NCBI RefSeq assembly: GCF_964355755.1
Contig: NC_092674.1
Location: 4,216,001-4,280,000, forward strand
Length of the DNA stretch: 64,000 nt
DNA from: Antedon mediterranea
Lineage: Eukaryota > Animalia > Echinodermata
Reading direction: 5' to 3'
This document shows positions 1-64,000 of the stretch, in pieces (within the stretch, counting starts at the first letter, position 1; each line of letters opens with the position of its first letter). Position numbers and translations under genes: made by a program. Below the pieces are notes generated by a model. It did no database searches. It was given only the letters and a program-made list of their open reading frames with translations, and was not told where the DNA came from.

Positions 1-237
1 AAACATAGCTTGGGTGATCAGACTTTCAGTTGGCCCTTGAACAATCTTTTAGACTTTAGACACTCATCATCATGAGTCACTTTAAAAACTCACTTGTTCT
101 GATTCTGTATTAGCAATGATCTCTGGAATGGCGCTATGAAAATGGAATTGATTGAGAGTTGGTAGTAAAAAACATACTTTTTTTAGGCCCTACCATTATC
201 ATAATCCTGGTATTGTTAGACACAACACTCATACTCA

Positions 238-416
238 AGCTTGGTTCCCACTAGAACGTAACGCCAGGACGTAAACGCAACGCAAGCGTTTTAACCAATG
301 ACAAGCGAAGTTATAGACAGTTAGCAATCACAAGCGAATAAGCCATCGCTTGTGATTGGTCAATTCACTTGCGTTGTGTTACGTCCTTGTGTTGCGTCGC
401 TAGTGGGAACCACGCT
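238..416. mobile_element. MITE family A (TIR agc(t/g)tggttcccactag), complete copy
   Basis: Terminal inverted repeats agcttggttcccactag...ctagtgggaaccacgct with internal CCAATCACAAGCG inverted motifs. Related copies at ~746-1086, 6729-6980, 10648-10805, 11549-11835, 30853-31060, 33056-33193, 34010-34148, 39388-39525, 43288-43540, 56830-56941. Confidence 0.85.
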
Positions 417-456
417 TAACTAAAATACACGTAATTGTCGTATAAATTCTTTACAG

Positions 457-3375
457 GCACTCTTTGAACAGACAACTGAACGACACTCTATGGATCAGGA
501 GGTTAGAGGTTACATTGTTTCTTTAAACAGTATTATTGTCGATATTCAGATACAGTTAGAGTTTTTTAATTTTTAAATGACATTAAACAGTGAGCATAGC
601 TATACATATTTAATATCGACTTCTCTTTCCATCATCAGGACCCTATTACATCATCCACAAACGAAGTTACTTTATCTACGTTATCTAATCTGTTGGCCAT
701 CTCAGATACCAGTTCACCCTCTGCTCGGTAAGGTTATTGTTAAAACTTAGTTCTCACTTGGATGAAACGCGATGGCGTAGACGCAACGCAATGACGTAGA
801 CGCAACGCGATGACGTAGACGCAACGCGATGACGTAGACGCAACGCGATGACATAGACGCTAACGCGTGGTTCCTTAAAACGCAACGCAGCGACGTATTG
901 ACGCAAAGTTCTGTATTGCGTAATCACAAGTGGAACTGACGACGCAGCAGTGCTGCAAACATCGCAGGCTTGATTTCACGCAGGCGGAGCAAACAAAAAG
1001 CGCATTTTCTTTACGTTGCGTAGGCTGCATTACGGAAACCATGCTTAACGCAAGTTTGTGTTGCGTCCATGGTGGGAACCAAGCCTTAAACATGTTGCTT
1101 TACGGTTATTTTCGTTTGAGGTTCTTTCAACTTGATTTTAAATGTTATCCTACAACTATCCAGACGCCTGGAAACTCATATTATTTAAACCATGGTAGGC
1201 CTAGCCTACAGCTTATTGCCACAGAGTTGTGATAGCAAGAAGGTCTAATTGAATTGTTATTCATTTTATAGAACATATTTAACATTGTTGAAGAACGAAG
1301 AAATGGTGTTTACAGATAATGTCACGAACGAATTATTACCTTCAGATTATACCACTGCAATGGTGTAAGTATAGATTTTGTTGTAAATTGTCTATTTGGC
1401 AAAACTACACATTTACGTAAAAGATACTGTAGAAGTTTAGTAGGCCCAATGTATATAATTATTTTGTGTTTTAAAAAATAATTTAGCGATGAAGATACAA
1501 TGCGGACCAGCTTACAACGATGGTACAATGTGCAATGCACTGTGACTGACGACGAGAGAGCAAGGATCATTGTCCGTACAAGCCACGAGGGCGAGGATGC
1601 ACTTCGCGCCTTTAACAATCGTGCGTTTAAATCCAAATGTCCATTTTCCGTCATTGTTGTCGATGATTGTGGTTCATATAGACAGGTGCCATCGAGGGAG
1701 TTGTTCACTCTTGCCATTCCTCAAATCAGAAACCGGTTCTTTTGCGGAAAACAAGGTTTTCATTTTTAACATCTATGTCTTTATTCATGTCTTTATTCAT
1801 TCGTCATTGTCATCAGTTGAAATACATTTAACTAAATAAGCACTAAATAGGCCTAAATATTTCACTAAAATAAGCCTAAATATTTCACTAAAATAAGCCT
1901 GAAATATTTTTATTAAAATAAGCCTGAAAGCCTCAATATTCCTAATAGCTAAGTGATACTAAATAGATCTGATGTCATTCAATTAGACCTAATACATTTC
2001 ACTAAAATAGACATGTGCAATGTCACAAGTTTCAACATTTGTTGTTTCGTTTTAGAGAGAATGGTGCCAATAAACAAAACATCTCCTGTCGTTGACGGAA
2101 CATTTTATGCCGTGGGACAACTCCTGGCAGCAGCAGTACTACACGGCAATCATTCACTTTCATTTTTAAATCCAATCGTTACTGAAATTTTAATAAACCA
2201 AGAAAACCCAAAGTTATGTATATCATGGATTCCTTGTGATTCTGTGAAGACTACAGTCCAAAAGGTAAGGTTAAAATTCGAAGTTTACATTAGTATAATT
2301 AAAATTACACCCGATTCCTATATCTTCATATACTATCTATTTCCGAAGTATATATATAAAGAAATATTTTGTACTACAGCAACTCATTTATATCACATGT
2401 GGTGCCTGTATCATGTAAGGTTAGGTTAAAGGTTAGGTTACTACTAGATACTTGTGAGACACACTTGTTGTATTACCAAATATTCCTATGATACTTCGGA
2501 AATAGATGCAGTACCGAAAATCGACTAAAAATTAACCAAACGTTGTTAAATGTAACTTGTAGGCCTAAGATCACAGTATTGTTCAGGTATATGGTTTTTG
2601 ATAGCCATTCGATAAAGTTTATATACCAATTGTTTAGATTAACGATGTCACAGAAGAGGGTGAGCTACAATATCTGTCTAATAATGCCAGTTTCCATGAA
2701 CTGGTAGCTGATGTGGGCTGGAACAAATCACTCAACATCACCAATAAATTAGAATTCGTAACAACTGCATGTAATCACTATTTGATCTTCAAGCAGAAGC
2801 CACAACTTGACGCACTTGTTAAAGGGATGGACTTTTACGGAATGAAAGCGTTTGCGCAATTTTACCCAGGTAACATTATTTTACATCTATACATGTTTAA
2901 CGGTTTTCTTCGATAAATCAGCTTTTGTGGCACAATTTAATTTAATACCTAAACCCCATCGAAATATTCAGTGTTTTTAGTCGCGTGCAAAGAAACTCTA
3001 CAGCTCACTAAACACTAACTCAAATTTGAGAACGCGACTGCAGCCATGTATATGACCTTGTTTATATAGTTGAGAGAGACTATTTAAAAAAAAAATTAAT
3101 CTCAAGCATTGTTCATGAATTCTGCCTGAGAGTAATACAAAATTAATAGTTCATCGACATCTTCATCGTCATTTATTGTCATTTCCAACATTATTCAAAA
3201 TCATCATCACATTCATCGTTTTCATCATTATCATTAAGATATATGATTGTGTTAAATATCTAATTGTATGCTTTCTTCAAACTCCTACAACTTCCAGATT
3301 ATTACAAACATTATTTCATGTTTAGATTGTATACGAAACATAATAGGATTTCAATCAGACACACACGTACCTTGA
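457..3375 (+). CDS. Partial (5' end unresolved or outside window) multi-exon gene encoding a degenerate G2E3-like HECT-domain N-lobe; C-lobe apparently absent
   Basis: Phase-consistent GT-AG exons 457-501, 639-727, 1272-1364, 1487-1755, 2056-2264, 2638-2869, 3326-3375 (TGA). Translation includes IIVRTSHEGEDALRAF..., VPSRELFTL, FYAVGQLLAAAVLHGNHSLSFL, KQKPQLDALVKGMDFYG, which resemble HECT N-lobe motifs (VRR..EDA, GPxREFF, G.MIA.SLVHGG, QF..GL...G). Family call is from motif recall. Confidence 0.6.
768..870. repeat. 21-bp tandem repeat (gcgatgacgtagacgcaacgc-like) inside a family A MITE-derived region
   Basis: About 4-5 consecutive copies visible directly. Confidence 0.8.
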
Positions 3376-5747
3376 GGTTCCATCAGTACACTGTACCCTG
3401 AAGTAACCTGTGAGAGAAACCCACCACCTACTCAAAGTAGGCTTACCCTGAAGTAACCTATCTTCAATGAGAGCAAACCAATGCTAAAAACCGGTCTTTT
3501 AGTATTCTGCTGAATATATTCTTAGAAGGAGCCAGTTTGCGCTTGTATTTTTCAGATTGAGTGACACACGCCTACATTGAATTAATGTATTTGATAGCAT
3601 AATTAAAATATTTGTACGATAATATATATGTATAGCTACCATCAGGACGGTATGTAAAATATATATACACTCCATGTTCAAAGGCAATACAAAACAACTG
3701 TAGAATATCTTTGATTTAGAAATTACTTATCATTGTGTTTATTTTGTAATGTACAGCGCTTATTAATAAAATATGAAAGAAACTTACGATGTACAGTTTT
3801 TATTTATATTTAATGACTTGAAACAAACTTTCGAAATATTCCGAGAACGTTTACGGTTTTCGATATTTCGTGGTATATTATACCACAGAGGAAATTATAT
3901 AAATTATGTATATACAGTATTACACGGTTCCACGTGAGGATTACTTGTCCTTAAAGCTAATTTTTGCAAGGTAATTATTTTTGTGATATCGGATGTAAAA
4001 TTATTCATTTTAATTCATTTGAGTGAGTACTGTATTAATTAAAGAATTGTTACATTAAACGGTTATAGTTCAATGTACTGTATTATTATGGTAAATGTAT
4101 TTATTTGCGATTGTTGTATTCTTAATATGGATTGTCGTTTTATTATATTATGCCTTATAAATATTAATATCATTATATCCTTCTGTATATCTTGTATGCT
4201 ATACATACTTAAGTGCATCGAATGATTACAGTATTGTAATTTATTTCCAATCCCAAAAAAACGGAAAGAATGTGCCACTTACTAATAATTTTATTTATTT
4301 TATTTATTTATTTATTTAACAACATATTTATACAGGATTATGCACAATCAAGTAGAAATATACCTGTTTTGCATAAGTTTTATATTATTATACGTATACA
4401 ATAGATACGTTTGTTACATTATATAGCGAATGTATGCTAATTTATCAACATGCAAAACCATCGGAAGAAATGGGTGACGTCAGCGATTAACTTTTTTTTT
4501 TTATCATATTATAGTTTATTATGTTAGCGCGTGTAAACTAAATCACCAGAAGTAAATCGAATGAAATTCGACACTGTGGTTAAATTTAATTAATTATAAT
4601 AGTGCTATATTGTATGAATATTAATAATATCCTTATACCATTTTTTGATTGAATTGAAACGGGATTTAATAGATCAGCATATTCATCAGTGACGGGGTTT
4701 ATAGAGATCAACATCGTCATTAGTTTCGCTTCTCGTCTACTTTCTACTATTTTTTTTTAAATTTTCCTGTTGTTTCATTGGCAGGATGAGTTGTTTTTTG
4801 TCTGTTATGTTTTCTATTTCCTTTTTACCTTTAGGCTTACCGTACCTATCTATGCAAATGTTGGTCATCACTCTCGGCAGTCTTACTTGATTTTTAATTC
4901 ATTTAGTGCAATTTGACATGAGCCTCTTTGTGTGGTTTTAACATGGAAATCTCTCCTCCATTCTTGACGAAATCATGTTTTCACAGTACGACAAAATAGT
5001 GTACAACAATTGTGTCCATGAATAAAAAAATAATTACTGAATTCTGAAAAGCTTTATTTGTCCATTATCATAATAAAATAACAATAGAAATTCTTCAAAA
5101 CAAATGGTATTCTAGAAAACACGCTCCAAATCAGTTATCAAGATATTTGCGTTTCATAAAACCAAACGTTTTCTACTAGTCTAAAATAGTCGTTTGTGTA
5201 TACATTTACCGCGAATATATTCCTGAAATTCATTTTTATATTCATATATGCGTAGTTGAATAGGCCCAAATGCCATTTACACTAACTAATTCGGTAACGG
5301 TAAGCGAAAAGCAATAGAATCTATGTTATTTCCTATGAGCATTACGCGGAGCAGACGGGAGGTTGAGCGGAAATGCACAGGATAGATACAGATTTTTCCA
5401 GGGGAAAGCTACGTAATTTCCCATACCGTTACCGCTCGTTCATGTATAAATTTAAAGCGAATATATTCCTGAAATTCAGTTGTATATTCATATATGCGTA
5501 GTTGGCAGGTTAATACTCGTATTGTGATTAGCAATGATACTTCAACGGAATTCCGAAATAGACATACACGAGCCATGAGCGAATAATTTATGAAAATCAG
5601 TATTAGGCCACTCCTCTTCACTTCTGGTGATACAATCCATTAGTACATATTGCGTACGAAAGTTCTAGGCAGATTTGTCGAACATGAGGATGGTGTGTTG
5701 TTAGGATTAGTTGTGTCTCGTAGGCCGATGAAACTGACGAAAATACT

Positions 5748-6689
5748 ATGATGACTTGCCTATTCAAGGGCATCTTTAGGACCTATCTTCATTACATTCG
5801 TGTTTTGGAAACTAACAACAATGCAACGATACCCGAATGGCTCGAAACCACAGACCAATTCGATCGTATCCTTGCGTCTATCATATTCCTGATTTCTTTA
5901 GAAGTTGTAGTATCAAATATACTGGTACTGCGCACGCTCATCAGAAGTTCTCGCGTGCGCACGAAGAGGAACATCGTACTGTGCAGTTTAATACTATCGT
6001 ACATTTCAAACGCAATCGTTTGGTGGGTCCTTCTATTCGTAAATTCATCAATCATAACAATTCGACTAAATTATTGTCTGGTTGCGATATCGTTTCTGCA
6101 TATACCGACGATCGCTATAGATCGCTACATTGCTATTGTAAAATCACCGGCTAAATATCCTTTCCTGATGACGAGAAATAAGTACATTATTCTCTGTGCA
6201 TTTTTATGGATCAGCGTCATGCTTATGTTTCTTTTATTTTCTATTATTGAACCTTTTCGATTTTACGGAGAACATCTAGCGGCTCAAGTGCTGTATCTGT
6301 ATACGTTTATATGTGTTGCGTTTGTGTATAAACGTATATACAGTTTGCTAGCGACAAGAGAACGAAAACTGAACGATAAGAGAGTGGTGCATTCGATTAG
6401 TCGGACCCGAAGTCGCCTGGGATTGTTCGCAGCAATATTTACGGTTATGTTTATATGTCACACGCCAATGACGATTTTATGCATCATTGCAACAATTGGC
6501 GGCATTGAAATCTGTTATAATCCGTGGTTTTACTGTTTTTTTGTAGTCGGTTGGTTGTTTCTGGCCTTTGCACCGGCCATCAACCCGTTTGTCTACGTTT
6601 GGCGTTTGCCCGGATTCCAAGCAGCGTTTACAAACAGTATTAAATTAAAACGATACAAACCAGCAATTGATAAAGACACGGTATCGTAA
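5748..6689 (+). CDS. Intronless class A (rhodopsin-like) G-protein-coupled receptor, 313 aa
   Basis: Single ORF with about seven hydrophobic segments, SN in TM1, IAIDRYIAI (DRY) after TM3, W in TM4 (AFLWIS), FICHTP (CWxP-like) in TM6, INPFVY (NPxxY) in TM7. Confidence 0.9.
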   Translation: MMTCLFKGIFRTYLHYIRVLETNNNATIPEWLETTDQFDRILASIIFLISLEVVVSNILVLRTLIRSSRVRTKRNIVLCSLILSYISNAIVWWVLLFVNSSIITIRLNYCLVAISFLHIPTIAIDRYIAIVKSPAKYPFLMTRNKYIILCAFLWISVMLMFLLFSIIEPFRFYGEHLAAQVLYLYTFICVAFVYKRIYSLLATRERKLNDKRVVHSISRTRSRLGLFAAIFTVMFICHTPMTILCIIATIGGIEICYNPWFYCFFVVGWLFLAFAPAINPFVYVWRLPGFQAAFTNSIKLKRYKPAIDKDTVS

Positions 6690-9600
6690 ATAAATAACAA
6701 ATAATTACTATGCAGATTTTTTAGGGATTTGACCAATCACAAGCGATGAATTATTCGATGTGTCGCTTATCATTGGTCAATAAACGCTTTTATGTTGATT
6801 TAGGTTTATAAGTGAGGAACGTTTGGTTCAAGTTATATTAAATACGTGGTCCCACTAGAGACGCAACACAACGACGTAACGCAACGTAAGGGATTTGACC
6901 AATCACAATCGATTAATTTTTCGACGTGTTTTCAACTCGCTTGCTGTTGCGTCTACGTCCTTGCGTACGAACCAAGCTTAACTTTTTATAGTAATGGTAT
7001 TAGCTGTGTCGTCAAGATATAATATATGTTATAATACAAATCTTATATATGATTTCGTGTCGGACTTTGATTGAAGTTTAGTAATTTCAATTTGGAATTA
7101 CGCCAGTCGTCGGTCTTTAATCATTAGATAGCATACGACATATTTATACGACTAGCTATACGTACTTATACATAATGAAGATGGTAAAGTATATCGATGA
7201 AAGACGAATGTTACTCCATTAACACTTTGTCAACCACCATTACGCCGAGGTGTAAGAAGAATACATATCCTATAGTATACCATGAGAATTGAACACTGTA
7301 ATTGAGATAGTCATTAACCACAGCGTAGTTTTTAGCGGCGCGATGTATTTAAGGGAAACATTCTATATAGTGGAAATCGATCGGCTGATATACGTTACAA
7401 TTAATGATATACTTATGGATGCAATACTGTGAAGGACATTGTTGTTACAAAAACGGTAGTCTAGACAGAGTTTGAATTAATATTAGTAAAAATATAAATT
7501 TTGGCACATATTGCGTTTCATAGGTATACTTATTTGATGTGTGTGGAAAATTTAATAAACAAACAAACTACTTGAGTGGGTAATACCCAAACTTGTATTC
7601 AGACAAATATAGAAAAGGCGACTTGTGGACTAAAAAGAAAATAACCATACTTGGGGCAAGTCTACAAAAAACGACGTAGCTACAAATCAGATTATCAAAA
7701 TCAAAATCAAATCAAATCTTTATTCGTTCCATACTAAATTGTACATGGAAAAATTGTTTTCCTCGACAGAAAAATATGGTAAAACATTCATAATTACATC
7801 ATACATAGAACAAATTTACAATTTAAAAACATTAATTAAAACATCCATCAACAGTAAAACTTTAAAATATATATTGTATGTGCTGCGCTATTATGATCTA
7901 ACAATCTTTGAGTTAAAAATATGAGTTGAATTTGGTACAAAAACAGTCGGTTTCTTGACGTATCAGCTCTAGGAGCCCGTAACTATATATGACCATGTAT
8001 TAATTAATCAAGTATAATATTAATGTATGAATATTCAAAGAATTATTGCTTGATATTAGCAAACAATGCGCATCCAAATTAATTCGTGAAATTGAAGCTC
8101 TATATGCAACAGACGTTTTAAATGAAACCATATTTAGGTTAATGCTTCAATTTTTTTTATTTAATTGATTAGGGGCCTATACATATTTTAATATGACTTA
8201 AAAGTCGTAAACGCGCGCCAATTAGGTTAATTCGTCTGTTTTTGTCTGAGTTTCTTAATTTGTGTACACATTATTCTGGGTATATGTACAATTATGAATA
8301 TTTTTTTTTTAATTATTTGCGTTTCAAATAAGGTTTTAGGTAGGTTAATTCTTCTGTTTTTGTGTGGGTTTTTAATTTGTGTACACATTCTAGGTATATG
8401 TACAAAATGTTCTATTTACGTTTCAAATAAACGCATTTAGGGTAATTCGTCTGTTTTGGTCTGGGTTTCTTAATTGTTTGTACAGATTTTAAGTATATGT
8501 AAGATTATGAATAATGTTCTTTTTTATGTCATTCAATGCTAGTTTGATTCGACTTATTTTGTCGTGTAAAAGATTGATTTCATCATTCACGTTTTGATCA
8601 AGTATTAAGTGAATAAATCGCTTAAAGGTAAACACGTTTCTTAAAAGACCTATGAGAATGTATGCGTGTTTCATGCTGTATGTATAATGCATTAATCAAC
8701 CTTTTTTCACTTAAAATGTGCTATAATGCGTTTGGTGTTCGTATTAATAAGAATTCATGCCTAGAATGCGTTCGTTCGTAAGAAACGATATAAGAACAAG
8801 ATACAGCTAAAGTAAATTTAATGTGAAAATGAATACTGTACATTTCATGCATACTATAGGCCCTACTGTATACAAATAAAATTGATTTTAAACCAACATT
8901 TAAAAAAAATTATTGTTTATTATGGACGCATTGAATACAGTTATACTGTCATGTTATTGTCGTAAAGTAGACCAATGAATACAAGAATATAATAGTACTG
9001 TTTAGCTCGTCAGTAATTTGGCTTTATTAACGCCAGATGCGAGGCGTAACAGCTGGATAACGCTAATCCGGGACCTTGTTCAGACACAAAAATGTACACC
9101 GTGTACATAACGCTATATTAACGCCGTGGGTCTGAACAGGACCAGTGATAATGATGATCAATTCACAATGACAAATTGGTTGAAACATTACGTTACGTTT
9201 TAGTATGTTGCCCACGGAGTATGACGCGCCAAGCTGTCATTATTCAAGCAATAGAGATATCAGATTTTTAAATAGTGGTATCTTAGTTTTAAAATAGAGA
9301 TATCTCCATTAATATAGATATTTTTGTGTTTAAAACTAAGATATTTTTATTTCCGAATAAATGAGAGCTTGCCATAACGGATCGAGGTGGGGCCAATCTG
9401 AAAACGTGTCGTATACGGTATTCCGGCAAACTATACAAGAAGTAATTGATTTGATAGATTTGTTTTGCCCGTTTGCTTGCATCTTTTGTATTTCCATCGA
9501 TCTGCAGAGATAGGCCTACAATATATTATAATATTCCTATTGGCAAAGAAGCGCCACAAAAGCCTCGAGTATTATTCAATATCAATTAGGCCTAACATGA

Positions 9601-10298
9601 AAATTGTTGTTCAGCGCCACAGCCTTGGAACCTCAGTCGAATAGTCACATTTTATTAATACTGTATCGCATAATTGTAATGCACTAATCAAATTGCAATA
9701 CAGAAAAATGCTAAAGAAAGCATTATGTTAATTGGTCTTCCGTTGTTGTAGTGTAAGACGCGTAACACAGACTTAATAATATCGTTATGGTCTGATTACG
9801 CCTAGCTGTATCAATTCCCGTATTATTGTATCGTATTCCAGAATTTGTGGGTATCATGGGATAAGAAGATATAGATAGAAATATATGTAACAACATTATA
9901 ATATTTATATACGAATGAAAATCCATATTACGTGCTGGTAATAACTAGAGATGGTTTAATTTAAACAAGTATATAGGACAGGAAATTCTTCTGATGAGGA
10001 CATGTGTTGCATCTATATACGTAAAACGCTATTAATCATCTAAGACACTGTGAGTGAGTAGGTTTAGTTTTACGAATATCAAGCATTTCAATAATGGTAA
10101 CCGACAGAAAATGTCCAGAATGTCTTTCTAAAACCTAAGTTTACCCGAGTCATTATCATTCCGATAACCCTCGTCTACACTTCCTAGAGGTGGGGGGGGG
10201 GGGGGGGGGGTATAAAATAACTCCATGTTAATTCAACCACCTATATGCTATTTATATAGACATCACAAATGAATATTTTATTTAATTGTGATTGGCAT

Positions 10299-10511
10299 CT
10301 GTTAGAAGAAGCGTTAAGAGCGTCGGCTAGGCTACAATTTACGATTATGTTGATATATATATATATAAACTTTATTTAGACACGAGACTGATGTGCAGTA
10401 CAACTCGTTCAATCAATATTGATTGTTTTTACACAAGTTCGTGATACTGTATTACTGTTAGAAGAAGCGTTAAGAGCGTCGGCTAGGCTACAATTTACGA
10501 TTATGTTGATA
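10299..10511. repeat. 57-bp direct duplication (10299-10355, 10455-10511) flanking a 99-bp insert
   Basis: ctgttagaagaagcgttaagagcgtcggctaggctacaatttacgattatgttgata occurs twice; the insert begins with (TA)n and tttatt (AATAAA on minus). Confidence 0.85.
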
Positions 10512-11548
10512 GAGGCGTAATGGGGACGATCATCATTGACAGAGGAGAACATGGTGTTGAAGATAATGGTGGAATAGAAGATGATAGAAGATGGTGAGAT
10601 TCATATGGCGATAATTGACATAATGCGAGCAGTGGCGTTGAGAATAAGCTTTATTTCCAATCAGATGTAACGCAAGGACGTAAACGCAACGCAAGCGTGT
10701 TGACCAATGACAAGCGACCGTTCGAATAATCCATCGCTTGTGATTGGTGAACTCACTTACGTTGCATTACGTCCTTGTGTTGCGTCTCTAGAGGAAACCA
10801 ATCATTTAGCAGTACAATGGCACGGATGATGAGGAGGATGAAAATACAATAGAGATGACGTCATGGTTGTTTGTGGTAATTTTGATGACGAAGTGTAAAA
10901 TCGAACTCTTCCCTATAACAGACTACTATCTATATCACCATTATTAATAATGCAAAAACTTGTTGAAAGACAAGTTTACTAATCAAACTCCATACCTGGT
11001 GATCAGATTAGACTACCAGATAACGAAGTGAATTAAATCTATGTAGGCCTATGATTTATCGAGGCCGAGGGACCACTATTAATATCGAACACAATCTTTC
11101 TCTTCAATCGTCAATAACTAAAGGCCGACTAATATTACGATTTAATCAGACTCTAGTCTCAACAAACCCACTCTGCTTTGATTACTGTTTTCCCCATGAT
11201 TGATCAGCCCTGTATTTCCCATAGATTAATTATTTGCACACAAAACAGGAGTAAAGAAATAATTCAGCCTGTGATCACGATTTTCGCCTATCGTTGAACA
11301 ATCTATATTTGGTATAAACCTGCGCTATTTTTGTTTGCTTACTTAATTTACGCATTGATTAGGCCTCTTGGGACGTCTATTGTGTGTCAAGTACCTTCCG
11401 TACTAATTAGGCCTGCATTATGTTCGGTTCTAAAATTGGTCAAAAGGCTTTTAAAACCCGCGTGTCACACAAACGTATAGTAGGCCTGTCTTTATTTTAC
11501 TTCCTGGCTTCCATATTGCTGGGATACGATCGCCGCCAACTTTGTTTA

Positions 11549-11835
11549 AGCTTTGGTTCCCACTAGGACGCAACGCAAGGACGTAATAGCAACGATGAAG
11601 CGTGGTTCCCACTAGCGACGCAACACAAGGACGTACGTAAAACGCAACGCAAGTGAATTGACCAATCACAAGTGATGGCTTATTCGCTTGTGATTGCTAA
11701 CTGTCTATAACTTCGCTTGTCATTGGTCAACACGCTTGCGTTGCGTTTACGTCCTTGCATTACGTTCTAGTGGGAACCAAGCTTAAGTGATTTGACCAAT
11801 GACAAACAAAAACGATGGATTATCCGTCGCTTGTT
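11549..11835. mobile_element. Family A MITE nested inside another family A MITE
   Basis: Outer left TIR at 11549, complete inner copy ~11599-11784 (agcgtggttccc...gggaaccaagct), outer sequence resumes after it. Confidence 0.7.
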
Positions 11836-13394
11836 ATCAAAGGGGGATATTGTGGGTTCGTCGATATATAGTATACGCAAACAACAATACAATAGTGCCC
11901 AAATGTACTACTAGGCCTACAGGACATCATTAAACATTAGTGAGGATGCGTTTGCCAATTCATAGACCTGTGTTTGGTTATCGGCACTCTGTTGATTTAG
12001 GGCTTAGGCCCATATTATGTGATTACACGGTAACTCTGATTGTTGTGGTTAATCATCTTTTAATTCCATCTTGGAAATCCAATTTAAAAACTGTCAGTGA
12101 AATTGATTAGTATGGCAAATGCACATCATAATATTACAAAATACTTGAATTGTTTGATTGTATTTTGTTAATTAACAATAAATTATGTGAGGGTATTACA
12201 GTAAACTATATTGAAATTGACGCGTTACAGCTATGATAAACGAAAATGCGTTTACTTTGAAAATATTTAACCAGTCATATAAAACTGGAATTACTTGCAA
12301 AGTGCGTTGACTATCAACCAAAACGCGTTTAGTCCTACTTTGATGTGGAACTGTCATAGCTTTAAGCCTTCTTTAACTGCATAGTCTAAAGCTCTGTCTA
12401 CACTATCTTCCTTTGTGACAACACAATGTCATGTGCCCATATATGGTGGTGATATGCTCAAATATGGTAGTGATATGACATCATCATGTGTTCTATGTAA
12501 GCAATGCGAACGCTTTTTGAGTTACTTTCGCATACTAGCGTCTGCACAATCATGATGGAAACGCGAGAAAAATACAATACACCTTATAACAAAAACTTTT
12601 AGTTTATAGCGTCAATGCCATTATTGCTAAATATCGAAAGAGAGCCTCACGTCTTTTATTATAAATTCCTAATTACATAATGTATATGACTTTGAATTAC
12701 AATTCACAATAAGCTAATATAATCTGTTATTTTCCTATTATTATCATCAGTATCGATTCACGTATAGTGTACTAATAAGATCGAAAATTAATATCCGTGC
12801 TCCTAAGAATGTATATGTTCATTCCACCATGGAGATATAAACAAGAAATATTTCTTACAAAAAACGCCGCGTAACTTTTTGACTGGACAGTTGTAAGAAC
12901 AGTCTTCATTAATCTAATATAATAGGTCGGCCAATCAAAACGCAAGTGAACAATTGGGACTTTACTTGTGATTTATGTCATTGGCCTGTCAGCACAGTCG
13001 TTTCTTTCTAGAATTAAACGCACAAACTTGTATTGGGAATAATGTATGTTTATGTGGTTATTACTATCGCATTTAGGTATTGATAATAATAATAATATGG
13101 CTTTTGAATATATAATTACTGTCTGTAGAATAACATTTATACATTTTCGGTTCGCGATGAAAAGTTATATGAATGGATTTGTAATATAGGTATTTATAAT
13201 AATAGTATATGGGTTGTATTATTGCTAAGCTATCACCAAATCGCGTTATAACATTATTTCTCAGGGTTTTTTGCACCATTGATCAATACCAAACGCGTAT
13301 CTGTATTATAGTTTTTAATGAATCATTACATTACTAAAAATACCCAATTAAATCAATCGCGTCAGTCCAATTCCGACTTATGTTTCGATCAGAT

Positions 13395-13548
13395 AGTTCT
13401 GTGTCTACACTGTCCCAACTAGTTTAACAAAAAAAGTGTGATGTGCCCAAATAGGGTAGTGATATGCCCGAATATCGTAGTGATATGACATCGTCATGTC
13501 TATATAATATGGACACATCATATTTAGCTTGATAGTATAGACAGAGCT
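13395..13548. mobile_element. MITE family B (TIR agctctgtctacactatcaaact; internal tcactaccatattt repeats)
   Basis: Shared TIR and internal repeats. Other copies at ~12389-12490, 18470-18607, 19585-19725, 25611-25700, 29311-29441, 30340-30498, 32630-32742, 35889-36015, 37505-38240, 38512-38655, 40615-40686, 45965-46050, 59337-59480. Confidence 0.8.
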
Positions 13549-13574
13549 TAAGGATTATATTTAAAAAATGTTTT

Positions 13575-13800
13575 CTTACATTTTGAAAAAAAAGTATTTA
13601 TTTGTTTATAAGCCCAATTTTCCAGTCTTAATTTTACATTTTGAAAAAAAAGTATTTTATTTGTTGATAAGCCCAATTGTGCAGTCTTATTTTACATTTT
13701 GAACGAAAGTATTTATTTGTTGATAAGCCCAATTTTTCAGTCTTATTTTACATTTTAAACGAAAGTATTTATTTGTTGATAAGCCGAATTTTCCAGTTTA
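13575..13800. repeat. ~58-bp tandem repeat, about 4 copies (ttacattttga...gtatttatttgttgataagcccaattttccagtctt)
   Basis: Repeated units visible directly; further partial copies near 13970, 14340 and 14565. Confidence 0.75.
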
Positions 13801-14913
13801 ATAATAATGACCCCTTCCACAGTGCTTATACCATATACATTTTACATGATATTGACCGTGGGTTCTTTACGCCTCTGATGCATTTGTTTTTATTGTACCT
13901 TTTTAATAAATTATTATATGTTTAGGCCAAATCACACCCAATTTAATGAAACGGTCAGATTCTGATTTCAATTGAACGAAAGTAGTACTGTATTATTCAT
14001 TGATAAGCCAAGGGTCCCATGGCGTTAGCCGATATCTTGAGCATTTGACTCATGTCAACCTGTGACACAAATCATTCTTCAAAATCTAAAGAAAGAACCT
14101 CACACGTCTTTTTTGTGAGTGATACACTATGGATATGCACACGGAAATAATATGTGGACATTGCAAACAATCATAGGCCTACAGTAATAAACATAACATG
14201 GCTAATAAGCATAGCATTCAGACTGGTTTGTTTTCTAGTGGATTTTTATTTACTTTAGCATGTAGAATAAAACTAGTAACAGTGGCTATATTAATAATTA
14301 TACTGATTATCCTTGATGTTATCGCGTCTAATAATAAAATATTTTGTTGTTGATAAGCCCAATTTTGCAGTCTTAATAATGACCCTTCCACAGTGCATTT
14401 TACATGATATTGACCGAGGGTTTTTACGCCTCTATAGCCACTGATCAATACCATAATTAATGTACTTTTTTTTAATGAAAATTGAAATGTGTTTCAACAT
14501 ACCCAATTCAAAAAACGGTCCGTTTTCGAGTTCAATCTTTTGATTAGAGAGGTTGGAGTTTCATTTTGAACGAAAGTATTTATTTGATTGATAAGCCAAA
14601 TTTCTAGTCCTAATGATTTGAGATTCAACGGGTTTTGCTTTCAATTGTATAATAATATAATTATATATTATATATAAATATAATATTAAGTATAATTATG
14701 AATTCACCAACACTTTCAGGCCCAATAACAATGATCCCGGGCCCGAGTTTTTGTAGACCGGACTTCCATGCACAGCCACATGTTAAGAAATATGAATCTC
14801 TTTATGAATTTAATATGGTTCGAAATGATATTACACAACAACGATTAGACAGCAACTGTCCAAGAGTCCAACTAATAAAATCGGAATGATCAATTAATTA
14901 AACATTTACAGCA

Positions 14914-15321
14914 TAAGGCCCATACACTAGGCATGGAGGTATAAAAATATTTTTATACCTCCATGCACTAGGACGATAACGATCGACGATAAATAGACAA
15001 ATATGCATTTTTAATACATAAACCAAAAGAAATATAAACAATTCCTTTGATGAAAATTATATTTTCACACGTCCAATTAAATGACGTCATGATTAGTAAG
15101 ACCATTAATATCGTGACAATACAGCGATTTTATTGTTTTTATTTATCATGACGTCATTTGATTGGAATTTGAAAAACATTATTTTTATCAAAGACAGCAT
15201 AAATGATTATCCTATATAGGTCTAGAACGAAAACCTTTCTAATTTCTTTTGGTTTATGTAAAAAAAATGCATGCTATATATTTATCGTCCGTCGTTATCG
15301 TCATAGTGTAATTGGGCCTTT
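14914..15321. mobile_element. Foldback/MITE element with long imperfect inverted repeats (aggccca.tacacta.gacgataacga...tcgttatcgtcatagtgtaattgggcct)
   Basis: Left and right arms are reverse complements over more than 100 bp; the left arm is interrupted by a 34-bp palindrome. Confidence 0.75.
14932..14965. mobile_element. P-element-like excision footprint: perfect 17+17-bp palindrome with a 7-bp TSD
   Basis: catggaggtataaaaat|atttttatacctccatg flanked by cactagg at 14925-14931 and 14966-14972. Confidence 0.7.
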
Positions 15322-18300
15322 ATACAAAAAAAAAATAAATTGATTACGAAGTTACATGTCATTTTCACCTATCACCAAAAAACTAACACTAATTAATTGT
15401 TACGAAGCCAAATTATATTATATATTTCATTAAATCTGAACTTTACGGTAAATGAAGAGTAAGTATCAGTTAATATGAATAATATAACTAGTAAGTCTAT
15501 GAACTTGCGTCCAGACACAGAACTGTGACATTACTATCATAAATGTTGAAACCACTTATAAAACCTTTTTTTAAAGAAAATATAATTGTGTTAGGAGAAG
15601 GCTAATAAACAAATAGATAATGTACAAACCTTTTTCTGGATTAATTAATGGAGCAGGCGTTATAATAATCTGCTGCTGCTACCTAGACTGATTGTTCACC
15701 TTCTGACGATAATTGATTAGACCCCCCCCCCCCCCCCACGGCATCTGATAACCAAAAAAAAATTTACCAGGACTGTTTCAATGATTTAATATCTGACGGC
15801 GTATTATTATAAAATTGGCCTAGATTGACAGTCAAAAGAAAGTCATTGTAAATACCTCCCTTTATGTTGACAGAGCCAAAATAAAGTTTTGACCATTATC
15901 GAATGATTATTTGACAGTGACTTATTATAACACCGGCCTGGTTGACAGCAAAAACGAAGTTATTATTTATTGAACAAGATTTTACAGATTTCCGTCTACA
16001 TCTCAATAATACTGTATTATCAGCAAAGGCTTTCATATAGACTCTCTTCTCCCAGACGTTTTTTGGGTCCAGCAGCTACCTATAAATTATAGTCGAGTTT
16101 CCAAATTCACAAAACTGTCAGCCTTAGATACTAAAGCTACCGCTATGAAACAGCTTATTAATGAATGTGTCCTCCTGGGACATAGCTGGCTAGAGCCGCG
16201 GCGCGAAAAGTTGTATACCTCCATGATTCCACCTGCTACATGTAAGATAGTATGGCACGCTGAAGATGTCTTTAGTTTTTGAATGCTTTTGTAACACAAT
16301 CTTTAGATGGAGTCATGGAAAGTTGGAACTCTGGCATATCGACTTGAGCACTCTGGAAATAAATAAAATCAAGAAAATATTGCACAAATATATTATGCAT
16401 AACTATCCGAATGTTTTAAGATATCTTAGTTTAAAACTAAGATATCTTTATTTCCGAATAAATGACAGTTTGGCGCGCCATAGTTTAGGCCTATTGTGAG
16501 GTTGGATCATGCAACTATAAGGCCTACTAACATGCAACCCACGGACATTTTCTCTATTAGAATTGATATTCATTAGAGTTGGTAAGCAGCATGGCAAAAC
16601 ACACAGGCATTTTGGAAAAATAGTGCCTAAGTCAAATCCGAGCGCTAAATAATAGCCTATTAATAATCTGTCAAAATAATCAGTGCAGCACACGACCGCA
16701 GCAAACCTTTGATCCGCGCCTGCATATTGAGAGAGCTTGCTTGGAAAAATAGGTTGACTATAATTGCAAATTGCCTTTGGCTTCAAATTGTATATTTTTC
16801 CATACATTATCACATGAATCAAATATTTAAAGGATTAATATACTTGCCAAGAATAACGATCCAAGAAATATTACAGTTGAAGCCAATAGAATCACGTTGC
16901 CGTCTGTTTTTGGAAGTTCCTGATTGCACAGTGCCATACCACGTGACACACGAGTCACATGACGTGCTTTAATGACGTAGTAATAAAAATAGAAATGTCA
17001 ACATTTTCGTTCATATTATTTACAATGTAATAAAAAAATAGATGTGGAGTTATTCTACTGTAGTAGCCTTTATGATTGTTTTCAGTATGGTATTTTAAAT
17101 GCTGTTGGAAAATTATTTATATGGTTTAATTTGGAAATAATTTGTATCCTGGAGTTTCCTTTGAAGGTGTGTTTATGAGATTTTCACTTTGTGTAAGAAG
17201 CACAGTGAACAGGTAACATGTGATGTGTACATGTACACCAAACGTTTCTTTGATTTCTGTGTTGTTAATTAATTGATTGATTAAGTGTGGAACAACTGCT
17301 TATATGAATTCAATTAATTTACCCTGTTTCATTACTTATCTTACTATTCTGGATCCCACGCGATTTAATAATGAACAAAAAATCCAAACCGTAGCCTAGT
17401 TGCAATTTTATTTACAAGTACATCACAAAATAATAACAGTTTTTCATTATAAAAATATTGGCATAACAATAACATCAATTATTAATGGCAAACGAACGCC
17501 GTCAAGATAATTGTGGTTTGTAAACGCGCGAACATTTTAGTTCGCGAATATAAAAGGACACATGGAGCAATATCCGTATCAATAACACTACATTCACGTT
17601 CAGACGATTACGATGTACTGTACAGTACATGTACATGCTGTCCAAGTCATGTTTTGTTTATAATGATTCTTGTAGGTCTTTGTGCCTACTACATCCTATC
17701 CCCCCCCCCCTTTTTTTTTTGCTGTGCCTGAATAAACATGGGTTTTTGATAATGTAGGCCGGTGTGCATATAGATCCCGTCACCTTTGCTGTGCTTGGAT
17801 AAATATGGGTTTTCGATAATGTAGGCCTATTTATATAATAGTAATAGGTCTAGACCCAGTAACCCATTCCTTTGGGATACACACTAAGGGTAAGGGGACA
17901 CTTTCACGTGAAAATATTTGTATATACTATCTATATAAATTATCAAGAGAACACGTGGGTAGGTCCAAACGGTGCCCAATTGCGATCTACTTTTAGCAAA
18001 GAGTGTGATGGTAGTGGTTCAATGTATCCCCGTTCAATACACCAGTCAAATACATCGTTTAAAAACCAAATTGCCTATTTATCGAATTTTATTGCTCAAA
18101 TCATAGAATTGTGACGTCCCATTTATGTTTACTATAAGAAGAAAATGTCGTGCAATACATTTTACGAGCACTTAGGCAATTGGCACATTTTGCACATTAA
18201 AACCACAGGAGTGAAAGTATGTGTGGATTAATCATTAGATGAGACATTGATGTTATTTTTCAGTCTATGTAAGACTAAATGTTAATCTAATTTGAGATAT

Positions 18301-20521
18301 CAACCGATTTATACCTAAATTACTAATGATGTTTTATCAGTACCTAATAAAAACAACCCAGTTCAATCTAATAAAGATTTTAATTTTAATCTAACCGGTG
18401 AAAAATATGACCTTCTAGTACCTTTGACGTACTGTACTGGATGGATCTAAAATACAGACTAAAGCTATTATGTTTACACATCGAACCAATTTAATGAGTG
18501 ATGTGCCCAAATACGGTAGTGGTATTCCAAAATATGGTAGTGATAGGACATTATCATGTCCATGTATGGGACTCACACATTTTTGTCACATAAAGTTTGG
18601 TGTAGACCGCAAGTTCTAGGATGCATGCAATTAGGTTTTAGCACTGGATCCTTGCAGAGTTGGGGAAGGGGACACTGGCGCACCCAAATGTTTCACTTTG
18701 GTGTTTAACGCGGGAAAGGCAGGTGTGGCAAAAGAGGAGGAAGTGCCATAAACAGCAGACGATCAGACTAACATTATGAGGGCCCATTATGAACATACAG
18801 TTGCAGATATCCTGCCCAAACCAACACATCTATTTCCTTCTTGCACATACCACGTATAGGCCTAACTCCATGCACTTACAACACTATAGGCTAATATAAA
18901 TAACAGGGTTAATTGTTTTACTTATTTGGCTCAAATTGCATAATGAAATAAACACATACAGTACCTGGTCTTAATAGTGTCCTTACGAAATGAAACATTT
19001 TCTGCACTGACGATCTTTTTTTAAATGATGTTTAACTAATTGAGTTCTCTATATCCAGGTATTGCTGTTTATTCGCTTGTATAACTTACATCCGGGACAC
19101 CAAATGATGATTTAATACATTAATGTGACAGTCCACTCCTCCAGCGTATACTTTCGTCTGATTAAGAATTTACTGACTGGAATACATAAAATTCTTTAAT
19201 GTTTATATTATGCTATGCATTCGATATTCAGGAAGTTCGTTGAAAACAGGCCAATTGACGACCGCCTTTAGTGATTTAGTTTCTAGACTTTGGACGATGT
19301 AATGTACTTTATACTTGGTATAACATGTGATTGAATGAATGTTACCGGTGGGATTCCTGGTGCTAATGCGCCATCAAACAGGAAAGAAAAAAAAACCTTG
19401 TAAATGCTTCAACAGAAATTTCATTGATGCATTTAAAAATGCATATGTATATTAAGTTTCATCTTGATTGATGGTTCATAGTCATTTATATTTAAATAAC
19501 CAATATCTTATTGTGTCATGTGACATTTAGATAGCTATTAATTTATTATACATATAACATCAAGAGCATATATACAACTATATAAGCTCTGTCTACACTA
19601 TCAAACTTTATGTGACAAACAAATGTGATGTGCCCATGGATACGATGATGTCATACCACTACCATATTTGAGCATATCACTACCATATTTGGGCACATCA
19701 CATTTGTTTTGGTCCAACTAATTTGCTTTTATACAGTATCTTTATAATAGAAATGCGAGATGATGTTGTCCAAAGTAGAGTGTATTATTTGCTGAGACAA
19801 TTTTTCCTGGCAGGTGGGTTTCCAATCTTGGCGGAAAAAATAAAAGGATTATTAGTCTATCATAACAATTATTTTGTGTAGGCCCTAAAGTTCGAATAAA
19901 TAATCACGCGTACTACGTGATGTTAAATGTCTCTCTGTTTAAATGATACTGTTCAAAGGTCGAAAACAACAGGTATGGTATGAATGAATACATAATGATA
20001 ACATAACACGGAAACCATCATCAATATTTTATGAATATTAATTAATTATTAAAAAGCCTTATGAATTAAAACTTGTCATCAGTCTGGTAGTAATCCAGGA
20101 ATAGGTTTGGGGTAGAAATATTATGATGCTAAAGCTTTTTCAGAATAGAGTCCCAAATGTTGTGTTGAACAACATACTAAAAGTCCTGGTTTTCCGATAC
20201 AACATTTAGGAACTATCCTGAATAATTCAGCTTTAAGCATATTTATTTCTACCTTTTGCATCTAATGGGCCTACTCGACTCCTAGACTTTAACCTTGGCT
20301 TACTACGAACTGACGCACTAGGCTTATACTATCACTTGTCATTTTGCTGTAGTTACAATGCAAATTCATTAATTCGTTTTCTTCATTAAAGCAAACGACG
20401 GATACGCGACGCGTTTTGATGTAAATTAGAGAGGGCGCACTTGATTTGAGGACATTTTGTGTGAGGTAAACATTAATAAATGTTTTTTTTTTCCTCTGAA
20501 AACATGATTTAAGAACTAAAA

Positions 20522-23500
20522 ATGGATCGATTTCAGTGGTCAAATGGTGCATTGGTACAAGGGGAAATTGTTGTGACCCAGCAATCAGGAATAAAGATAT
20601 ATGATGGATCGGAAAAGGTAGGTTCAAGCAAACTAACAATCACACTCACAGTCTAGGCTCGCCTAGTAGTAGAGGCCGCGCCTACCACCTAAAGTTCCTA
20701 GTACAGTAGTAGTAAATAGGCTTTGCTAGCGGTCATGAATCTTCGTCCGGTAGGGCCCGGTAATGGTATCGCCTGGTATAAGGTTTTATGATATAAAATT
20801 AGTCGTAAATTTAACTTGAATATATATATTGCTTTCCAGAAACAAGTTAAAATCGGTTAAAATATTGTTAAACTTTTCGCGTCAACAAAACGGTCACAGT
20901 GCATTTCGGCCGCCAATCATTTCGGCCGCCGGTTATGGGACGACCAAATTCATGAAACTCCAAAAAGGACAAAATATGGCATGATCATTTCGGCCGCCAG
21001 GTATGGCGCGCCAAATTGAAATATCCAGAAATAACTGTACAGTATTACAGTGAAAAAAAAGTAACTTTATCAAGTCTATGGAACGCCACGGAGAACTATG
21101 GTCATTTAAACTAGACATCAGTTGTGCAATGGGCTAAATACATTTTGTTTTTGCCGTAGATTTAAAGTTATATTAGTTACCGTATTTTACCGTCTGAATA
21201 TTTTGGTCAATGTTTATTTTTGCGTTTAATGTTTAATGTGCACGCTATACTGTAAATATCGCTGCTGTTTCTGGAATTGAAGACCGCCGATTCGGCTTAA
21301 AATGGATATGAAAGGATTTTAAAATTTCACAAAAAGGACTTTGTATGAATCCTTTTAATGTTAATAAACAGCACACAAAAAATTAGATTCAAATACCTAG
21401 TAGAAATTGAGAAATAAACAAATTAAATTTTGGTATAAAACGTCCGCAAAATGGCCGACCAACTGGCACGCCATCTTAATTTTTATGAACGTTCTATACG
21501 CACGTACGAGATCGTCAAATTTAGAGTTTGAAACACCCGGGGTTGTAGCCACGGCAGCAGTCGTTTTGTGATTGGTTAATGAATTTTAATACAGTCCAAT
21601 CACCGCCTTGTCTCGTTCGCGGACTGTGTGGTGTAAACAAAATAAACAAACCCATGCTACACGAGACTCGCGTGTTGCAAGCTCCCTGTTGCTGCAGTCG
21701 TAGAAAATATCGATATTTCACAAATCAATAAAAAGTTATGTCTGCAAAGATTGTACGTGAAAAGAAGAAAGTGTGTATTTGTACTTCTCACACTAAACCA
21801 CTCACGCAGACTACAAATTAGGCTAGGTCTAGTAGACTATAGTTTCTTCTAAATTCGCTAGTAGTAGGCTAGGCCTACACATGGAGTTACTCCATGGCCT
21901 ACAGTACAAGAGAGTAGCAGTCGCCGGTCCACCGACGAACCTCCAGGAAGTGGACAAGGCGCGGGCGTAGACGTATGTAAAAGGCGACGTAAATAAAAAA
22001 GGTAAGCTTGTGTTGAACTTGTTTTTGGCTCTGACTTTTGTTATTGACTAATATAGTAATATAATAATACTAATAATTAAAGTAGAGCAGAGGAGGTGAG
22101 GCCGAGAGGATTATTATAGTTTAGTTAGTAACTGTAGTGTAATTAAATAATAACCTCTTTCTGTTTGTTACCAAGTCATAAAATATAATACTATAGGGCC
22201 TAGAGGTAGGATTGAATAAAAATAATAGTACATTTCCATCCATTTATTGGTCTTATCTTTGCAGATTTATGGAATCAACAGTACATGAGATGGCTTTGAA
22301 GAACTGTAAAATAGTACTAGTAATAAAATTGTAAACATCAAATTATATGGCAGAAATAGTGTGTGGAATGAATTTTATTGAACAAATGTATCATAATGAG
22401 TTTGGAACAAGCAGGATTTTTCAAACAGGACATAAATTACTTTTGAGACCTGAGTGATACATTTTAATTCTATCAACACCAGCCAGCTCCATCATATTCA
22501 AGAGATGGATTCTTTCATAAATGTCCATTGTACATAGTATTTGGCTAAATAAATAAAAAAAGAAGTACAGTAGTGGTTTATTTGTTAATATACCCAGACC
22601 CATTTAGATGGTTAAAAACAAACACTATATGATGCACTGCTACTAGTGTACTGTCTGGTAGTACATTACCATAGTTACAGTATGACTGTAACCCTAGCAC
22701 TCGCGTCTAAAGAATTCTATTATGCATATTTTACTATTCTTCATAAATATTTAGTTCTGTAATTTTAATTGTCTGCGCTCATTCTATACTTGGTGTCTTA
22801 GTATACTGCATAAATGTATCGTGCAAGCATGATCCAAGTAGCATCTATTATAAAGTACTCTGGGTATCTTTTTATTCACCTGAAAAAAGGAAAATGAATA
22901 AGCACATGTTTATCTGCCCTCAAAACAAAATAATAATTTAGTATTATGTAGGTTTGATCAACAGTTTAAAATAGCAATGCTCAGTATCTGTTACCTTAAT
23001 ATTATAATTTGACTCTAACATTTGCGCTTCCATTCCAATCAATAAATACATTTGCTTATCCCGTCCATCAATTATCATAATTGCACTCCAATTATAGACC
23101 TGTAGGTAGGTAAAAATACAAATGAATTGTTTATTTACTGTATACTGTACTGTATATTGTACTGTATATGATACAAGCTGAAATACCCCTAACTAGGCTT
23201 GGCCTGTTATAACCTTTATTACTACATTAGAGAAAATCCAACTCTATTCATTTTATTGGGAATCATAATATTTAGTATTCAGTGTTGCCTAGCCTACTAG
23301 CTAGTAGGGCGGCATGTAATAACAAAAAAATATTTTAATAATACGTTAGTCAGGACACTACAGCACACAACAATATTAATAAACGTACTTATAAATAATG
23401 TGTATATACATAATACAGTAACACAATTGTGCTTACCATTAACACCCTCAACGATACATCAAGGAGCATACGCTCTCAGCTCACCTCTGGCCGGGCGACT

Positions 23501-26500
23501 AAACACCGTATATCCAGCAGTCATCACTACTAAAAAGGCCTAGGCCTAGCTAGCCTAGCTCCAGGCCATGGCATTGTCAAACACCATTTACTCGTCCAAC
23601 CGTTTCTTCAAAACGATGTTAACACCCGTGTTAACAAGACGATGTGGACGAATTTCCATCAATTTCAGTTAATTACAACGAAATAATAATAAAATGAATG
23701 TTTCAATAATACGTGTATAATAAATAGCGAAATAAACATCGCTCGCGAGGAGGGTCGAGAGAGAGGCCAAGGTGGTCGACTCTGTGATTCTCACGCATGC
23801 GCAAAATAACTCCGTGTACCCAGCAAGATAGGCATTTGGCTATGAATTTCGTAAAAGATGGCCTTGAAAAACGAAATTAAAATCCGTTTTAAAAAAAACT
23901 TGGTTGATAATATGAATTAATTTTATTCGATTAGGCTAACATACTTATCCAAGAATAAAAACATCAAAGCAATAAGTAATTACTACCATGCTTTTGCATC
24001 AATCAATGATTTCCTGCTAAATTCCTATCTCTGTAATACAAAAATAACTTTTAGTGACGTCACAAAAAGTTTTTCACAGGTTTCTCAGGGGCGTTTTGAG
24101 GGCGTTGTCGTCCTCCAAAACATTAAGTATGACTATGGCAAGCTTAAACCTGATTGATCTACACGTTGAGCCAATAAAATGATATTGTTAGGAACCCTTT
24201 CATATCCATTTTAATACAGTATTTAGTAAAATATCAACATTTTAACACACATGGCGTGTCATACATATTCAAGAATAATTACAATTCTGGCGGCCGAAAT
24301 TAACAATACATATTTTGTCCTTTTTGGCGTTTCATGAATTTGGCAATTTCATAACCGGCGGCCGAAATGACTGGCGGCCGAAATGATCAGACACCAACAA
24401 AACATCACTTATTACAGAGGGCGGTCTTCAATTTCAATTTATTTTGATATTAAAAAATGTATAAAATGTACAATTAAATTAATTAAATAGCACAATAACA
24501 TTAAATGTTATGTTAGCATGTACTTTAGATATTATTTTATATTAATAAATGTTTTAAAAATGTTTTTAGACACAGTTTGAGAAAGGTTTGCTGGTTCTAA
24601 CAAGTCATCATTTGTTATGGAGGGATGCAGTTCGAAAGGTATAGTTTTTTTAATGAACTTTTGATGCATTAATTAAATAACAGGCCTATTATAAAATAGT
24701 AAGAAAAAAACCCATATTTTTTTTACACATCACACAATATTTTTTATGATGATATAAAACAATCTAAATCAAAGTTAAATCATGACTTCCCTCCCTCATT
24801 GTTTGCAGTATATGTATTTACTAATTCTATTTTTGTTTTTTTCCCCCAAACAGTCAAGTGCTATAGCTCTCCCATTAGAAAGTATTTTGTATGCAGAGGA
24901 GGTATCAGAAGGCAGAGGAAAAAGGTACAGTAATATACCACACAAATCTATCTATATATAAATTTACGTAAGGGCAAAATTCGGTAAATCGCGCTTTACT
25001 TCTAGAATTTTTACTCGATTGTATATAAAGTTGGTTCGTACTTTCGGTACTGATTTTAACCACCTGATGTAACCCTGTTTACTAATTAAATTAAGTTAGA
25101 TAATTAGTTATTGACGATTAAAACGAATTTAGGTTCAACGATTTGCCCCAAATAGGGGGTTTTTCGATCGTGGTATACACTGTCTAATGGATGTCCATCT
25201 TGAAAAATACCCGCCACAAAAATGCGAGGAGGCTTCGCATTTTCCTATCTCCTCCTACGATAATTGTTTTTAATAGCTGAAAACCGGTTGAACAGCTAGA
25301 GTACAGCATCATAATGTTGAAGACAGGCCGATTTTCTTTAAAAAATACTATTTTGATAGATTTAATATACGTTTATAGAAATGTATTGATTTGCAATGAA
25401 TGGAACATTCCAAATTATTGCATACCTCCATGGTTTAACACAAGTAGGTAAATTTATAGACCCTTGGAGAATAAACAGAAATAGTATTGTAATGCTATAC
25501 AATACTGCAAATAGGTAACTTTCACGATAAACGTGAAAGTCTCCCGATATTCTATATCTTCTACTGGATTAGCCTTGCACTCTTGAAATATCCAGTTTTA
25601 CTTTAGTATTAAGCTCTGTCTACACTATCAAACTTTATGTGACAAAATGATGATGTCATATCACTACCATATTTGGTATGCTAATATCTAAATAGAGCTT
25701 TCTATGTTTTCATATACAGTATTTTTCAAAATGTTTTATCGCCCTCTATAATTTGGACAGTTTTCATAAACTACCTGTTCTTTATTGCATGTCATAAACA
25801 TCATTTTATTTTACATGCCTGTCATCCCATATTTATTAATACATATAGAGAAAATACTAATCAATATTTATATTTTCGTTTTCTTTAATACTAATCAATG
25901 CTCTTCTTTCATTTTCTTTAGTCAAAAGATAGTTCTTCATTTATTACCAGCCAAACCTGGTAAGCCTGCAGGTCCTACAATGAGCAGTGTACATTCCTAC
26001 ATCAGGCTGAGTTTTAAAGAAGCTGGGGAAACTGAGGTAGTAGGCCAATAATAATAAACTTTAAACGCAGTTAAGCATCACTTATTTTCTTTATTTCTTA
26101 CTCAAGTTTTTCATTTAGTTTTTCAGGTGTTTAAGCGAAGAATTGCCACGAAAACGGTGGGAGAGTCTTGCCCCTTCAGCCGTTAAAGAAAAAGTTAGTT
26201 TATATTGCATCAAATACAGAAATTAAATGCATATACAGTCGACTCTCCCAATTGGCTGTACTATTATAGTAAAAATTCCAGTATATATCAGACTTTAAGT
26301 AGAATAATTTTGAGGAGAATATTGCAATTGTTGAGTTTACTAAAAACAAACACCACTGTTAGTTTGTTTATATTGATGTCCCATTTTATTATCCACAGCC
26401 AAAAGAAATTCGAGCAGGAATTGTTGGAATTGAACGACGAATAGAGGAGAAGCGTAAAGAAACAGACACAACAATTTCAAAGGCTTTTGAAGATTTAAAC

Positions 26501-29500
26501 AAACTAATGGATAAGGTAAGTCACACTGTTTGTCTGTCTGACCGCAGTTCATGCATACATAGCTTAAGAAATGAGTTATCAATGAAATATTTTGGTAATG
26601 TTATGAAGTTTGTTTCTTCGTGCTACAGTAGTTAAGAATTTAAGCTCAGCAACTACCATTTTTATTTTGTGCCTCATTAGCTTTAAAAAATGAATAAAGA
26701 ATCATGGGTCTAATGTCAACTAGAGGGCTCTTCAAGGGTGCATACCTTCACCTATATTATAATTCCCCTATATAACATTCCGCCTGATATTTTTTATAAT
26801 TTTTGTGTCCTTGAACGTGAGTGAGTTGATGTATTATGGTTATATATCCAGCCTTTCGCTGTTGAGATTCTAAATTTAATTCAACCTCATAACCTCTCGC
26901 CATTATTTTATTATTATTATTATTTTATCTTCAAAAACCACACAATGTCACACTTAATCTTGATTTCAGGTGGATTGACCCATTTGTTAAATTAAAAATG
27001 TAATAATTTTATGGAACTTTGGTTTTTCTTTGTTGTTTGTTAACATGAATTAGACTAATTAGACTAATGAATAGATGCCCCAGGGTAACCCCAGAGATGG
27101 TACACTAAAATACAATGGATTACAAATTATTAATTATTCAACAGCTTAAACATTCAATGTGAGTGTAGCTTTCTAATTAAAAACTTAACCTGATAACCTT
27201 AATGAACAAACAAAATGGGATAAAAATAATATTTATTTAATTGTGTTTTCACAGGCAAAGGAAATGGTGAACTTGTCCAAGACAATAACAAACAAAATAA
27301 AAGAACGTCAAGGTAGCATTACAGAGAATGAGGTACAAATTTAACAAATATTTATGTAATATTTAGAAATAGCAGCTTTAACCATATTTTGTGGGGGGTT
27401 TTTTTTCGATCAAAATTGTGATGTAAATTCTGTATTTTTTACAGACAGTGCAATTTAAGTCATATCTCTTAAGCCTGGGCATTGACAATCCTGTCACAAG
27501 AGAGACTCATGGATCAGGATCCAACTATCACAAAGAACTTGCAAAACAGCTTGCAGAATTTCTCCAGAACCAGATCGAAGAGAACGGAGGCATGATGGCA
27601 TTGACCGATGCATATTGCAGAATCAACAGGGCAAGAGGTATGGAGGTAAGAGTGACAATCTATTATATGCACATAACCCGGTATTCATTAAAAACTATAC
27701 ATGGCTGCAGTGAGTCTGTTGTTTTTTTAAAAAATGTTGTCATTTATATAGCACTTTTAACAACAGAATGAAGTGATGTTTATGAATAAGTTCAAGTTTA
27801 TGAAAAGTTCATGTTTATGGATAAGTTCATGTTTGTGAATAAGTTCATGTTTGTGAATTAGTTCATGTTTGTGAATTCATCATGTTTGTGAATAAGTTCA
27901 TGTTTGTGAATAAGTTCAGGTTTGTGATTATGTTTATGGGTAAGTTCATGTTTATGGATAAGTTCATGTTTGCGAATAAGTTCATGTTTTTGAATTAGTT
28001 CAGGTTTGTGAATAAGCTCATGTTTGTGAATAAGTTTATGTTTGTGAATAAGTTTATGTTTGTAAATAAGTTTATGTTTGTGAATAAGTTCATGTTTGTG
28101 AGTAAGTTCATTTTTTATGAATAAATCATTGTTATAAAAAAAGAAATAAACTGAAATTAAAATATATAACAAATTGAATTACAAATATTTTAATTTGATT
28201 ATAGTTGCTGTCTCCCGATGACCTGGTAGATGCATGTAAACAGTTTGAGAATCTTAAGTGTCCATTAAGGTAAGATAAGACACATCACATGGTCAGTAAT
28301 TATACTAGTCTAGTTTTGTTCTCCCAAAACTGGACACTGCCAAGCTGACCAAGAATAGCTGGTTATTCCAAGTTAAGATAAGATATCTTTATTTGTCAAC
28401 GAGTGGAAATTATGATACTTGTCTCATACAAAGTTAAAACAGTAATGGAAACACAAATATAAAAACCATTAAATCCTAAAGTTATCAAAACCAATATCAA
28501 GTCATATCGAATACAATATCAGAAATGACTTTGCGGTTGTAATGTATGATACTGTGTTGTGGGAGAGTTAAATTGATAATAGTATGATTGGATTGAGGCA
28601 GGCTTATGATAGAGGAGAGACATTGCACACACAAAACAAACAGATGTTTGATCATTTTATTTTGACAGATTGCGTTCGTTTACAAGTGGTGTAATGGTTA
28701 TTGAACTGATATCAAAAGGAGAAGAACAAGTTATGCACGAATTAGAGGAATTGGTAAGACGTCAGTTTACAAAGGCTTATCCAATAAAACCTCTATTAAG
28801 GGGACACCTTTGGGACCCAAAAATATGTCTCCTTAATAGGAGTGTCAACTGAATAAGGGTATTTTTAAACTACATGTCTATGATAACTACCATAGTTGTG
28901 GTTAAACACAATTATTACAACAAATAATAATAATTGTCAATCTTCAAGAAGAATTTCTGTTGTTTTTTTATGATGATGATGGACAAATAAAGCATTTCAG
29001 TATTCAGTAAATAAGCTGTGTTTACATGGTTTTTGCTCTATCATAGTTAAATTGTGATCTATTGAGTTGTGGTTTAGCTTAGTCTGTGTTCAAACACAAA
29101 AAATACACCAGTTAAACATCAAACATCCCTATGATGAAAAGTGTTTATCTAGTGTTACATTCTGAAACCTATCCGAGTTAAAGTTACATCGCATGTATCT
29201 CTGAAACTCTGAAATAATAATCAATAATTATAAAAAGAAAAGATGATCAAATGCGCATTGTATCCAGAAATTTTCATATTAGAAGAAGTATATCAGGTAA
29301 ACAAGGTATAAAGCTATGTGATGTGCCCATATATGGACATGATGATGTCATAGCACTACCATATTTGGGCATATCACTACCATATATAAGCACATCACAC
29401 TTTTTTTTGTAAAACTAGTTTTGATAGTGTAGATAGAGCTTTAGACTTGTATCAGGTTAACAACGTATGAGATTTAACTGATCACACAACTCAAATGAAC

Positions 29501-29994
29501 TGGGTGTTTAGAACACTGTTAACTCTACTGCTGGTGGATTATATTATAGCTATATAATTGTTGTGGTTATCTTTTTTTGTAGCTGGAGAATCAAGGATCT
29601 CTGTCTGCAAATGACTTATCAAAACTTATTGGAATATCAATATCACTAGCTAAATCCAGGTGAGATATGAATGTATCAATAGATAATAAATGTAGGGGGT
29701 TGAGTTGATGGAGCTAGTGGGAGAAGATGGAGGCGAGGTACAGGTAGGAGAGTGCAGGAGGTATTCATTTAATTAAACATTTTTTAAAAAACATTTTAGG
29801 TTTGGAATATTTATTCCTGTAAGTCTGTAAATAAATTAAACTGCTCATAATATATTTTGGTTTTTACTTTTTTGTGATATTTAACTGTTTTTTCCTCTAG
29901 GCTGTTGGCTGCTGAAGATTCAAGTAAAGCCTGCCGGGATGAGACTGTGGAAGGCCTAAGATTTTACCCTAATAAATTTATAACTGCAAGTTGA
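20522..29994 (+). CDS. VPS36: Vacuolar protein-sorting-associated protein 36 (ESCRT-II subunit VPS36/EAP45), 12 coding exons, 380 aa
   Basis: Phase-consistent exons 20522-20617, 24570-24638, 24854-24924, 25922-26036, 26119-26193, 26399-26515, 27255-27332, 27445-27645, 28205-28269, 28669-28753, 29583-29659, 29901-29994. The translation MDRFQWSNG...[84 protein letters not shown] matches known VPS36 along its length. Confidence 0.97.
20892..24395. mobile_element. 3.5-kb non-autonomous DNA transposon in VPS36 intron 1 (MULE/Merlin-like termini)
   Basis: Imperfect TIRs of ~110 bp containing repeated atttcggccgcc (20892-21000 vs 24287-24395), termini GGT...ACC, exact 8-bp TSD aacaaaac (20884-20891, 24396-24403). 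No long ORF inside. Confidence 0.88.
21880..21896. mobile_element. P-element-like footprint (catggagt-t-actccatg) with a 7-bp TSD
   Basis: Palindrome flanked by gcctaca at 21873-21879 and 21897-21903. Confidence 0.6.
27775..28125. repeat. 18-bp minisatellite (tgaataagttcatgtttg) in VPS36 intron 8
   Basis: About 18-19 degenerate copies visible directly. Confidence 0.9.
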
Positions 29995-31065
29995 ATGCAC
30001 TATCACCAACTTATACTACTTTTATACTAACAGAATATCTAACAAGTGTTGTCATCTAAGATATTTTTTCACTTTCAAACATTAACAAGTTCATGACCTT
30101 TATTTAATATTAAGAGATTGGAATTTAACAGTTGATATAAGTATGACATGGCAAAGGTGCAAGATTAGGCTAAGAGCAGCAACAGCGCACAAGCGGACAA
30201 TATCATACTCTTGTTTCAGTTCACGGCTTAATGTTCCATCCAAAGGATTAGACATTATTAGTAAAGTAGAGGTCTGCTACTTGTCACCAAGACGATGCTG
30301 TCATTAACTCTGAACTCTTACACACATCCTTGAAAAAAATTTGATGTGCCCATATATGGATATGATAATGTCATATTATCACTACCATATTTGGGCGTAT
30401 CACTACCATATTTAGGCGTATCACTACCAAATTAATTTAGGCGTATCACTACTATATTTGTGCACATCACACTTTTTTTGATAGTGTGGACAGAGCTTAA
30501 CATTGCGACAATTCTTACTGGCAGGCTAAATACAGTATCGAGATAATCATGGACACATTTACAAAATCGTAAATATAAATTTGAAAAAATTGAAATTATA
30601 AACTATAATAATATATATAAAAATTATATATAAACTAAATTAATTTTCGTCTTATTTATCCCACTCTTGTATAGAATTAAAAGATATTCTATGAGTTTTA
30701 GAAATAAAAATGTTTGAAATTTGTAGAATGTATGATACATTTTTACAAATAGTAAACAGTAAATATATAGGGTTGTAGAAAGATAATTATTTTACGTACA
30801 GTACGGCGTTACGTGACCACACGTGTCGTTGCGTTAACGTTATGTAAGGTAAAGCGTGGTTCCCACTAGAACGCAACGTAACGCAGCGACGTATCGACGC
30901 AAAGTGCTGTATTGCGTAATCACAATTGGGAACCGACGACGCAATAGGGCTGCAAACATCATAGGTTTGATTTCACACAGGCGGGGGCAAACACAATGAT
31001 TCGAAGGGCATTTTCTTACGTTGCGTAGGTTGCGTTACGTTGCAAGTGGGAACCAAGCTTTATAT

Positions 31066-31205
31066 TACGTGGCGTTACTTGACACTAATCGGCTTTACGT
31101 GACATCACGCGGCGTTACTTGACATCACGCGGCGTTACGTGACATCACGCGGCGTACTTGACAGCATTACACGGCGTTACTTGACATCATCACGTGGCGT
31201 TACGT
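31066..31205. repeat. ~20-bp tandem repeat (tgacatcacgcggcgttact)
   Basis: About 6 degenerate copies adjacent to a family A MITE. Confidence 0.75.
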
Positions 31206-33510
31206 GTAGGCCTACTGATGTGAATTGTAGTCCCTATTCCAATATAGTGAGCCCCACCTTCGTGTATTATTCCTTTTCCTTCCACCACCGTAACCCTACC
31301 TGTGTGGTGATGTCACAGGCCGCGTTATTAGTATAATTATACCGGAAACAATTTTGCATCAAAAAAGATTTTTTACAATGAAATAGCGTTTGAAATTGCA
31401 GATACGTTACCTGAATATTGGACAAGTTAGAATTGCAGCGGATATTTAAAAAATCAATTATCGGTTTGGCGCCGTATGGAAGTTAGCAAAAATTAAAAAA
31501 ATACCGTTCAAAACATATCATCTTGCAATACAAATATGGTAATATTAAATTCGCTTGTTCTATTATACTAATCAAGTTGTCCGTTAATTTGTAAATAATA
31601 GAGCCTGAAATAGAACCCGTATGAAGAGCTATAATTAGGTTTAATATGCACTCTGATGATCGGTAGGCCTATAGACTGACCTCTTTAATATTTACCAGTA
31701 AAGTTGAGCCCACGTTCAATATCGTAACGGACAATAGAATAGGTATCAGGTTTCCATTTATTAAAAAATAGATAGCGATTCGTGTTACGGTGGTCACTTG
31801 TGATGTTGACAGTTCATACAATTGCTCCGGTAACCTGTATCCAAATTGGATGACGTCACTGCCCTAGATACGTCTCACGGTTACGGAAGCCCATTGTGGC
31901 CTGTCGAGTTCCGATGTGCATCTTGGAAGCGTCAGATCTTAGACGTTCATTTTAAGCTTCTGTACACCCTTGTATAAATATATTTATACGCGAAGAACAT
32001 ACGACAGCATTTAACCTGTCCGTTTGGGATTAACAGGTTGATACAGTTGGCGTTAAGCCAGAAACTAATATTGTGCAAGTTATTATCAAGGTAAGTTATT
32101 GCAATTATTCTGTCCGCTTACAATTTTTGTATTTTCATATTTTAACTATGGTTGTACGTTTCCGAAATAAAAATAAAATGAATGATAGGAACAATTTTAC
32201 CAGGTTTCCGCTGATATACATAAATATAAAAAATCTATATGTTAACAGTAATGTTTTCCTAAATTAATTTTAAAAATCTATCCGAAAAGAAAAAAGAGAA
32301 AAATGTGTTCTATATTTAAGTTGTCAACGCTCAATTTAAAATTTAAAATACAAATCTAAAAAATTAAAAAATAAATATCCGTCTTAAAAAGGTACCGTAT
32401 GTATTGAGATTTGGAAAATTATTTCAGAATTTATGTGAGGTTATTTTTTATTTCATTTTAATTTATTTGACAACTCATCTTGAACATTAAAGATGTATTG
32501 CCCCAAAAAACATGAAAAATGAAGATTAATTAAATCAGAGATTGAATAGGTTATTGTGTAGTTTTATTAAAGTTAATCACTTCTATATAAAAAAAAAACA
32601 TGAACAAATTCGACTGGCTGTTTAGCATGTTTTTGTCTACACAATATGATGTGCCTATATACGGACATGATGATGTCATATCCCTACCATATTTAGGCAC
32701 ATCCTACTTCTGTCAACTTGTTTGATAGTGTAGACAGAGCTTAAGTTTACAATTTTAATAGTTTTCCAATCTTTGGCAAGGTAATTGGAAGTTTGTCGAT
32801 AAATCCTGTCATCGAGTAAGTTCGGTTTGGTGACATTATTAATAGTAGTTTTGTGATTGAATTGCATTGCAAACATACTTTGGTACTTTAAGTTAAACAA
32901 TGTTAGATTTTAGTTTGCAGAAAATATTGATTATTGAAAAATAATTAATCAGTCTTGAAATAAAGGATCATTCGTTGATTGCTAAACTGTTCCAGTCAAC
33001 AATATCAATCACGTAAAATTCGATGAAATTTGTGAAATAATTGCTGAAAGTGTCAAGCTTAGTTCCTACTAGGACACAACGCAGGGACGTAAGCGCACCG
33101 CGAGTAATTTGACCAATCACGACGCGATCCGAAATGTCGCATGTGATTGGTCAACTCCTACGTCGTTACGTTGCGTCCAAAGTGGGAACCAAGCACGAAA
33201 TTACGGTACGGTCACTCGCGCATTTTCTGACCTGATCAAATATTGGCTAAACATTATTTTAACAACGCATGATTGAATATGATTATAATTTAACGGTGTC
33301 AAATTACGTATTAATAAAGTAGAAAAAAGTAAACAAATCCACTAGTACACGTACAATTCTTAACATGTAATTATATAAACTTATGTAAGCAGAGGACCTT
33401 GTCGAGCCGTAAAATGTGAAAAAAAAGTCAAAAAAATTCTACCGAACTTTAGAGTTAAAATAACGATAGTAAAACGATAGTGTAGAATTCTTTGCTAATA
33501 TACATGTACA

Positions 33511-33535
33511 CAGGGAGATGTAACACATCTCCCTG
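33511..33535. mobile_element. P-element-like footprint (cagggagatgt-aac-acatctccctg) with a 7-bp TSD
   Basis: Inverted 11-bp arms flanked by atgtaca at 33504-33510 and 33536-33542. Confidence 0.6.
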
Positions 33536-35099
33536 ATGTACATATAACGTCAAAATATTTAACGGAGTCCATAGTGGATTATGAATTTATATACAGATTT
33601 GCACATTTTAAGTAGCTATGTTTGCACAAAGGTGGGTGTTTACACATTTGAAGGCAAAATGTTTGCACAATGCGACTTTTGCACATTTCACGGCGCAGCA
33701 GATCTTCCCATAATTCATTTCCACCCAAACATTATTGCGTAATAACATCATCAACTTGACTAAAACATTCGATTCACATGTGCGCATGTCGTTTTTCGAT
33801 AGCCTATCGTATGAGTAGTGAAAGCAAATAATGTATAGCTCACTTTCATCGCCTTTCTTATCAGGGCTTGACTACATTAAAAGTGAAGTATTAGGCTTCA
33901 AAAAGACCATTGTTAATCTGCAGTAAGGAACCGAAACATATCGTACTAATCTCATCAGGTATGTAGGCATACTTTGTGTACTACATTAAACTTATATAGC
34001 ATATTAGTTAAGACGCAAGGACGTAGACGCAACGCAAGCGAGTTGACCAATCACACGTGACTGTGCGAATAATCTATCGCTTGTGATTGGTCAAATCATA
34101 TTGCGTTGCGTTACGTCCATGCGTTGCGTCCTAGTGGGAACCAAGCTTAAAAAGAGGTGGAGTACAATTAAAATAAGATTGAAAAAATGCAATAAAGTTC
34201 AAATTATCACCTTATATTGCAGTCTCACAAAAAAATATTTATTGTGTTTATTTCAGTACACAATTTAACCTTTTAGTACTTTAGTAAAGTAAGAATAAAT
34301 TTGTTTTGATAGAAACACGGTTTTGATTGATACAATAGGCTTATTTTGCACCGTTTTAAGATAAAATAAATGTTTACTTTTTTTGCCTTTTGATAGCCTA
34401 AATGGTCTTTGCCATAGGCATTCCCGGGTGTTTTCCCGCCTGAACTATTTATATTGTTCAGCTACCAATACATAATTGTAATATAAGAAATTTCGTTTGT
34501 AATTTTTTATTTGTCAACTGAAATCTTATATATTAATTGAAACTCTCTCAAGCCCGAGTAGGTCCTTGTAAGATGAGACACTGACACAGTGCGAGTTCGT
34601 GAACAAAATTCACTCCAACCTATATTCGATCAAGTAGCCTCCTTGATTTGAATACGGCCTACAATTCATTTATTTCTGGTTTATTGATTAAAAAACATTT
34701 TCATTTCCCTTTATACAATTCTTGTCTCTGAATTTACCAATGGTAAACAATACTATATATATTACAAAAAAAACCCATTAAAATACAACACAAACATAAA
34801 AAAAAAGTTCCACAGAAATAAATATAAATATGAAAATGGAGTCACCAAAAAGGGATGACGAAATATCGTTTAATGAATTAAATTAATTAACAGTATGTTC
34901 GATTTACGAAATGTTTCTGTGCAAAACTTATTACTGAAGCATATAACAGTGCGTCAAGTTTAACGACTCGTGGATAATAAAAACAATTATTATCATTTAC
35001 CATAACTCGATATTTACCAGAAATAATTATATATCAGCCTGTGCTTCCTTTGTTTTTATTTCTTTTATTGTAGTCTTGTCTATATTATAATTGTTTTTA

Positions 35100-35296
35100 T
35101 ATCTCAATTCTGTTCAAGTACTCTCACTTGCATGCACACTGATGAAGGGATAGTGTTGCCAGAAATATCTGCAAATTTGTCTGCCTGCTTTACTTTATCG
35201 TTAGATTTAGATTTCTGCTTATTTTTTTTGTATATCCATTCCAGCTACTGATACTACAACGTTGTAATTTCTTCAGTAATTTGCCTTTGGATTCAT
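35100..35296 (+). mobile_element. Degenerate Penelope-like element terminal fragment with a decayed minimal hammerhead
   Basis: ctgatga-agggatagtgttgcca-gaaa-tatc-tgcaa at 35139-35174, and the end ...cagtaatttgcctttggatt matches the copies at 37587-38088. Confidence 0.6.
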
Positions 35297-35340
35297 ATAA
35301 GATTTTTATATAAATAAATGATTTTTTCCCCTAAAACAGA

Positions 35341-37555
35341 ATGGCAAGTTTCATTAGTTTGAGGAAGGTTGTTTCGTGTCAACTAAGCAGAAGATGTATG
35401 TCTACGTCGACCCTTTTGAGACAGAGTAGCAATGGGCACTCTTATGGCGGTCTCTGCGATGGAAAGTCACAAAATAGATACCAACACAAACAGAAGCTTG
35501 ATCACGTGAGATACCAATCGTAAGTTGTAGCAGTTGTAGCGACATTCACACCCACTTAACACGTGGAGTAGAACATTTGAATGTAACAATACCTAAATAC
35601 ACCCTTAGTAAAATTAATTCGTCCTTTAAAGTTGCAGGCGCAAAAATATGGAACAGTTTACCAATTAATATTAAATCGGCACCAACAATTACGTCCTATA
35701 AGGCTAGATACAAATCTCATTTCTTTTCATAAACACTGTATTATATTTAATTAAGTTTTTCTTTTTGATTAAGACAGGACCACAATGTAAAACAGACACA
35801 CTGTTATCTGATTGTTTTATCCTGTATAAATATATTATTTATTATTATTATTATTTATAATTTATATTTAAAAAGTATACCGTTTTAGGCTCTGTCTACA
35901 CTCTCAAACTTTATGTAAAAAAAAATGTGATTTGGACACGATGATGTCATATTACTACAATATTTGGGCACATCACATTTTTTTCTCATAATTGTTGATA
36001 GTGTATACAGAGCTTTAGGCATATGTACCATTCGTTAGGTTTTGAAAATGGAAAGATAATTGTTTTATGAGCGCTTGGTTTAAAAACCTTACAGTGGGCA
36101 GTATTTTCCAATATTATAATAGTATATTTAATGTTCAAGTTTCACCGTCTGACGTAAATAATTAGAACGATCTTTTTTAAAATGTGGCATTTTCTATTTT
36201 ATTTGTATTTTGTTGACTTTTAGGACTTAGGCCTATGTACTTGTATATATGCTCATTTTTAATTTGTGCTGCAAAAAGCCGAACATATAGGCCTAATTAG
36301 TTATCTTTCGTTCATTCTAGAAATAAGCCGAAATCGGCTGACGATACGATAAGCGTCTCAATGTCAAACCGCCAGAGGTACATTAACAATAACGTACTGG
36401 AAACCATAGACCTATCACCTTTGGACGATATACACAAAGATGGTGTTTTCACACGCAACATTGAGAACTACATTGGTACCGTGAAGATTCCAATCGGGAT
36501 GGTCAACGTCGACGTAAATGGTATGTACGCCAAGGGATCTTTCTCTGTCCCTATGGCTACAACTGAAGCTGCATTAGTAGCTTCCTATTCCAGAGGCTGC
36601 AAATTGGTTTCTGTCTGCGGCGGAATCAACACCGTTGTCGTGGAGAAAACCGTTCAGCGAGCTCCAGAATTCCTGTTCGCTAACATTTCTGACGCAAACA
36701 TATTTTACCGGTGGTTTAACAGACCAGAAATGTTTGATAGAATTAAAAAGGCTGCGGAGACTACGACCAATTATGGAAAGCTAAAAAAGACCGCAGCTAC
36801 CTTACATGGTAATAAAGTACTTACTAAGTTTATGTACGAAACTGGTAACGCATCCGGACAAAATATTAGCACATTTGCTACCAATGTTGCTATTACGGAG
36901 TTTCTACAAGATTCTCCTATTCAACCGCAGAAATGGTGGCTGGATGCCGGCGGTTCGCAAGATAAGAAAGCGTCGAGTGGTCTTTTCAACAACTCCAGAG
37001 GTGTCTACGTCACTGGTGAAGTCATCTGCCCTAAAGATGCTGTTGAACAGATTTTGAAAACAACAGGTAGGCCTACTTATTTTAACCATCTTAATTTATA
37101 ATATTCCACGTTTTTTTTAAACTAATTTTTAAAAGCAACTACTATACTATATTATTTTATTTATTACAGTTGATAATTTGAATGAAATCAGCGAATCAGT
37201 GACGATTAGTCAGTATATGCAAGGAGTGACCGGTAAGTTGTCTCGTGGCAATTAATAACTGTACCTTTGTTTGCATTGCGCCCCGTCACGTTTTTCTACG
37301 AGGAGCAAACAACGAGTAACTAAATATATAATTTTACATGAAAAAATATATACAGAGTAGTACTGTTATCTTGTAGGGGGTGAAAAAGGATTTTACCAGT
37401 ACTGTGTTATCGGATAAGGCCCGACGTGGTTTTATAATTAATTTATAAAATTATAAATAAAGTATTGCAAGCTATACAATACTGTACTTTGTACTTCATT
37501 CTTAAGCTCTGTCTACACTATCAAACTTTATGTGACAAAAAATGTGATGTGCCCA

Positions 37556-37587
<32 letters not shown>

Positions 37588-38084
37588 AATCCAAAGGCAA
37601 ATTACTGAAAAAAATGACAATGCTGTGGGTATCAGTGGCTGGATCTCAATGGAGATACAAAAATAAAAAGCGAAAAGCTAAATCAAAACGATAAAGTAAA
37701 CAGCCAGAAAAGTTAGCAGAGCTTTCGGGCAACACTAGCCCTTCATCAGTGCAAGTGAAGGAATTTGGATAACGTCAGAGTATAAAGCTGGCAAGTGCTG
37801 CCTGGGTGGACAGGAATAAAAGAAAGAAATATATATATATATATATATATTTGTTTAGTCTCATTCCAAAATTGTTTATATCTCTACCAAGCTACCTTCT
37901 TTGTTTTCCACTCTTATTCAGACTCCACCCTGGCTCCCTTTGTTATATTTCTTTTATTCCTGTCCACCCAGGCAGCACTTGCCAGCTTTATACTATGACG
38001 TATACTTTTTATTTTTGTATCTCCATTGAGATCCAGCCACTGATACCCACAGCATTGTCATTTTTTTCAGTAATTTGCCTTTGG

Positions 38085-38155
<71 letters not shown>

Positions 38156-39766
38156 TACCATATTTAGGTATACCATCACCATATTTGGAAACATCAAACT
38201 TTTTTGTCAAACTAGTGTAGTATAAAGTGTAGACAGAGCTTAGTCTATGTTATCAACACTGTAATGTACCGAGACCGCCGCAATCTGTCGCAACATTCTG
38301 TTTGTTTAGAATATATCATTTATACATACACATTTTCGTCTAGCCTGTTCAAATAAAGATTATGATAAAAATAGAAAACAAATATGCTGCTTTTGTCTAT
38401 TGTACTATTTTAAGATATAGATTAAACGTGACATTGAAATTGAGCTTTTATTACCGTTATAAATAAACAACTTTAAAAACGGCAGATTGATTATGAGCGC
38501 GTTCAAACTAAAGCTCTGTCTACACTATCAAACTTTATGTGACAAAAATATGATGTGCCCATATAGACAAGATAGTGTCATATCACTACCATATTTGAGC
38601 ATATCATTACCATATTTGGTCTCATCACATTTTTTAAACTAGTTTGATAGTGTATGCCCCAAGTCTGTAGTTATTGTCTATTTTATGTCAATCAACCAGT
38701 CGGCGTTTCGATTTTTGCCTGAGTAATACGAACTCACTGTGTATTATACGTATGGAACGCCATATGTGCCAACATACTTTTTACTAATTTTGGTCTAGAA
38801 CCTAGACTAGTTCAAACTATACAATACTGTATAATAATTTATATCTACTGCGTTCTTACGCGCATGTGCAGTGATCACTGCTTTAGTCGCGCCAATATTG
38901 AAGTATTTGAAATATAATAGTATAGGCTATAATAGTAGTACTATAGTAGTAAAAATGTCAATATTAATATACCACCCTAACCCTTTTCAGTTATCCTCAC
39001 ATTCATTGTAATACCTGGTAAACTAGAGAGTGGATTATTATTATTTTACGATGAGTTGACTTATTGTTTGAGTGATAATTACAATGATTCGGTTATTATA
39101 TATTTTTTTCTTCATAATATAGGATTAACTTGTCACGCCGCTAATGCATTGACCGCCATTTTTATCGCGTGCGGACAAGATGTTGCTTGCGTTGTCGAAT
39201 CTCATGTTGGCGTCACAGAGATGCGCAAGACACCAGAGGGTGATCTTAGGGTACGCCTAACCATACCGTCAATGATGATTGGAACCGTTGGAGGCGGTAC
39301 AGATCTACCTTCTCAAAACGTAAGTTTATTGAAATTAGATAATGTAATTACCAAAATTTGAAAGGTTTTGTATATCATATCATACAAGTTTACTTCCTAT
39401 TAGGACGTAAGCCCGCCGTATATAATTTGACCAATCACGATGAGATGGATCATCCGAACTTTTGATTTTGATTGGTCAACAAACCTACGTGGCGCCTGTA
39501 TGTCGTTGCGTTGCGTCCAAGTAGAAAAGTATAAACGACAATTGCACGCGACAGAATATTTTGTTTACCGTCTAGCCTTTCTTGTATTTTAGACGTGTCT
39601 TAGTATGATACAACTGCCCGAAGAGAACAGTCGAGATGCATTAGCTGAGGTCATAATGGGCGTGCTTTTGGGCGGAGAACTCTCTCTCAGCGCCGCAATG
39701 ACGGCGCATCATTTTTCAGCTGCTCATAAAAAATTCGCCAGAAGTGGAGTCACGAAACGGGTTTAA
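35341..39766 (+). CDS. HMG-CoA reductase-like protein copy 1 (soluble class I catalytic domain, predicted mitochondrial presequence), 5 coding exons, 452 aa
   Basis: Exons 35341-35519, 36321-37066, 37170-37232, 39123-39319, 39593-39766 splice in frame. Motifs ENYIG, PMATTEAALVASYSRG (catalytic Glu), GNASGQN, QDKK (catalytic Lys), HAAN, ACGQD (catalytic Asp), GTVGGGT, GELS, AAHKKFAR (catalytic His). No transmembrane/sterol-sensing domain. Confidence 0.93.
35545..35856 (+). mobile_element. LINE (CR1/L2-like) 3' fragment in HMGR1 intron 1
   Basis: Translates to SFKVAGAKIWNSLPINIKSAPTITSYKARYKSHFFS*, a typical ORF2 C-terminus (WNSLP), followed by a 3' UTR and an (ATT)n tail. Confidence 0.7.
37587..38088. 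mobile_element. Two inverted Penelope-like terminal fragments embedded in (TA)n inside a family B MITE (HMGR1 intron 3)
   Basis: 37587-37670 is the reverse complement of ~38005-38088, and 37772-37830 of ~37944-38000. (TA)n tracts at 37562-37586, 37829-37850 and 38088-38152. The surrounding MITE B spans 37505-38240. Confidence 0.7.
37713..37754 (-). ncRNA. Minimal type I hammerhead ribozyme motif
   Basis: Minus strand reads UUGCA-CUGAUGA-A-GGGC-UAGUGUU-GCCC-GAAA-GC-UC-UGCUAA: intact core, 4-bp stem II, palindromic minimal stem III, near-complementary stem I. Confidence 0.75.
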
Positions 39767-41094
39767 AAAGTGTTTGGAATAGAACATATACTATTAAAGC
39801 ACATATTATGTATTATGACAATGTGTGTTGTGATGTTTGAACATAGACATGAAACAATAAACAAATACATGCTATGTTTACTATTAAGTGTATTAAAATC
39901 ATATTAATTAATTAATATACTTGCACATACGGCACTAGGTATCCTAAAGTTCACGAAAAAAGGTAATTGGCATCCAAGTTAATATCGTATATGAAGTGCA
40001 GAATCTACCACTATTCTGCTGCAGTAAGTTCACTTTTTAATTGTTTCATTGTATTTATGTGGTTTTTGATTGATCAAAATGATCGGAGAATAGAAACAAT
40101 CTTGCATTGCAAGCGTTGGTTCTACTTCGTGATTGGTTAAAACTTGCAAAATGGTCGTATTGCAGTACGGTTTGTTTCTGTTCTGTGATTGGTTGAAAGT
40201 TGTAAACGTTGGCTCGTCCCCCACTTTAATAAGTTTATGGTTCTGCTTTGTGATTGGTTAAAACGTTTTGAGAGGGCGACAAACAAACATTGAGCTACTT
40301 CGCACAACCCTGGCATAGCAGCAGAATCACAATAATTTGATATAATAGTAAATAAGCTTGACCGATAGTACAGTGTTTTGCGGTTTATTATATACATATA
40401 TTTTACATACCACACGTTAGATAATCTTGGGTAAAGTAAACCATTGTGTAAATACATACATCAATCGCCTTAATATCATTCCTTAACAATAACTGTAATG
40501 CATAAATTTATAATATTGTAATAAAGATTAACCATACATTTGTATGTTGACCGGCAAGTACATTATGGACGTGGATTGACTTAGGAAGATTTACTTAAAA
40601 CGTTTAACTTACGTATATCACTACCATATTGGGACACATCAAACTTTGTTGTCAAACTAGTGTAGTATAAAGTGTAGACAGAGCTTAAGTCTATGTTATC
40701 ACCACCTAATAATGTTACCGCCGCAATCTGTCGAAACATACTGTTTAGTTACTTATTGTGTAGAAGAATTGAGAAAGTAACACCCCCGCCCCGATTAAAT
40801 GTTATATTTAAGCAGTAGTATTAAACGTATGTAAAGTAACTGTATATTATTAAGATAGGATAAGTGTAGTTTCTGTAAATAATATTGTACGTCATTTTAA
40901 ATTTTAATTACCGTTAATGTGGATACAGTATAGTGTGTAATATTAGTATGTATTTTATTCAATAAGGGAAGATAATAAATAAAACTAATTATTACAAAAG
41001 AAGTGAAGTCATTGTTAAATTTTTCGATTATCGATGTGTAACTCTCCTCCTGGGCTTAGTGTATCATAAAGAAATTTATTTTGTTAAAATCTTA

Positions 41095-41470
41095 TTTCAA
41101 CAATATTTTACGAGGGTGGTCCATCCAGCCGAAGCTGATCATTAGGGACCCTCACAGAAATACATCATGACAAGACATAAACATGTAACAACAAAAATTA
41201 AATTAAAATAAATATAATTTATGAAGATAAAATAAAGCACAAACAATTTAAAATCAAAAATTAAATAAATAAAATTAAATTGGCCATTTGATAAAATGGA
41301 AGTATCTAAACAAGAAGATAGTCCTTGAGCAGAAATTTGAAGGAAAAGGGTAAGATGAAGCAAGTCGGATATCTAAAGGAAGAGAATTAAAAAAAGTAGG
41401 AGCATTGAAGCTAAAGGACTGTTTGAACAGTTCCAAGTAAGGTCTGGGTATAATGAGATCACCGTTAGTG
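41095..41470 (-). mobile_element. LINE 3' fragment (ORF2 C-terminus plus 3' UTR)
   Basis: Minus strand reads QSFSFNAPTFFNSLPLDIRLASS...FKFLLKDYLL*, resembling L2/CR1 ORF2 ends. Confidence 0.55.
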
Positions 41471-42644
41471 ATCTGCTGTGTGGCCTGCAGCCATTAGATG
41501 TGATCTTAGCAAGTAAATAAATAGCATTATTATTAGACGATATTTTTCAGTACCTTTGCGCCGGTCTTCACCCCTCTTTTTTTCCCATTAGTCACCCCTC
41601 TTTTAATCCTTCAGTCACCCTTCTGTTTTTCCAATCAAACCTCGCCCACCCACCCCATAATCCATTCACCCAACACCGCGTTCTTTGATTTTAAGGTTAC
41701 CGACAAATGAACCGTACTCATTCATATACATAGTCTTTACTTATGTTTTTATAGTGCTATTCTAATTAAATATCCGATTTCGGAGCATTTTGGTAAACTT
41801 ATTTTTCAATATTTAATTTTGATTCAAAGATTTTGTCGTCTTTTGAATGTTAAACAATTTTCAACTATGTGAACTTTATCTGGTACCATTTATAGGTCCT
41901 GTTTGATTGTATTTTTAATGGCAGATAATGTTTGCTTAGCCAAGTCCTAAACAAACATTAGCACCTTGTTGAAATAGATATAATTATGATAATGTATTGT
42001 GTGAAAAGTAACATTATATATAGCTTTTATGTGTTATTTTTAGACAACGGTTCATGATACATACTATTATCATTCGTTATAGGCGTGTACAAGTTTGAAA
42101 CTTTGGACCAACATCAATGTCATAATTATTATGGACCTATACTTTATGTTTATGCAGTTTATGTATACAGATCCCACTCGAAATAATAATAATAAGAAAA
42201 AAAACCCATTAACAAACAAAAATATTAACGCACTTAAATAACCACTCTTTTTTTATGTAGTAAGCCTGTATAGTAAAGTTACTATTTTAAAATCAGGTGA
42301 TTACCGAACTTTGAAAATCAAGAAATAATTCCTTTAATTTCTTTCCATTAAATTAGTTAATGTGTCACTAGGCAATGTGTGCCAATTATATGTGTTTATA
42401 ATTTTAGTATTGTTCTATTTGACAATCTTGTGATAAAAATCACCAGATTTTCTGTTCGATCTATCGAGCCGATCCTTATCACTGAACTTCGAAACTTCCG
42501 AATAGATCTATAAAAATTATTATCTGTCAAGAGGTAGTTGGATAACTGGACTAAAATATCCTTTGAAGGTTGACATATTGATTATCAGCACTGACTTATC
42601 AGTATAAATTGGTACAATGTTCTAAAAATACATTGCTTGCAATA

Positions 42645-43978
42645 CAGTGCAAACACATCAGCAATCGTAACTCTAAATTTAGAAACATCGAATTCTAAAA
42701 TTATAATATGTTACTAATTTTGGACTGAAACCAAAATGTTTGCAGAAGATAAAATGGGCGTATGGATTAATGGAGATATTAATGTGCAATGTATCTAATG
42801 TTCTAATTCTGTACTTTGAACAAACGTCATCTCTTAGAAACATCGAATACTAAAATTATAATGTGTTTCTAATTTTAGACTGTAACCAAAATGCTTGCAG
42901 AAGATAAAAATGAGCGTATGGATTAATGGAGATATTAATGTGCAATGTATCTCATCTGCTAATTCTGTATTTTGAAAATTGAATGAGAGATTTATATTAA
43001 ATTTTCATTACTATTTCTGTTTTATTTCTTTATTTATCCACACTCGTAAACAATTTCAAGACCAGGAAAGAGTGGTATTTTAACTTAAAAGTTACGGTTA
43101 TTTTATTTGTTTACCCTTTCACGTGATCCTTCGAAGTGGGTTCATCACATCACAATAAACATATCAATACGACTTAGGTGTCACATTTTTAAGCGTATGA
43201 AGACGAAAGGAAGTATCGGAATATAGAATGTATTTTTACATAAAATATAGTAAATAGGTCGAACAAACGCAGGTCTAGTGTCTCTTAAGCGTGGTTCCCA
43301 CTAGCGACGCAACGCAATTGGACGTAACGCAACGCAAGTGAATTGGCCAATCACAGGCGATGGCTTATTCGCTTGTGATTGCTACCGGTCTATAACTTCG
43401 CTTGTCATTGGTTAAAACGCTTGCGCTGCGTTTACGTCCTTGCGTTACGTTCAAGTGGGAACCAAGCCATCGCTTGTGATTGGTCAATTCACTTGCGCTG
43501 CGTTACGTCCTTGTGTTGCGTCGCTAGTGGGAACCACGCTTAAACAATACTACTATTCATATACAACTATACATTTATCTAACCAATAGGAAACGCTACT
43601 TTTGTATGTTGTGTACTGTGTTCATTTTAAAGTTTATCTGATTGCTTGTGATTTCTAGTTTTACTTTACCGTAATATTTTCGGAAGATGACAGAAAAAAA
43701 TAAACTGTATTGGGATTGATCAACTAGTGCTCTCTAGAGTTGGATAAACGTCTACCTAATTATAAACAAATGAATGAATATCTAATATAAATCTCTCATT
43801 CCAATTTCAGTACAGAAATTAGTAAATGATATACATTGCACATTATCTCTATTAATCCATACGCCCATTTTTATATTCTGCAAACATTGTGGTTTCAGTC
43901 TAAAATTAGTAACATATTATAATTTTAGCATTCGATGTTTCTAAATTTAGAGTTACGATTATTGATGTGTTTGCACTG
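42645..43978. mobile_element. Tc1/mariner-type non-autonomous element with long TIRs, containing a nested family A MITE (43288-43540)
   Basis: TA|CAGTGCAAAC...GTTTGCACTG|TA; arms of ~150-170 bp are reverse complements; the left arm is partly duplicated at ~42834-42990. Confidence 0.8.
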
Positions 43979-44961
43979 TACTATTGATAACTGATAGTAA
44001 GTAAATGCACCTGAGTACGTCCATGCCCTTTCCGAAACCTAAACATTCTTCTAAAGTTTTTCGCATATTAATGCGAAAACCTATAGTTGATAGTACTAGT
44101 TTTCTTTTTCATTCGGGACATTATTTGGTGGTGGTGGTATTAGGATTGGTCAACTAGGTATCTCGACGTTGTGAAGAATGTCTACCCACTAATTGATGGT
44201 AACTAAATTCACCCGAGACCTTTTTCCACACCAATAGTTTGTTCTCTTTTCGCATTAATAATGGTAAACATCTATAATAGTATTAGTTTTTTTTTCGTCG
44301 AGAAGTTATCTTAAAAGATAATATATATATATATATATTTTTTCTTCCATCAATTAAAACAGCCATATATAATTGAACCACTACTTTGAACATTTGCCAA
44401 GTGGCTGTTTGATGCTGAATTCCTATTGGTTGGTTCTGCACCTGTTGTTAATAATATGCTAATTAGGTTAAATACAGAAATATCAAGAAGTCGTCGTATG
44501 ATTAGCAAAACGACTCATGAGATGTGGTAAGCGTATCTTAAGTTATAAATAGACACGTTGATATTATTAGATAATACATAATCAATAAGATTATTGTGTT
44601 TTAATATTTCAAAATAGATTATAGAAGGTCGTTGACCGATGAATGAACTGTTTTCGTAACTCTTACCGTATTATTGATGGCCGATCCTCACAGATACAGT
44701 AGGCATTTGTGAAATTCAATCAAATAATTACATCAGAATATATAGAAGTTTGAATTAAACTTTCCTCCTTTGCATTTGTTGTATACTAAGATGAAAGGCC
44801 ATGCTTGTATTAAAAAATAATAAACAACGATGTTAGATCAGAAAAAAACTCTTTCTGAAGAATGAAATGAAAACATGTCTAACAACAGAATAATATCTTC
44901 ATTAAAATTAGAGTAAACATGTTTAACATGTTTATGACAACAACCCTTAGATCTGATCATT

Positions 44962-45045
44962 AGTTGCCCCAAAGGTAGTTGCCCCAAAGGTAGTTGCCCC
45001 GGAGGTATTTGCCCCAAAGGTAGTTGCCCCAAAGGTAGTTGCCCG
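44962..45045. repeat. 15-bp tandem repeat (agttgccccaaaggt), about 5.5 copies
   Basis: Visible directly. Confidence 0.85.
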
Positions 45046-45047
45046 GA

Positions 45048-45390
45048 CGGTATAGTTGTTAGTGTAATTGTCCAGGATGTTGCCCGATAACTGAAAAGAT
45101 GCGGTTTAATAAACAACATGAACCACCACTGACTAACTGTAGGTAGTTGTTTTTATCATTGTCCAGGGGGGTTGCCCGATAACTGAAAAGATGCGGTTTA
45201 ATAAACAACATGAACCACCACTGACTAACTGTAGGTAGTTGTTTGTATCATTGTCCAGGGGGGTTGCCCGATAACTTAAAAGATGTGGTTCAATAAACAA
45301 CTTTACGAACCACCACCAACTGTAGGTAATTGTTTTGTTTGTGTAATTGTCCAGGGGTTGCCCGATAACTTAAAAGATGCGGTTAAATAA
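45048..45390. repeat. ~93-bp tandem repeat, about 3.5-4 copies, upstream of HMGR2
   Basis: ttgtccagg..gttgcccgataact.aaaagatgcggtttaataaacaac recurs at ~45068, 45159, 45251 and 45347. Confidence 0.85.
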
Positions 45391-45590
45391 ATAAATAAAT
45401 AATATATTTACATGAAACACGTTACCAGTGTACCTGTAGATAATGCTACCTTATCGGTCATTGACTGCGCATGTTCCGTGACTTCACAATGTATAAAACC
45501 CTTTCGAGACGTGATACGGATATCATTCAGTGTTACCAATTATTACAAAATACGCGTTGTAAAAACTGGTCTAAGGATAACTGCTTGACA

Positions 45591-48500
45591 ATGTCGAAGT
45601 TAAGGATTTTGAGCAGAACAGCAACTAATGTTAATTCGTTTGGTCGATATTTTTCTACGAGCGTTTTGAAACAGAGCAGCGCAGGCGATGATGCTGACTT
45701 TAACGCACGAAAATCATTTCATAAAGTGTCGAACAAAGCCACCGCTGATATCCAAGTTAGAAACCAATCGTAAGTACTAAAATAATATGTAAGCATTTCT
45801 TTGAAAGAGAGAGAGAGAGAGAAATTAGATTTTACGATAGAATACAAGGGCGGGTCTGTGATTTCTTGAAAAAGGAGAACGGATAATGGGCGGCTCTCCC
45901 ATATCCGCGCCTGCTGCAGCTGTATGTAGTTTTTATCCTAACCGCACGTTCAGTATATAGCTTAAAGCTCTGTCTACACTATCAAACGTTATTTAACAAA
46001 AATGTGCCCATATAATGACATGATGATGTTCATAATTAGTTATATTTCACCATATCAGATTTGTTACTGTGAGGAATTTGTTTGTGGAAAAGAATATTCC
46101 ATCATTTTATGAATATTTGAGGATTTCGACTTACCGATTTCTTACAAGAATAATGAAAAGCGAAAACAGAATGTTAATTTGTATATACAAATATTTATTG
46201 ATGGATTCAAACATGTACTACAAATGGAGAGAGGCATATACCAATAGATAAAAGTTTTGGTCCTCTCTCCTTCATCTTTTTTGTTTTCTTTGTAATGCAT
46301 TATACCATATGGACAATTGTCTAAAATAAAAGTTGAATTGAATTGAATTGAATATCCCACCTACACTATTGTTATAGTACTTTGTGTTTTCCACCGATGT
46401 AAAGCTGTAATTCCCAATAATTGATTAATTGATATCTACTTTTCCATGTAATTTGTCGTTTTAGTTATAGGCCTATGAAGTTACTTTCTTATAGCCATAA
46501 TCACTTATATCGATATTAAACAAGTATTTGTGATACTCAGTATGCTAATAGAGTATTTGAATATGTGTGGTGAAATGCCGTAAATATATCATAGCTATAT
46601 ACTTTAAAATAACTTCTTACTTTTTCTAGAAACCAGGCTGAGTCAGCCACTGCTACTAGTGTGTCACTTAACAATAGAAACATGTACATCAACCAAAACG
46701 CGTTGCGTAATGTTGACCTATCACCGTTGGACGACATGTACAATGATGACACGTACACACGTAGCGTGGAAAAGTACATCGGAACTGTTAAAGTCCCAGT
46801 TGGGATGGTTAACGTCGACGTAAATGGCATATACGCAAAGGGATCATTCTCTGTGCCTATGGCTACAACTGAAGCTGCATTAGTGGCATCCTACTCAAGG
46901 GGCTGTAAGCTTATCAGGGCATGTGGAGGAGTCAACACAGCAGTTATCGGACAGACAATTCAGAGAGTTCCAGAGTTCATATTTCGCAACCTACCCGACG
47001 CGTACACTTTTTTACAGTGGTTTGATCGCCCCGAAGTCTTTAACGCTTTAAAATTGGCTGCCGAGAGTACAACAAACCACGGTAAACTTATTAAGATAGT
47101 ACCTAACTTACATGGTAATAAGGTTCATGTGAAGTTTTTGTATGAAACTGGAAACGCGTCTGGCCAGAATATCAGTACATTCGCTACCAATGCAGCTATT
47201 ATGAATGTTCTTCCCGAATGCCCTATTCAGCCAGAAAAGTGGCTGCTGGAAGCAGGTGGTTCGCAAGACAAGAAGGCTTCAATTGGGTTTTACAACAATT
47301 CTAGAGGATTGTATGTCACTGGTGAGATGGTGTGCCCAAAAGAACTTGTTGAAAGTATTCTAAAAACATCAGGTAAGTTTAGCCAAACTGTAAACAACCA
47401 CCTATCTATTTTCGCAGGTAACCATCTACGTTCAAATCTAAGATTAAATTCAGTATCCTAAGTTGAATCATTAGAGAAAAGGACTAAATAAATAAAATCC
47501 CTGTTGACTGAAATTACTTTCTCTAATCTAAAATGCGTTAATAAAGATAAGGGTAATAATGTTTAATGTTCTGAATTTATTTTGGCAGTTGATAACATGA
47601 ATGATGCCAACGAGTCGACACTTATGAGCTTATACATGCAAGGAGTAACAGGTACGTCACGTGAATGTTACGTAATAATGATCTTAATAATGTTGGAATA
47701 AAAGTAGACAGACATTTCTAATTCCCTTCATACTTACTACTAAGTTTATTTCAATACGTGCTTTGTACACAACTTTGATAAAACTGCGCAAAGCTTGTTC
47801 GTCAATTTTTTTTATTTTGGTAATGTTTAAAATGGTGATATATTTGTACAATTTGAGTGATTTATTTTTGTATTGTAATATATTTCAGGATTGACATACC
47901 ATGCATCCAATGCCCTGGCCGCCATCTTCATCGCATGCGGACAGGACCCTGCCTGCGTCGCCGAAAGTCATGTTGGCGTGCAAGAGGCGCGTAAAACACC
48001 AGAAGGCGATCTAAGACTTCGAATAACGATGCCATCCTTAATGGTGGGAACAGTTGGAGGGGGAACATTCCTGCCTTCACAAAGGGTAGGTTTTATGATT
48101 TATTTTGTCCAGAACTCAACTGTCAATGAACACTTGTTACGGACCTTATTTAGTTTAAACAACATTTAAAATAAAGTCCTGTAGTAGTAGCCAACGACAG
48201 ACAGTGATGTGCGCCTTGGTTGGACCTCAGTGTTGTAGTAAGCATATAGCGTTTGGGGTGTCTCGGCAGCCTAATTATGGTCCTGACACTTTAAAAAAGG
48301 TTTGTTTCACGACACTCGTTCTGTTTTACCACTGACGAAAATTTAGTTCAATTATTATTAATTATTATATTTTATAAAACAAAGAAATGTTATCCCGGAG
48401 TTACCCTTTAACATAATGTATTTGTGTATTACAGACTTGTCTTGATATTGTGCAACTTCCAGAAGAGAAAAGTCGACTTGCTTTTGCTGAAGTTATATTG

Positions 48501-48608
48501 GGCGTTATATTAGGAGGAGAACTGTCAATTGCGGGCGCTATGACTGCACATCATTTCTCATCAGCCCATCACAGTTTGGCTCGAAAAGGGAACGGAGTAA
48601 GAAAGTAA
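45591..48608 (+). CDS. HMG-CoA reductase-like protein copy 2 (soluble, predicted mitochondrial presequence), 5 coding exons, 451 aa
   Basis: Exons 45591-45769, 46630-47372, 47589-47651, 47889-48085, 48435-48608, with the same phases and near-identical lengths as copy 1. Motifs EKYIG, PMATTEAALVASYSRG, GNASGQN, QDKK, ACGQDPACVAES, GTVGGGT, GELS, SAHHSLAR. Confidence 0.93.
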
Positions 48609-49756
48609 ACGAAAGTATAAAACGTTGAATAATTGGTCGAGGGATTCGTCATTTAGAAACAATATTTTACTCACGGCGTGTTAAAAAAGTAACAAAATGG
48701 TCTTTGAAATCGTCGTGTGGTGGTTTACTTTGTTGAGTATTACCAACGCCTCTAAATGAGGACCATTTTACTATTATCCACATTAAAGTATACGGTGTTT
48801 CGTCGGTAAAAGGGGGTCATGGCTCAGGGTTAGTGTGGTTATATCTCGGTTGTGATTGTGACAATTAAACTCAGCTCAGTTTTATGATTTTACAAAACGT
48901 GTCCTCATCCTTTTATAGCCTACACTTTCAGACCTCCCAAAAAAAGGTTTTATAATTATAGGCATGTCCAAACTATTGAGGGCACTATAACATTTTTAAA
49001 TTATAACTAACAATACTATTAAAAATCTAAAAGTACTTGATATTGCATTAGAGATCAGAACTTTTTGTTCTAATAAGAGGTTCCCGGTAGATAGTATATA
49101 AAATACCGAAGTTGCTTTCAACGTTCCATATGTTGTGTATTGCTGCACTGTGTAATAAAAAAAACACGGTGTTTTCATCTTTGTCAACATTGTATATACT
49201 GTATAATTCGAATGTCGTTTTTTTACATAATATATAAGAATTAACCCTGTATAATAATAACAACGGTTTAATTTCATTAAACGATGTAAATATATTATTT
49301 GTAGATTAGGTGAGGGTCTAGTATATTGATATACCACCTACAATAGAACATTACTGTATGATGATGATCTTGTATAACAATCGTCTGATAAATAAAGCAT
49401 GTTAAACCTCATTGCGCATGTTATGTGTGTTTCTTTTAATTTGTTTTGTTTCGTAAACAATATTCGTTAAAAAAAAGTTGGGTTGAAGTGGCAAGGGGAG
49501 TATTTCTGCAGATGAAGTCACACCCATCATGGTTAAGTTTATATTACAACATAAATCGTTTTGTAATCGTGTAGTTGATAATACTGCCATGGTATAATTC
49601 ATACTACTGAAATAGTTTTAATCTGTCGTGGCGCTATTGCTTTGTGATGAAATGTTCTGTTGGTCAGAGGTTAATAACTTTTAATAAACCGTTGAGGGAA
49701 TATTTATTTCCTCTTCATGTTTTGTGTACTCAATCCTTTCAACATACATAACACAG

Positions 49757-49880
49757 TCTAGTCTGGGTTCCAGACAGAGTTTTGACTTAATATTAGTAAA
49801 AAGATAAATATGTTGGCTCATATGGTGTTCCATACGTATACTACTAGTCTCGAAATAACTACAGAATTGGCGCAAGTCTA
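49757..49880. repeat. Dispersed repeat family C (tccagacagagttttgacttaatattagtaaa...gcaagtcta)
   Basis: Related copies at ~7459-7664, 38655-38808 (reverse), 50591-50733, and inside each unit of the 569-bp array. Confidence 0.65.
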
Positions 49881-50307
49881 AAAATACTCATACAAAATGT
49901 ATCCTGTATTTTCTTTATTACATTTTAAACACCAATGGTACTGTCACAGTTTGAAAATAATAATGTTTATTTATCAAAAAATCAAGAGTTGGTAGCTTTT
50001 GAAATTAGATTTTCGAATAGCATTTTATAGATTAGTTGGAAGTATCAACCAGCTTTCACGTTTTACTTGGTGGGTTCAGAGGCCGATGTTAAATACTTGT
50101 TCTATGCTAATATTTGATTTAACATTTTTAGATTAACCTTATTGGACCAAAATCATTTACAATGCGTCGTATCATTTGGTCACTGACTATACTAACTCAG
50201 TTATTTATTTTTTTAAAGTTTTCGTATGAAAATGATAATAACAAATATATGTTAAAAGAGTGTTTTTGCTAGAATCGCTCGGTTGGTCTTTTTCTTGGTA
50301 CTTGGTA

Positions 50308-52760
50308 CTATTTTTTTTCTTCGCAAGGCTCGTATTCAAATTCCAGTCCCGTTCCGGTTAATGATTCTCTCAATACAGAATCTATCAGCTTGTTCTGCGC
50401 AACTGTAAAATGATTCATCCAATCGCCAACGCCACCTGGATGACGAAACAAATGATAAGTGTAACCCATATCAGCCTACTCTCATGTTTTGTAACAAATG
50501 TGTTTGTCGTCAGAGGATCAAAAGAGAAAAATCGAACCCACAACCTCCAGATTTACTAGCCTCTTGTATTCAAATGAATTGGGCCCACACTAGTCTAGGT
50601 TCCAGACAGAGTTTTGACTTAATATTAGTAAAAAAGATAAATATTTTGGCAAATATGGCGTTTCATACGTATACTACTTGAGTTCAGACAAACATCGAAA
50701 AGCCTCGAAATAACTACAGACTGGGGAAAGTCTAGGCCCACACGTAGGCCTACTTATGGGCGGAAGAAGTAGTAAAGGATCTCGTTGTGCGCCACAGTAT
50801 CATACTTAATTCAGACAATGACGTCATGTCCTTTACTTACCTTTTCTCATAAACGTAGAAACATTGAGGTCAAAGTCCGTGAGACCTGTGAAGTTGGCCA
50901 TCGGGTTCTTGCTCATCTTTTTGAAAGTACACTGATCGACTGTCTTCTGGAGGGCTTCTTCTGACAGGGTCTTTCCAAGATGATCGCATATTTTGATGAC
51001 GTTTCCTCGAAGATCCTGAATTGAATTATAGTTGATTTGTTTAGTCATTTATTCATTATGACGGCAGAATTTAAATGTCCCCGTAGTACTGCATTTATTT
51101 TCAGATATCGTTAAATCATTCTTTTCAATCGATATTATTACGGATATTTTTTTAAGAATTTTTTTTTACGGATAGATTTACGTTATTGTTGGTTTCCGAG
51201 TTGTTTCGTTACTAAATTATGTTCTGTATTAGACCTATAGTGAATGTACAGTTAATCTATATACCTAAACCTACTTACTCGCTTCATGTCTTCATATTTT
51301 AGAAAAAGAACGTTTTCATCATGGCGATTCTGCCACCAACTGGTTACGTGATGAACCCAAGATCCATACGGAGCTGTTTGATAAAAAATAAAAGAAGAAA
51401 AAACTAGGCCTACTTTATAGTATACCATAGCTTACAACTTCACACATTTTAATTTCGCTTAACCGAAACCTTTATTCATTTGGCCTGGGTTACAGATAAG
51501 TTTGCTTCGATATCTGGAAGCTGGAATATCAACAAGAAGTATCTTGACTGCTTTTGCTTTCTTTTAAACTTTGAACCGTTTCCTTTTTGTTCTGCGCTTT
51601 TATTCACTTTGTTATGTTCAGTCAAGTTGTTTGGGTTATGAGATCATAAAATAGTAATGCCACACTACAAAATTACAAAATGCGTATATGTAAATGAGAA
51701 ATGTATATTATATTTTGGGCAAACTCCCCTATACGCATGCGCGTATCCGTGTCTCCGTGTCACAACACGTATACGAATACGATTTAATTTATAGCGTTTT
51801 CCATTTGTGTAAAATCATTTTTGTACTGTACTCGATAGAGGGCTAAAGGTATATAAGGTTAGCCTGTCTAGCCTAGGCCTAGTCAACATTTTTTACTTTT
51901 TGTCGTTTTCTTGAAGCATTTTAATACTAAATCCTGTCTGAATTAAGTTTTGCTGATAAGTGATCTTTGCCACGTGTAACACTTTTGATTTTCAACGAAT
52001 AAATCTTAAACGTGTGAAATCCGCACGTCGATACGCACCGAAATCGCGTATACTGTATTGGTGTCACGCAACACAGATTGTGTGACGTAGTACGCGATTA
52101 TCCATACGTATACACGGAGGTTGCCCAAACTGATATGTAGGAGGCGCACTTACATTTCATGGGAATCATCATCTTCAACAGGTAATCCTCCCAACTACTC
52201 ATTCTGTCGTCATCACTATAAGCTTTGAACATCTTCAAAAAGTGGAACGCTGACACACAGATGTCTTTGTAGTTTCGTGCCACGTATACTGCCTATTATA
52301 TAGTACGTATAGCCTATTATACAGTACACGTATAGTGCCTATTATATAGTACGTATTATATAGTACATATATTGCCTATTATATAGTACGTATTATATAG
52401 TAGGCCTACATATATTGCCTGTTATAGTACAAAACCAATGAGTATTTTTTTAACCATTCTTGTTTTTTTCATCATCATCAACAACATCATCGTCGCCGTT
52501 TCGACGTCGTAGTTAACAACACCACCGTAATTGTCATCGGTGGTTATCAGAAAACATCAATGTGACCACCGTTTTTATTATATACTTATCCTCGTCATTG
52601 CTCCTTCTATGAGGTCATGATCAATCCTCATATGACGTCATAATCTATCCTACTATGACGTAATAATCTATCCTAATGTGACGTGTTCATCAATCTTCTA
52701 TGCTCATTACATCATCTTGATTGTTGTAGTCTACCGCCGCCATCATAATTTGTATCACCG

Positions 52761-52791
<31 letters not shown>

Positions 52792-53431
52792 TATCATCAT
52801 CATCATCCTTTATCATCGTCGTCGTCTTCGTTCTAATAAATTCGTCATTTTCAGTTGCTGCTGTTGTTGGCGTTATCATTACCTTTGCTTTTTTATTATG
52901 GAAATCAGGGGGCATCGTATCAAACGCCATGTGTGTTTTTATTAGTCTTGGTTTATCACGTGGCATGTTTGCAATCTTTTTAATTAGGATGTTGCCTGGT
53001 TTGGCTGTGCTCATTTCAAGATGTGGCACCCGTTCTTCAACGTGAATCGACGTAATCTTCTCAACGTCAGCCTCGTAATAAATCATTGAGACTATTTCCT
53101 GTAACCATGTTGTTCCTGTTAATTATAGATTGATTAAATATTGTATATCAATATTAATTGTATTTGTTTTTTCGATTTCTCCATTGTTATTTTCTCTATT
53201 GTTGAAGGCTATTGTCTTTTTTTAAAAGAAGCATTGTTTACCTGATTTTGGAAAAGATATAACGTAAACGTCATCATTTCGTACTTCAAACGTTTTCATC
53301 GCTTCAAGCGTACTTGCATGAACAAACCACGGGTATGGAACGCCATCGTAGACATGAAGACCAGACCCGGCCTGGAATTCAATATCAGGATGCTCAATTG
53401 ACGATTTGATTGAATCCTTACTTGCTGACAT
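50308..53431 (-). CDS. Cytosolic PAPS-dependent sulfotransferase (SULT1-like), 6 coding exons, 319 aa
   Basis: Minus-strand exons 53431-53242, 53115-52883, 52292-52154, 51373-51279, 51015-50841, 50435-50308 splice in frame. Motifs SFPKSGTTW (5'-PSB), RLIKTH (catalytic His), YVARNYKDICVS (3'-PB), PYGSW, FLKYEDMK, FMRKGGVGDW. Confidence 0.95.
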
Positions 53432-55720
53432 TTTCTAGGAATTATTGTGGTATAATTTTAGATAGACAATGGCAAAACAAAATCACTATACTACACTACA
53501 CACTAGCTACACCAATGCTATTATTAAACGATATACTTGCCAGTAGAGCACAATTCATACCTATGCAATTTGGTGTTTATTACCGCCGCCTAGGAGGTTA
53601 TATGTTTGAGATAACATCAAAACTAAAAGGACAGATCTTAACCAAATTATAAACACAGTGAGACATGTGGTCAATGAAGACTCCATTCAGTTTTTAGGAA
53701 ATCTTAACCAGGATCCCAAATTCTGGACCACTTTTTATTATTTTACTAATTTTAAGCCGTACGTCAAAAGTACAACTACGGATTTATATATATATTATTT
53801 ATTATTTTGATTATGATAATAGGCCTGTAATAATGATGTAGTCCGCTAATAATATCCGTTCTGCTCCAGCAAAACATCTCGAATTGAGATTTGGAGGCCT
53901 AACTTTACGCGGATAGTATTTAGACTTAACCTCCATCTTTTTGTCCATCTATAGTTCTGTCCCTAAAAATGTGTTTATATGAAATAGTAACACTAAATAT
54001 GAAAGCTGTTAAAGCCTAGAAAAAAACATAGCAGTAATTAAAGTAAGTAAATTAAATAAGAGTTTACCGTACCTGTTGCTTACTGTACACCTTCTGTTCA
54101 GAATGGAATACGAATTTTGTTTAGTGATACTATATAGCAATTTATGACGTACCCTTGGCCTTATCATCAAACCAATAAAATAACCGGTCACCCAACCAAC
54201 ATTGGAATTGTATCACATGTTAAGTGTACTTCGCACTTGTTATTTATATAGCAACTATTTTATGTCAAAGATCGTAAAAGAAAAACAAATACACATAAAG
54301 CAAACCGTATTTGTTGTACGTACTCAACAAAATGTAGTACAACTACTTAAACTTTTTAACAATGTTATTGAAAATAGTAAAATAAATGCAATAACAACGG
54401 GATGCTGAGCACCGGAGATCAAAGGGTTTATCTGTGGCTGCAACACGATCAGTTCCACGCCCCTGAACACTGCGCGCCGCGAAGAATATGTAGATTGTAC
54501 AGTATACTGTTGGTATTTGTCACAGCCAGACATAAGATTAAAGGACTGTTACGAGTTGGCAAGACGAGCCCAGTCCTGTTGTTAGATTGCCTTGGTATAA
54601 TGTACCGGTATAGTATATTTAAATAAAGAGAAATGATGGAATTGTGGTCTAAGGATTGGTTTGATGAAAACAAAAGATTATCTTTGTGTATACACATTTT
54701 ACAAAATAATAATGGGATGGAAACGACAGGGAAGTAAGTAAATAATATTTATTGCTTTCCAAGAACAGTACAAATTAATAAAACAGTATAATGTAAATGA
54801 AATAAAAAGAGAAAACATTAAATATAATAATACAAGACTAAACTAGAAAATAAGCATGGAAAGCAGGGGATGGCCCTTTAAGCCCAGAGACTTGTTTCCA
54901 AGGGGGACCCCAAAGAGATAAGATAATTGTTATTTACATGCTACTAATGGGTTGTTTGGAAGGGGTGGGGGAGAAATAAAAAAATAATATTTTCATTAAT
55001 TATTCATAATTATTGATTGTTTATTTGTAATTGTTGTTTTAGGAAACGGTACCTGAACCTGATTACGTCTATACTCTTATTTTATGTGTTCTCTTACTGG
55101 GTACGTTGCAAATGGCGCCAAGATTGTTTTATAATTCTAAAAGGTAGGCCTATATTAGACTTGACCCAAGTATTTTTTAAATGTTTGTTCGGGGTTTTTT
55201 TAAATGATTTTCGTTGTGTTTTTATTTAATTTTTATTATTATTACCCGTCGGCGTTTAGATTTTTCTCTTATAGCTCAAGTATATATGGCAAAATATTTA
55301 TCTTTTTGCTAATATTAATTCAAAATACGTTATGTACGAGTATTATGTGTTCCTTTACTTCGTATGTTGAAGGGCGCCAACATTGGTTGGCCAGTTTCGA
55401 AAGCGTCATGCTATGCACATGCGTATTCGCGTTTCTGTCTGTCATACTGCCTTCTTCGACGAATTCTAGTTCCTTTGATTTTTCGCTTCAGCAAAATTTA
55501 CTAGTACGAATTGTTTCTACTTTTTGCGAAGCGAAACATTGCGCAACCAATCAGAGCTCAGGAAATGAGCACTCATGCGAATCGAAATGCTCAGCAACCA
55601 CGCGAGGAACATGAACGTCGCAGCTATTCGCTCATGTAGTGGAAAGAGAGTAGGCGATTTATTTCTCTTCGAAACGTTGGATTCGCGCGAACAAATTCGC
55701 CTAGTGGAAAATCGGCTTTA

Positions 55721-55882
55721 AGCCGATTTTCTACTAGGCGAATTTGTTCGCGCGAATCGAAAGCGCCAGCTTGTACGCATGTGTATTCATGTTTACATCT
55801 TCCACATCCTTCTCTACGCATGCGTATTAGCTGACCCCCTTCGATTCGCGCGAAAAAATTCGCCTAGTGGAAAATCGGCTTT
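55721..55882. mobile_element. MITE (TIR agccgatttt(c/t)cactaggcgaatt), with an extra right-end copy at 55679-55719
   Basis: agccgattttctactaggcgaatttgttcgcgcgaatcgaa...ttcgattcgcgcgaaaaaattcgcctagtggaaaatcggct. Confidence 0.75.
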
Positions 55883-56512
55883 ACTTCGTACAGTATGTTA
55901 AAGGGCGCCCACATTGGTTCAGAAACTGTAAAACTGCATTCATATGTCGTTTAATTTCTCCGTAATCAGCATTTTATCGCAAATAAAACTGTGGGTATGA
56001 TTATGAACACACTACGAACGACGGAGATAATTGCAATTAACATAATCTATATTTGATGTTGGATATTCACATTCTTATTCTTACTTCAAAGCAGACAACT
56101 GACAAAATATAAGAGCCGCCAATAATGAGCTGAGGAGAATCACGTGACATTCGACGTACGCGCACTTAGATGTTCATGGACAAAGAGAGTGGAATCTGAG
56201 AGTGTCATCTGGCGGGATTTGAAACAATGACTCGGGTAGGTAGAGCCAAGCATTTGTGCTGTACCTCTAAAAGAAACCTATAGCTGACAGTATAACAAGA
56301 TAACACTATAATAATTAATTATCTGCTGTAGATTCTGCATCGATTTTTAATATTGTGTAATAAATATTATGTAATAGGGAGCCTAAATATTATGTAATGT
56401 AATAATAATTGTTTTATTGAAATTGATAAATTTTCTTTATGTTATTGTGGTTATTTCTAAATAGAGCCCACTTAAAAATGGCGTAGAATCAACGCAACCA
56501 ACGGGCTGCGTG

Positions 56513-56814
56513 TTTTTTTTTTCCAGGACGAACGTGGGCAAAACTCATGAATAATTCATTACCTTAATTATTTTCTATTATAAAGAATTGAAAGATAGCT
56601 GATGTGAAATGAAAGACCTCGAACCGAGGGCTTCAGCGTAATAGGTTAAAGCCTTTACCACTAGACCAAACATTTCGGTTGGCAAACGTTGTTTACACTA
56701 ATTATTTAATCTCTCTGCATTCTTATACAGCGCCCTCTATAATGTTCCCTATTATGTCATAATTAATCATGAATTATTCATGATTTCTGCCCACGTTCGT
56801 CCTGGAAAAAAAAA
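56513..56814. mobile_element. Inverted-repeat element with a tRNA-like (A/B box) internal segment
   Basis: Arms tttttttccaggacgaacgtgggca.aa.tcatgaataattcat and its reverse complement. The minus strand at 56615-56672 reads tggtctagtggtaaag...ggttcgagg. Confidence 0.6.
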
Positions 56815-59812
56815 TTGCGCCAACGGCCTTAGGCGCAACGCGAGTAATTTGACCAATCACAACAGTTCGGTTGATCCGTCGTGTCGTGATTGCTCAATGA
56901 CTTGTTACGTCCTTGTGTTGCGTTCAAGTGGGAACCAATCTTTATAGGCACTTTGATCTAGGGTCCTCTTTCATGCATCAGTGTGTTTGAAAATAATAAT
57001 AATGATAATAATTAGGTGAAATCATTTTAAGAATAAACAGTTATTTTTACACACTTCTGCAGAACCAAACTAAATCGTTTTAATAATAAATAGATATAAT
57101 TCATCGTCTCTCACAAACGTAACAACAAGTCACTGAATATTGATAATAAATTGTAACTTAATTGTCCAATGAGAATATACTTATGTATAAACAAACATGC
57201 GGCAGCCATGCATATTAATACACACACATATTTTCCCATTATGCTCATAGAATTAACTCCTTGCTTCAGTAACAACTGATTCACCGCCGCGCAGAACCAT
57301 TTTACTTCTCGTAATTTCAGATCATATTAGTTAGCGGTGCCGCTTCAGTTTTAAGTTTAAAACAGCCAATGGCCAGTATTTCGTTAAGCATCATCGGTGT
57401 AGCAGGATTACTTTTTGTATGCCTTAGCTATACAGTATTATAGGTAAGTACAATACTATTATGTAGGATGATTACTATTAAAATGATAAACTTTTTATAA
57501 TATAAGACACAATTATTGAATACCTTATTTCGACTTATAGAGATAATTCGTACGGACTGAGTAACATTAACTCAGCGTGTGATATGCGAAAACTAGGTAA
57601 TATCAATATAATATTAATCTGATGTCCTGCACTCGAAATGTACTCGCGTGTGTGTTTAGCTAATAGTACTTTACTGATCTTGACTGATCAACAGATGATT
57701 GTTTATGTTACCACTCAAATATATTTACCACATACATAAATTTATAAAGTGTTCTTTTGTTGCTAAATTTATAAAGTGGTTTTTTTTTTGTGCTAAAAAC
57801 GTTGCATAAATAGTTGCTACATTTCAACCGAGTAAGAGTATCATAATCCAATGAAACCGGTTTGTCGGGTAGGTGACTGCCCCCGTGTATGTATGTGCTT
57901 GGAATAAACTGTTGTAATAGTAATGAAAACTAAAGTTATTTTTTAGGCCTGTCTCGTAGGAGCAACCGCGATTTATACACGCACTATCCGTTTATCTGAA
58001 CCGGTATTGTATCTACATTTGTTCAGCAGTATTATAGGAAAATTATATGTTACAGCATCTCACAAGATTAATCTAACCTTCCATAATAATAATAATAATA
58101 ATAATAATATTTATTCGGCAAACGTTCTTAAAAGGTACGGTTTACATTTCATCTTAGTAAGTAATAGGCATGAGCCCAAACAGAAAACTGCTCTTATTCC
58201 ACCACATGGAATGCTTTATCATGGAATTTGCTATGAATACTATACAAATATTGTCATATGTGGAGATACAGTGCGGATCGAATCTGGTTCCTGCACCATA
58301 GGTCATATTAGAGTCACTTTAATAGGGGAGACGTTTGAATAGTTTTTCTACGCTCGAAAGAATTAATTTAAGTTTAAGTTCGGTAGTCTTTGTAGCAAGT
58401 CATCTATAAAATAAAGTTATTTAGAGCTCAGCTTTTATGTAAGCTTAAGAAATATCTTATAAATAGTACCTTCTACACGCAGAACTAAGCCTTTGGAATG
58501 CAGTGTTCCACATCGCATTATTGTATGAACCCACTGTATCTGAACTGTACTAAAAGTTGTTGCGATAGTTGTAGCAGCACACCCCCTCTGTCGCTCTTTG
58601 CATTTCACTTATTAGCTAAGAGCACTTTGTTTAACAACCGTAAGCTGTTGATAAAAAGTTGACTTTAAAAATGATATACAGGTGATACCGCTTGTTAAAA
58701 AAAACGATTCTGAAATGTGAACCAGCTGCCTCTAATTGAAATGCCTCGCAAACTATAAAGATAAATAATATTTTACATTTAATGTATATGACTATGTCTA
58801 CTTGCTTAGAACTTGACAATAATTTAAAGACAACATTACTGATTAGGTGCTGATGATCCTTGAACTTATTGGCTAGGTTTGAGGGATTAGGACGCGTACC
58901 ATTCACTTTTTATCTTGATCCCCATTTGATACGCTACAACTTACGCTGCAATTTCGCATTAACATTTTTTTTTCTGTAACTAATTTTAGCATGTCAAGTT
59001 TTCCGAAATACTAAAGAGTAGTAAGAGACAAAATCGGACATGAGGATAGATAATTGTTGTATATTTATATATTACTGTATAGTTGTGAATTAGTATGCCA
59101 TTGATTGTAAAAGAATCGTCGTTGTCGAGTCTTAGAAAGGCTATTTGATGGCGCTAGTTACAATCCGCTATGCATGATTAACTAATAGAATGACGTAATG
59201 CGTACACGGCATAAATGGAAAAGGAAAACGATTGGTACTCGGATTATAAAAAAAAATAATAATTCTTTACTCCATGCGTTGTAAATAATAAATATTGTAC
59301 TTATAATCAGATGCTTATTGACAGGCATCATACTTAAGCCGTGTATAAACTATAAACTTTATGTGACAACAAAATGTTATGTGCCCATATATGAACATGA
59401 TGATGTCATATCACTACCATATTTAAGGATATCACTACCATATTTGGGCACATCACACTTTTTTTTTGGTCAAACTAGCTTATTGACAGGTATAATACTT
59501 ACAAAGGAATACTTGCATTGTCAGAGTCAAACAAGGAACAAAAATGAGAAAATAATAATGCGTTATATAATTATTACAATGAGGAATGCGTGTTGTATAA
59601 TATAATTATACGATGACAATTTATGCACGCTCATAAATAAATAATAAGCAAAAATAGTTTGCATGATCATAAACATGTATAATTTTTAAATATGATTTAT
59701 GTGTTGTATATATAATATAATAATTACGCGTTCCTGGCGTGACGTGATCAAGGTTAGCAAACTTGTTAGATCGGTTGTGTTCAGCTGTTTTCTTGACTTC
59801 ACCAACGTACAC

Positions 59813-62800
59813 GCAGGCATTTTGACCAATCACAAGCCGATTGTGTCAACTGTTGCTTGTGATTGGTCAAGTTCCTTAAGTGCAAAACCGCAAGCGTTCG
59901 CTTCACGTGCTCACAAACTATTAAGTACGAACTTACAAGTTCGTACGCCCAACCCAATCTTCTAAAAATATTTTAAGTAGACCTACTTACCCTTGAGTAA
60001 CCCAAGGAAAAAATACCAGATAAACACCTGTTATATAATATAAATATTGAAAATTAAACCTCATGGGTGGATATAGAAAATATGAATATTACTAGGTCTG
60101 TATACACGGCGGCCGGCGATTTTTTTTTTCGTACATAAGTTGGGGACCCCCTCATGAAACGTCACAAAATAAACATGAATAATTCATCAGTTAAATTTGT
60201 TGTTCCGTGTGCACCCAAGTGTATAGCAACAAGAAGTGATTACACGCACAAAACTAACTGCGATACGATTCTTTCTACAGTAGGCCTAGGATTCTAGGTC
60301 AATTCACGTGATTGCCTTCGCGCGCGCACTCTTCTTAATCTTCACACACACACCACTATGCAAAATGTGTCGAGGCTAATCGACAGCTAGGCAAGATATT
60401 AAACTAAGTACTGTAGTTAATTGGACATAGCCCAAAGAAAGCTTAGACCCACAAGAATAAAAAATGTATATAATCTGTGTACTGTAATTTTTTATCAAAC
60501 AATATGCATGTACTCAAAGGAACTTTAAAAATGCGCGTATATGAACACATGAGATGGGAAGATTAGACTCACGAGAATAAAAAATGTATTTTTGTGTAAT
60601 GTTTATTGTTTAATTTTGCTGACTTATTACTCGGACTGTGTCGTACCTAACACACACACGTCACACACACCACACAGCTACTACTAGAATAGAAATGGGT
60701 TTAGAGACTAATAATTAGGCCTAATAGTATTAATAGAAACTATAATTTTAACACGTAATTCTTTAGTAATAAATTATATTAAAAACACCATAAACCAAAG
60801 GCTGATTATTTCGACAATCCACACAAAACGACGGTATTCTTCTATGAAATCGCACGCCGCAACCACAGCGGAGATAGGCCTAGAATCGTATCGCAGTTGT
60901 ATTGTGTAATCGCTTCTTGTTGCTATACGCTTGGGTGCACACGGAACAACAAAATTTAACTGATGAATTATTCATGTTTATTTTGTGACGTTTCATGAAG
61001 GGATCCCCAACTTATGTACGAAAAAAAAAATCGCGACCGGGCACGCATATCGAGTAGACTTGCCCCAAGCCTGTATATTTATATTATTGTCTTTTTATTA
61101 TGTTAGTCCACCATGAAGTATTATACGTTTAAAACGCCAAGTGTGCCAAAATATTTATCTTTTAAAAATTATATTAAGTTGAAATTTCAGTCTAGAACCT
61201 AAGTATACAAGATGTACTCTTACATTATGTTTCTTCAAACATGGTGCTTCAACTTAGGCTGTTGCCCTTCAAATGAATAACCTATATATTTATTGCCTTA
61301 CATTTCGTACGCAGGCATTTTGACCAATCACAAGCCGATTGTGTCAACAGTTGCTTGTGATTGGTCAAGTTCCTTAAGTGCAACCAAAACCGCACGCGTT
61401 CGCTTCACGTGCTCACAAATTATTAAGTACGAAGTTCGTACGCCCAACCCAATATTCTAAACATATCTTAAGTAGACCTCCTTACCCTTGAGTAACCCAA
61501 GAAAAAAATACCAGATAAACACCTGTTATATAATATAAATATTGATAATTAAACCTCACGGGTGGATATAGAAAATATGAATATTACTAGGTCTATATAC
61601 ACGGCGACCGGGCACGCATACGAGTAGACTTGCCCCGAGCCTGTATATTTATATTATTGTCTTTTTATTATGTTAGTCCACCATGAAGTATTATACGTAT
61701 GAAACGCCAAGTGTGCCAAAATATTTATCTTTTAAAAATTATATTAAGTTGAAATTTCAGTCTAGAACCTAAGTATACAAGATGTACTCTTACATATGTT
61801 TCTTCAAACATGGTGCTTCAACTTAGGCTGTTGCCCTTCAAATGAATAACCTATATATTTATTGCCTTACATTTCGTACGCAGGCATTTTGACCAATCAC
61901 AAGCCGATTGTGTCAACTGTTGCTTGTGATTGGTCAAGTTCCTTAAGTGCAACCAAAACCGCACGCGTTCGCTTCACGTGCTCACAAATTATTAAGTACA
62001 AAGTTCGTACGCCCAACCCAATATTCTAAAAATATCTTAAGTAGACCTACTTACCTTTGAGTAACCCAAGGAAAAAATACCAGATAAACACCTGTTATAT
62101 AATATAAATATTGATAATTAGACCTCATGGGTGGATATAGAAAATAAGAATATTACTAGGTCTATATACACGGCGACCGGGCACGCATATGAGTAGACTT
62201 GCCCCAAGCCTGTATATTTATATTATTGTCTTTTTATTATGTTAGTCTACCATGAAGTATTATACGTTTGAAACGCCAAGTGTGCCAAAATATTTATCTT
62301 TAAAAAATTATATTAAGTTGAAATTTCAGTCTAGAACCTAAGTATACAAGATTTACTCTTACATATGTTTCTTCAAACATGGTGCTTCAACTTAGGCTGT
62401 TGCCCTTCAAATGAATAACCTATATATTTATTGCCTTACATTTCGTACGCAGGCATTTTGACCAATCACAAGCCGATTGTGTCAACTGTTGCTTGTGATT
62501 GGTCAAGTTCCTTAAGTGCAACCAAAACCGCACGCGTTCGCTTCACGTGCTCACAAATTATTAAGTACAAAGTTCGTACGCCCAACCCAATATTCTAAAA
62601 ATATCTTAAGTAGACCTACTTACCTTTGAGTAACCCAAGGAAAAAATACCAGATAAACACCTGTTATATAATATAAATATTGATAATTAAACCTCATGGG
62701 TGGATATAGAAAATAAGAATATTACTAGGTCTATATACACGGCGACCGGGCACGCATATGAGTAGACTTGCCCCAAGCCTGTATATTTATATTATTCTCT

Positions 62801-63550
62801 TTTTATTATGTTAGTCTACCATGAAGTATTATACGTATGAAACGCCAAGTGTGCCAAAATATTTATCTTTTAAAAATTATATTAAGTTGAAATTTCAGTC
62901 TAGAACCTAAGTATACAAGATGTACTCTTACATATGTTTCTTCAAACATGGTGCTTCAACTTAGGCTGTTGCCCTTCAAATGAATAACCTATATATTTAT
63001 TGCCTTACATTTCGTACGCAGGCATTTTGACCAATCACAAGCCGATTGTGTCAACTGTTGCTTGTGATTGGTCAAGTTCTTTAAGTGCAACCAAAACCGC
63101 ACGCGTTCGCTTCACGTGCTCACAAATTATTAAGTACAAAGTTCGTACGCCCAACCCAATATTCTAAAAATATCTTAAGTAGACCTACTTACCTTTGAGT
63201 AACCCAAGGAAAAAATACCAGATAAACACCTGTTATATAATATAAATATTGATAATTAAACCTCATGGGTGGATATAGAAAATAAGAATATTACTAGGTC
63301 TATATACACGGCGACCGGGCACGCATATGAGTAGACTTGCCCCAAGCCTGTATATTTATATTATTCTCTTTTTATTATGTTAGTCTACCATGAAGTATTA
63401 TACATATGAAACGTCAAGTGTGCCAAAATATTTATCTTTTAAAAATTATATTAAGTTGAAATTTCAGTCTAGAACCTAAGTATACAAGATGTAGTCTTAC
63501 GTAAGTTTCTTCAAACATGGTACTTCAACTTAGGCTGTTGCCCTTCAAAT
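59813..63550. repeat. Tandem array of a 569-bp unit, about 5 copies
   Basis: gcaggcattttgaccaatcacaagccg starts at 59813, 61311, 61880, 62449 and 63018 (569-bp spacing after the first unit); the units are nearly identical. Confidence 0.95.
60116..61034. mobile_element. ~920-bp TIR element inserted in the first unit of the 569-bp array
   Basis: TIRs of ~160 bp (gcgatttttttttttcgtacataagttgggga... / ...tccccaacttatgtacgaaaaaaaaaatcgc). The empty site cacggcgaccgggcac in the other units shows a 5-7-bp target duplication with one mismatch. Confidence 0.88.
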
Positions 63551-64000
63551 TAATAAACTAAATAGTTTAATATTATATTATTATTGCCTTTAATACATTG
63601 TAACAAAGAGGATGTCATTCATATAGTACAGTAGGCCTACTTCTTCAATGTAGTATACACTTAAACCGTAAAAGATATCAATAATATTATATTATGCATT
63701 TAGGATATGATAATAAACTGACGTCTTTTCTTTTCTTATATAACATTTCGTATCATTATTAATTCCCTATGTCAATAACGTTTTGAATATGTTGACAATG
63801 AAAACGACAAAACTATTTTTAAAAGGATCAAGCAAGCTGCATAAAAGCTGTCAATAAATTAAATTATATAATATTGTTCATCCGTTTATAATAATATGAT
63901 AGCAGAATAAAGATTATAATAGGTCTTCAAAATCATGAAACCAATTTGTAATAAAGAAGAATCGATATCATACTTTGATCAGTTTTGGTGTTGGTGCCCA

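Follow-up and report, generated by a model that had tools for sequence, protein, structure and literature searches.

What do two HMG-CoA reductase (HMGR) genes without a membrane anchor encode in the crinoid Antedon mediterranea, and how did they come to be there? The original prediction held that a bacterial-type HMGR had been acquired, had gained introns and had duplicated, giving a mevalonate route outside sterol control. Another model is FcrA, an HMGR homolog that, according to PMC11948995, is NADPH-dependent and statin-insensitive, reduces fatty acyl-CoA to alcohol and is unable to reduce HMG-CoA, and that is marked by an elongated pocket suited to chains of C14 or more; Pb-FcrA of Ca. 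Promineifilum breve was assayed there and N. pharaonis FcrA was modelled (Grossi et al. 2025). We analysed the gene pair within a 64-kb window, meaning the whole stretch of DNA presented. Judged from sequence, the crinoid paralogs are probably FcrA-type acyl-CoA reductases, predicted to be mitochondrial and likely acquired horizontally.

The predicted gene structures were borne out: both genes were intact, with five exons each and no internal stops, and encoded 452 aa (gene 1) and 451 aa (gene 2). All eight introns were GT-AG, with phases 2, 1, 1 and 0 common to the pair. On the plus strand, gene 1 opens with a leader exon (35341..35519) carrying a predicted mitochondrial presequence with an RCMSTS motif at aa 18. 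Its 746-nt exon 2 (36321..37066) holds catalytic E142 and K275, the cofactor motif NASGQN and the FcrA-type residue D268; V319 lies in exon 3 (37170..37232), catalytic D349 in exon 4 (39123..39319), and F436, catalytic H440 and the stop codon in exon 5 (39593..39766). Gene 2, also on the plus strand, consists of a leader exon (45591..45769; predicted mitochondrial presequence, RYFSTS at aa 19), a 743-nt exon 2 (46630..47372; E141, K274 and FcrA-type E267), exon 3 (47589..47651; T318), exon 4 (47889..48085; catalytic D348) and exon 5 (48435..48608; F435, catalytic H439, stop), with a 3' UTR extending beyond 48900. Most of the domain sits in the one exon of about 745 nt, as had been noted. The proteins were identical in every letter to RefSeq XP_071949940.1 (gene 1, with the same start Met) and XP_071949890.1 (gene 2) of A. 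mediterranea, which RefSeq labels HMGR-like.

All four junctions of gene 2 were seen as GT..AG joints in public contigs from two of four runs (X1 and X4, from two studies); these runs therefore contain processed transcripts. The gene 2 contigs began at 45467 and 45542, where the loose-end rows listed (322 more being unlisted) contain none. The transcripts start at most 125 nt ahead of the ATG, and an in-frame stop lies immediately upstream. No upstream exons encoding a sterol-sensing domain were found spliced onto these transcripts. The two proteins were 66% identical, and their catalytic parts gave a dN/dS of 0.206/1.68 (~0.12); in the gene 2 coding sequence, seven of eight read variants were synonymous. 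Both paralogs evolve under purifying selection, and the results support the proposed tandem duplication, which is recent.

The surroundings of the pair were those of a host locus. A VPS36 domain lies upstream (stop near 29995) and a sulfotransferase gene downstream on the minus strand, ending ~1.7 kb past the pair; introns 1 and 3 of gene 1 contain repeats that recur at many other sites of the window; and the whole sits on a 31.9 Mb chromosome. The best non-crinoid matches are bacterial, which might suggest contamination or an assembly artefact, but the spliced contigs, the intronic host repeats, the chromosome, the VPS36 and sulfotransferase flanks and the orthologs in a second crinoid rule this out for practical purposes. 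The earlier reading of the flanks, the intronic repeats and the absence of contamination therefore held.

Both proteins matched PF00368, with no Pfam match to a sterol-sensing domain in either, nor in any of 241 window ORFs selected by GC out of 1077. Peak 19-residue hydropathy was 1.6 for gene 1 and 1.9 for gene 2, in each case within helices of the catalytic domain. The catalytic tetrad is kept (E142/K275/D349/H440 in gene 1; E141/K274/D348/H439 in gene 2), as are the equivalents of R590, D690 and K692. Foldseek aligned the fold with human HMGR 1DQ8/1DQ9 (E 5e-28, 33% identity); the monomer model had pLDDT below 50 at residues 270–283, which adjoin the pocket. The pair thus has the class I HMGR fold with all four catalytic residues and without the membrane domain, as the original prediction stated.

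The substrate pocket departs from that of canonical HMGR. According to section 19 of PMC11948995, FcrA selectivity involves replacement of Ser684 by an acidic residue, of the HMG-binding Lys by a generally small one and of Leu862 by a bulky one; the Lys is printed there as Lys795, and its spacing from the catalytic Lys makes it human Lys735. In the crinoid pair the Ser684 site is acidic (D268, E267), the Leu862 site is bulky (F436, F435) and the Lys735 site is V319 or T318, which are less small than Gly, Ala or Ser. V319 and T318 lie 44 residues past the catalytic Lys, the same distance as Gly411 in N. pharaonis FcrA. The K-to-D (74) and D-to-aromatic (87) spacings equal the published N. pharaonis values (367/441/528); canonical rows gave 75–76 (19 of 19) and 86–95. 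S684, K735 and L862 were present in 19 of 19 canonical rows, a count that is partly circular because we set the label 'canonical' from motifs and tree position. Among the other 61 non-canonical rows, site 684 was E in 43, D in 7 and S in 3, and site 862 was F in 55, W in 3 and L in 1. Three of four FcrA-like rows (P0161, P0162, P0176 and P0214) shared the pocket pattern, with W at 862; P0214 has R. The crinoid proteins also carry Gly, Ala or Ser for Asn686 and Asn for Asp653. Since all three FcrA pocket changes are present, the pair likely reduces acyl-CoA rather than HMG-CoA.

Trees of 61 rows (LG+G4) and 34 rows (C20 mixture), hand-picked from a 363-row FastTree set after isoforms, near-copies and frameshifted rows had been dropped, placed the crinoid pair inside a non-canonical clade (100/99 and 100/98, respectively) that also contains PF25653-bearing and A-domain-fused proteins. 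Union with canonical eukaryotic HMGR, represented by fungal or nameless rows and no animal row, was rejected (p-AU 0.0044), in agreement with the predicted position outside that lineage. PF25653, which we infer to be the Lad domain, marks the proteins that stand in for the Pb-FcrA subclade, and these were ~2 substitutions per site from the crinoid pair. Within a mostly bacterial clade, protist-like and Vibrio-type groups shared a polytomy with the crinoid sequences, which did not nest in a bacterial group. Their subclade mates included eukaryote-like sequences, one unicellular holozoan and one amoebozoan (P0164, Clastostelium recurvatum); the holozoan, P0142, has a EukProt identifier of the Clim type, which we take to be Corallochytrium limacisporum. 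A metagenome protein, P0277, was sister to the crinoid proteins (100/99). It stops precisely where the crinoid genes have intron 4, a hint that its host is another eukaryote; when metagenomes were scanned with P0277 as the lead query, 80 loci of 32–42% identity were recovered and no close relative.

Two crinoids were the only named animals among the matches listed (120 of 157 and 120 of 2897), where most matches are nameless and 50%-identity clusters may hide other animals. Each crinoid has an FcrA-type family of ~5 loci; one paralog looks catalytically dead and is 89% identical between the species, against 63–66% for active copies. Neither this expansion nor the presequence-like character of the leader figured in the original prediction. 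A genome scan queried with gene 1 alone returned no relative, and a search of longer proteins gave 12 matches among 2893 candidates, none an animal HMGR, which is uninformative on a canonical HMGR in Antedon. Literature searches found no paper on crinoid HMG-CoA reductase and horizontal gene transfer, and only unrelated papers for crinoid 3-hydroxy-3-methylglutaryl; for FcrA follow-up work only the original paper came back, and the other literature listings contained nothing on the crinoid gene.

The first 30 aa of all four orthologous crinoid proteins contain no acidic residue, 5 basic residues, 8–10 S/T and an R-x-[FM]-S-T-[ST] motif, a combination found in 0 of 373 other proteins under thresholds that were chosen after the crinoid leaders had been seen. 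These leaders look like mitochondrial presequences. The protist relatives instead end in SKL or AKL, a peroxisomal type of signal. If the leaders act as they appear to, the proteins would be imported into the matrix and cleaved after the R-x motif near residue 19–20. By analogy with FcrA, the enzymes would convert unbranched acyl-CoA to primary alcohol, a four-electron reduction with NADPH through Glu142, Lys275, Asp349 and His440. Without the Lys735 salt bridge the pocket would be opened, Asp268 would repel the HMG carboxylate, and Phe436 would keep out the branched HMG head; such a pocket predicts statin insensitivity. The alcohols might pass, speculatively, to wax esters, ether lipids or sulfated alcohols.

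Could the pair still be a true HMGR? A soluble bacterial-type enzyme making mevalonate outside sterol feedback, or, with the presequence, using mitochondrial HMG-CoA from leucine breakdown, would agree with the fold, the catalytic tetrad, the retained R590, D690 and K692, and the RefSeq name. Trypanosomatids have a soluble mitochondrial HMGR, a precedent for such an enzyme. We nonetheless consider this reading improbable, since the equivalents of Ser684, Lys735 and Leu862 are all replaced, an acidic residue faces the substrate carboxylate, and FcrA with the same changes failed to reduce HMG-CoA (PMC11948995). The bacterial relatives argue the same way: DXR was found in five of five tested and mevalonate kinase above the cut-off in none of the five, pointing by sequence to the MEP pathway. 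The neighbourhoods were likewise free of mevalonate-pathway families in the 34 neighbours scanned; across 80 bacterial loci, a UbiA-family gene lay nearby in 44, a PEP-dikinase-like gene in 39 and DUF3419 in 35. Some relatives are fused to acyl-handling domains: in 42 that were scanned, mostly chosen for length, ACBP occurred in 3 and an AMP-binding domain in 7, and several had a carrier domain as well. The mevalonate part of the original prediction is thus not supported. An FcrA-derived enzyme whose substrate has shifted to a short, branched or polyketide-derived acyl-CoA of crinoid secondary metabolism, possibly with the neighbouring sulfotransferase, deserves more weight, though we regard it as rather unlikely. 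It would fit the changes at Asn686 and Asp653, the repeated duplication within each crinoid, the sulfotransferase ending ~1.7 kb downstream and the crinoid polyketide sulphates named in a reference title of PMC6627624. The sulfotransferase adjacency, however, is weak, being known from one genome, and the literature search found no paper in which crinoids are connected with either fatty alcohols or alkyl sulfates. The modelled FcrA pockets that fit smaller molecules only (12 of 59) are chiefly eukaryotic according to PMC11948995, which speaks for a shifted substrate; for this reason we assign no single chain length to the FcrA-type activity that we favour.

The origin of the family is a separate matter. 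Among the matches listed, bacteria supply most of the nearest relatives outside the crinoids, so the bacterial-type character that had been predicted stands, but a direct bacterial donor is weakened by the absence of nesting in a bacterial group, by the microbial eukaryotes in the subclade and by the crinoid-plus-protist grouping. That grouping (467 of 1000 bootstraps; p-AU 0.41, not rejected), the presence of P0142 and P0164 and the break of P0277 at the intron-4 position would also suit vertical inheritance, in which crinoids, Corallochytrium and some amoebozoans would retain an old eukaryotic FcrA lineage that the other animals have lost. We hold this to be unlikely, if worth serious attention: none of 1000 bootstraps had P0142 as the only sister of the crinoid clade, P0142 joined the amoebozoan (99/97), and vertical descent needs many independent losses, as the matches listed included no further named animal and no named fungus or choanoflagellate. 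The crinoid lineage quite probably acquired the family horizontally, from a donor that was likely a bacterium or a microbial eukaryote. The fuller proposal, that crinoids captured a microbial FcrA as a second, FAR-independent mitochondrial route to fatty alcohols with ~5 loci and one conserved pseudoenzyme, is tentative, and we would put it slightly short of an even call.

If correct, this would give animals their first HMGR-fold enzyme that does not make mevalonate, and the FcrA family, described in 2025, would reach animals, where 'HMGR-like' labels are taken as isoprenoid synthesis. It would also be a clean example of a foreign gene expanded and retargeted to another compartment. For extra eukaryotic HMGR copies, the three pocket positions need checking before an expansion of the mevalonate pathway is read from them. 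A paralog that looks dead and yet is conserved suggests a non-catalytic role of the HMGR fold, and the active-looking pair offers a candidate, open to direct testing, for lipid or secondary chemistry specific to the crinoid lineage.

Among known systems, animal FAR1 and FAR2 are peroxisomal membrane proteins of an unrelated Rossmann/SDR-type fold that turn acyl-CoA and 2 NADPH into fatty alcohol. The predicted net reaction of the crinoid pair is alike, so that an FcrA would add an analogous route to that of the FARs. Human HMGR (1DQ8/1DQ9) shares the fold and the catalytic tetrad with the pair, whereas the pair differs from canonical animal HMGR in having no sterol-sensing anchor, in the replaced HMG-binding Ser, Lys and Leu, and in its clade. 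The Vibrio-type bacterial 'HMG-CoA reductases' (Vibrio, Aliivibrio, Photobacterium, cyanobacteria, Verrucomicrobiota) resemble gene 1 at 39–49% identity, with a single domain, the GQN cofactor motif and an E-x-N-x-S-x-DKK loop; unlike the crinoid pair, they lack the leader and frequently lie in an operon with UbiA, the dikinase-like gene and DUF3419, and the crinoid clade is not nested within them. FcrA shares with the crinoid pair the class I HMGR fold, the catalytic tetrad, all three selectivity substitutions and the K-D-aromatic spacing, and presumably the non-canonical clade, the assayed Pb-FcrA, the one FcrA characterised, lying outside our alignments and trees. The crinoid proteins differ from it in their animal host, their introns, a presequence-like leader where FcrA has the Lad domain, a Phe in place of Trp at site 862, Val or Thr at the 735 site, a distant subclade, and an expanded family that includes a dead-looking paralog.

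Joining five exons for each gene gave open frames of 452 aa for gene 1 (35341–39766, + strand) and 451 aa for gene 2 (45591–48608, + strand), with GT-AG introns throughout and identical phases in the two genes. The proteins were 66% identical (dN/dS ~0.12), and a protein search matched them to the Antedon mediterranea RefSeq proteins XP_071949940.1 and XP_071949890.1, respectively, on a 31.9 Mb sequence; the predicted coordinates and gene models were right. Four read runs (X1–X4) were examined. Contigs from two of them, X1 and X4 (two studies), joined the gene 2 exons at all four junctions, and X2 and X3 covered the gene 2 introns. Run X4 contained 94% of the words sampled from exon 2 of gene 1; because the same run contained spliced gene 2 transcripts, this suggests that gene 1 may be expressed. 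VPS36 lies upstream, and a cytosolic sulfotransferase gene downstream (50320–53431, − strand, boundaries by eye) stands tail-to-tail with gene 2, ending ~1.7 kb from its stop. Gene 1 introns contain host repeats, and intron 3 holds a TA-flanked inverted-repeat element (37555–38152). The spliced contigs, chromosome-scale sequence, flanking genes and intronic repeats excluded contamination, and the original prediction of host genes was upheld. Directly upstream of gene 2 are 15-nt and 92-nt tandem arrays (44961–45391). Elsewhere in the window we noted a long ORF encoding a 7TM receptor domain of the rhodopsin family (5724–6686, + strand) and, at 61281–63195, equal-sized ORFs repeating every ~569 nt, a spacing that suggests a tandem array whose unit is beyond the repeat finder's limit.

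The predicted absence of a membrane anchor was borne out: Pfam found PF00368 in both proteins and a sterol-sensing domain in neither, nor did any of 241 GC-selected ORFs, out of 1077 in the window, match that domain. Gene 2 transcript contigs started at 45467 and 45542, directly past an in-frame stop. Gene 1 likely has an upstream exon, because its ATG comes after a splice acceptor; the gap from the VPS36 stop to gene 1 is only 5.3 kb. A candidate non-coding first exon (~31970–32090, + strand) is followed by a GT donor at 32091, has a TATA-like sequence and, read by eye, lacks an in-frame ATG from 32090 back to 32020. The first 30 aa of the leaders of gene 1, gene 2 and two Anneissia orthologs contain 0 acidic, 5 basic and 8–10 hydroxylated residues, and all four keep an R-x-[FM]-S-T-[ST] motif despite divergence elsewhere in the leader (dN 0.72). 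Both features occurred together in 0 of 373 other proteins, at thresholds set post hoc. By the usual rules for such signals, the leader would fit a mitochondrial presequence.

Among the matches listed, the best outside the crinoids were bacterial or unnamed metagenomic proteins, at 38–49% identity. Non-crinoid relatives and the crinoid proteins had in common the cofactor motif GQN and the loop [ED]-x-[NG]-x-S-x-DKK, where canonical HMGR has GMNM and SGNxCxDKK. An IQ-TREE analysis of 61 rows (LG+G4) placed the crinoid proteins within a non-canonical clade of 48 rows (support 100/99), and a C20 mixture tree of 34 rows gave the same placement (100/98). A constraint uniting them with canonical eukaryotic HMGRs, rows that were fungal or unnamed and included no named animals, was rejected (p-AU 0.0044). 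We concluded that the proteins fall outside the eukaryotic HMGR lineage of those rows, as had been predicted.

In a 102-row alignment the catalytic tetrad was intact in both proteins. At three pocket sites (684, 735 and 862 in human HMGR numbering), gene 1 had D268/V319/F436 and gene 2 had E267/T318/F435. In contrast, S/K/L occupied these sites in 19 of 19 canonical rows, a label assigned in this analysis by motif and tree. The alteration was recorded before comparison with the FcrA paper (Grossi et al. 2025, PMC11948995). That paper describes FcrA as a class I HMGR homolog that uses NADPH to convert fatty acyl-CoA with 14 or more carbons into alcohol; it does not reduce HMG-CoA, and 10 µM simvastatin did not inhibit it. 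It retains the tetrad and differs at three HMG-pocket positions, with Glu in place of Ser684, a small residue in place of the HMG-binding Lys, and a bulky one in place of Leu862. Among 42 relatives scanned for domains, 3 carried a fused acyl-CoA-binding domain (ACBP) and 7 a fused adenylation domain, in some cases together with a carrier domain. Across 80 bacterial loci, many of them on short contigs, UbiA was nearby in 44, a dikinase-like gene in 39 and DUF3419 in 35. Five tested genomes, possibly incomplete, all contained DXR, and none had mevalonate kinase above the cut-off. Because of the FcrA-type pocket, the acyl-handling fusions, the gene context and these MEP-type genomes, a true HMG-CoA reductase serving the originally proposed mevalonate route outside sterol control is unlikely. 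By analogy, the enzyme would form oligomers whose active sites lie at subunit interfaces, and would transfer two hydrides from NADPH to yield free CoA and a primary alcohol. An acidic side chain at the 684 site and the missing lysine would work against the HMG carboxylate, and the phenylalanine at the 862 site would shut out the HMG branch. The acyl chain accepted may be long or short: 12 of 59 modelled FcrA pockets, mainly in eukaryotes, fit only smaller molecules (PMC11948995), and residues 270–283 are poorly defined in our monomer model (mean pLDDT 73.8).

Antedon and Anneissia were the only named animals among the matches listed, with at least five loci each (P0001, P0002, P0005, P0134 and P0308; P0003, P0121, P0136, P0004 and P0135). 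Gene 1 and gene 2 paired together apart from Anneissia in the 61-row tree (99/86), so the predicted duplication occurred and is lineage-specific. P0004 (Anneissia) and P0005 (Antedon) are 89% identical, lack the catalytic Lys, catalytic His and Asn755, and combine the HMGR/FcrA fold with an acidic tail and an N-terminus that is polybasic, making them a candidate conserved pseudoenzyme. Annotated models of the crinoid copies P0134, P0135 and P0308 were truncated or apparently without the short third exon, and these may be degenerate or mis-annotated.

Mostly bacterial matches and the non-canonical clade favored the horizontal acquisition originally proposed; a simple bacterial donor fared worse, since protists share the crinoid subclade. 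That subclade contains Clastostelium recurvatum, a protein whose EukProt identifier is of the Clim type, which we take to be Corallochytrium, and five unnamed sequences, treated as protist-like, that are fused to ACBP or end in SKL/AKL. The crinoid, protist-like and Vibrio-type groups formed a polytomy, with 519 of 1000 bootstraps joining protist and Vibrio and 467 joining crinoid and protist. Ancient retention with many losses is possible, given these microbial eukaryotes and a crinoid-protist grouping that was not rejected by the topology test, but the crinoid clade was sister to the Clim protein alone in 0 bootstraps. The sister of the crinoid clade was P0277, an unnamed metagenomic protein of 227 aa that continues through the crinoid intron-2 and intron-3 sites and leaves the family alignment precisely at the intron-4 site, which suggests that its host may be another eukaryote. 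A metagenome scan led by P0277 found no close relative. More economical than retention, and in our view probable, is that a bacterium or microbial eukaryote donated the gene to the crinoid lineage or to a deeper ancestor. Eukaryote-like FcrA relatives (P0138, P0145, P0164, P0253; P0018, P0117, P0140) carried an AKL/SKL end, a peroxisomal-type signal, or an ACBP fusion.

The FcrA family is already known, and the paper on it refers in its available text to members from eukaryotes but names none (PMC11948995). In the literature searched, most subscription journals lying outside it, we found no description of the family in a crinoid or any other animal. The finding should surprise specialists and is directly testable; substrate, location and origin are predicted from sequence. 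An operon recurs in bacterial loci L003, L008, L021, L064 and ~30 more, from several phyla; it combines an FcrA-type reductase with a UbiA-family transferase, a PEP-dikinase-like protein, DUF3419 and an unassigned membrane protein, and may represent an undescribed pathway for alkyl lipids. In P0156, P0159, P0165, P0167, P0172, P0180, P0170 and P0193, fusion of an HMGR-like domain to a PilZ, response-regulator or AfsA hotdog domain suggests signal-controlled reductases. In P0143, P0148, P0169, P0173, P0186 and P0187, an HMGR-fold reductase is linked to an adenylation domain and, in some of them, also to a carrier domain; carboxylic acid reductase has a similar architecture but a different reductase fold. 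Lastly, in the window proteins the catalytic Lys and Asp lie 74 residues apart and the aromatic residue comes 87 after that Asp, as in N. pharaonis FcrA by its published numbering; the corresponding distances in canonical HMGR rows are 75–76 and 86–95.

Follow-up and report, generated by a model that had tools for sequence, protein, structure and literature searches.

A tandem pair of five-exon genes

The window, by which we mean the whole 64,000-nucleotide stretch of Antedon mediterranea DNA that was analysed, contains two HMGR-like genes in tandem, both on the + strand. We assembled five-exon models on GT..AG sites, giving four introns per gene, and each translation is identical, letter for letter, to a RefSeq protein of Antedon mediterranea: P0002 (452 aa) for copy 1 and P0001 (451 aa) for copy 2. 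The database annotation of the crinoid proteins reads 'HMGR 1-like'. In copy 1, exon 1 (35341..35519) opens with the start ATG and encodes a predicted presequence of about residues 1-20 (35341-35400) followed by a polar linker. Exon 2 (36321..37066) encodes the main part of the HMG-CoA_red domain (PF00368), and a 63-nt mini-exon (37170..37232), defined by the P0002 model, includes the alignment column of the HMG-carboxylate Lys, which is occupied here by Val/Ser. Exon 4 (39123..39319) contains the catalytic Asp in ACGQD, and exon 5 (39593..39766) contains the catalytic His and the stop codon. The exons of copy 2 lie at 45591..45769 (exon 1, with the start ATG, a predicted presequence of about residues 1-21 at 45591-45653 and the polar linker), 46630..47372 (exon 2), 47589..47651 (63-nt mini-exon), 47889..48085 (exon 4) and 48435..48608 (exon 5, with the stop). 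In both copies PF00368 matches exons 2, 4 and 5, covering profile positions 2-368; the scores, 31.7-167.8 bits, exceed the cut-off of 27. The pair is flanked by animal genes (a 7tm_1 receptor, an EAP30/Vps36 gene and a sulfotransferase) and surrounded by animal-type repeats.

Every exon of copy 2 is also represented in a 2042-nt contig from run X1, which is spliced at all four GT..AG junctions, including 45769|46630, leaves the introns uncovered and continues past 48750 into the 3' UTR. The source label of this run is 'RNA?'. Exon 1 of copy 2 is therefore present in mature RNA; the original prediction had named transcripts without this exon as grounds for abandoning a targeting leader, and for copy 2 the spliced RNA includes it. 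Copy 1 appears in run X1 as low-depth fragments only, with no junctions. The copy-2 contig starts at 45467, so that a 5' untranslated stretch (45467..45590) precedes the modelled start; it contains a TATAAAA (45492-45498) and two in-frame ATGs, at 45471 and 45489, from which the frame stays open to 45591. If used, these upstream ATGs could prepend 40 or 34 residues with acidic positions, and the leader could then be buried.

The first exon diverges rapidly

Both first exons are 179 nt long, running from the ATG (at 35341 and 45591) to an ...ACCAATC end (at 35519 and 45769) that is followed by GTAAGT. They end in phase 2, with 59 codons followed by TC, and the opening A of exon 2 completes a Ser codon. 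The original prediction had given the 179-nt exons, their phase-2 ends and the two leader peptides, all of which proved exact in both copies. It had also drawn attention to the equal length of the two exons despite their low similarity. Length and divergence are as described, but the equality does not reflect a conserved constraint, since the corresponding segment spans 60, 60, 61, 62 and 54 aa in five paralogues; the same intron phase in both copies follows from tandem duplication. Likewise, the idea of an exon dedicated to a presequence holds for the approximately 21 residues of predicted presequence but not for the approximately 39 residues of polar linker behind them.

Exon 1 is fast-evolving, and its composition is nonetheless kept. 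The two copies are identical at 15/58 residues in exon 1 and at 270/392 in the remainder, and NG86 dN/dS between them is 0.82/1.05 for exon 1 and 0.22/1.84 for the remainder. A Pfam search of exon 1 matched no family.

The leaders resemble cleavable mitochondrial presequences

Published presequences, as described in the available text of PMC7723863, are 20-60 aa long and Arg-rich, contain few negative charges, form an amphiphilic helix and carry R-2 or R-3 motifs. Against that description, the two leaders match in their Arg-rich, acid-poor composition and in the Arg at -2/-3 of a candidate cleavage site. The suggestion that the leaders are presequence-like and end in R-x-(M/F)-S-T was thus well founded: in both window proteins the first 25 residues include 4 Lys+Arg, 0 Asp+Glu and 8 Ser+Thr, for a net charge of +4, and an R-x-F/M|S-T site is present. 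The first acidic residue comes at position 33 in copy 2 and 40 in copy 1. Over the same 25 residues, seven full-length crinoid paralogues have 0-1 acids and a net charge of +2 to +6 (only +2 in P0003 and P0007); in the 186 bacterial homologues the median is 3.5 acids with a net charge of 0, and 4/186 are acid-free.

The putative cleavage sites are R-C-M|S-T in copy 1 and R-Y-F|S-T in copy 2. An R-x-[FM]|[ST] site lies at residue 20-21 in P0001, P0002, P0004 and P0332, and the R-x-F/M|S-T site is kept in the orthologues from Anneissia. Under a strict R-3 rule (R-x-[FYLM]|[STA]), four of the five proteins of the window's subfamily pass and all three proteins of the other crinoid subfamily miss; the rule is passed by 4/191 stand-alone control proteins, which form one near-identical cluster, and by 1/117 long ones. 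The maximum hydrophobic moment over 11 residues is 0.73 in copy 2 and 0.44 in copy 1 (bacterial median, 0.59), and in an AlphaFold model, where residues 1-90 have pLDDT <50, a low-confidence helix spans residues 3-23.

Other targeting signals were considered as well. The first 70 aa contain no hydrophobic segment (KD19 of -0.46 to 0.42; two canonical animal HMGRs reach 1.66 and 2.05), and a signal-peptide or transmembrane reading of the leader was rejected for that reason. A PTS1 reading was rejected because the C-terminus is not SKL-type. The leader was inspected for a PTS2 pattern by eye only.

From their composition and candidate cleavage sites, we think it probable that the leaders act as mitochondrial import signals. 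The precursor would be imported via TOM/TIM23 and would be cut after R-C-M in copy 1 or R-Y-F in copy 2, with MPP cleaving one residue upstream and Icp55 acting next. A Met at -1, as in copy 1, is not typical of Icp55.

Alternatively, the leader may not be an import signal at all, and the enzyme may be cytosolic, with its N-terminus serving either as a basic, disordered extension or as an amphipathic helix that anchors it to a membrane or a lipid droplet. Such a leader would substitute for the N-terminal regions with which some bacterial FcrA, the HMGR-related reductases discussed below, bind lipid. The modelled helix at residues 3-23, the high hydrophobic moment of copy 2 and its upstream in-frame ATGs lend themselves to this reading, and a membrane-binding helix could be useful to a lipid-handling enzyme. 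However, the leader is Ser/Thr-rich and weakly hydrophobic, and copy 1 has a low moment. Moreover, the leader drifts, yet four proteins from two species all retain its acid-free state and the R-x-F|S-T site. Free drift in which these two features persist points to a cleaved signal and not to a binding helix, and we consider a cytosolic enzyme possible but doubtful.

The enzymes belong to the HMGR family and have an FcrA-type pocket

The catalytic residues Glu559, Lys691, Asp767 and His866 (human numbering, PMC11948995) are present in 7/7 crinoid proteins covering those regions. A loss of the catalytic Asp in the motif G-N-A-S-G-Q-N was considered and rejected, as the alignment with 1DQ8 and PMC8531335 show that this Asn opens the cofactor motif. 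The best solved relative of the crinoid proteins is 6HR7 (E 4.7e-60). Against TIGR00533, the NCBIfam equivalog model for NADPH-dependent HMGR, whose curated cut-off is 441.8 bits, scores reach only 259.8-291.3 bits in six crinoid proteins and 314.9-347.4 bits in three bacterial relatives.

Three pocket positions separate the crinoid proteins from canonical HMGRs. The Ser684 column holds Glu or Asp in 8/9 crinoid proteins and in 199/199 and 79/80 bacterial ones, vs Ser in 53/54 canonical enzymes. At the HMG-carboxylate Lys, which we take to be Lys735, 0/9 crinoid proteins have Lys, which is found in 40/54 canonical enzymes and one column on in the other 14. The Leu862 column is Phe in 7/7 crinoid proteins and in 199/199 and 78/80 bacterial ones, and Leu in 51/54 canonical enzymes. 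Two further features are common to crinoid and bacterial proteins: the cofactor motif reads [SC]GQ in 7/7 crinoid proteins, as in bacteria, and MGM in 53/54 canonical enzymes, and an AHxxxAR tail occurs in 6/7 crinoid proteins, as in bacteria, and in 0/54 canonical ones.

Ser684, the HMG-carboxylate Lys (printed there as Lys795) and Leu862 are the positions at which HMGR and FcrA differ according to the available text of PMC11948995. FcrA is an HMGR-related fatty acyl-CoA reductase described from Ca. Promineifilum breve (Pb-FcrA) and Natronomonas pharaonis (Grossi et al. 2025, PMC11948995). From the same text we took the criteria for an FcrA pocket: an acidic residue at Ser684, a small or non-Lys residue at the Lys position, a bulky residue at Leu862 and retained catalytic residues. 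Compared with FcrA by its published description, the crinoid sequences have FcrA-type pocket states: they combine the HMG-CoA_red fold and the catalytic Glu/Lys/Asp/His with an acidic residue at Ser684, no Lys at the HMG-carboxylate site and a bulky aromatic at Leu862. They also belong, like FcrA, with the 'bacterial class I HMGR' sequences not accompanied by a mevalonate pathway. Unlike FcrA, they are encoded by animal genes with introns, they have a predicted presequence exon in place of an N-terminal lipid-binding (Lad) extension, and the residues differ in detail, with Phe where FcrA has Trp at Leu862 and Val/Thr/His where it has Gly at the Lys position.

Class I HMGRs (human HMGCR, PDB 1DQ8; archaeal 6HR7) have the Pfam family and the four catalytic residues in common with the crinoid proteins. 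In contrast to them, the crinoid proteins, at 451-452 aa, have no membrane or sterol-sensing domain, score below the equivalog cut-off, carry altered HMG-pocket residues, have the cofactor motif G[ND]A[SC]GQN rather than GDAMGMN and fall outside the canonical eukaryotic clade.

With NADPH as reductant, the mature enzyme would take an acyl-CoA thioester through a four-electron reduction to the primary alcohol. Its substrate would most likely be a fatty acyl-CoA, or some other acyl-CoA, rather than HMG-CoA. According to the available text of PMC11948995, smaller molecules may be accepted by eukaryotic members of the FcrA clade.

The original prediction had instead proposed HMG-CoA reductases that feed or drain mevalonate. 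A true mitochondrial HMG-CoA reductase, converting leucine-derived or ketogenic HMG-CoA to mevalonate or running in reverse, would have a precedent in trypanosomatids, whose HMG-CoA reductase is described as soluble and mitochondrial (PMC5993337, available text). Like that enzyme, the crinoid one is soluble and anchor-free and is predicted to lie in the mitochondrial matrix, and the PF00368 domain, the four catalytic residues and the presequence-like leader would all suit such a function. The trypanosomatid HMGR makes mevalonate, however, whereas the crinoid proteins have the FcrA-type pocket: the HMG-carboxylate Lys is missing in 9/9, Ser684 is acidic and Leu862 is Phe. Pb-FcrA, which has such pocket states, did not reduce HMG-CoA according to the available text of PMC11948995. 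The proposal is further weakened by the scores below the curated equivalog cut-off, by the lack of kinship with the animal ER enzyme as a paralogue (see below) and by the genomic context of the nearest bacterial relatives examined, whose genes adjoin those for UbiA and PPDK_N and where the matches include no family of the mevalonate pathway. Because of the FcrA states at the three pocket positions, a leucine-to-mevalonate role appears unlikely from the sequences, and we would give a true mitochondrial HMGR little credence.

The bacterial neighbourhood forms a trio of HMGR-like reductase, UbiA prenyltransferase and PPDK_N-type phosphotransferase, and the reductase of this trio belongs to the bacterial group that resembles the crinoid proteins most closely, at 38-47% identity. 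The crinoid genes differ in being a lone tandem pair, with no UbiA or PPDK_N gene among the window ORFs of >=70 aa.

A likely bacterial origin

Among named eukaryotes, we saw the family in crinoids only, with orthologues also in a second crinoid genome (Anneissia), and all named near matches outside crinoids are bacterial. In the literature we found no publication that deals with HMGR-like or FcrA-like genes of crinoids, and the Anneissia genome paper does not mention HMG or mevalonate. The crinoid proteins form one clade (support 99-100), and the canonical enzymes of plants, fungi and animals group together to their exclusion (91-100). In quick IQ-TREE runs the crinoid clade adjoins the bacterial stand-alone group (96-97); in one of these trees the labelling of metagenome proteins as 'bacterial' and of P0209/P0227-like rows as canonical eukaryotic was assumed. 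FastTree joined the crinoid proteins weakly to canonical eukaryotic HMGRs (support 64). In an AU test (LG+G4, 43 rows), a clade of the crinoid proteins with the seven animal canonical HMGR rows was rejected (p 5.7e-5, lnL difference 147.7). In a separate AU test, from which P0184, the sister of the eukaryotic clade, was left out, a tree uniting the crinoid proteins with all canonical eukaryotic HMGRs was not rejected (p-AU 0.616). The bacterial rows in the AU and FastTree sets were 80 or 22 bacterial genome loci.

The family was likely derived from bacteria by gene transfer into the crinoid lineage. After such a transfer, introns would have been gained, the leader exon would have replaced the bacterial N-terminus and the copies would have multiplied. 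The proteins might instead be old, fast-evolving duplicates of the animal ER HMGR from which the membrane domain was lost; their bacterial likeness would then be an artefact. The 'HMGR 1-like' annotation accords with such an ancestry, as does the unrejected tree with all canonical eukaryotic HMGRs. Rejection of the animal-only grouping tells against it, as do the plant, fungal and animal clade without the crinoid proteins and the [SC]GQ motif, AHxxxAR tail and three pocket states common to crinoids and bacteria, and we regard descent from the ER enzyme as very improbable. Bacterial contamination or an assembly artefact, which the bacterial identity of the closest named non-crinoid relatives might suggest, is refuted by the four GT..AG introns per gene, the spliced RNA contig and the flanking animal genes and repeats, with the orthologues in a second crinoid genome also against it, and we assign it next to no probability.

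Implications for crinoid lipid metabolism

We cautiously favour the interpretation that the window contains two tandem five-exon genes for soluble HMGR-fold reductases of FcrA type, whose leader exon encodes a predicted cleavable mitochondrial presequence. FAR1 and FAR2, the fatty acyl-CoA reductases of animals, are peroxisomal membrane proteins with a fold unrelated to the HMGR type. A wider and more speculative view is that crinoids captured a bacterial FcrA-type reductase, added introns and a mitochondrial leader exon, and now maintain it at at least four loci per genome, where it might produce fatty or other alcohols from acyl-CoA in mitochondria by an enzyme unrelated to FAR. If true, this would be a new animal route to precursors of wax esters or ether lipids.

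In the available text of PMC5993337, HMGR-family enzymes of eukaryotes outside trypanosomatids are described as ER-anchored, and characterisation of the FcrA branch, in bacteria and haloarchaea, came as late as 2025, according to the available text of PMC11948995. Should the leader not direct import and the enzyme prove to be an ordinary reductase of the cytosol, the genes would be a lineage-specific family of modest interest. If, on the other hand, several FcrA-type genes each carry a predicted mitochondrial leader, crinoids would clearly exemplify the recruitment of a bacterial-type lipid enzyme to an organelle of an animal. The leader and the soluble enzyme make a simple testable pair, the former for import and the latter for substrate. 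Should the reading of these genes as FcrA-type reductases be true, the label 'HMG-CoA reductase-like' in animal genomes can mask different chemistry.

Two five-exon genes open with a leader exon

Both tandem HMGR-like genes begin with a 179-nt exon (35341-35519 in copy 1 and 45591-45769 in copy 2) that starts at an ATG (35341 and 45591) and ends ...ACCAATC before a GTAAGT donor, in phase 2, splitting a serine codon as TC and A. Exons 2-5 lie at 36321-37066, 37170-37232, 39123-39319 and 39593-39766 in copy 1 (product P0002, 452 aa) and at 46630-47372, 47589-47651, 47889-48085 and 48435-48608 in copy 2 (product P0001, 451 aa), and every intron is GT..AG. The translated models are identical, letter for letter, to two Antedon mediterranea database proteins. 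Coordinates, donors and protein identity agree with the original prediction of a 179-nt, phase-2 exon in both copies, and the leader peptides it gave occur exactly in the two translations. The 63-nt mini-exon (37170-37232 and 47589-47651) encodes the stretch with the HMG-carboxylate lysine position. Its equivalent is skipped, in frame, in an annotated isoform (P0333) of the Anneissia homologue P0004, and in both window genes the donor and acceptor phases are compatible with such a skip. Introns at 37400-38650 and 45890-46010 hold (TA)n-like microsatellites and dispersed-repeat copies common to both genes, with very deep coverage in both sequencing runs.

For copy 2, sequencing run X1, a presumed RNA run, produced one 2042-nt contig covering 45467-45769, 46630-47372, the mini-exon, 47889-48085 and 48435 onward, with GT..AG at every joint and zero coverage in the unique parts of introns. 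This spliced contig shows that copy 2 is transcribed and that exon 1 is joined to exon 2 as modelled. Copy 1 was represented in X1 only by unjoined low-depth fragments of exons 1, 2 and 5, which are uninformative on expression. The presence of exon 1 in transcripts, on which the mitochondrial prediction depended, was therefore confirmed for copy 2 by the 45769-to-46630 junction, while for copy 1 there were fragments without a junction.

The copy-2 contig begins 124 nt before the start codon at 45591 and includes ATGs at 45471 and 45489, both in frame with no stop before 45591. Starts there would prefix the leader with 40 or 34 residues, some of them acidic, and the choice among the three decides whether the leader is N-terminal. 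A TATAAAA at 45492-45498, overlapping the ATG at 45489, would imply transcription from near 45520, with 45591 then the first AUG; the RNA contigs give no indication of where most molecules begin. Directly before the copy-1 ATG at 35341 is a pyrimidine run and an AG, which may mark a 3' splice site, with an untranslated exon further upstream.

The encoded enzymes resemble FcrA rather than HMGR

Exons 2-5 of both copies encode a PF00368 domain; among solved structures, 6HR7, from an archaeal class I HMGR, is closest (E 4.7e-60) and human HMGCR comes next. All four catalytic residues (Glu559, Lys691, Asp767 and His866, human numbering) are present in the seven crinoid proteins that span these regions. 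The Asn of G-N-A-S-G-Q-N was considered as a lost catalytic Asp and rejected, as alignment to 1DQ8 places it at the start of the DAMGMN cofactor motif. That residue (235-236 of P0001/P0002, in exon 2) belongs to a motif that reads DAMGMN in canonical and GDA[SA]GQN in bacterial proteins; it is Asn in the window's subfamily (P0001-P0004 and P0332), Asp in the second crinoid subfamily (P0006, P0007 and P0241) and, by regular expression, Asp in 302/325 and Asn in 9/325 matched proteins. A yeast enzyme with Asp-to-Ala at this residue is reported to keep about half its activity (PMC8531335).

On the NCBIfam HMGR (NADPH) equivalog model, whole crinoid proteins scored 260-291 bits and three bacterial relatives 315-347 bits, below the 441.8 cut-off. 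In the report on FcrA, an HMGR-related fatty acyl-CoA reductase, the enzyme retains Glu559, Lys691, Asp767 and His866, has no HMG-CoA-reducing activity and is insensitive to simvastatin (PMC11948995). Relative to the HMGR pocket, it has Glu for Ser684, a small residue for the HMG salt-bridge lysine (printed as Lys795) and a bulky residue for Leu862; the same paper places the majority of bacterial 'class I HMGRs' in the FcrA clade and says that its eukaryotic members may accept smaller molecules (PMC11948995).

We compared these pocket columns after aligning 54 canonical and 9 crinoid proteins to one profile together with 80 proteins from named bacterial loci, 65 fused bacterial ones and 199 stand-alone ones. 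We take the printed Lys795, by its position, to be Lys735. At the Ser684 column, canonical proteins have Ser (53/54), crinoid proteins Glu or Asp (8/9, the exception being Asn in the degenerate P0005) and bacterial proteins Glu or Asp (199/199 stand-alone, 79/80 named loci). The HMG-carboxylate lysine is found in 40 of 54 canonical proteins, with the other 14 having it in the next column, and in no crinoid (0/9) or bacterial (0/199 and 0/80) protein. Leu862 is Leu in 51/54 canonical proteins and Phe in crinoid (7/7) and bacterial (199/199 stand-alone, 78/80 named loci) ones. Crinoid and bacterial proteins also have in common a cofactor motif of the [SC]GQ form and a C-terminal AHxxxAR tail, neither of which occurs in canonical enzymes. 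By all sequence criteria applied, with the characterised FcrA compared through its described residues, the window genes are FcrA-type reductases, and a mevalonate role is unlikely. Given these pocket residues and the scores below the equivalog cut-off, the proposal of a mitochondrial HMGR carrying leucine carbon to mevalonate is probably wrong.

Of the 80 named bacterial loci, 34 were examined: a UbiA-family gene follows the homologue in 15 and a PPDK_N-type gene in 19; Pfam matches to flanking ORFs of at least 250 aa at these 34 loci included no mevalonate-pathway family. The prenyltransferase and phosphotransferase genes lie on the same strand as the FcrA-type gene in bacteria of many phyla, and the cluster spans about 2800-5100 in each of L002, L005, L007, L008, L013, L015, L018, L021, L022, L025, L026, L030, L034, L047 and L048. 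An MMPL/sterol-sensing-domain transporter lies upstream at L011 and L033, and an AMP-binding enzyme at L038 and L047. Vibrionaceae loci are without the HMGR-like/UbiA/PPDK_N trio.

The leader has features of a mitochondrial presequence

No Pfam family matches exon 1 of either copy. The leader is roughly the first 21 residues of the exon, and the remainder forms a polar linker in place of the N-terminus that bacterial homologues have. The AlphaFold model of P0001 gives pLDDT <50 for residues 1-90, including a helix at 3-23 predicted with low confidence, and a confident core from about residue 110 to 440. The first 25 residues of P0001 and P0002 alike contain 4 Lys+Arg, 0 Asp/Glu and 8 Ser+Thr, and the first acidic residue is at position 33 in copy 2 and 40 in copy 1. 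All seven crinoid paralogues scored have 0-1 acids and a net charge of +2 to +6 over this stretch; for 186 bacterial homologues of similar length the medians are 3.5 acids and a net charge of 0, and only 4 of the 186 are acid-free. The only non-crinoid stand-alone homologues with acid-free N-termini are the metagenome proteins P0082 and P0085/P0094/P0099, which could be further eukaryotic members; P0082 has a proline-rich basic start and a long branch in the tree.

A strict rule (R-x-[FYLM]↓[STA] with the cut at residue 12-45, and 0 acids and at least 3 Lys+Arg upstream) was passed by P0001, P0002, P0004 and P0332, and not by P0003 or three second-subfamily crinoid proteins. Among controls it was passed by 4/191 stand-alone proteins, all from one near-identical cluster, and 1/117 long proteins. 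The leaders have no signal-peptide or anchor-type hydrophobic stretch, and the proteins no SKL-type C-terminus. Between the copies, exon 1 is identical at 15/58 residues and the remainder at 270/392, with NG86 dN/dS of 0.82/1.05 and 0.22/1.84, respectively; likeness at the DNA level is recognisable in exons 2 and 4 only. Cleaved targeting peptides drift freely in sequence while keeping their composition and cleavage site, and drift of exon 1 with a kept composition and R-x-F↓S-T site is this pattern. These features also fit a published presequence description (PMC7723863).

Two features of copy 1 count against the presequence reading: its hydrophobic moment is 0.44 versus a high 0.73 in copy 2, and the Met before its cut is an unusual residue. 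The equal exon length, noted originally, has no meaning in itself, as the segment varies across five paralogues (60, 60, 61, 62 and 54 residues). The presequence reading is nonetheless a reasonable prediction, resting on comparative evidence and the RNA junction, and we lean modestly towards mitochondrial import of the crinoid leaders.

The crinoid family and its origin

Named proteins of this family occur in two crinoids only, Antedon (P0001 and P0002 in the window; P0241 and P0005, the latter truncated, on a different record) and Anneissia (P0004 with its isoform P0333, P0332, P0003, P0006 and P0007). P0005, a third Antedon member of the window subfamily (307 aa, on a record of 36.2 Mb), has no leader, a degenerate cofactor motif and no catalytic Lys, Asp or His regions, and is probably a pseudogene or partial model. 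Search scores drop from 613 to 461 bits after the crinoids, and bacterial proteins of many phyla follow; identity to the crinoid proteins is 38-48% for bacterial and 31-37% for canonical eukaryotic proteins.

In our trees the crinoid proteins grouped together with support of 99-100, and a separate clade (91-100) held the canonical enzymes of plants, fungi and animals. Quick IQ-TREE runs placed the crinoid clade beside the stand-alone bacterial proteins (96-97), and the shared discrete characters and narrow distribution make transfer from bacteria the likelier history, one we regard as fairly probable from the sequences. An origin with the canonical eukaryotes is less likely. In its favour, FastTree joined the crinoid clade weakly to the eukaryotic stem (64), and a tree uniting crinoids with all canonical eukaryotes stayed acceptable in the AU test (p 0.616). 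Duplication of the animal HMGR gene is ruled out, because a clade of crinoid and seven animal rows was rejected (p-AU 5.7e-5). Contamination is excluded by the introns, the spliced RNA and the flanking animal genes: a rhodopsin-family receptor in a single ORF (5724-6686, plus strand; 7tm_1, E 2.6e-11), EAP30/Vps36-family (ESCRT-II) exons (26363-27768, plus strand) and a cytosolic-type sulfotransferase (50836-53434, minus strand; PF00685 on two exons). The sulfotransferase ORF has a run of Asp codons upstream of its domain, and the opposite strand gives a poly-His/poly-Ser reading at about 52.7-52.9 kb.

Our literature searches, together with a look at the Anneissia genome paper, turned up no description of these crinoid genes. 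What remains of interest is an animal-specific family of putative acyl-CoA reductases, likely of bacterial derivation, whose genes carry a leader exon.
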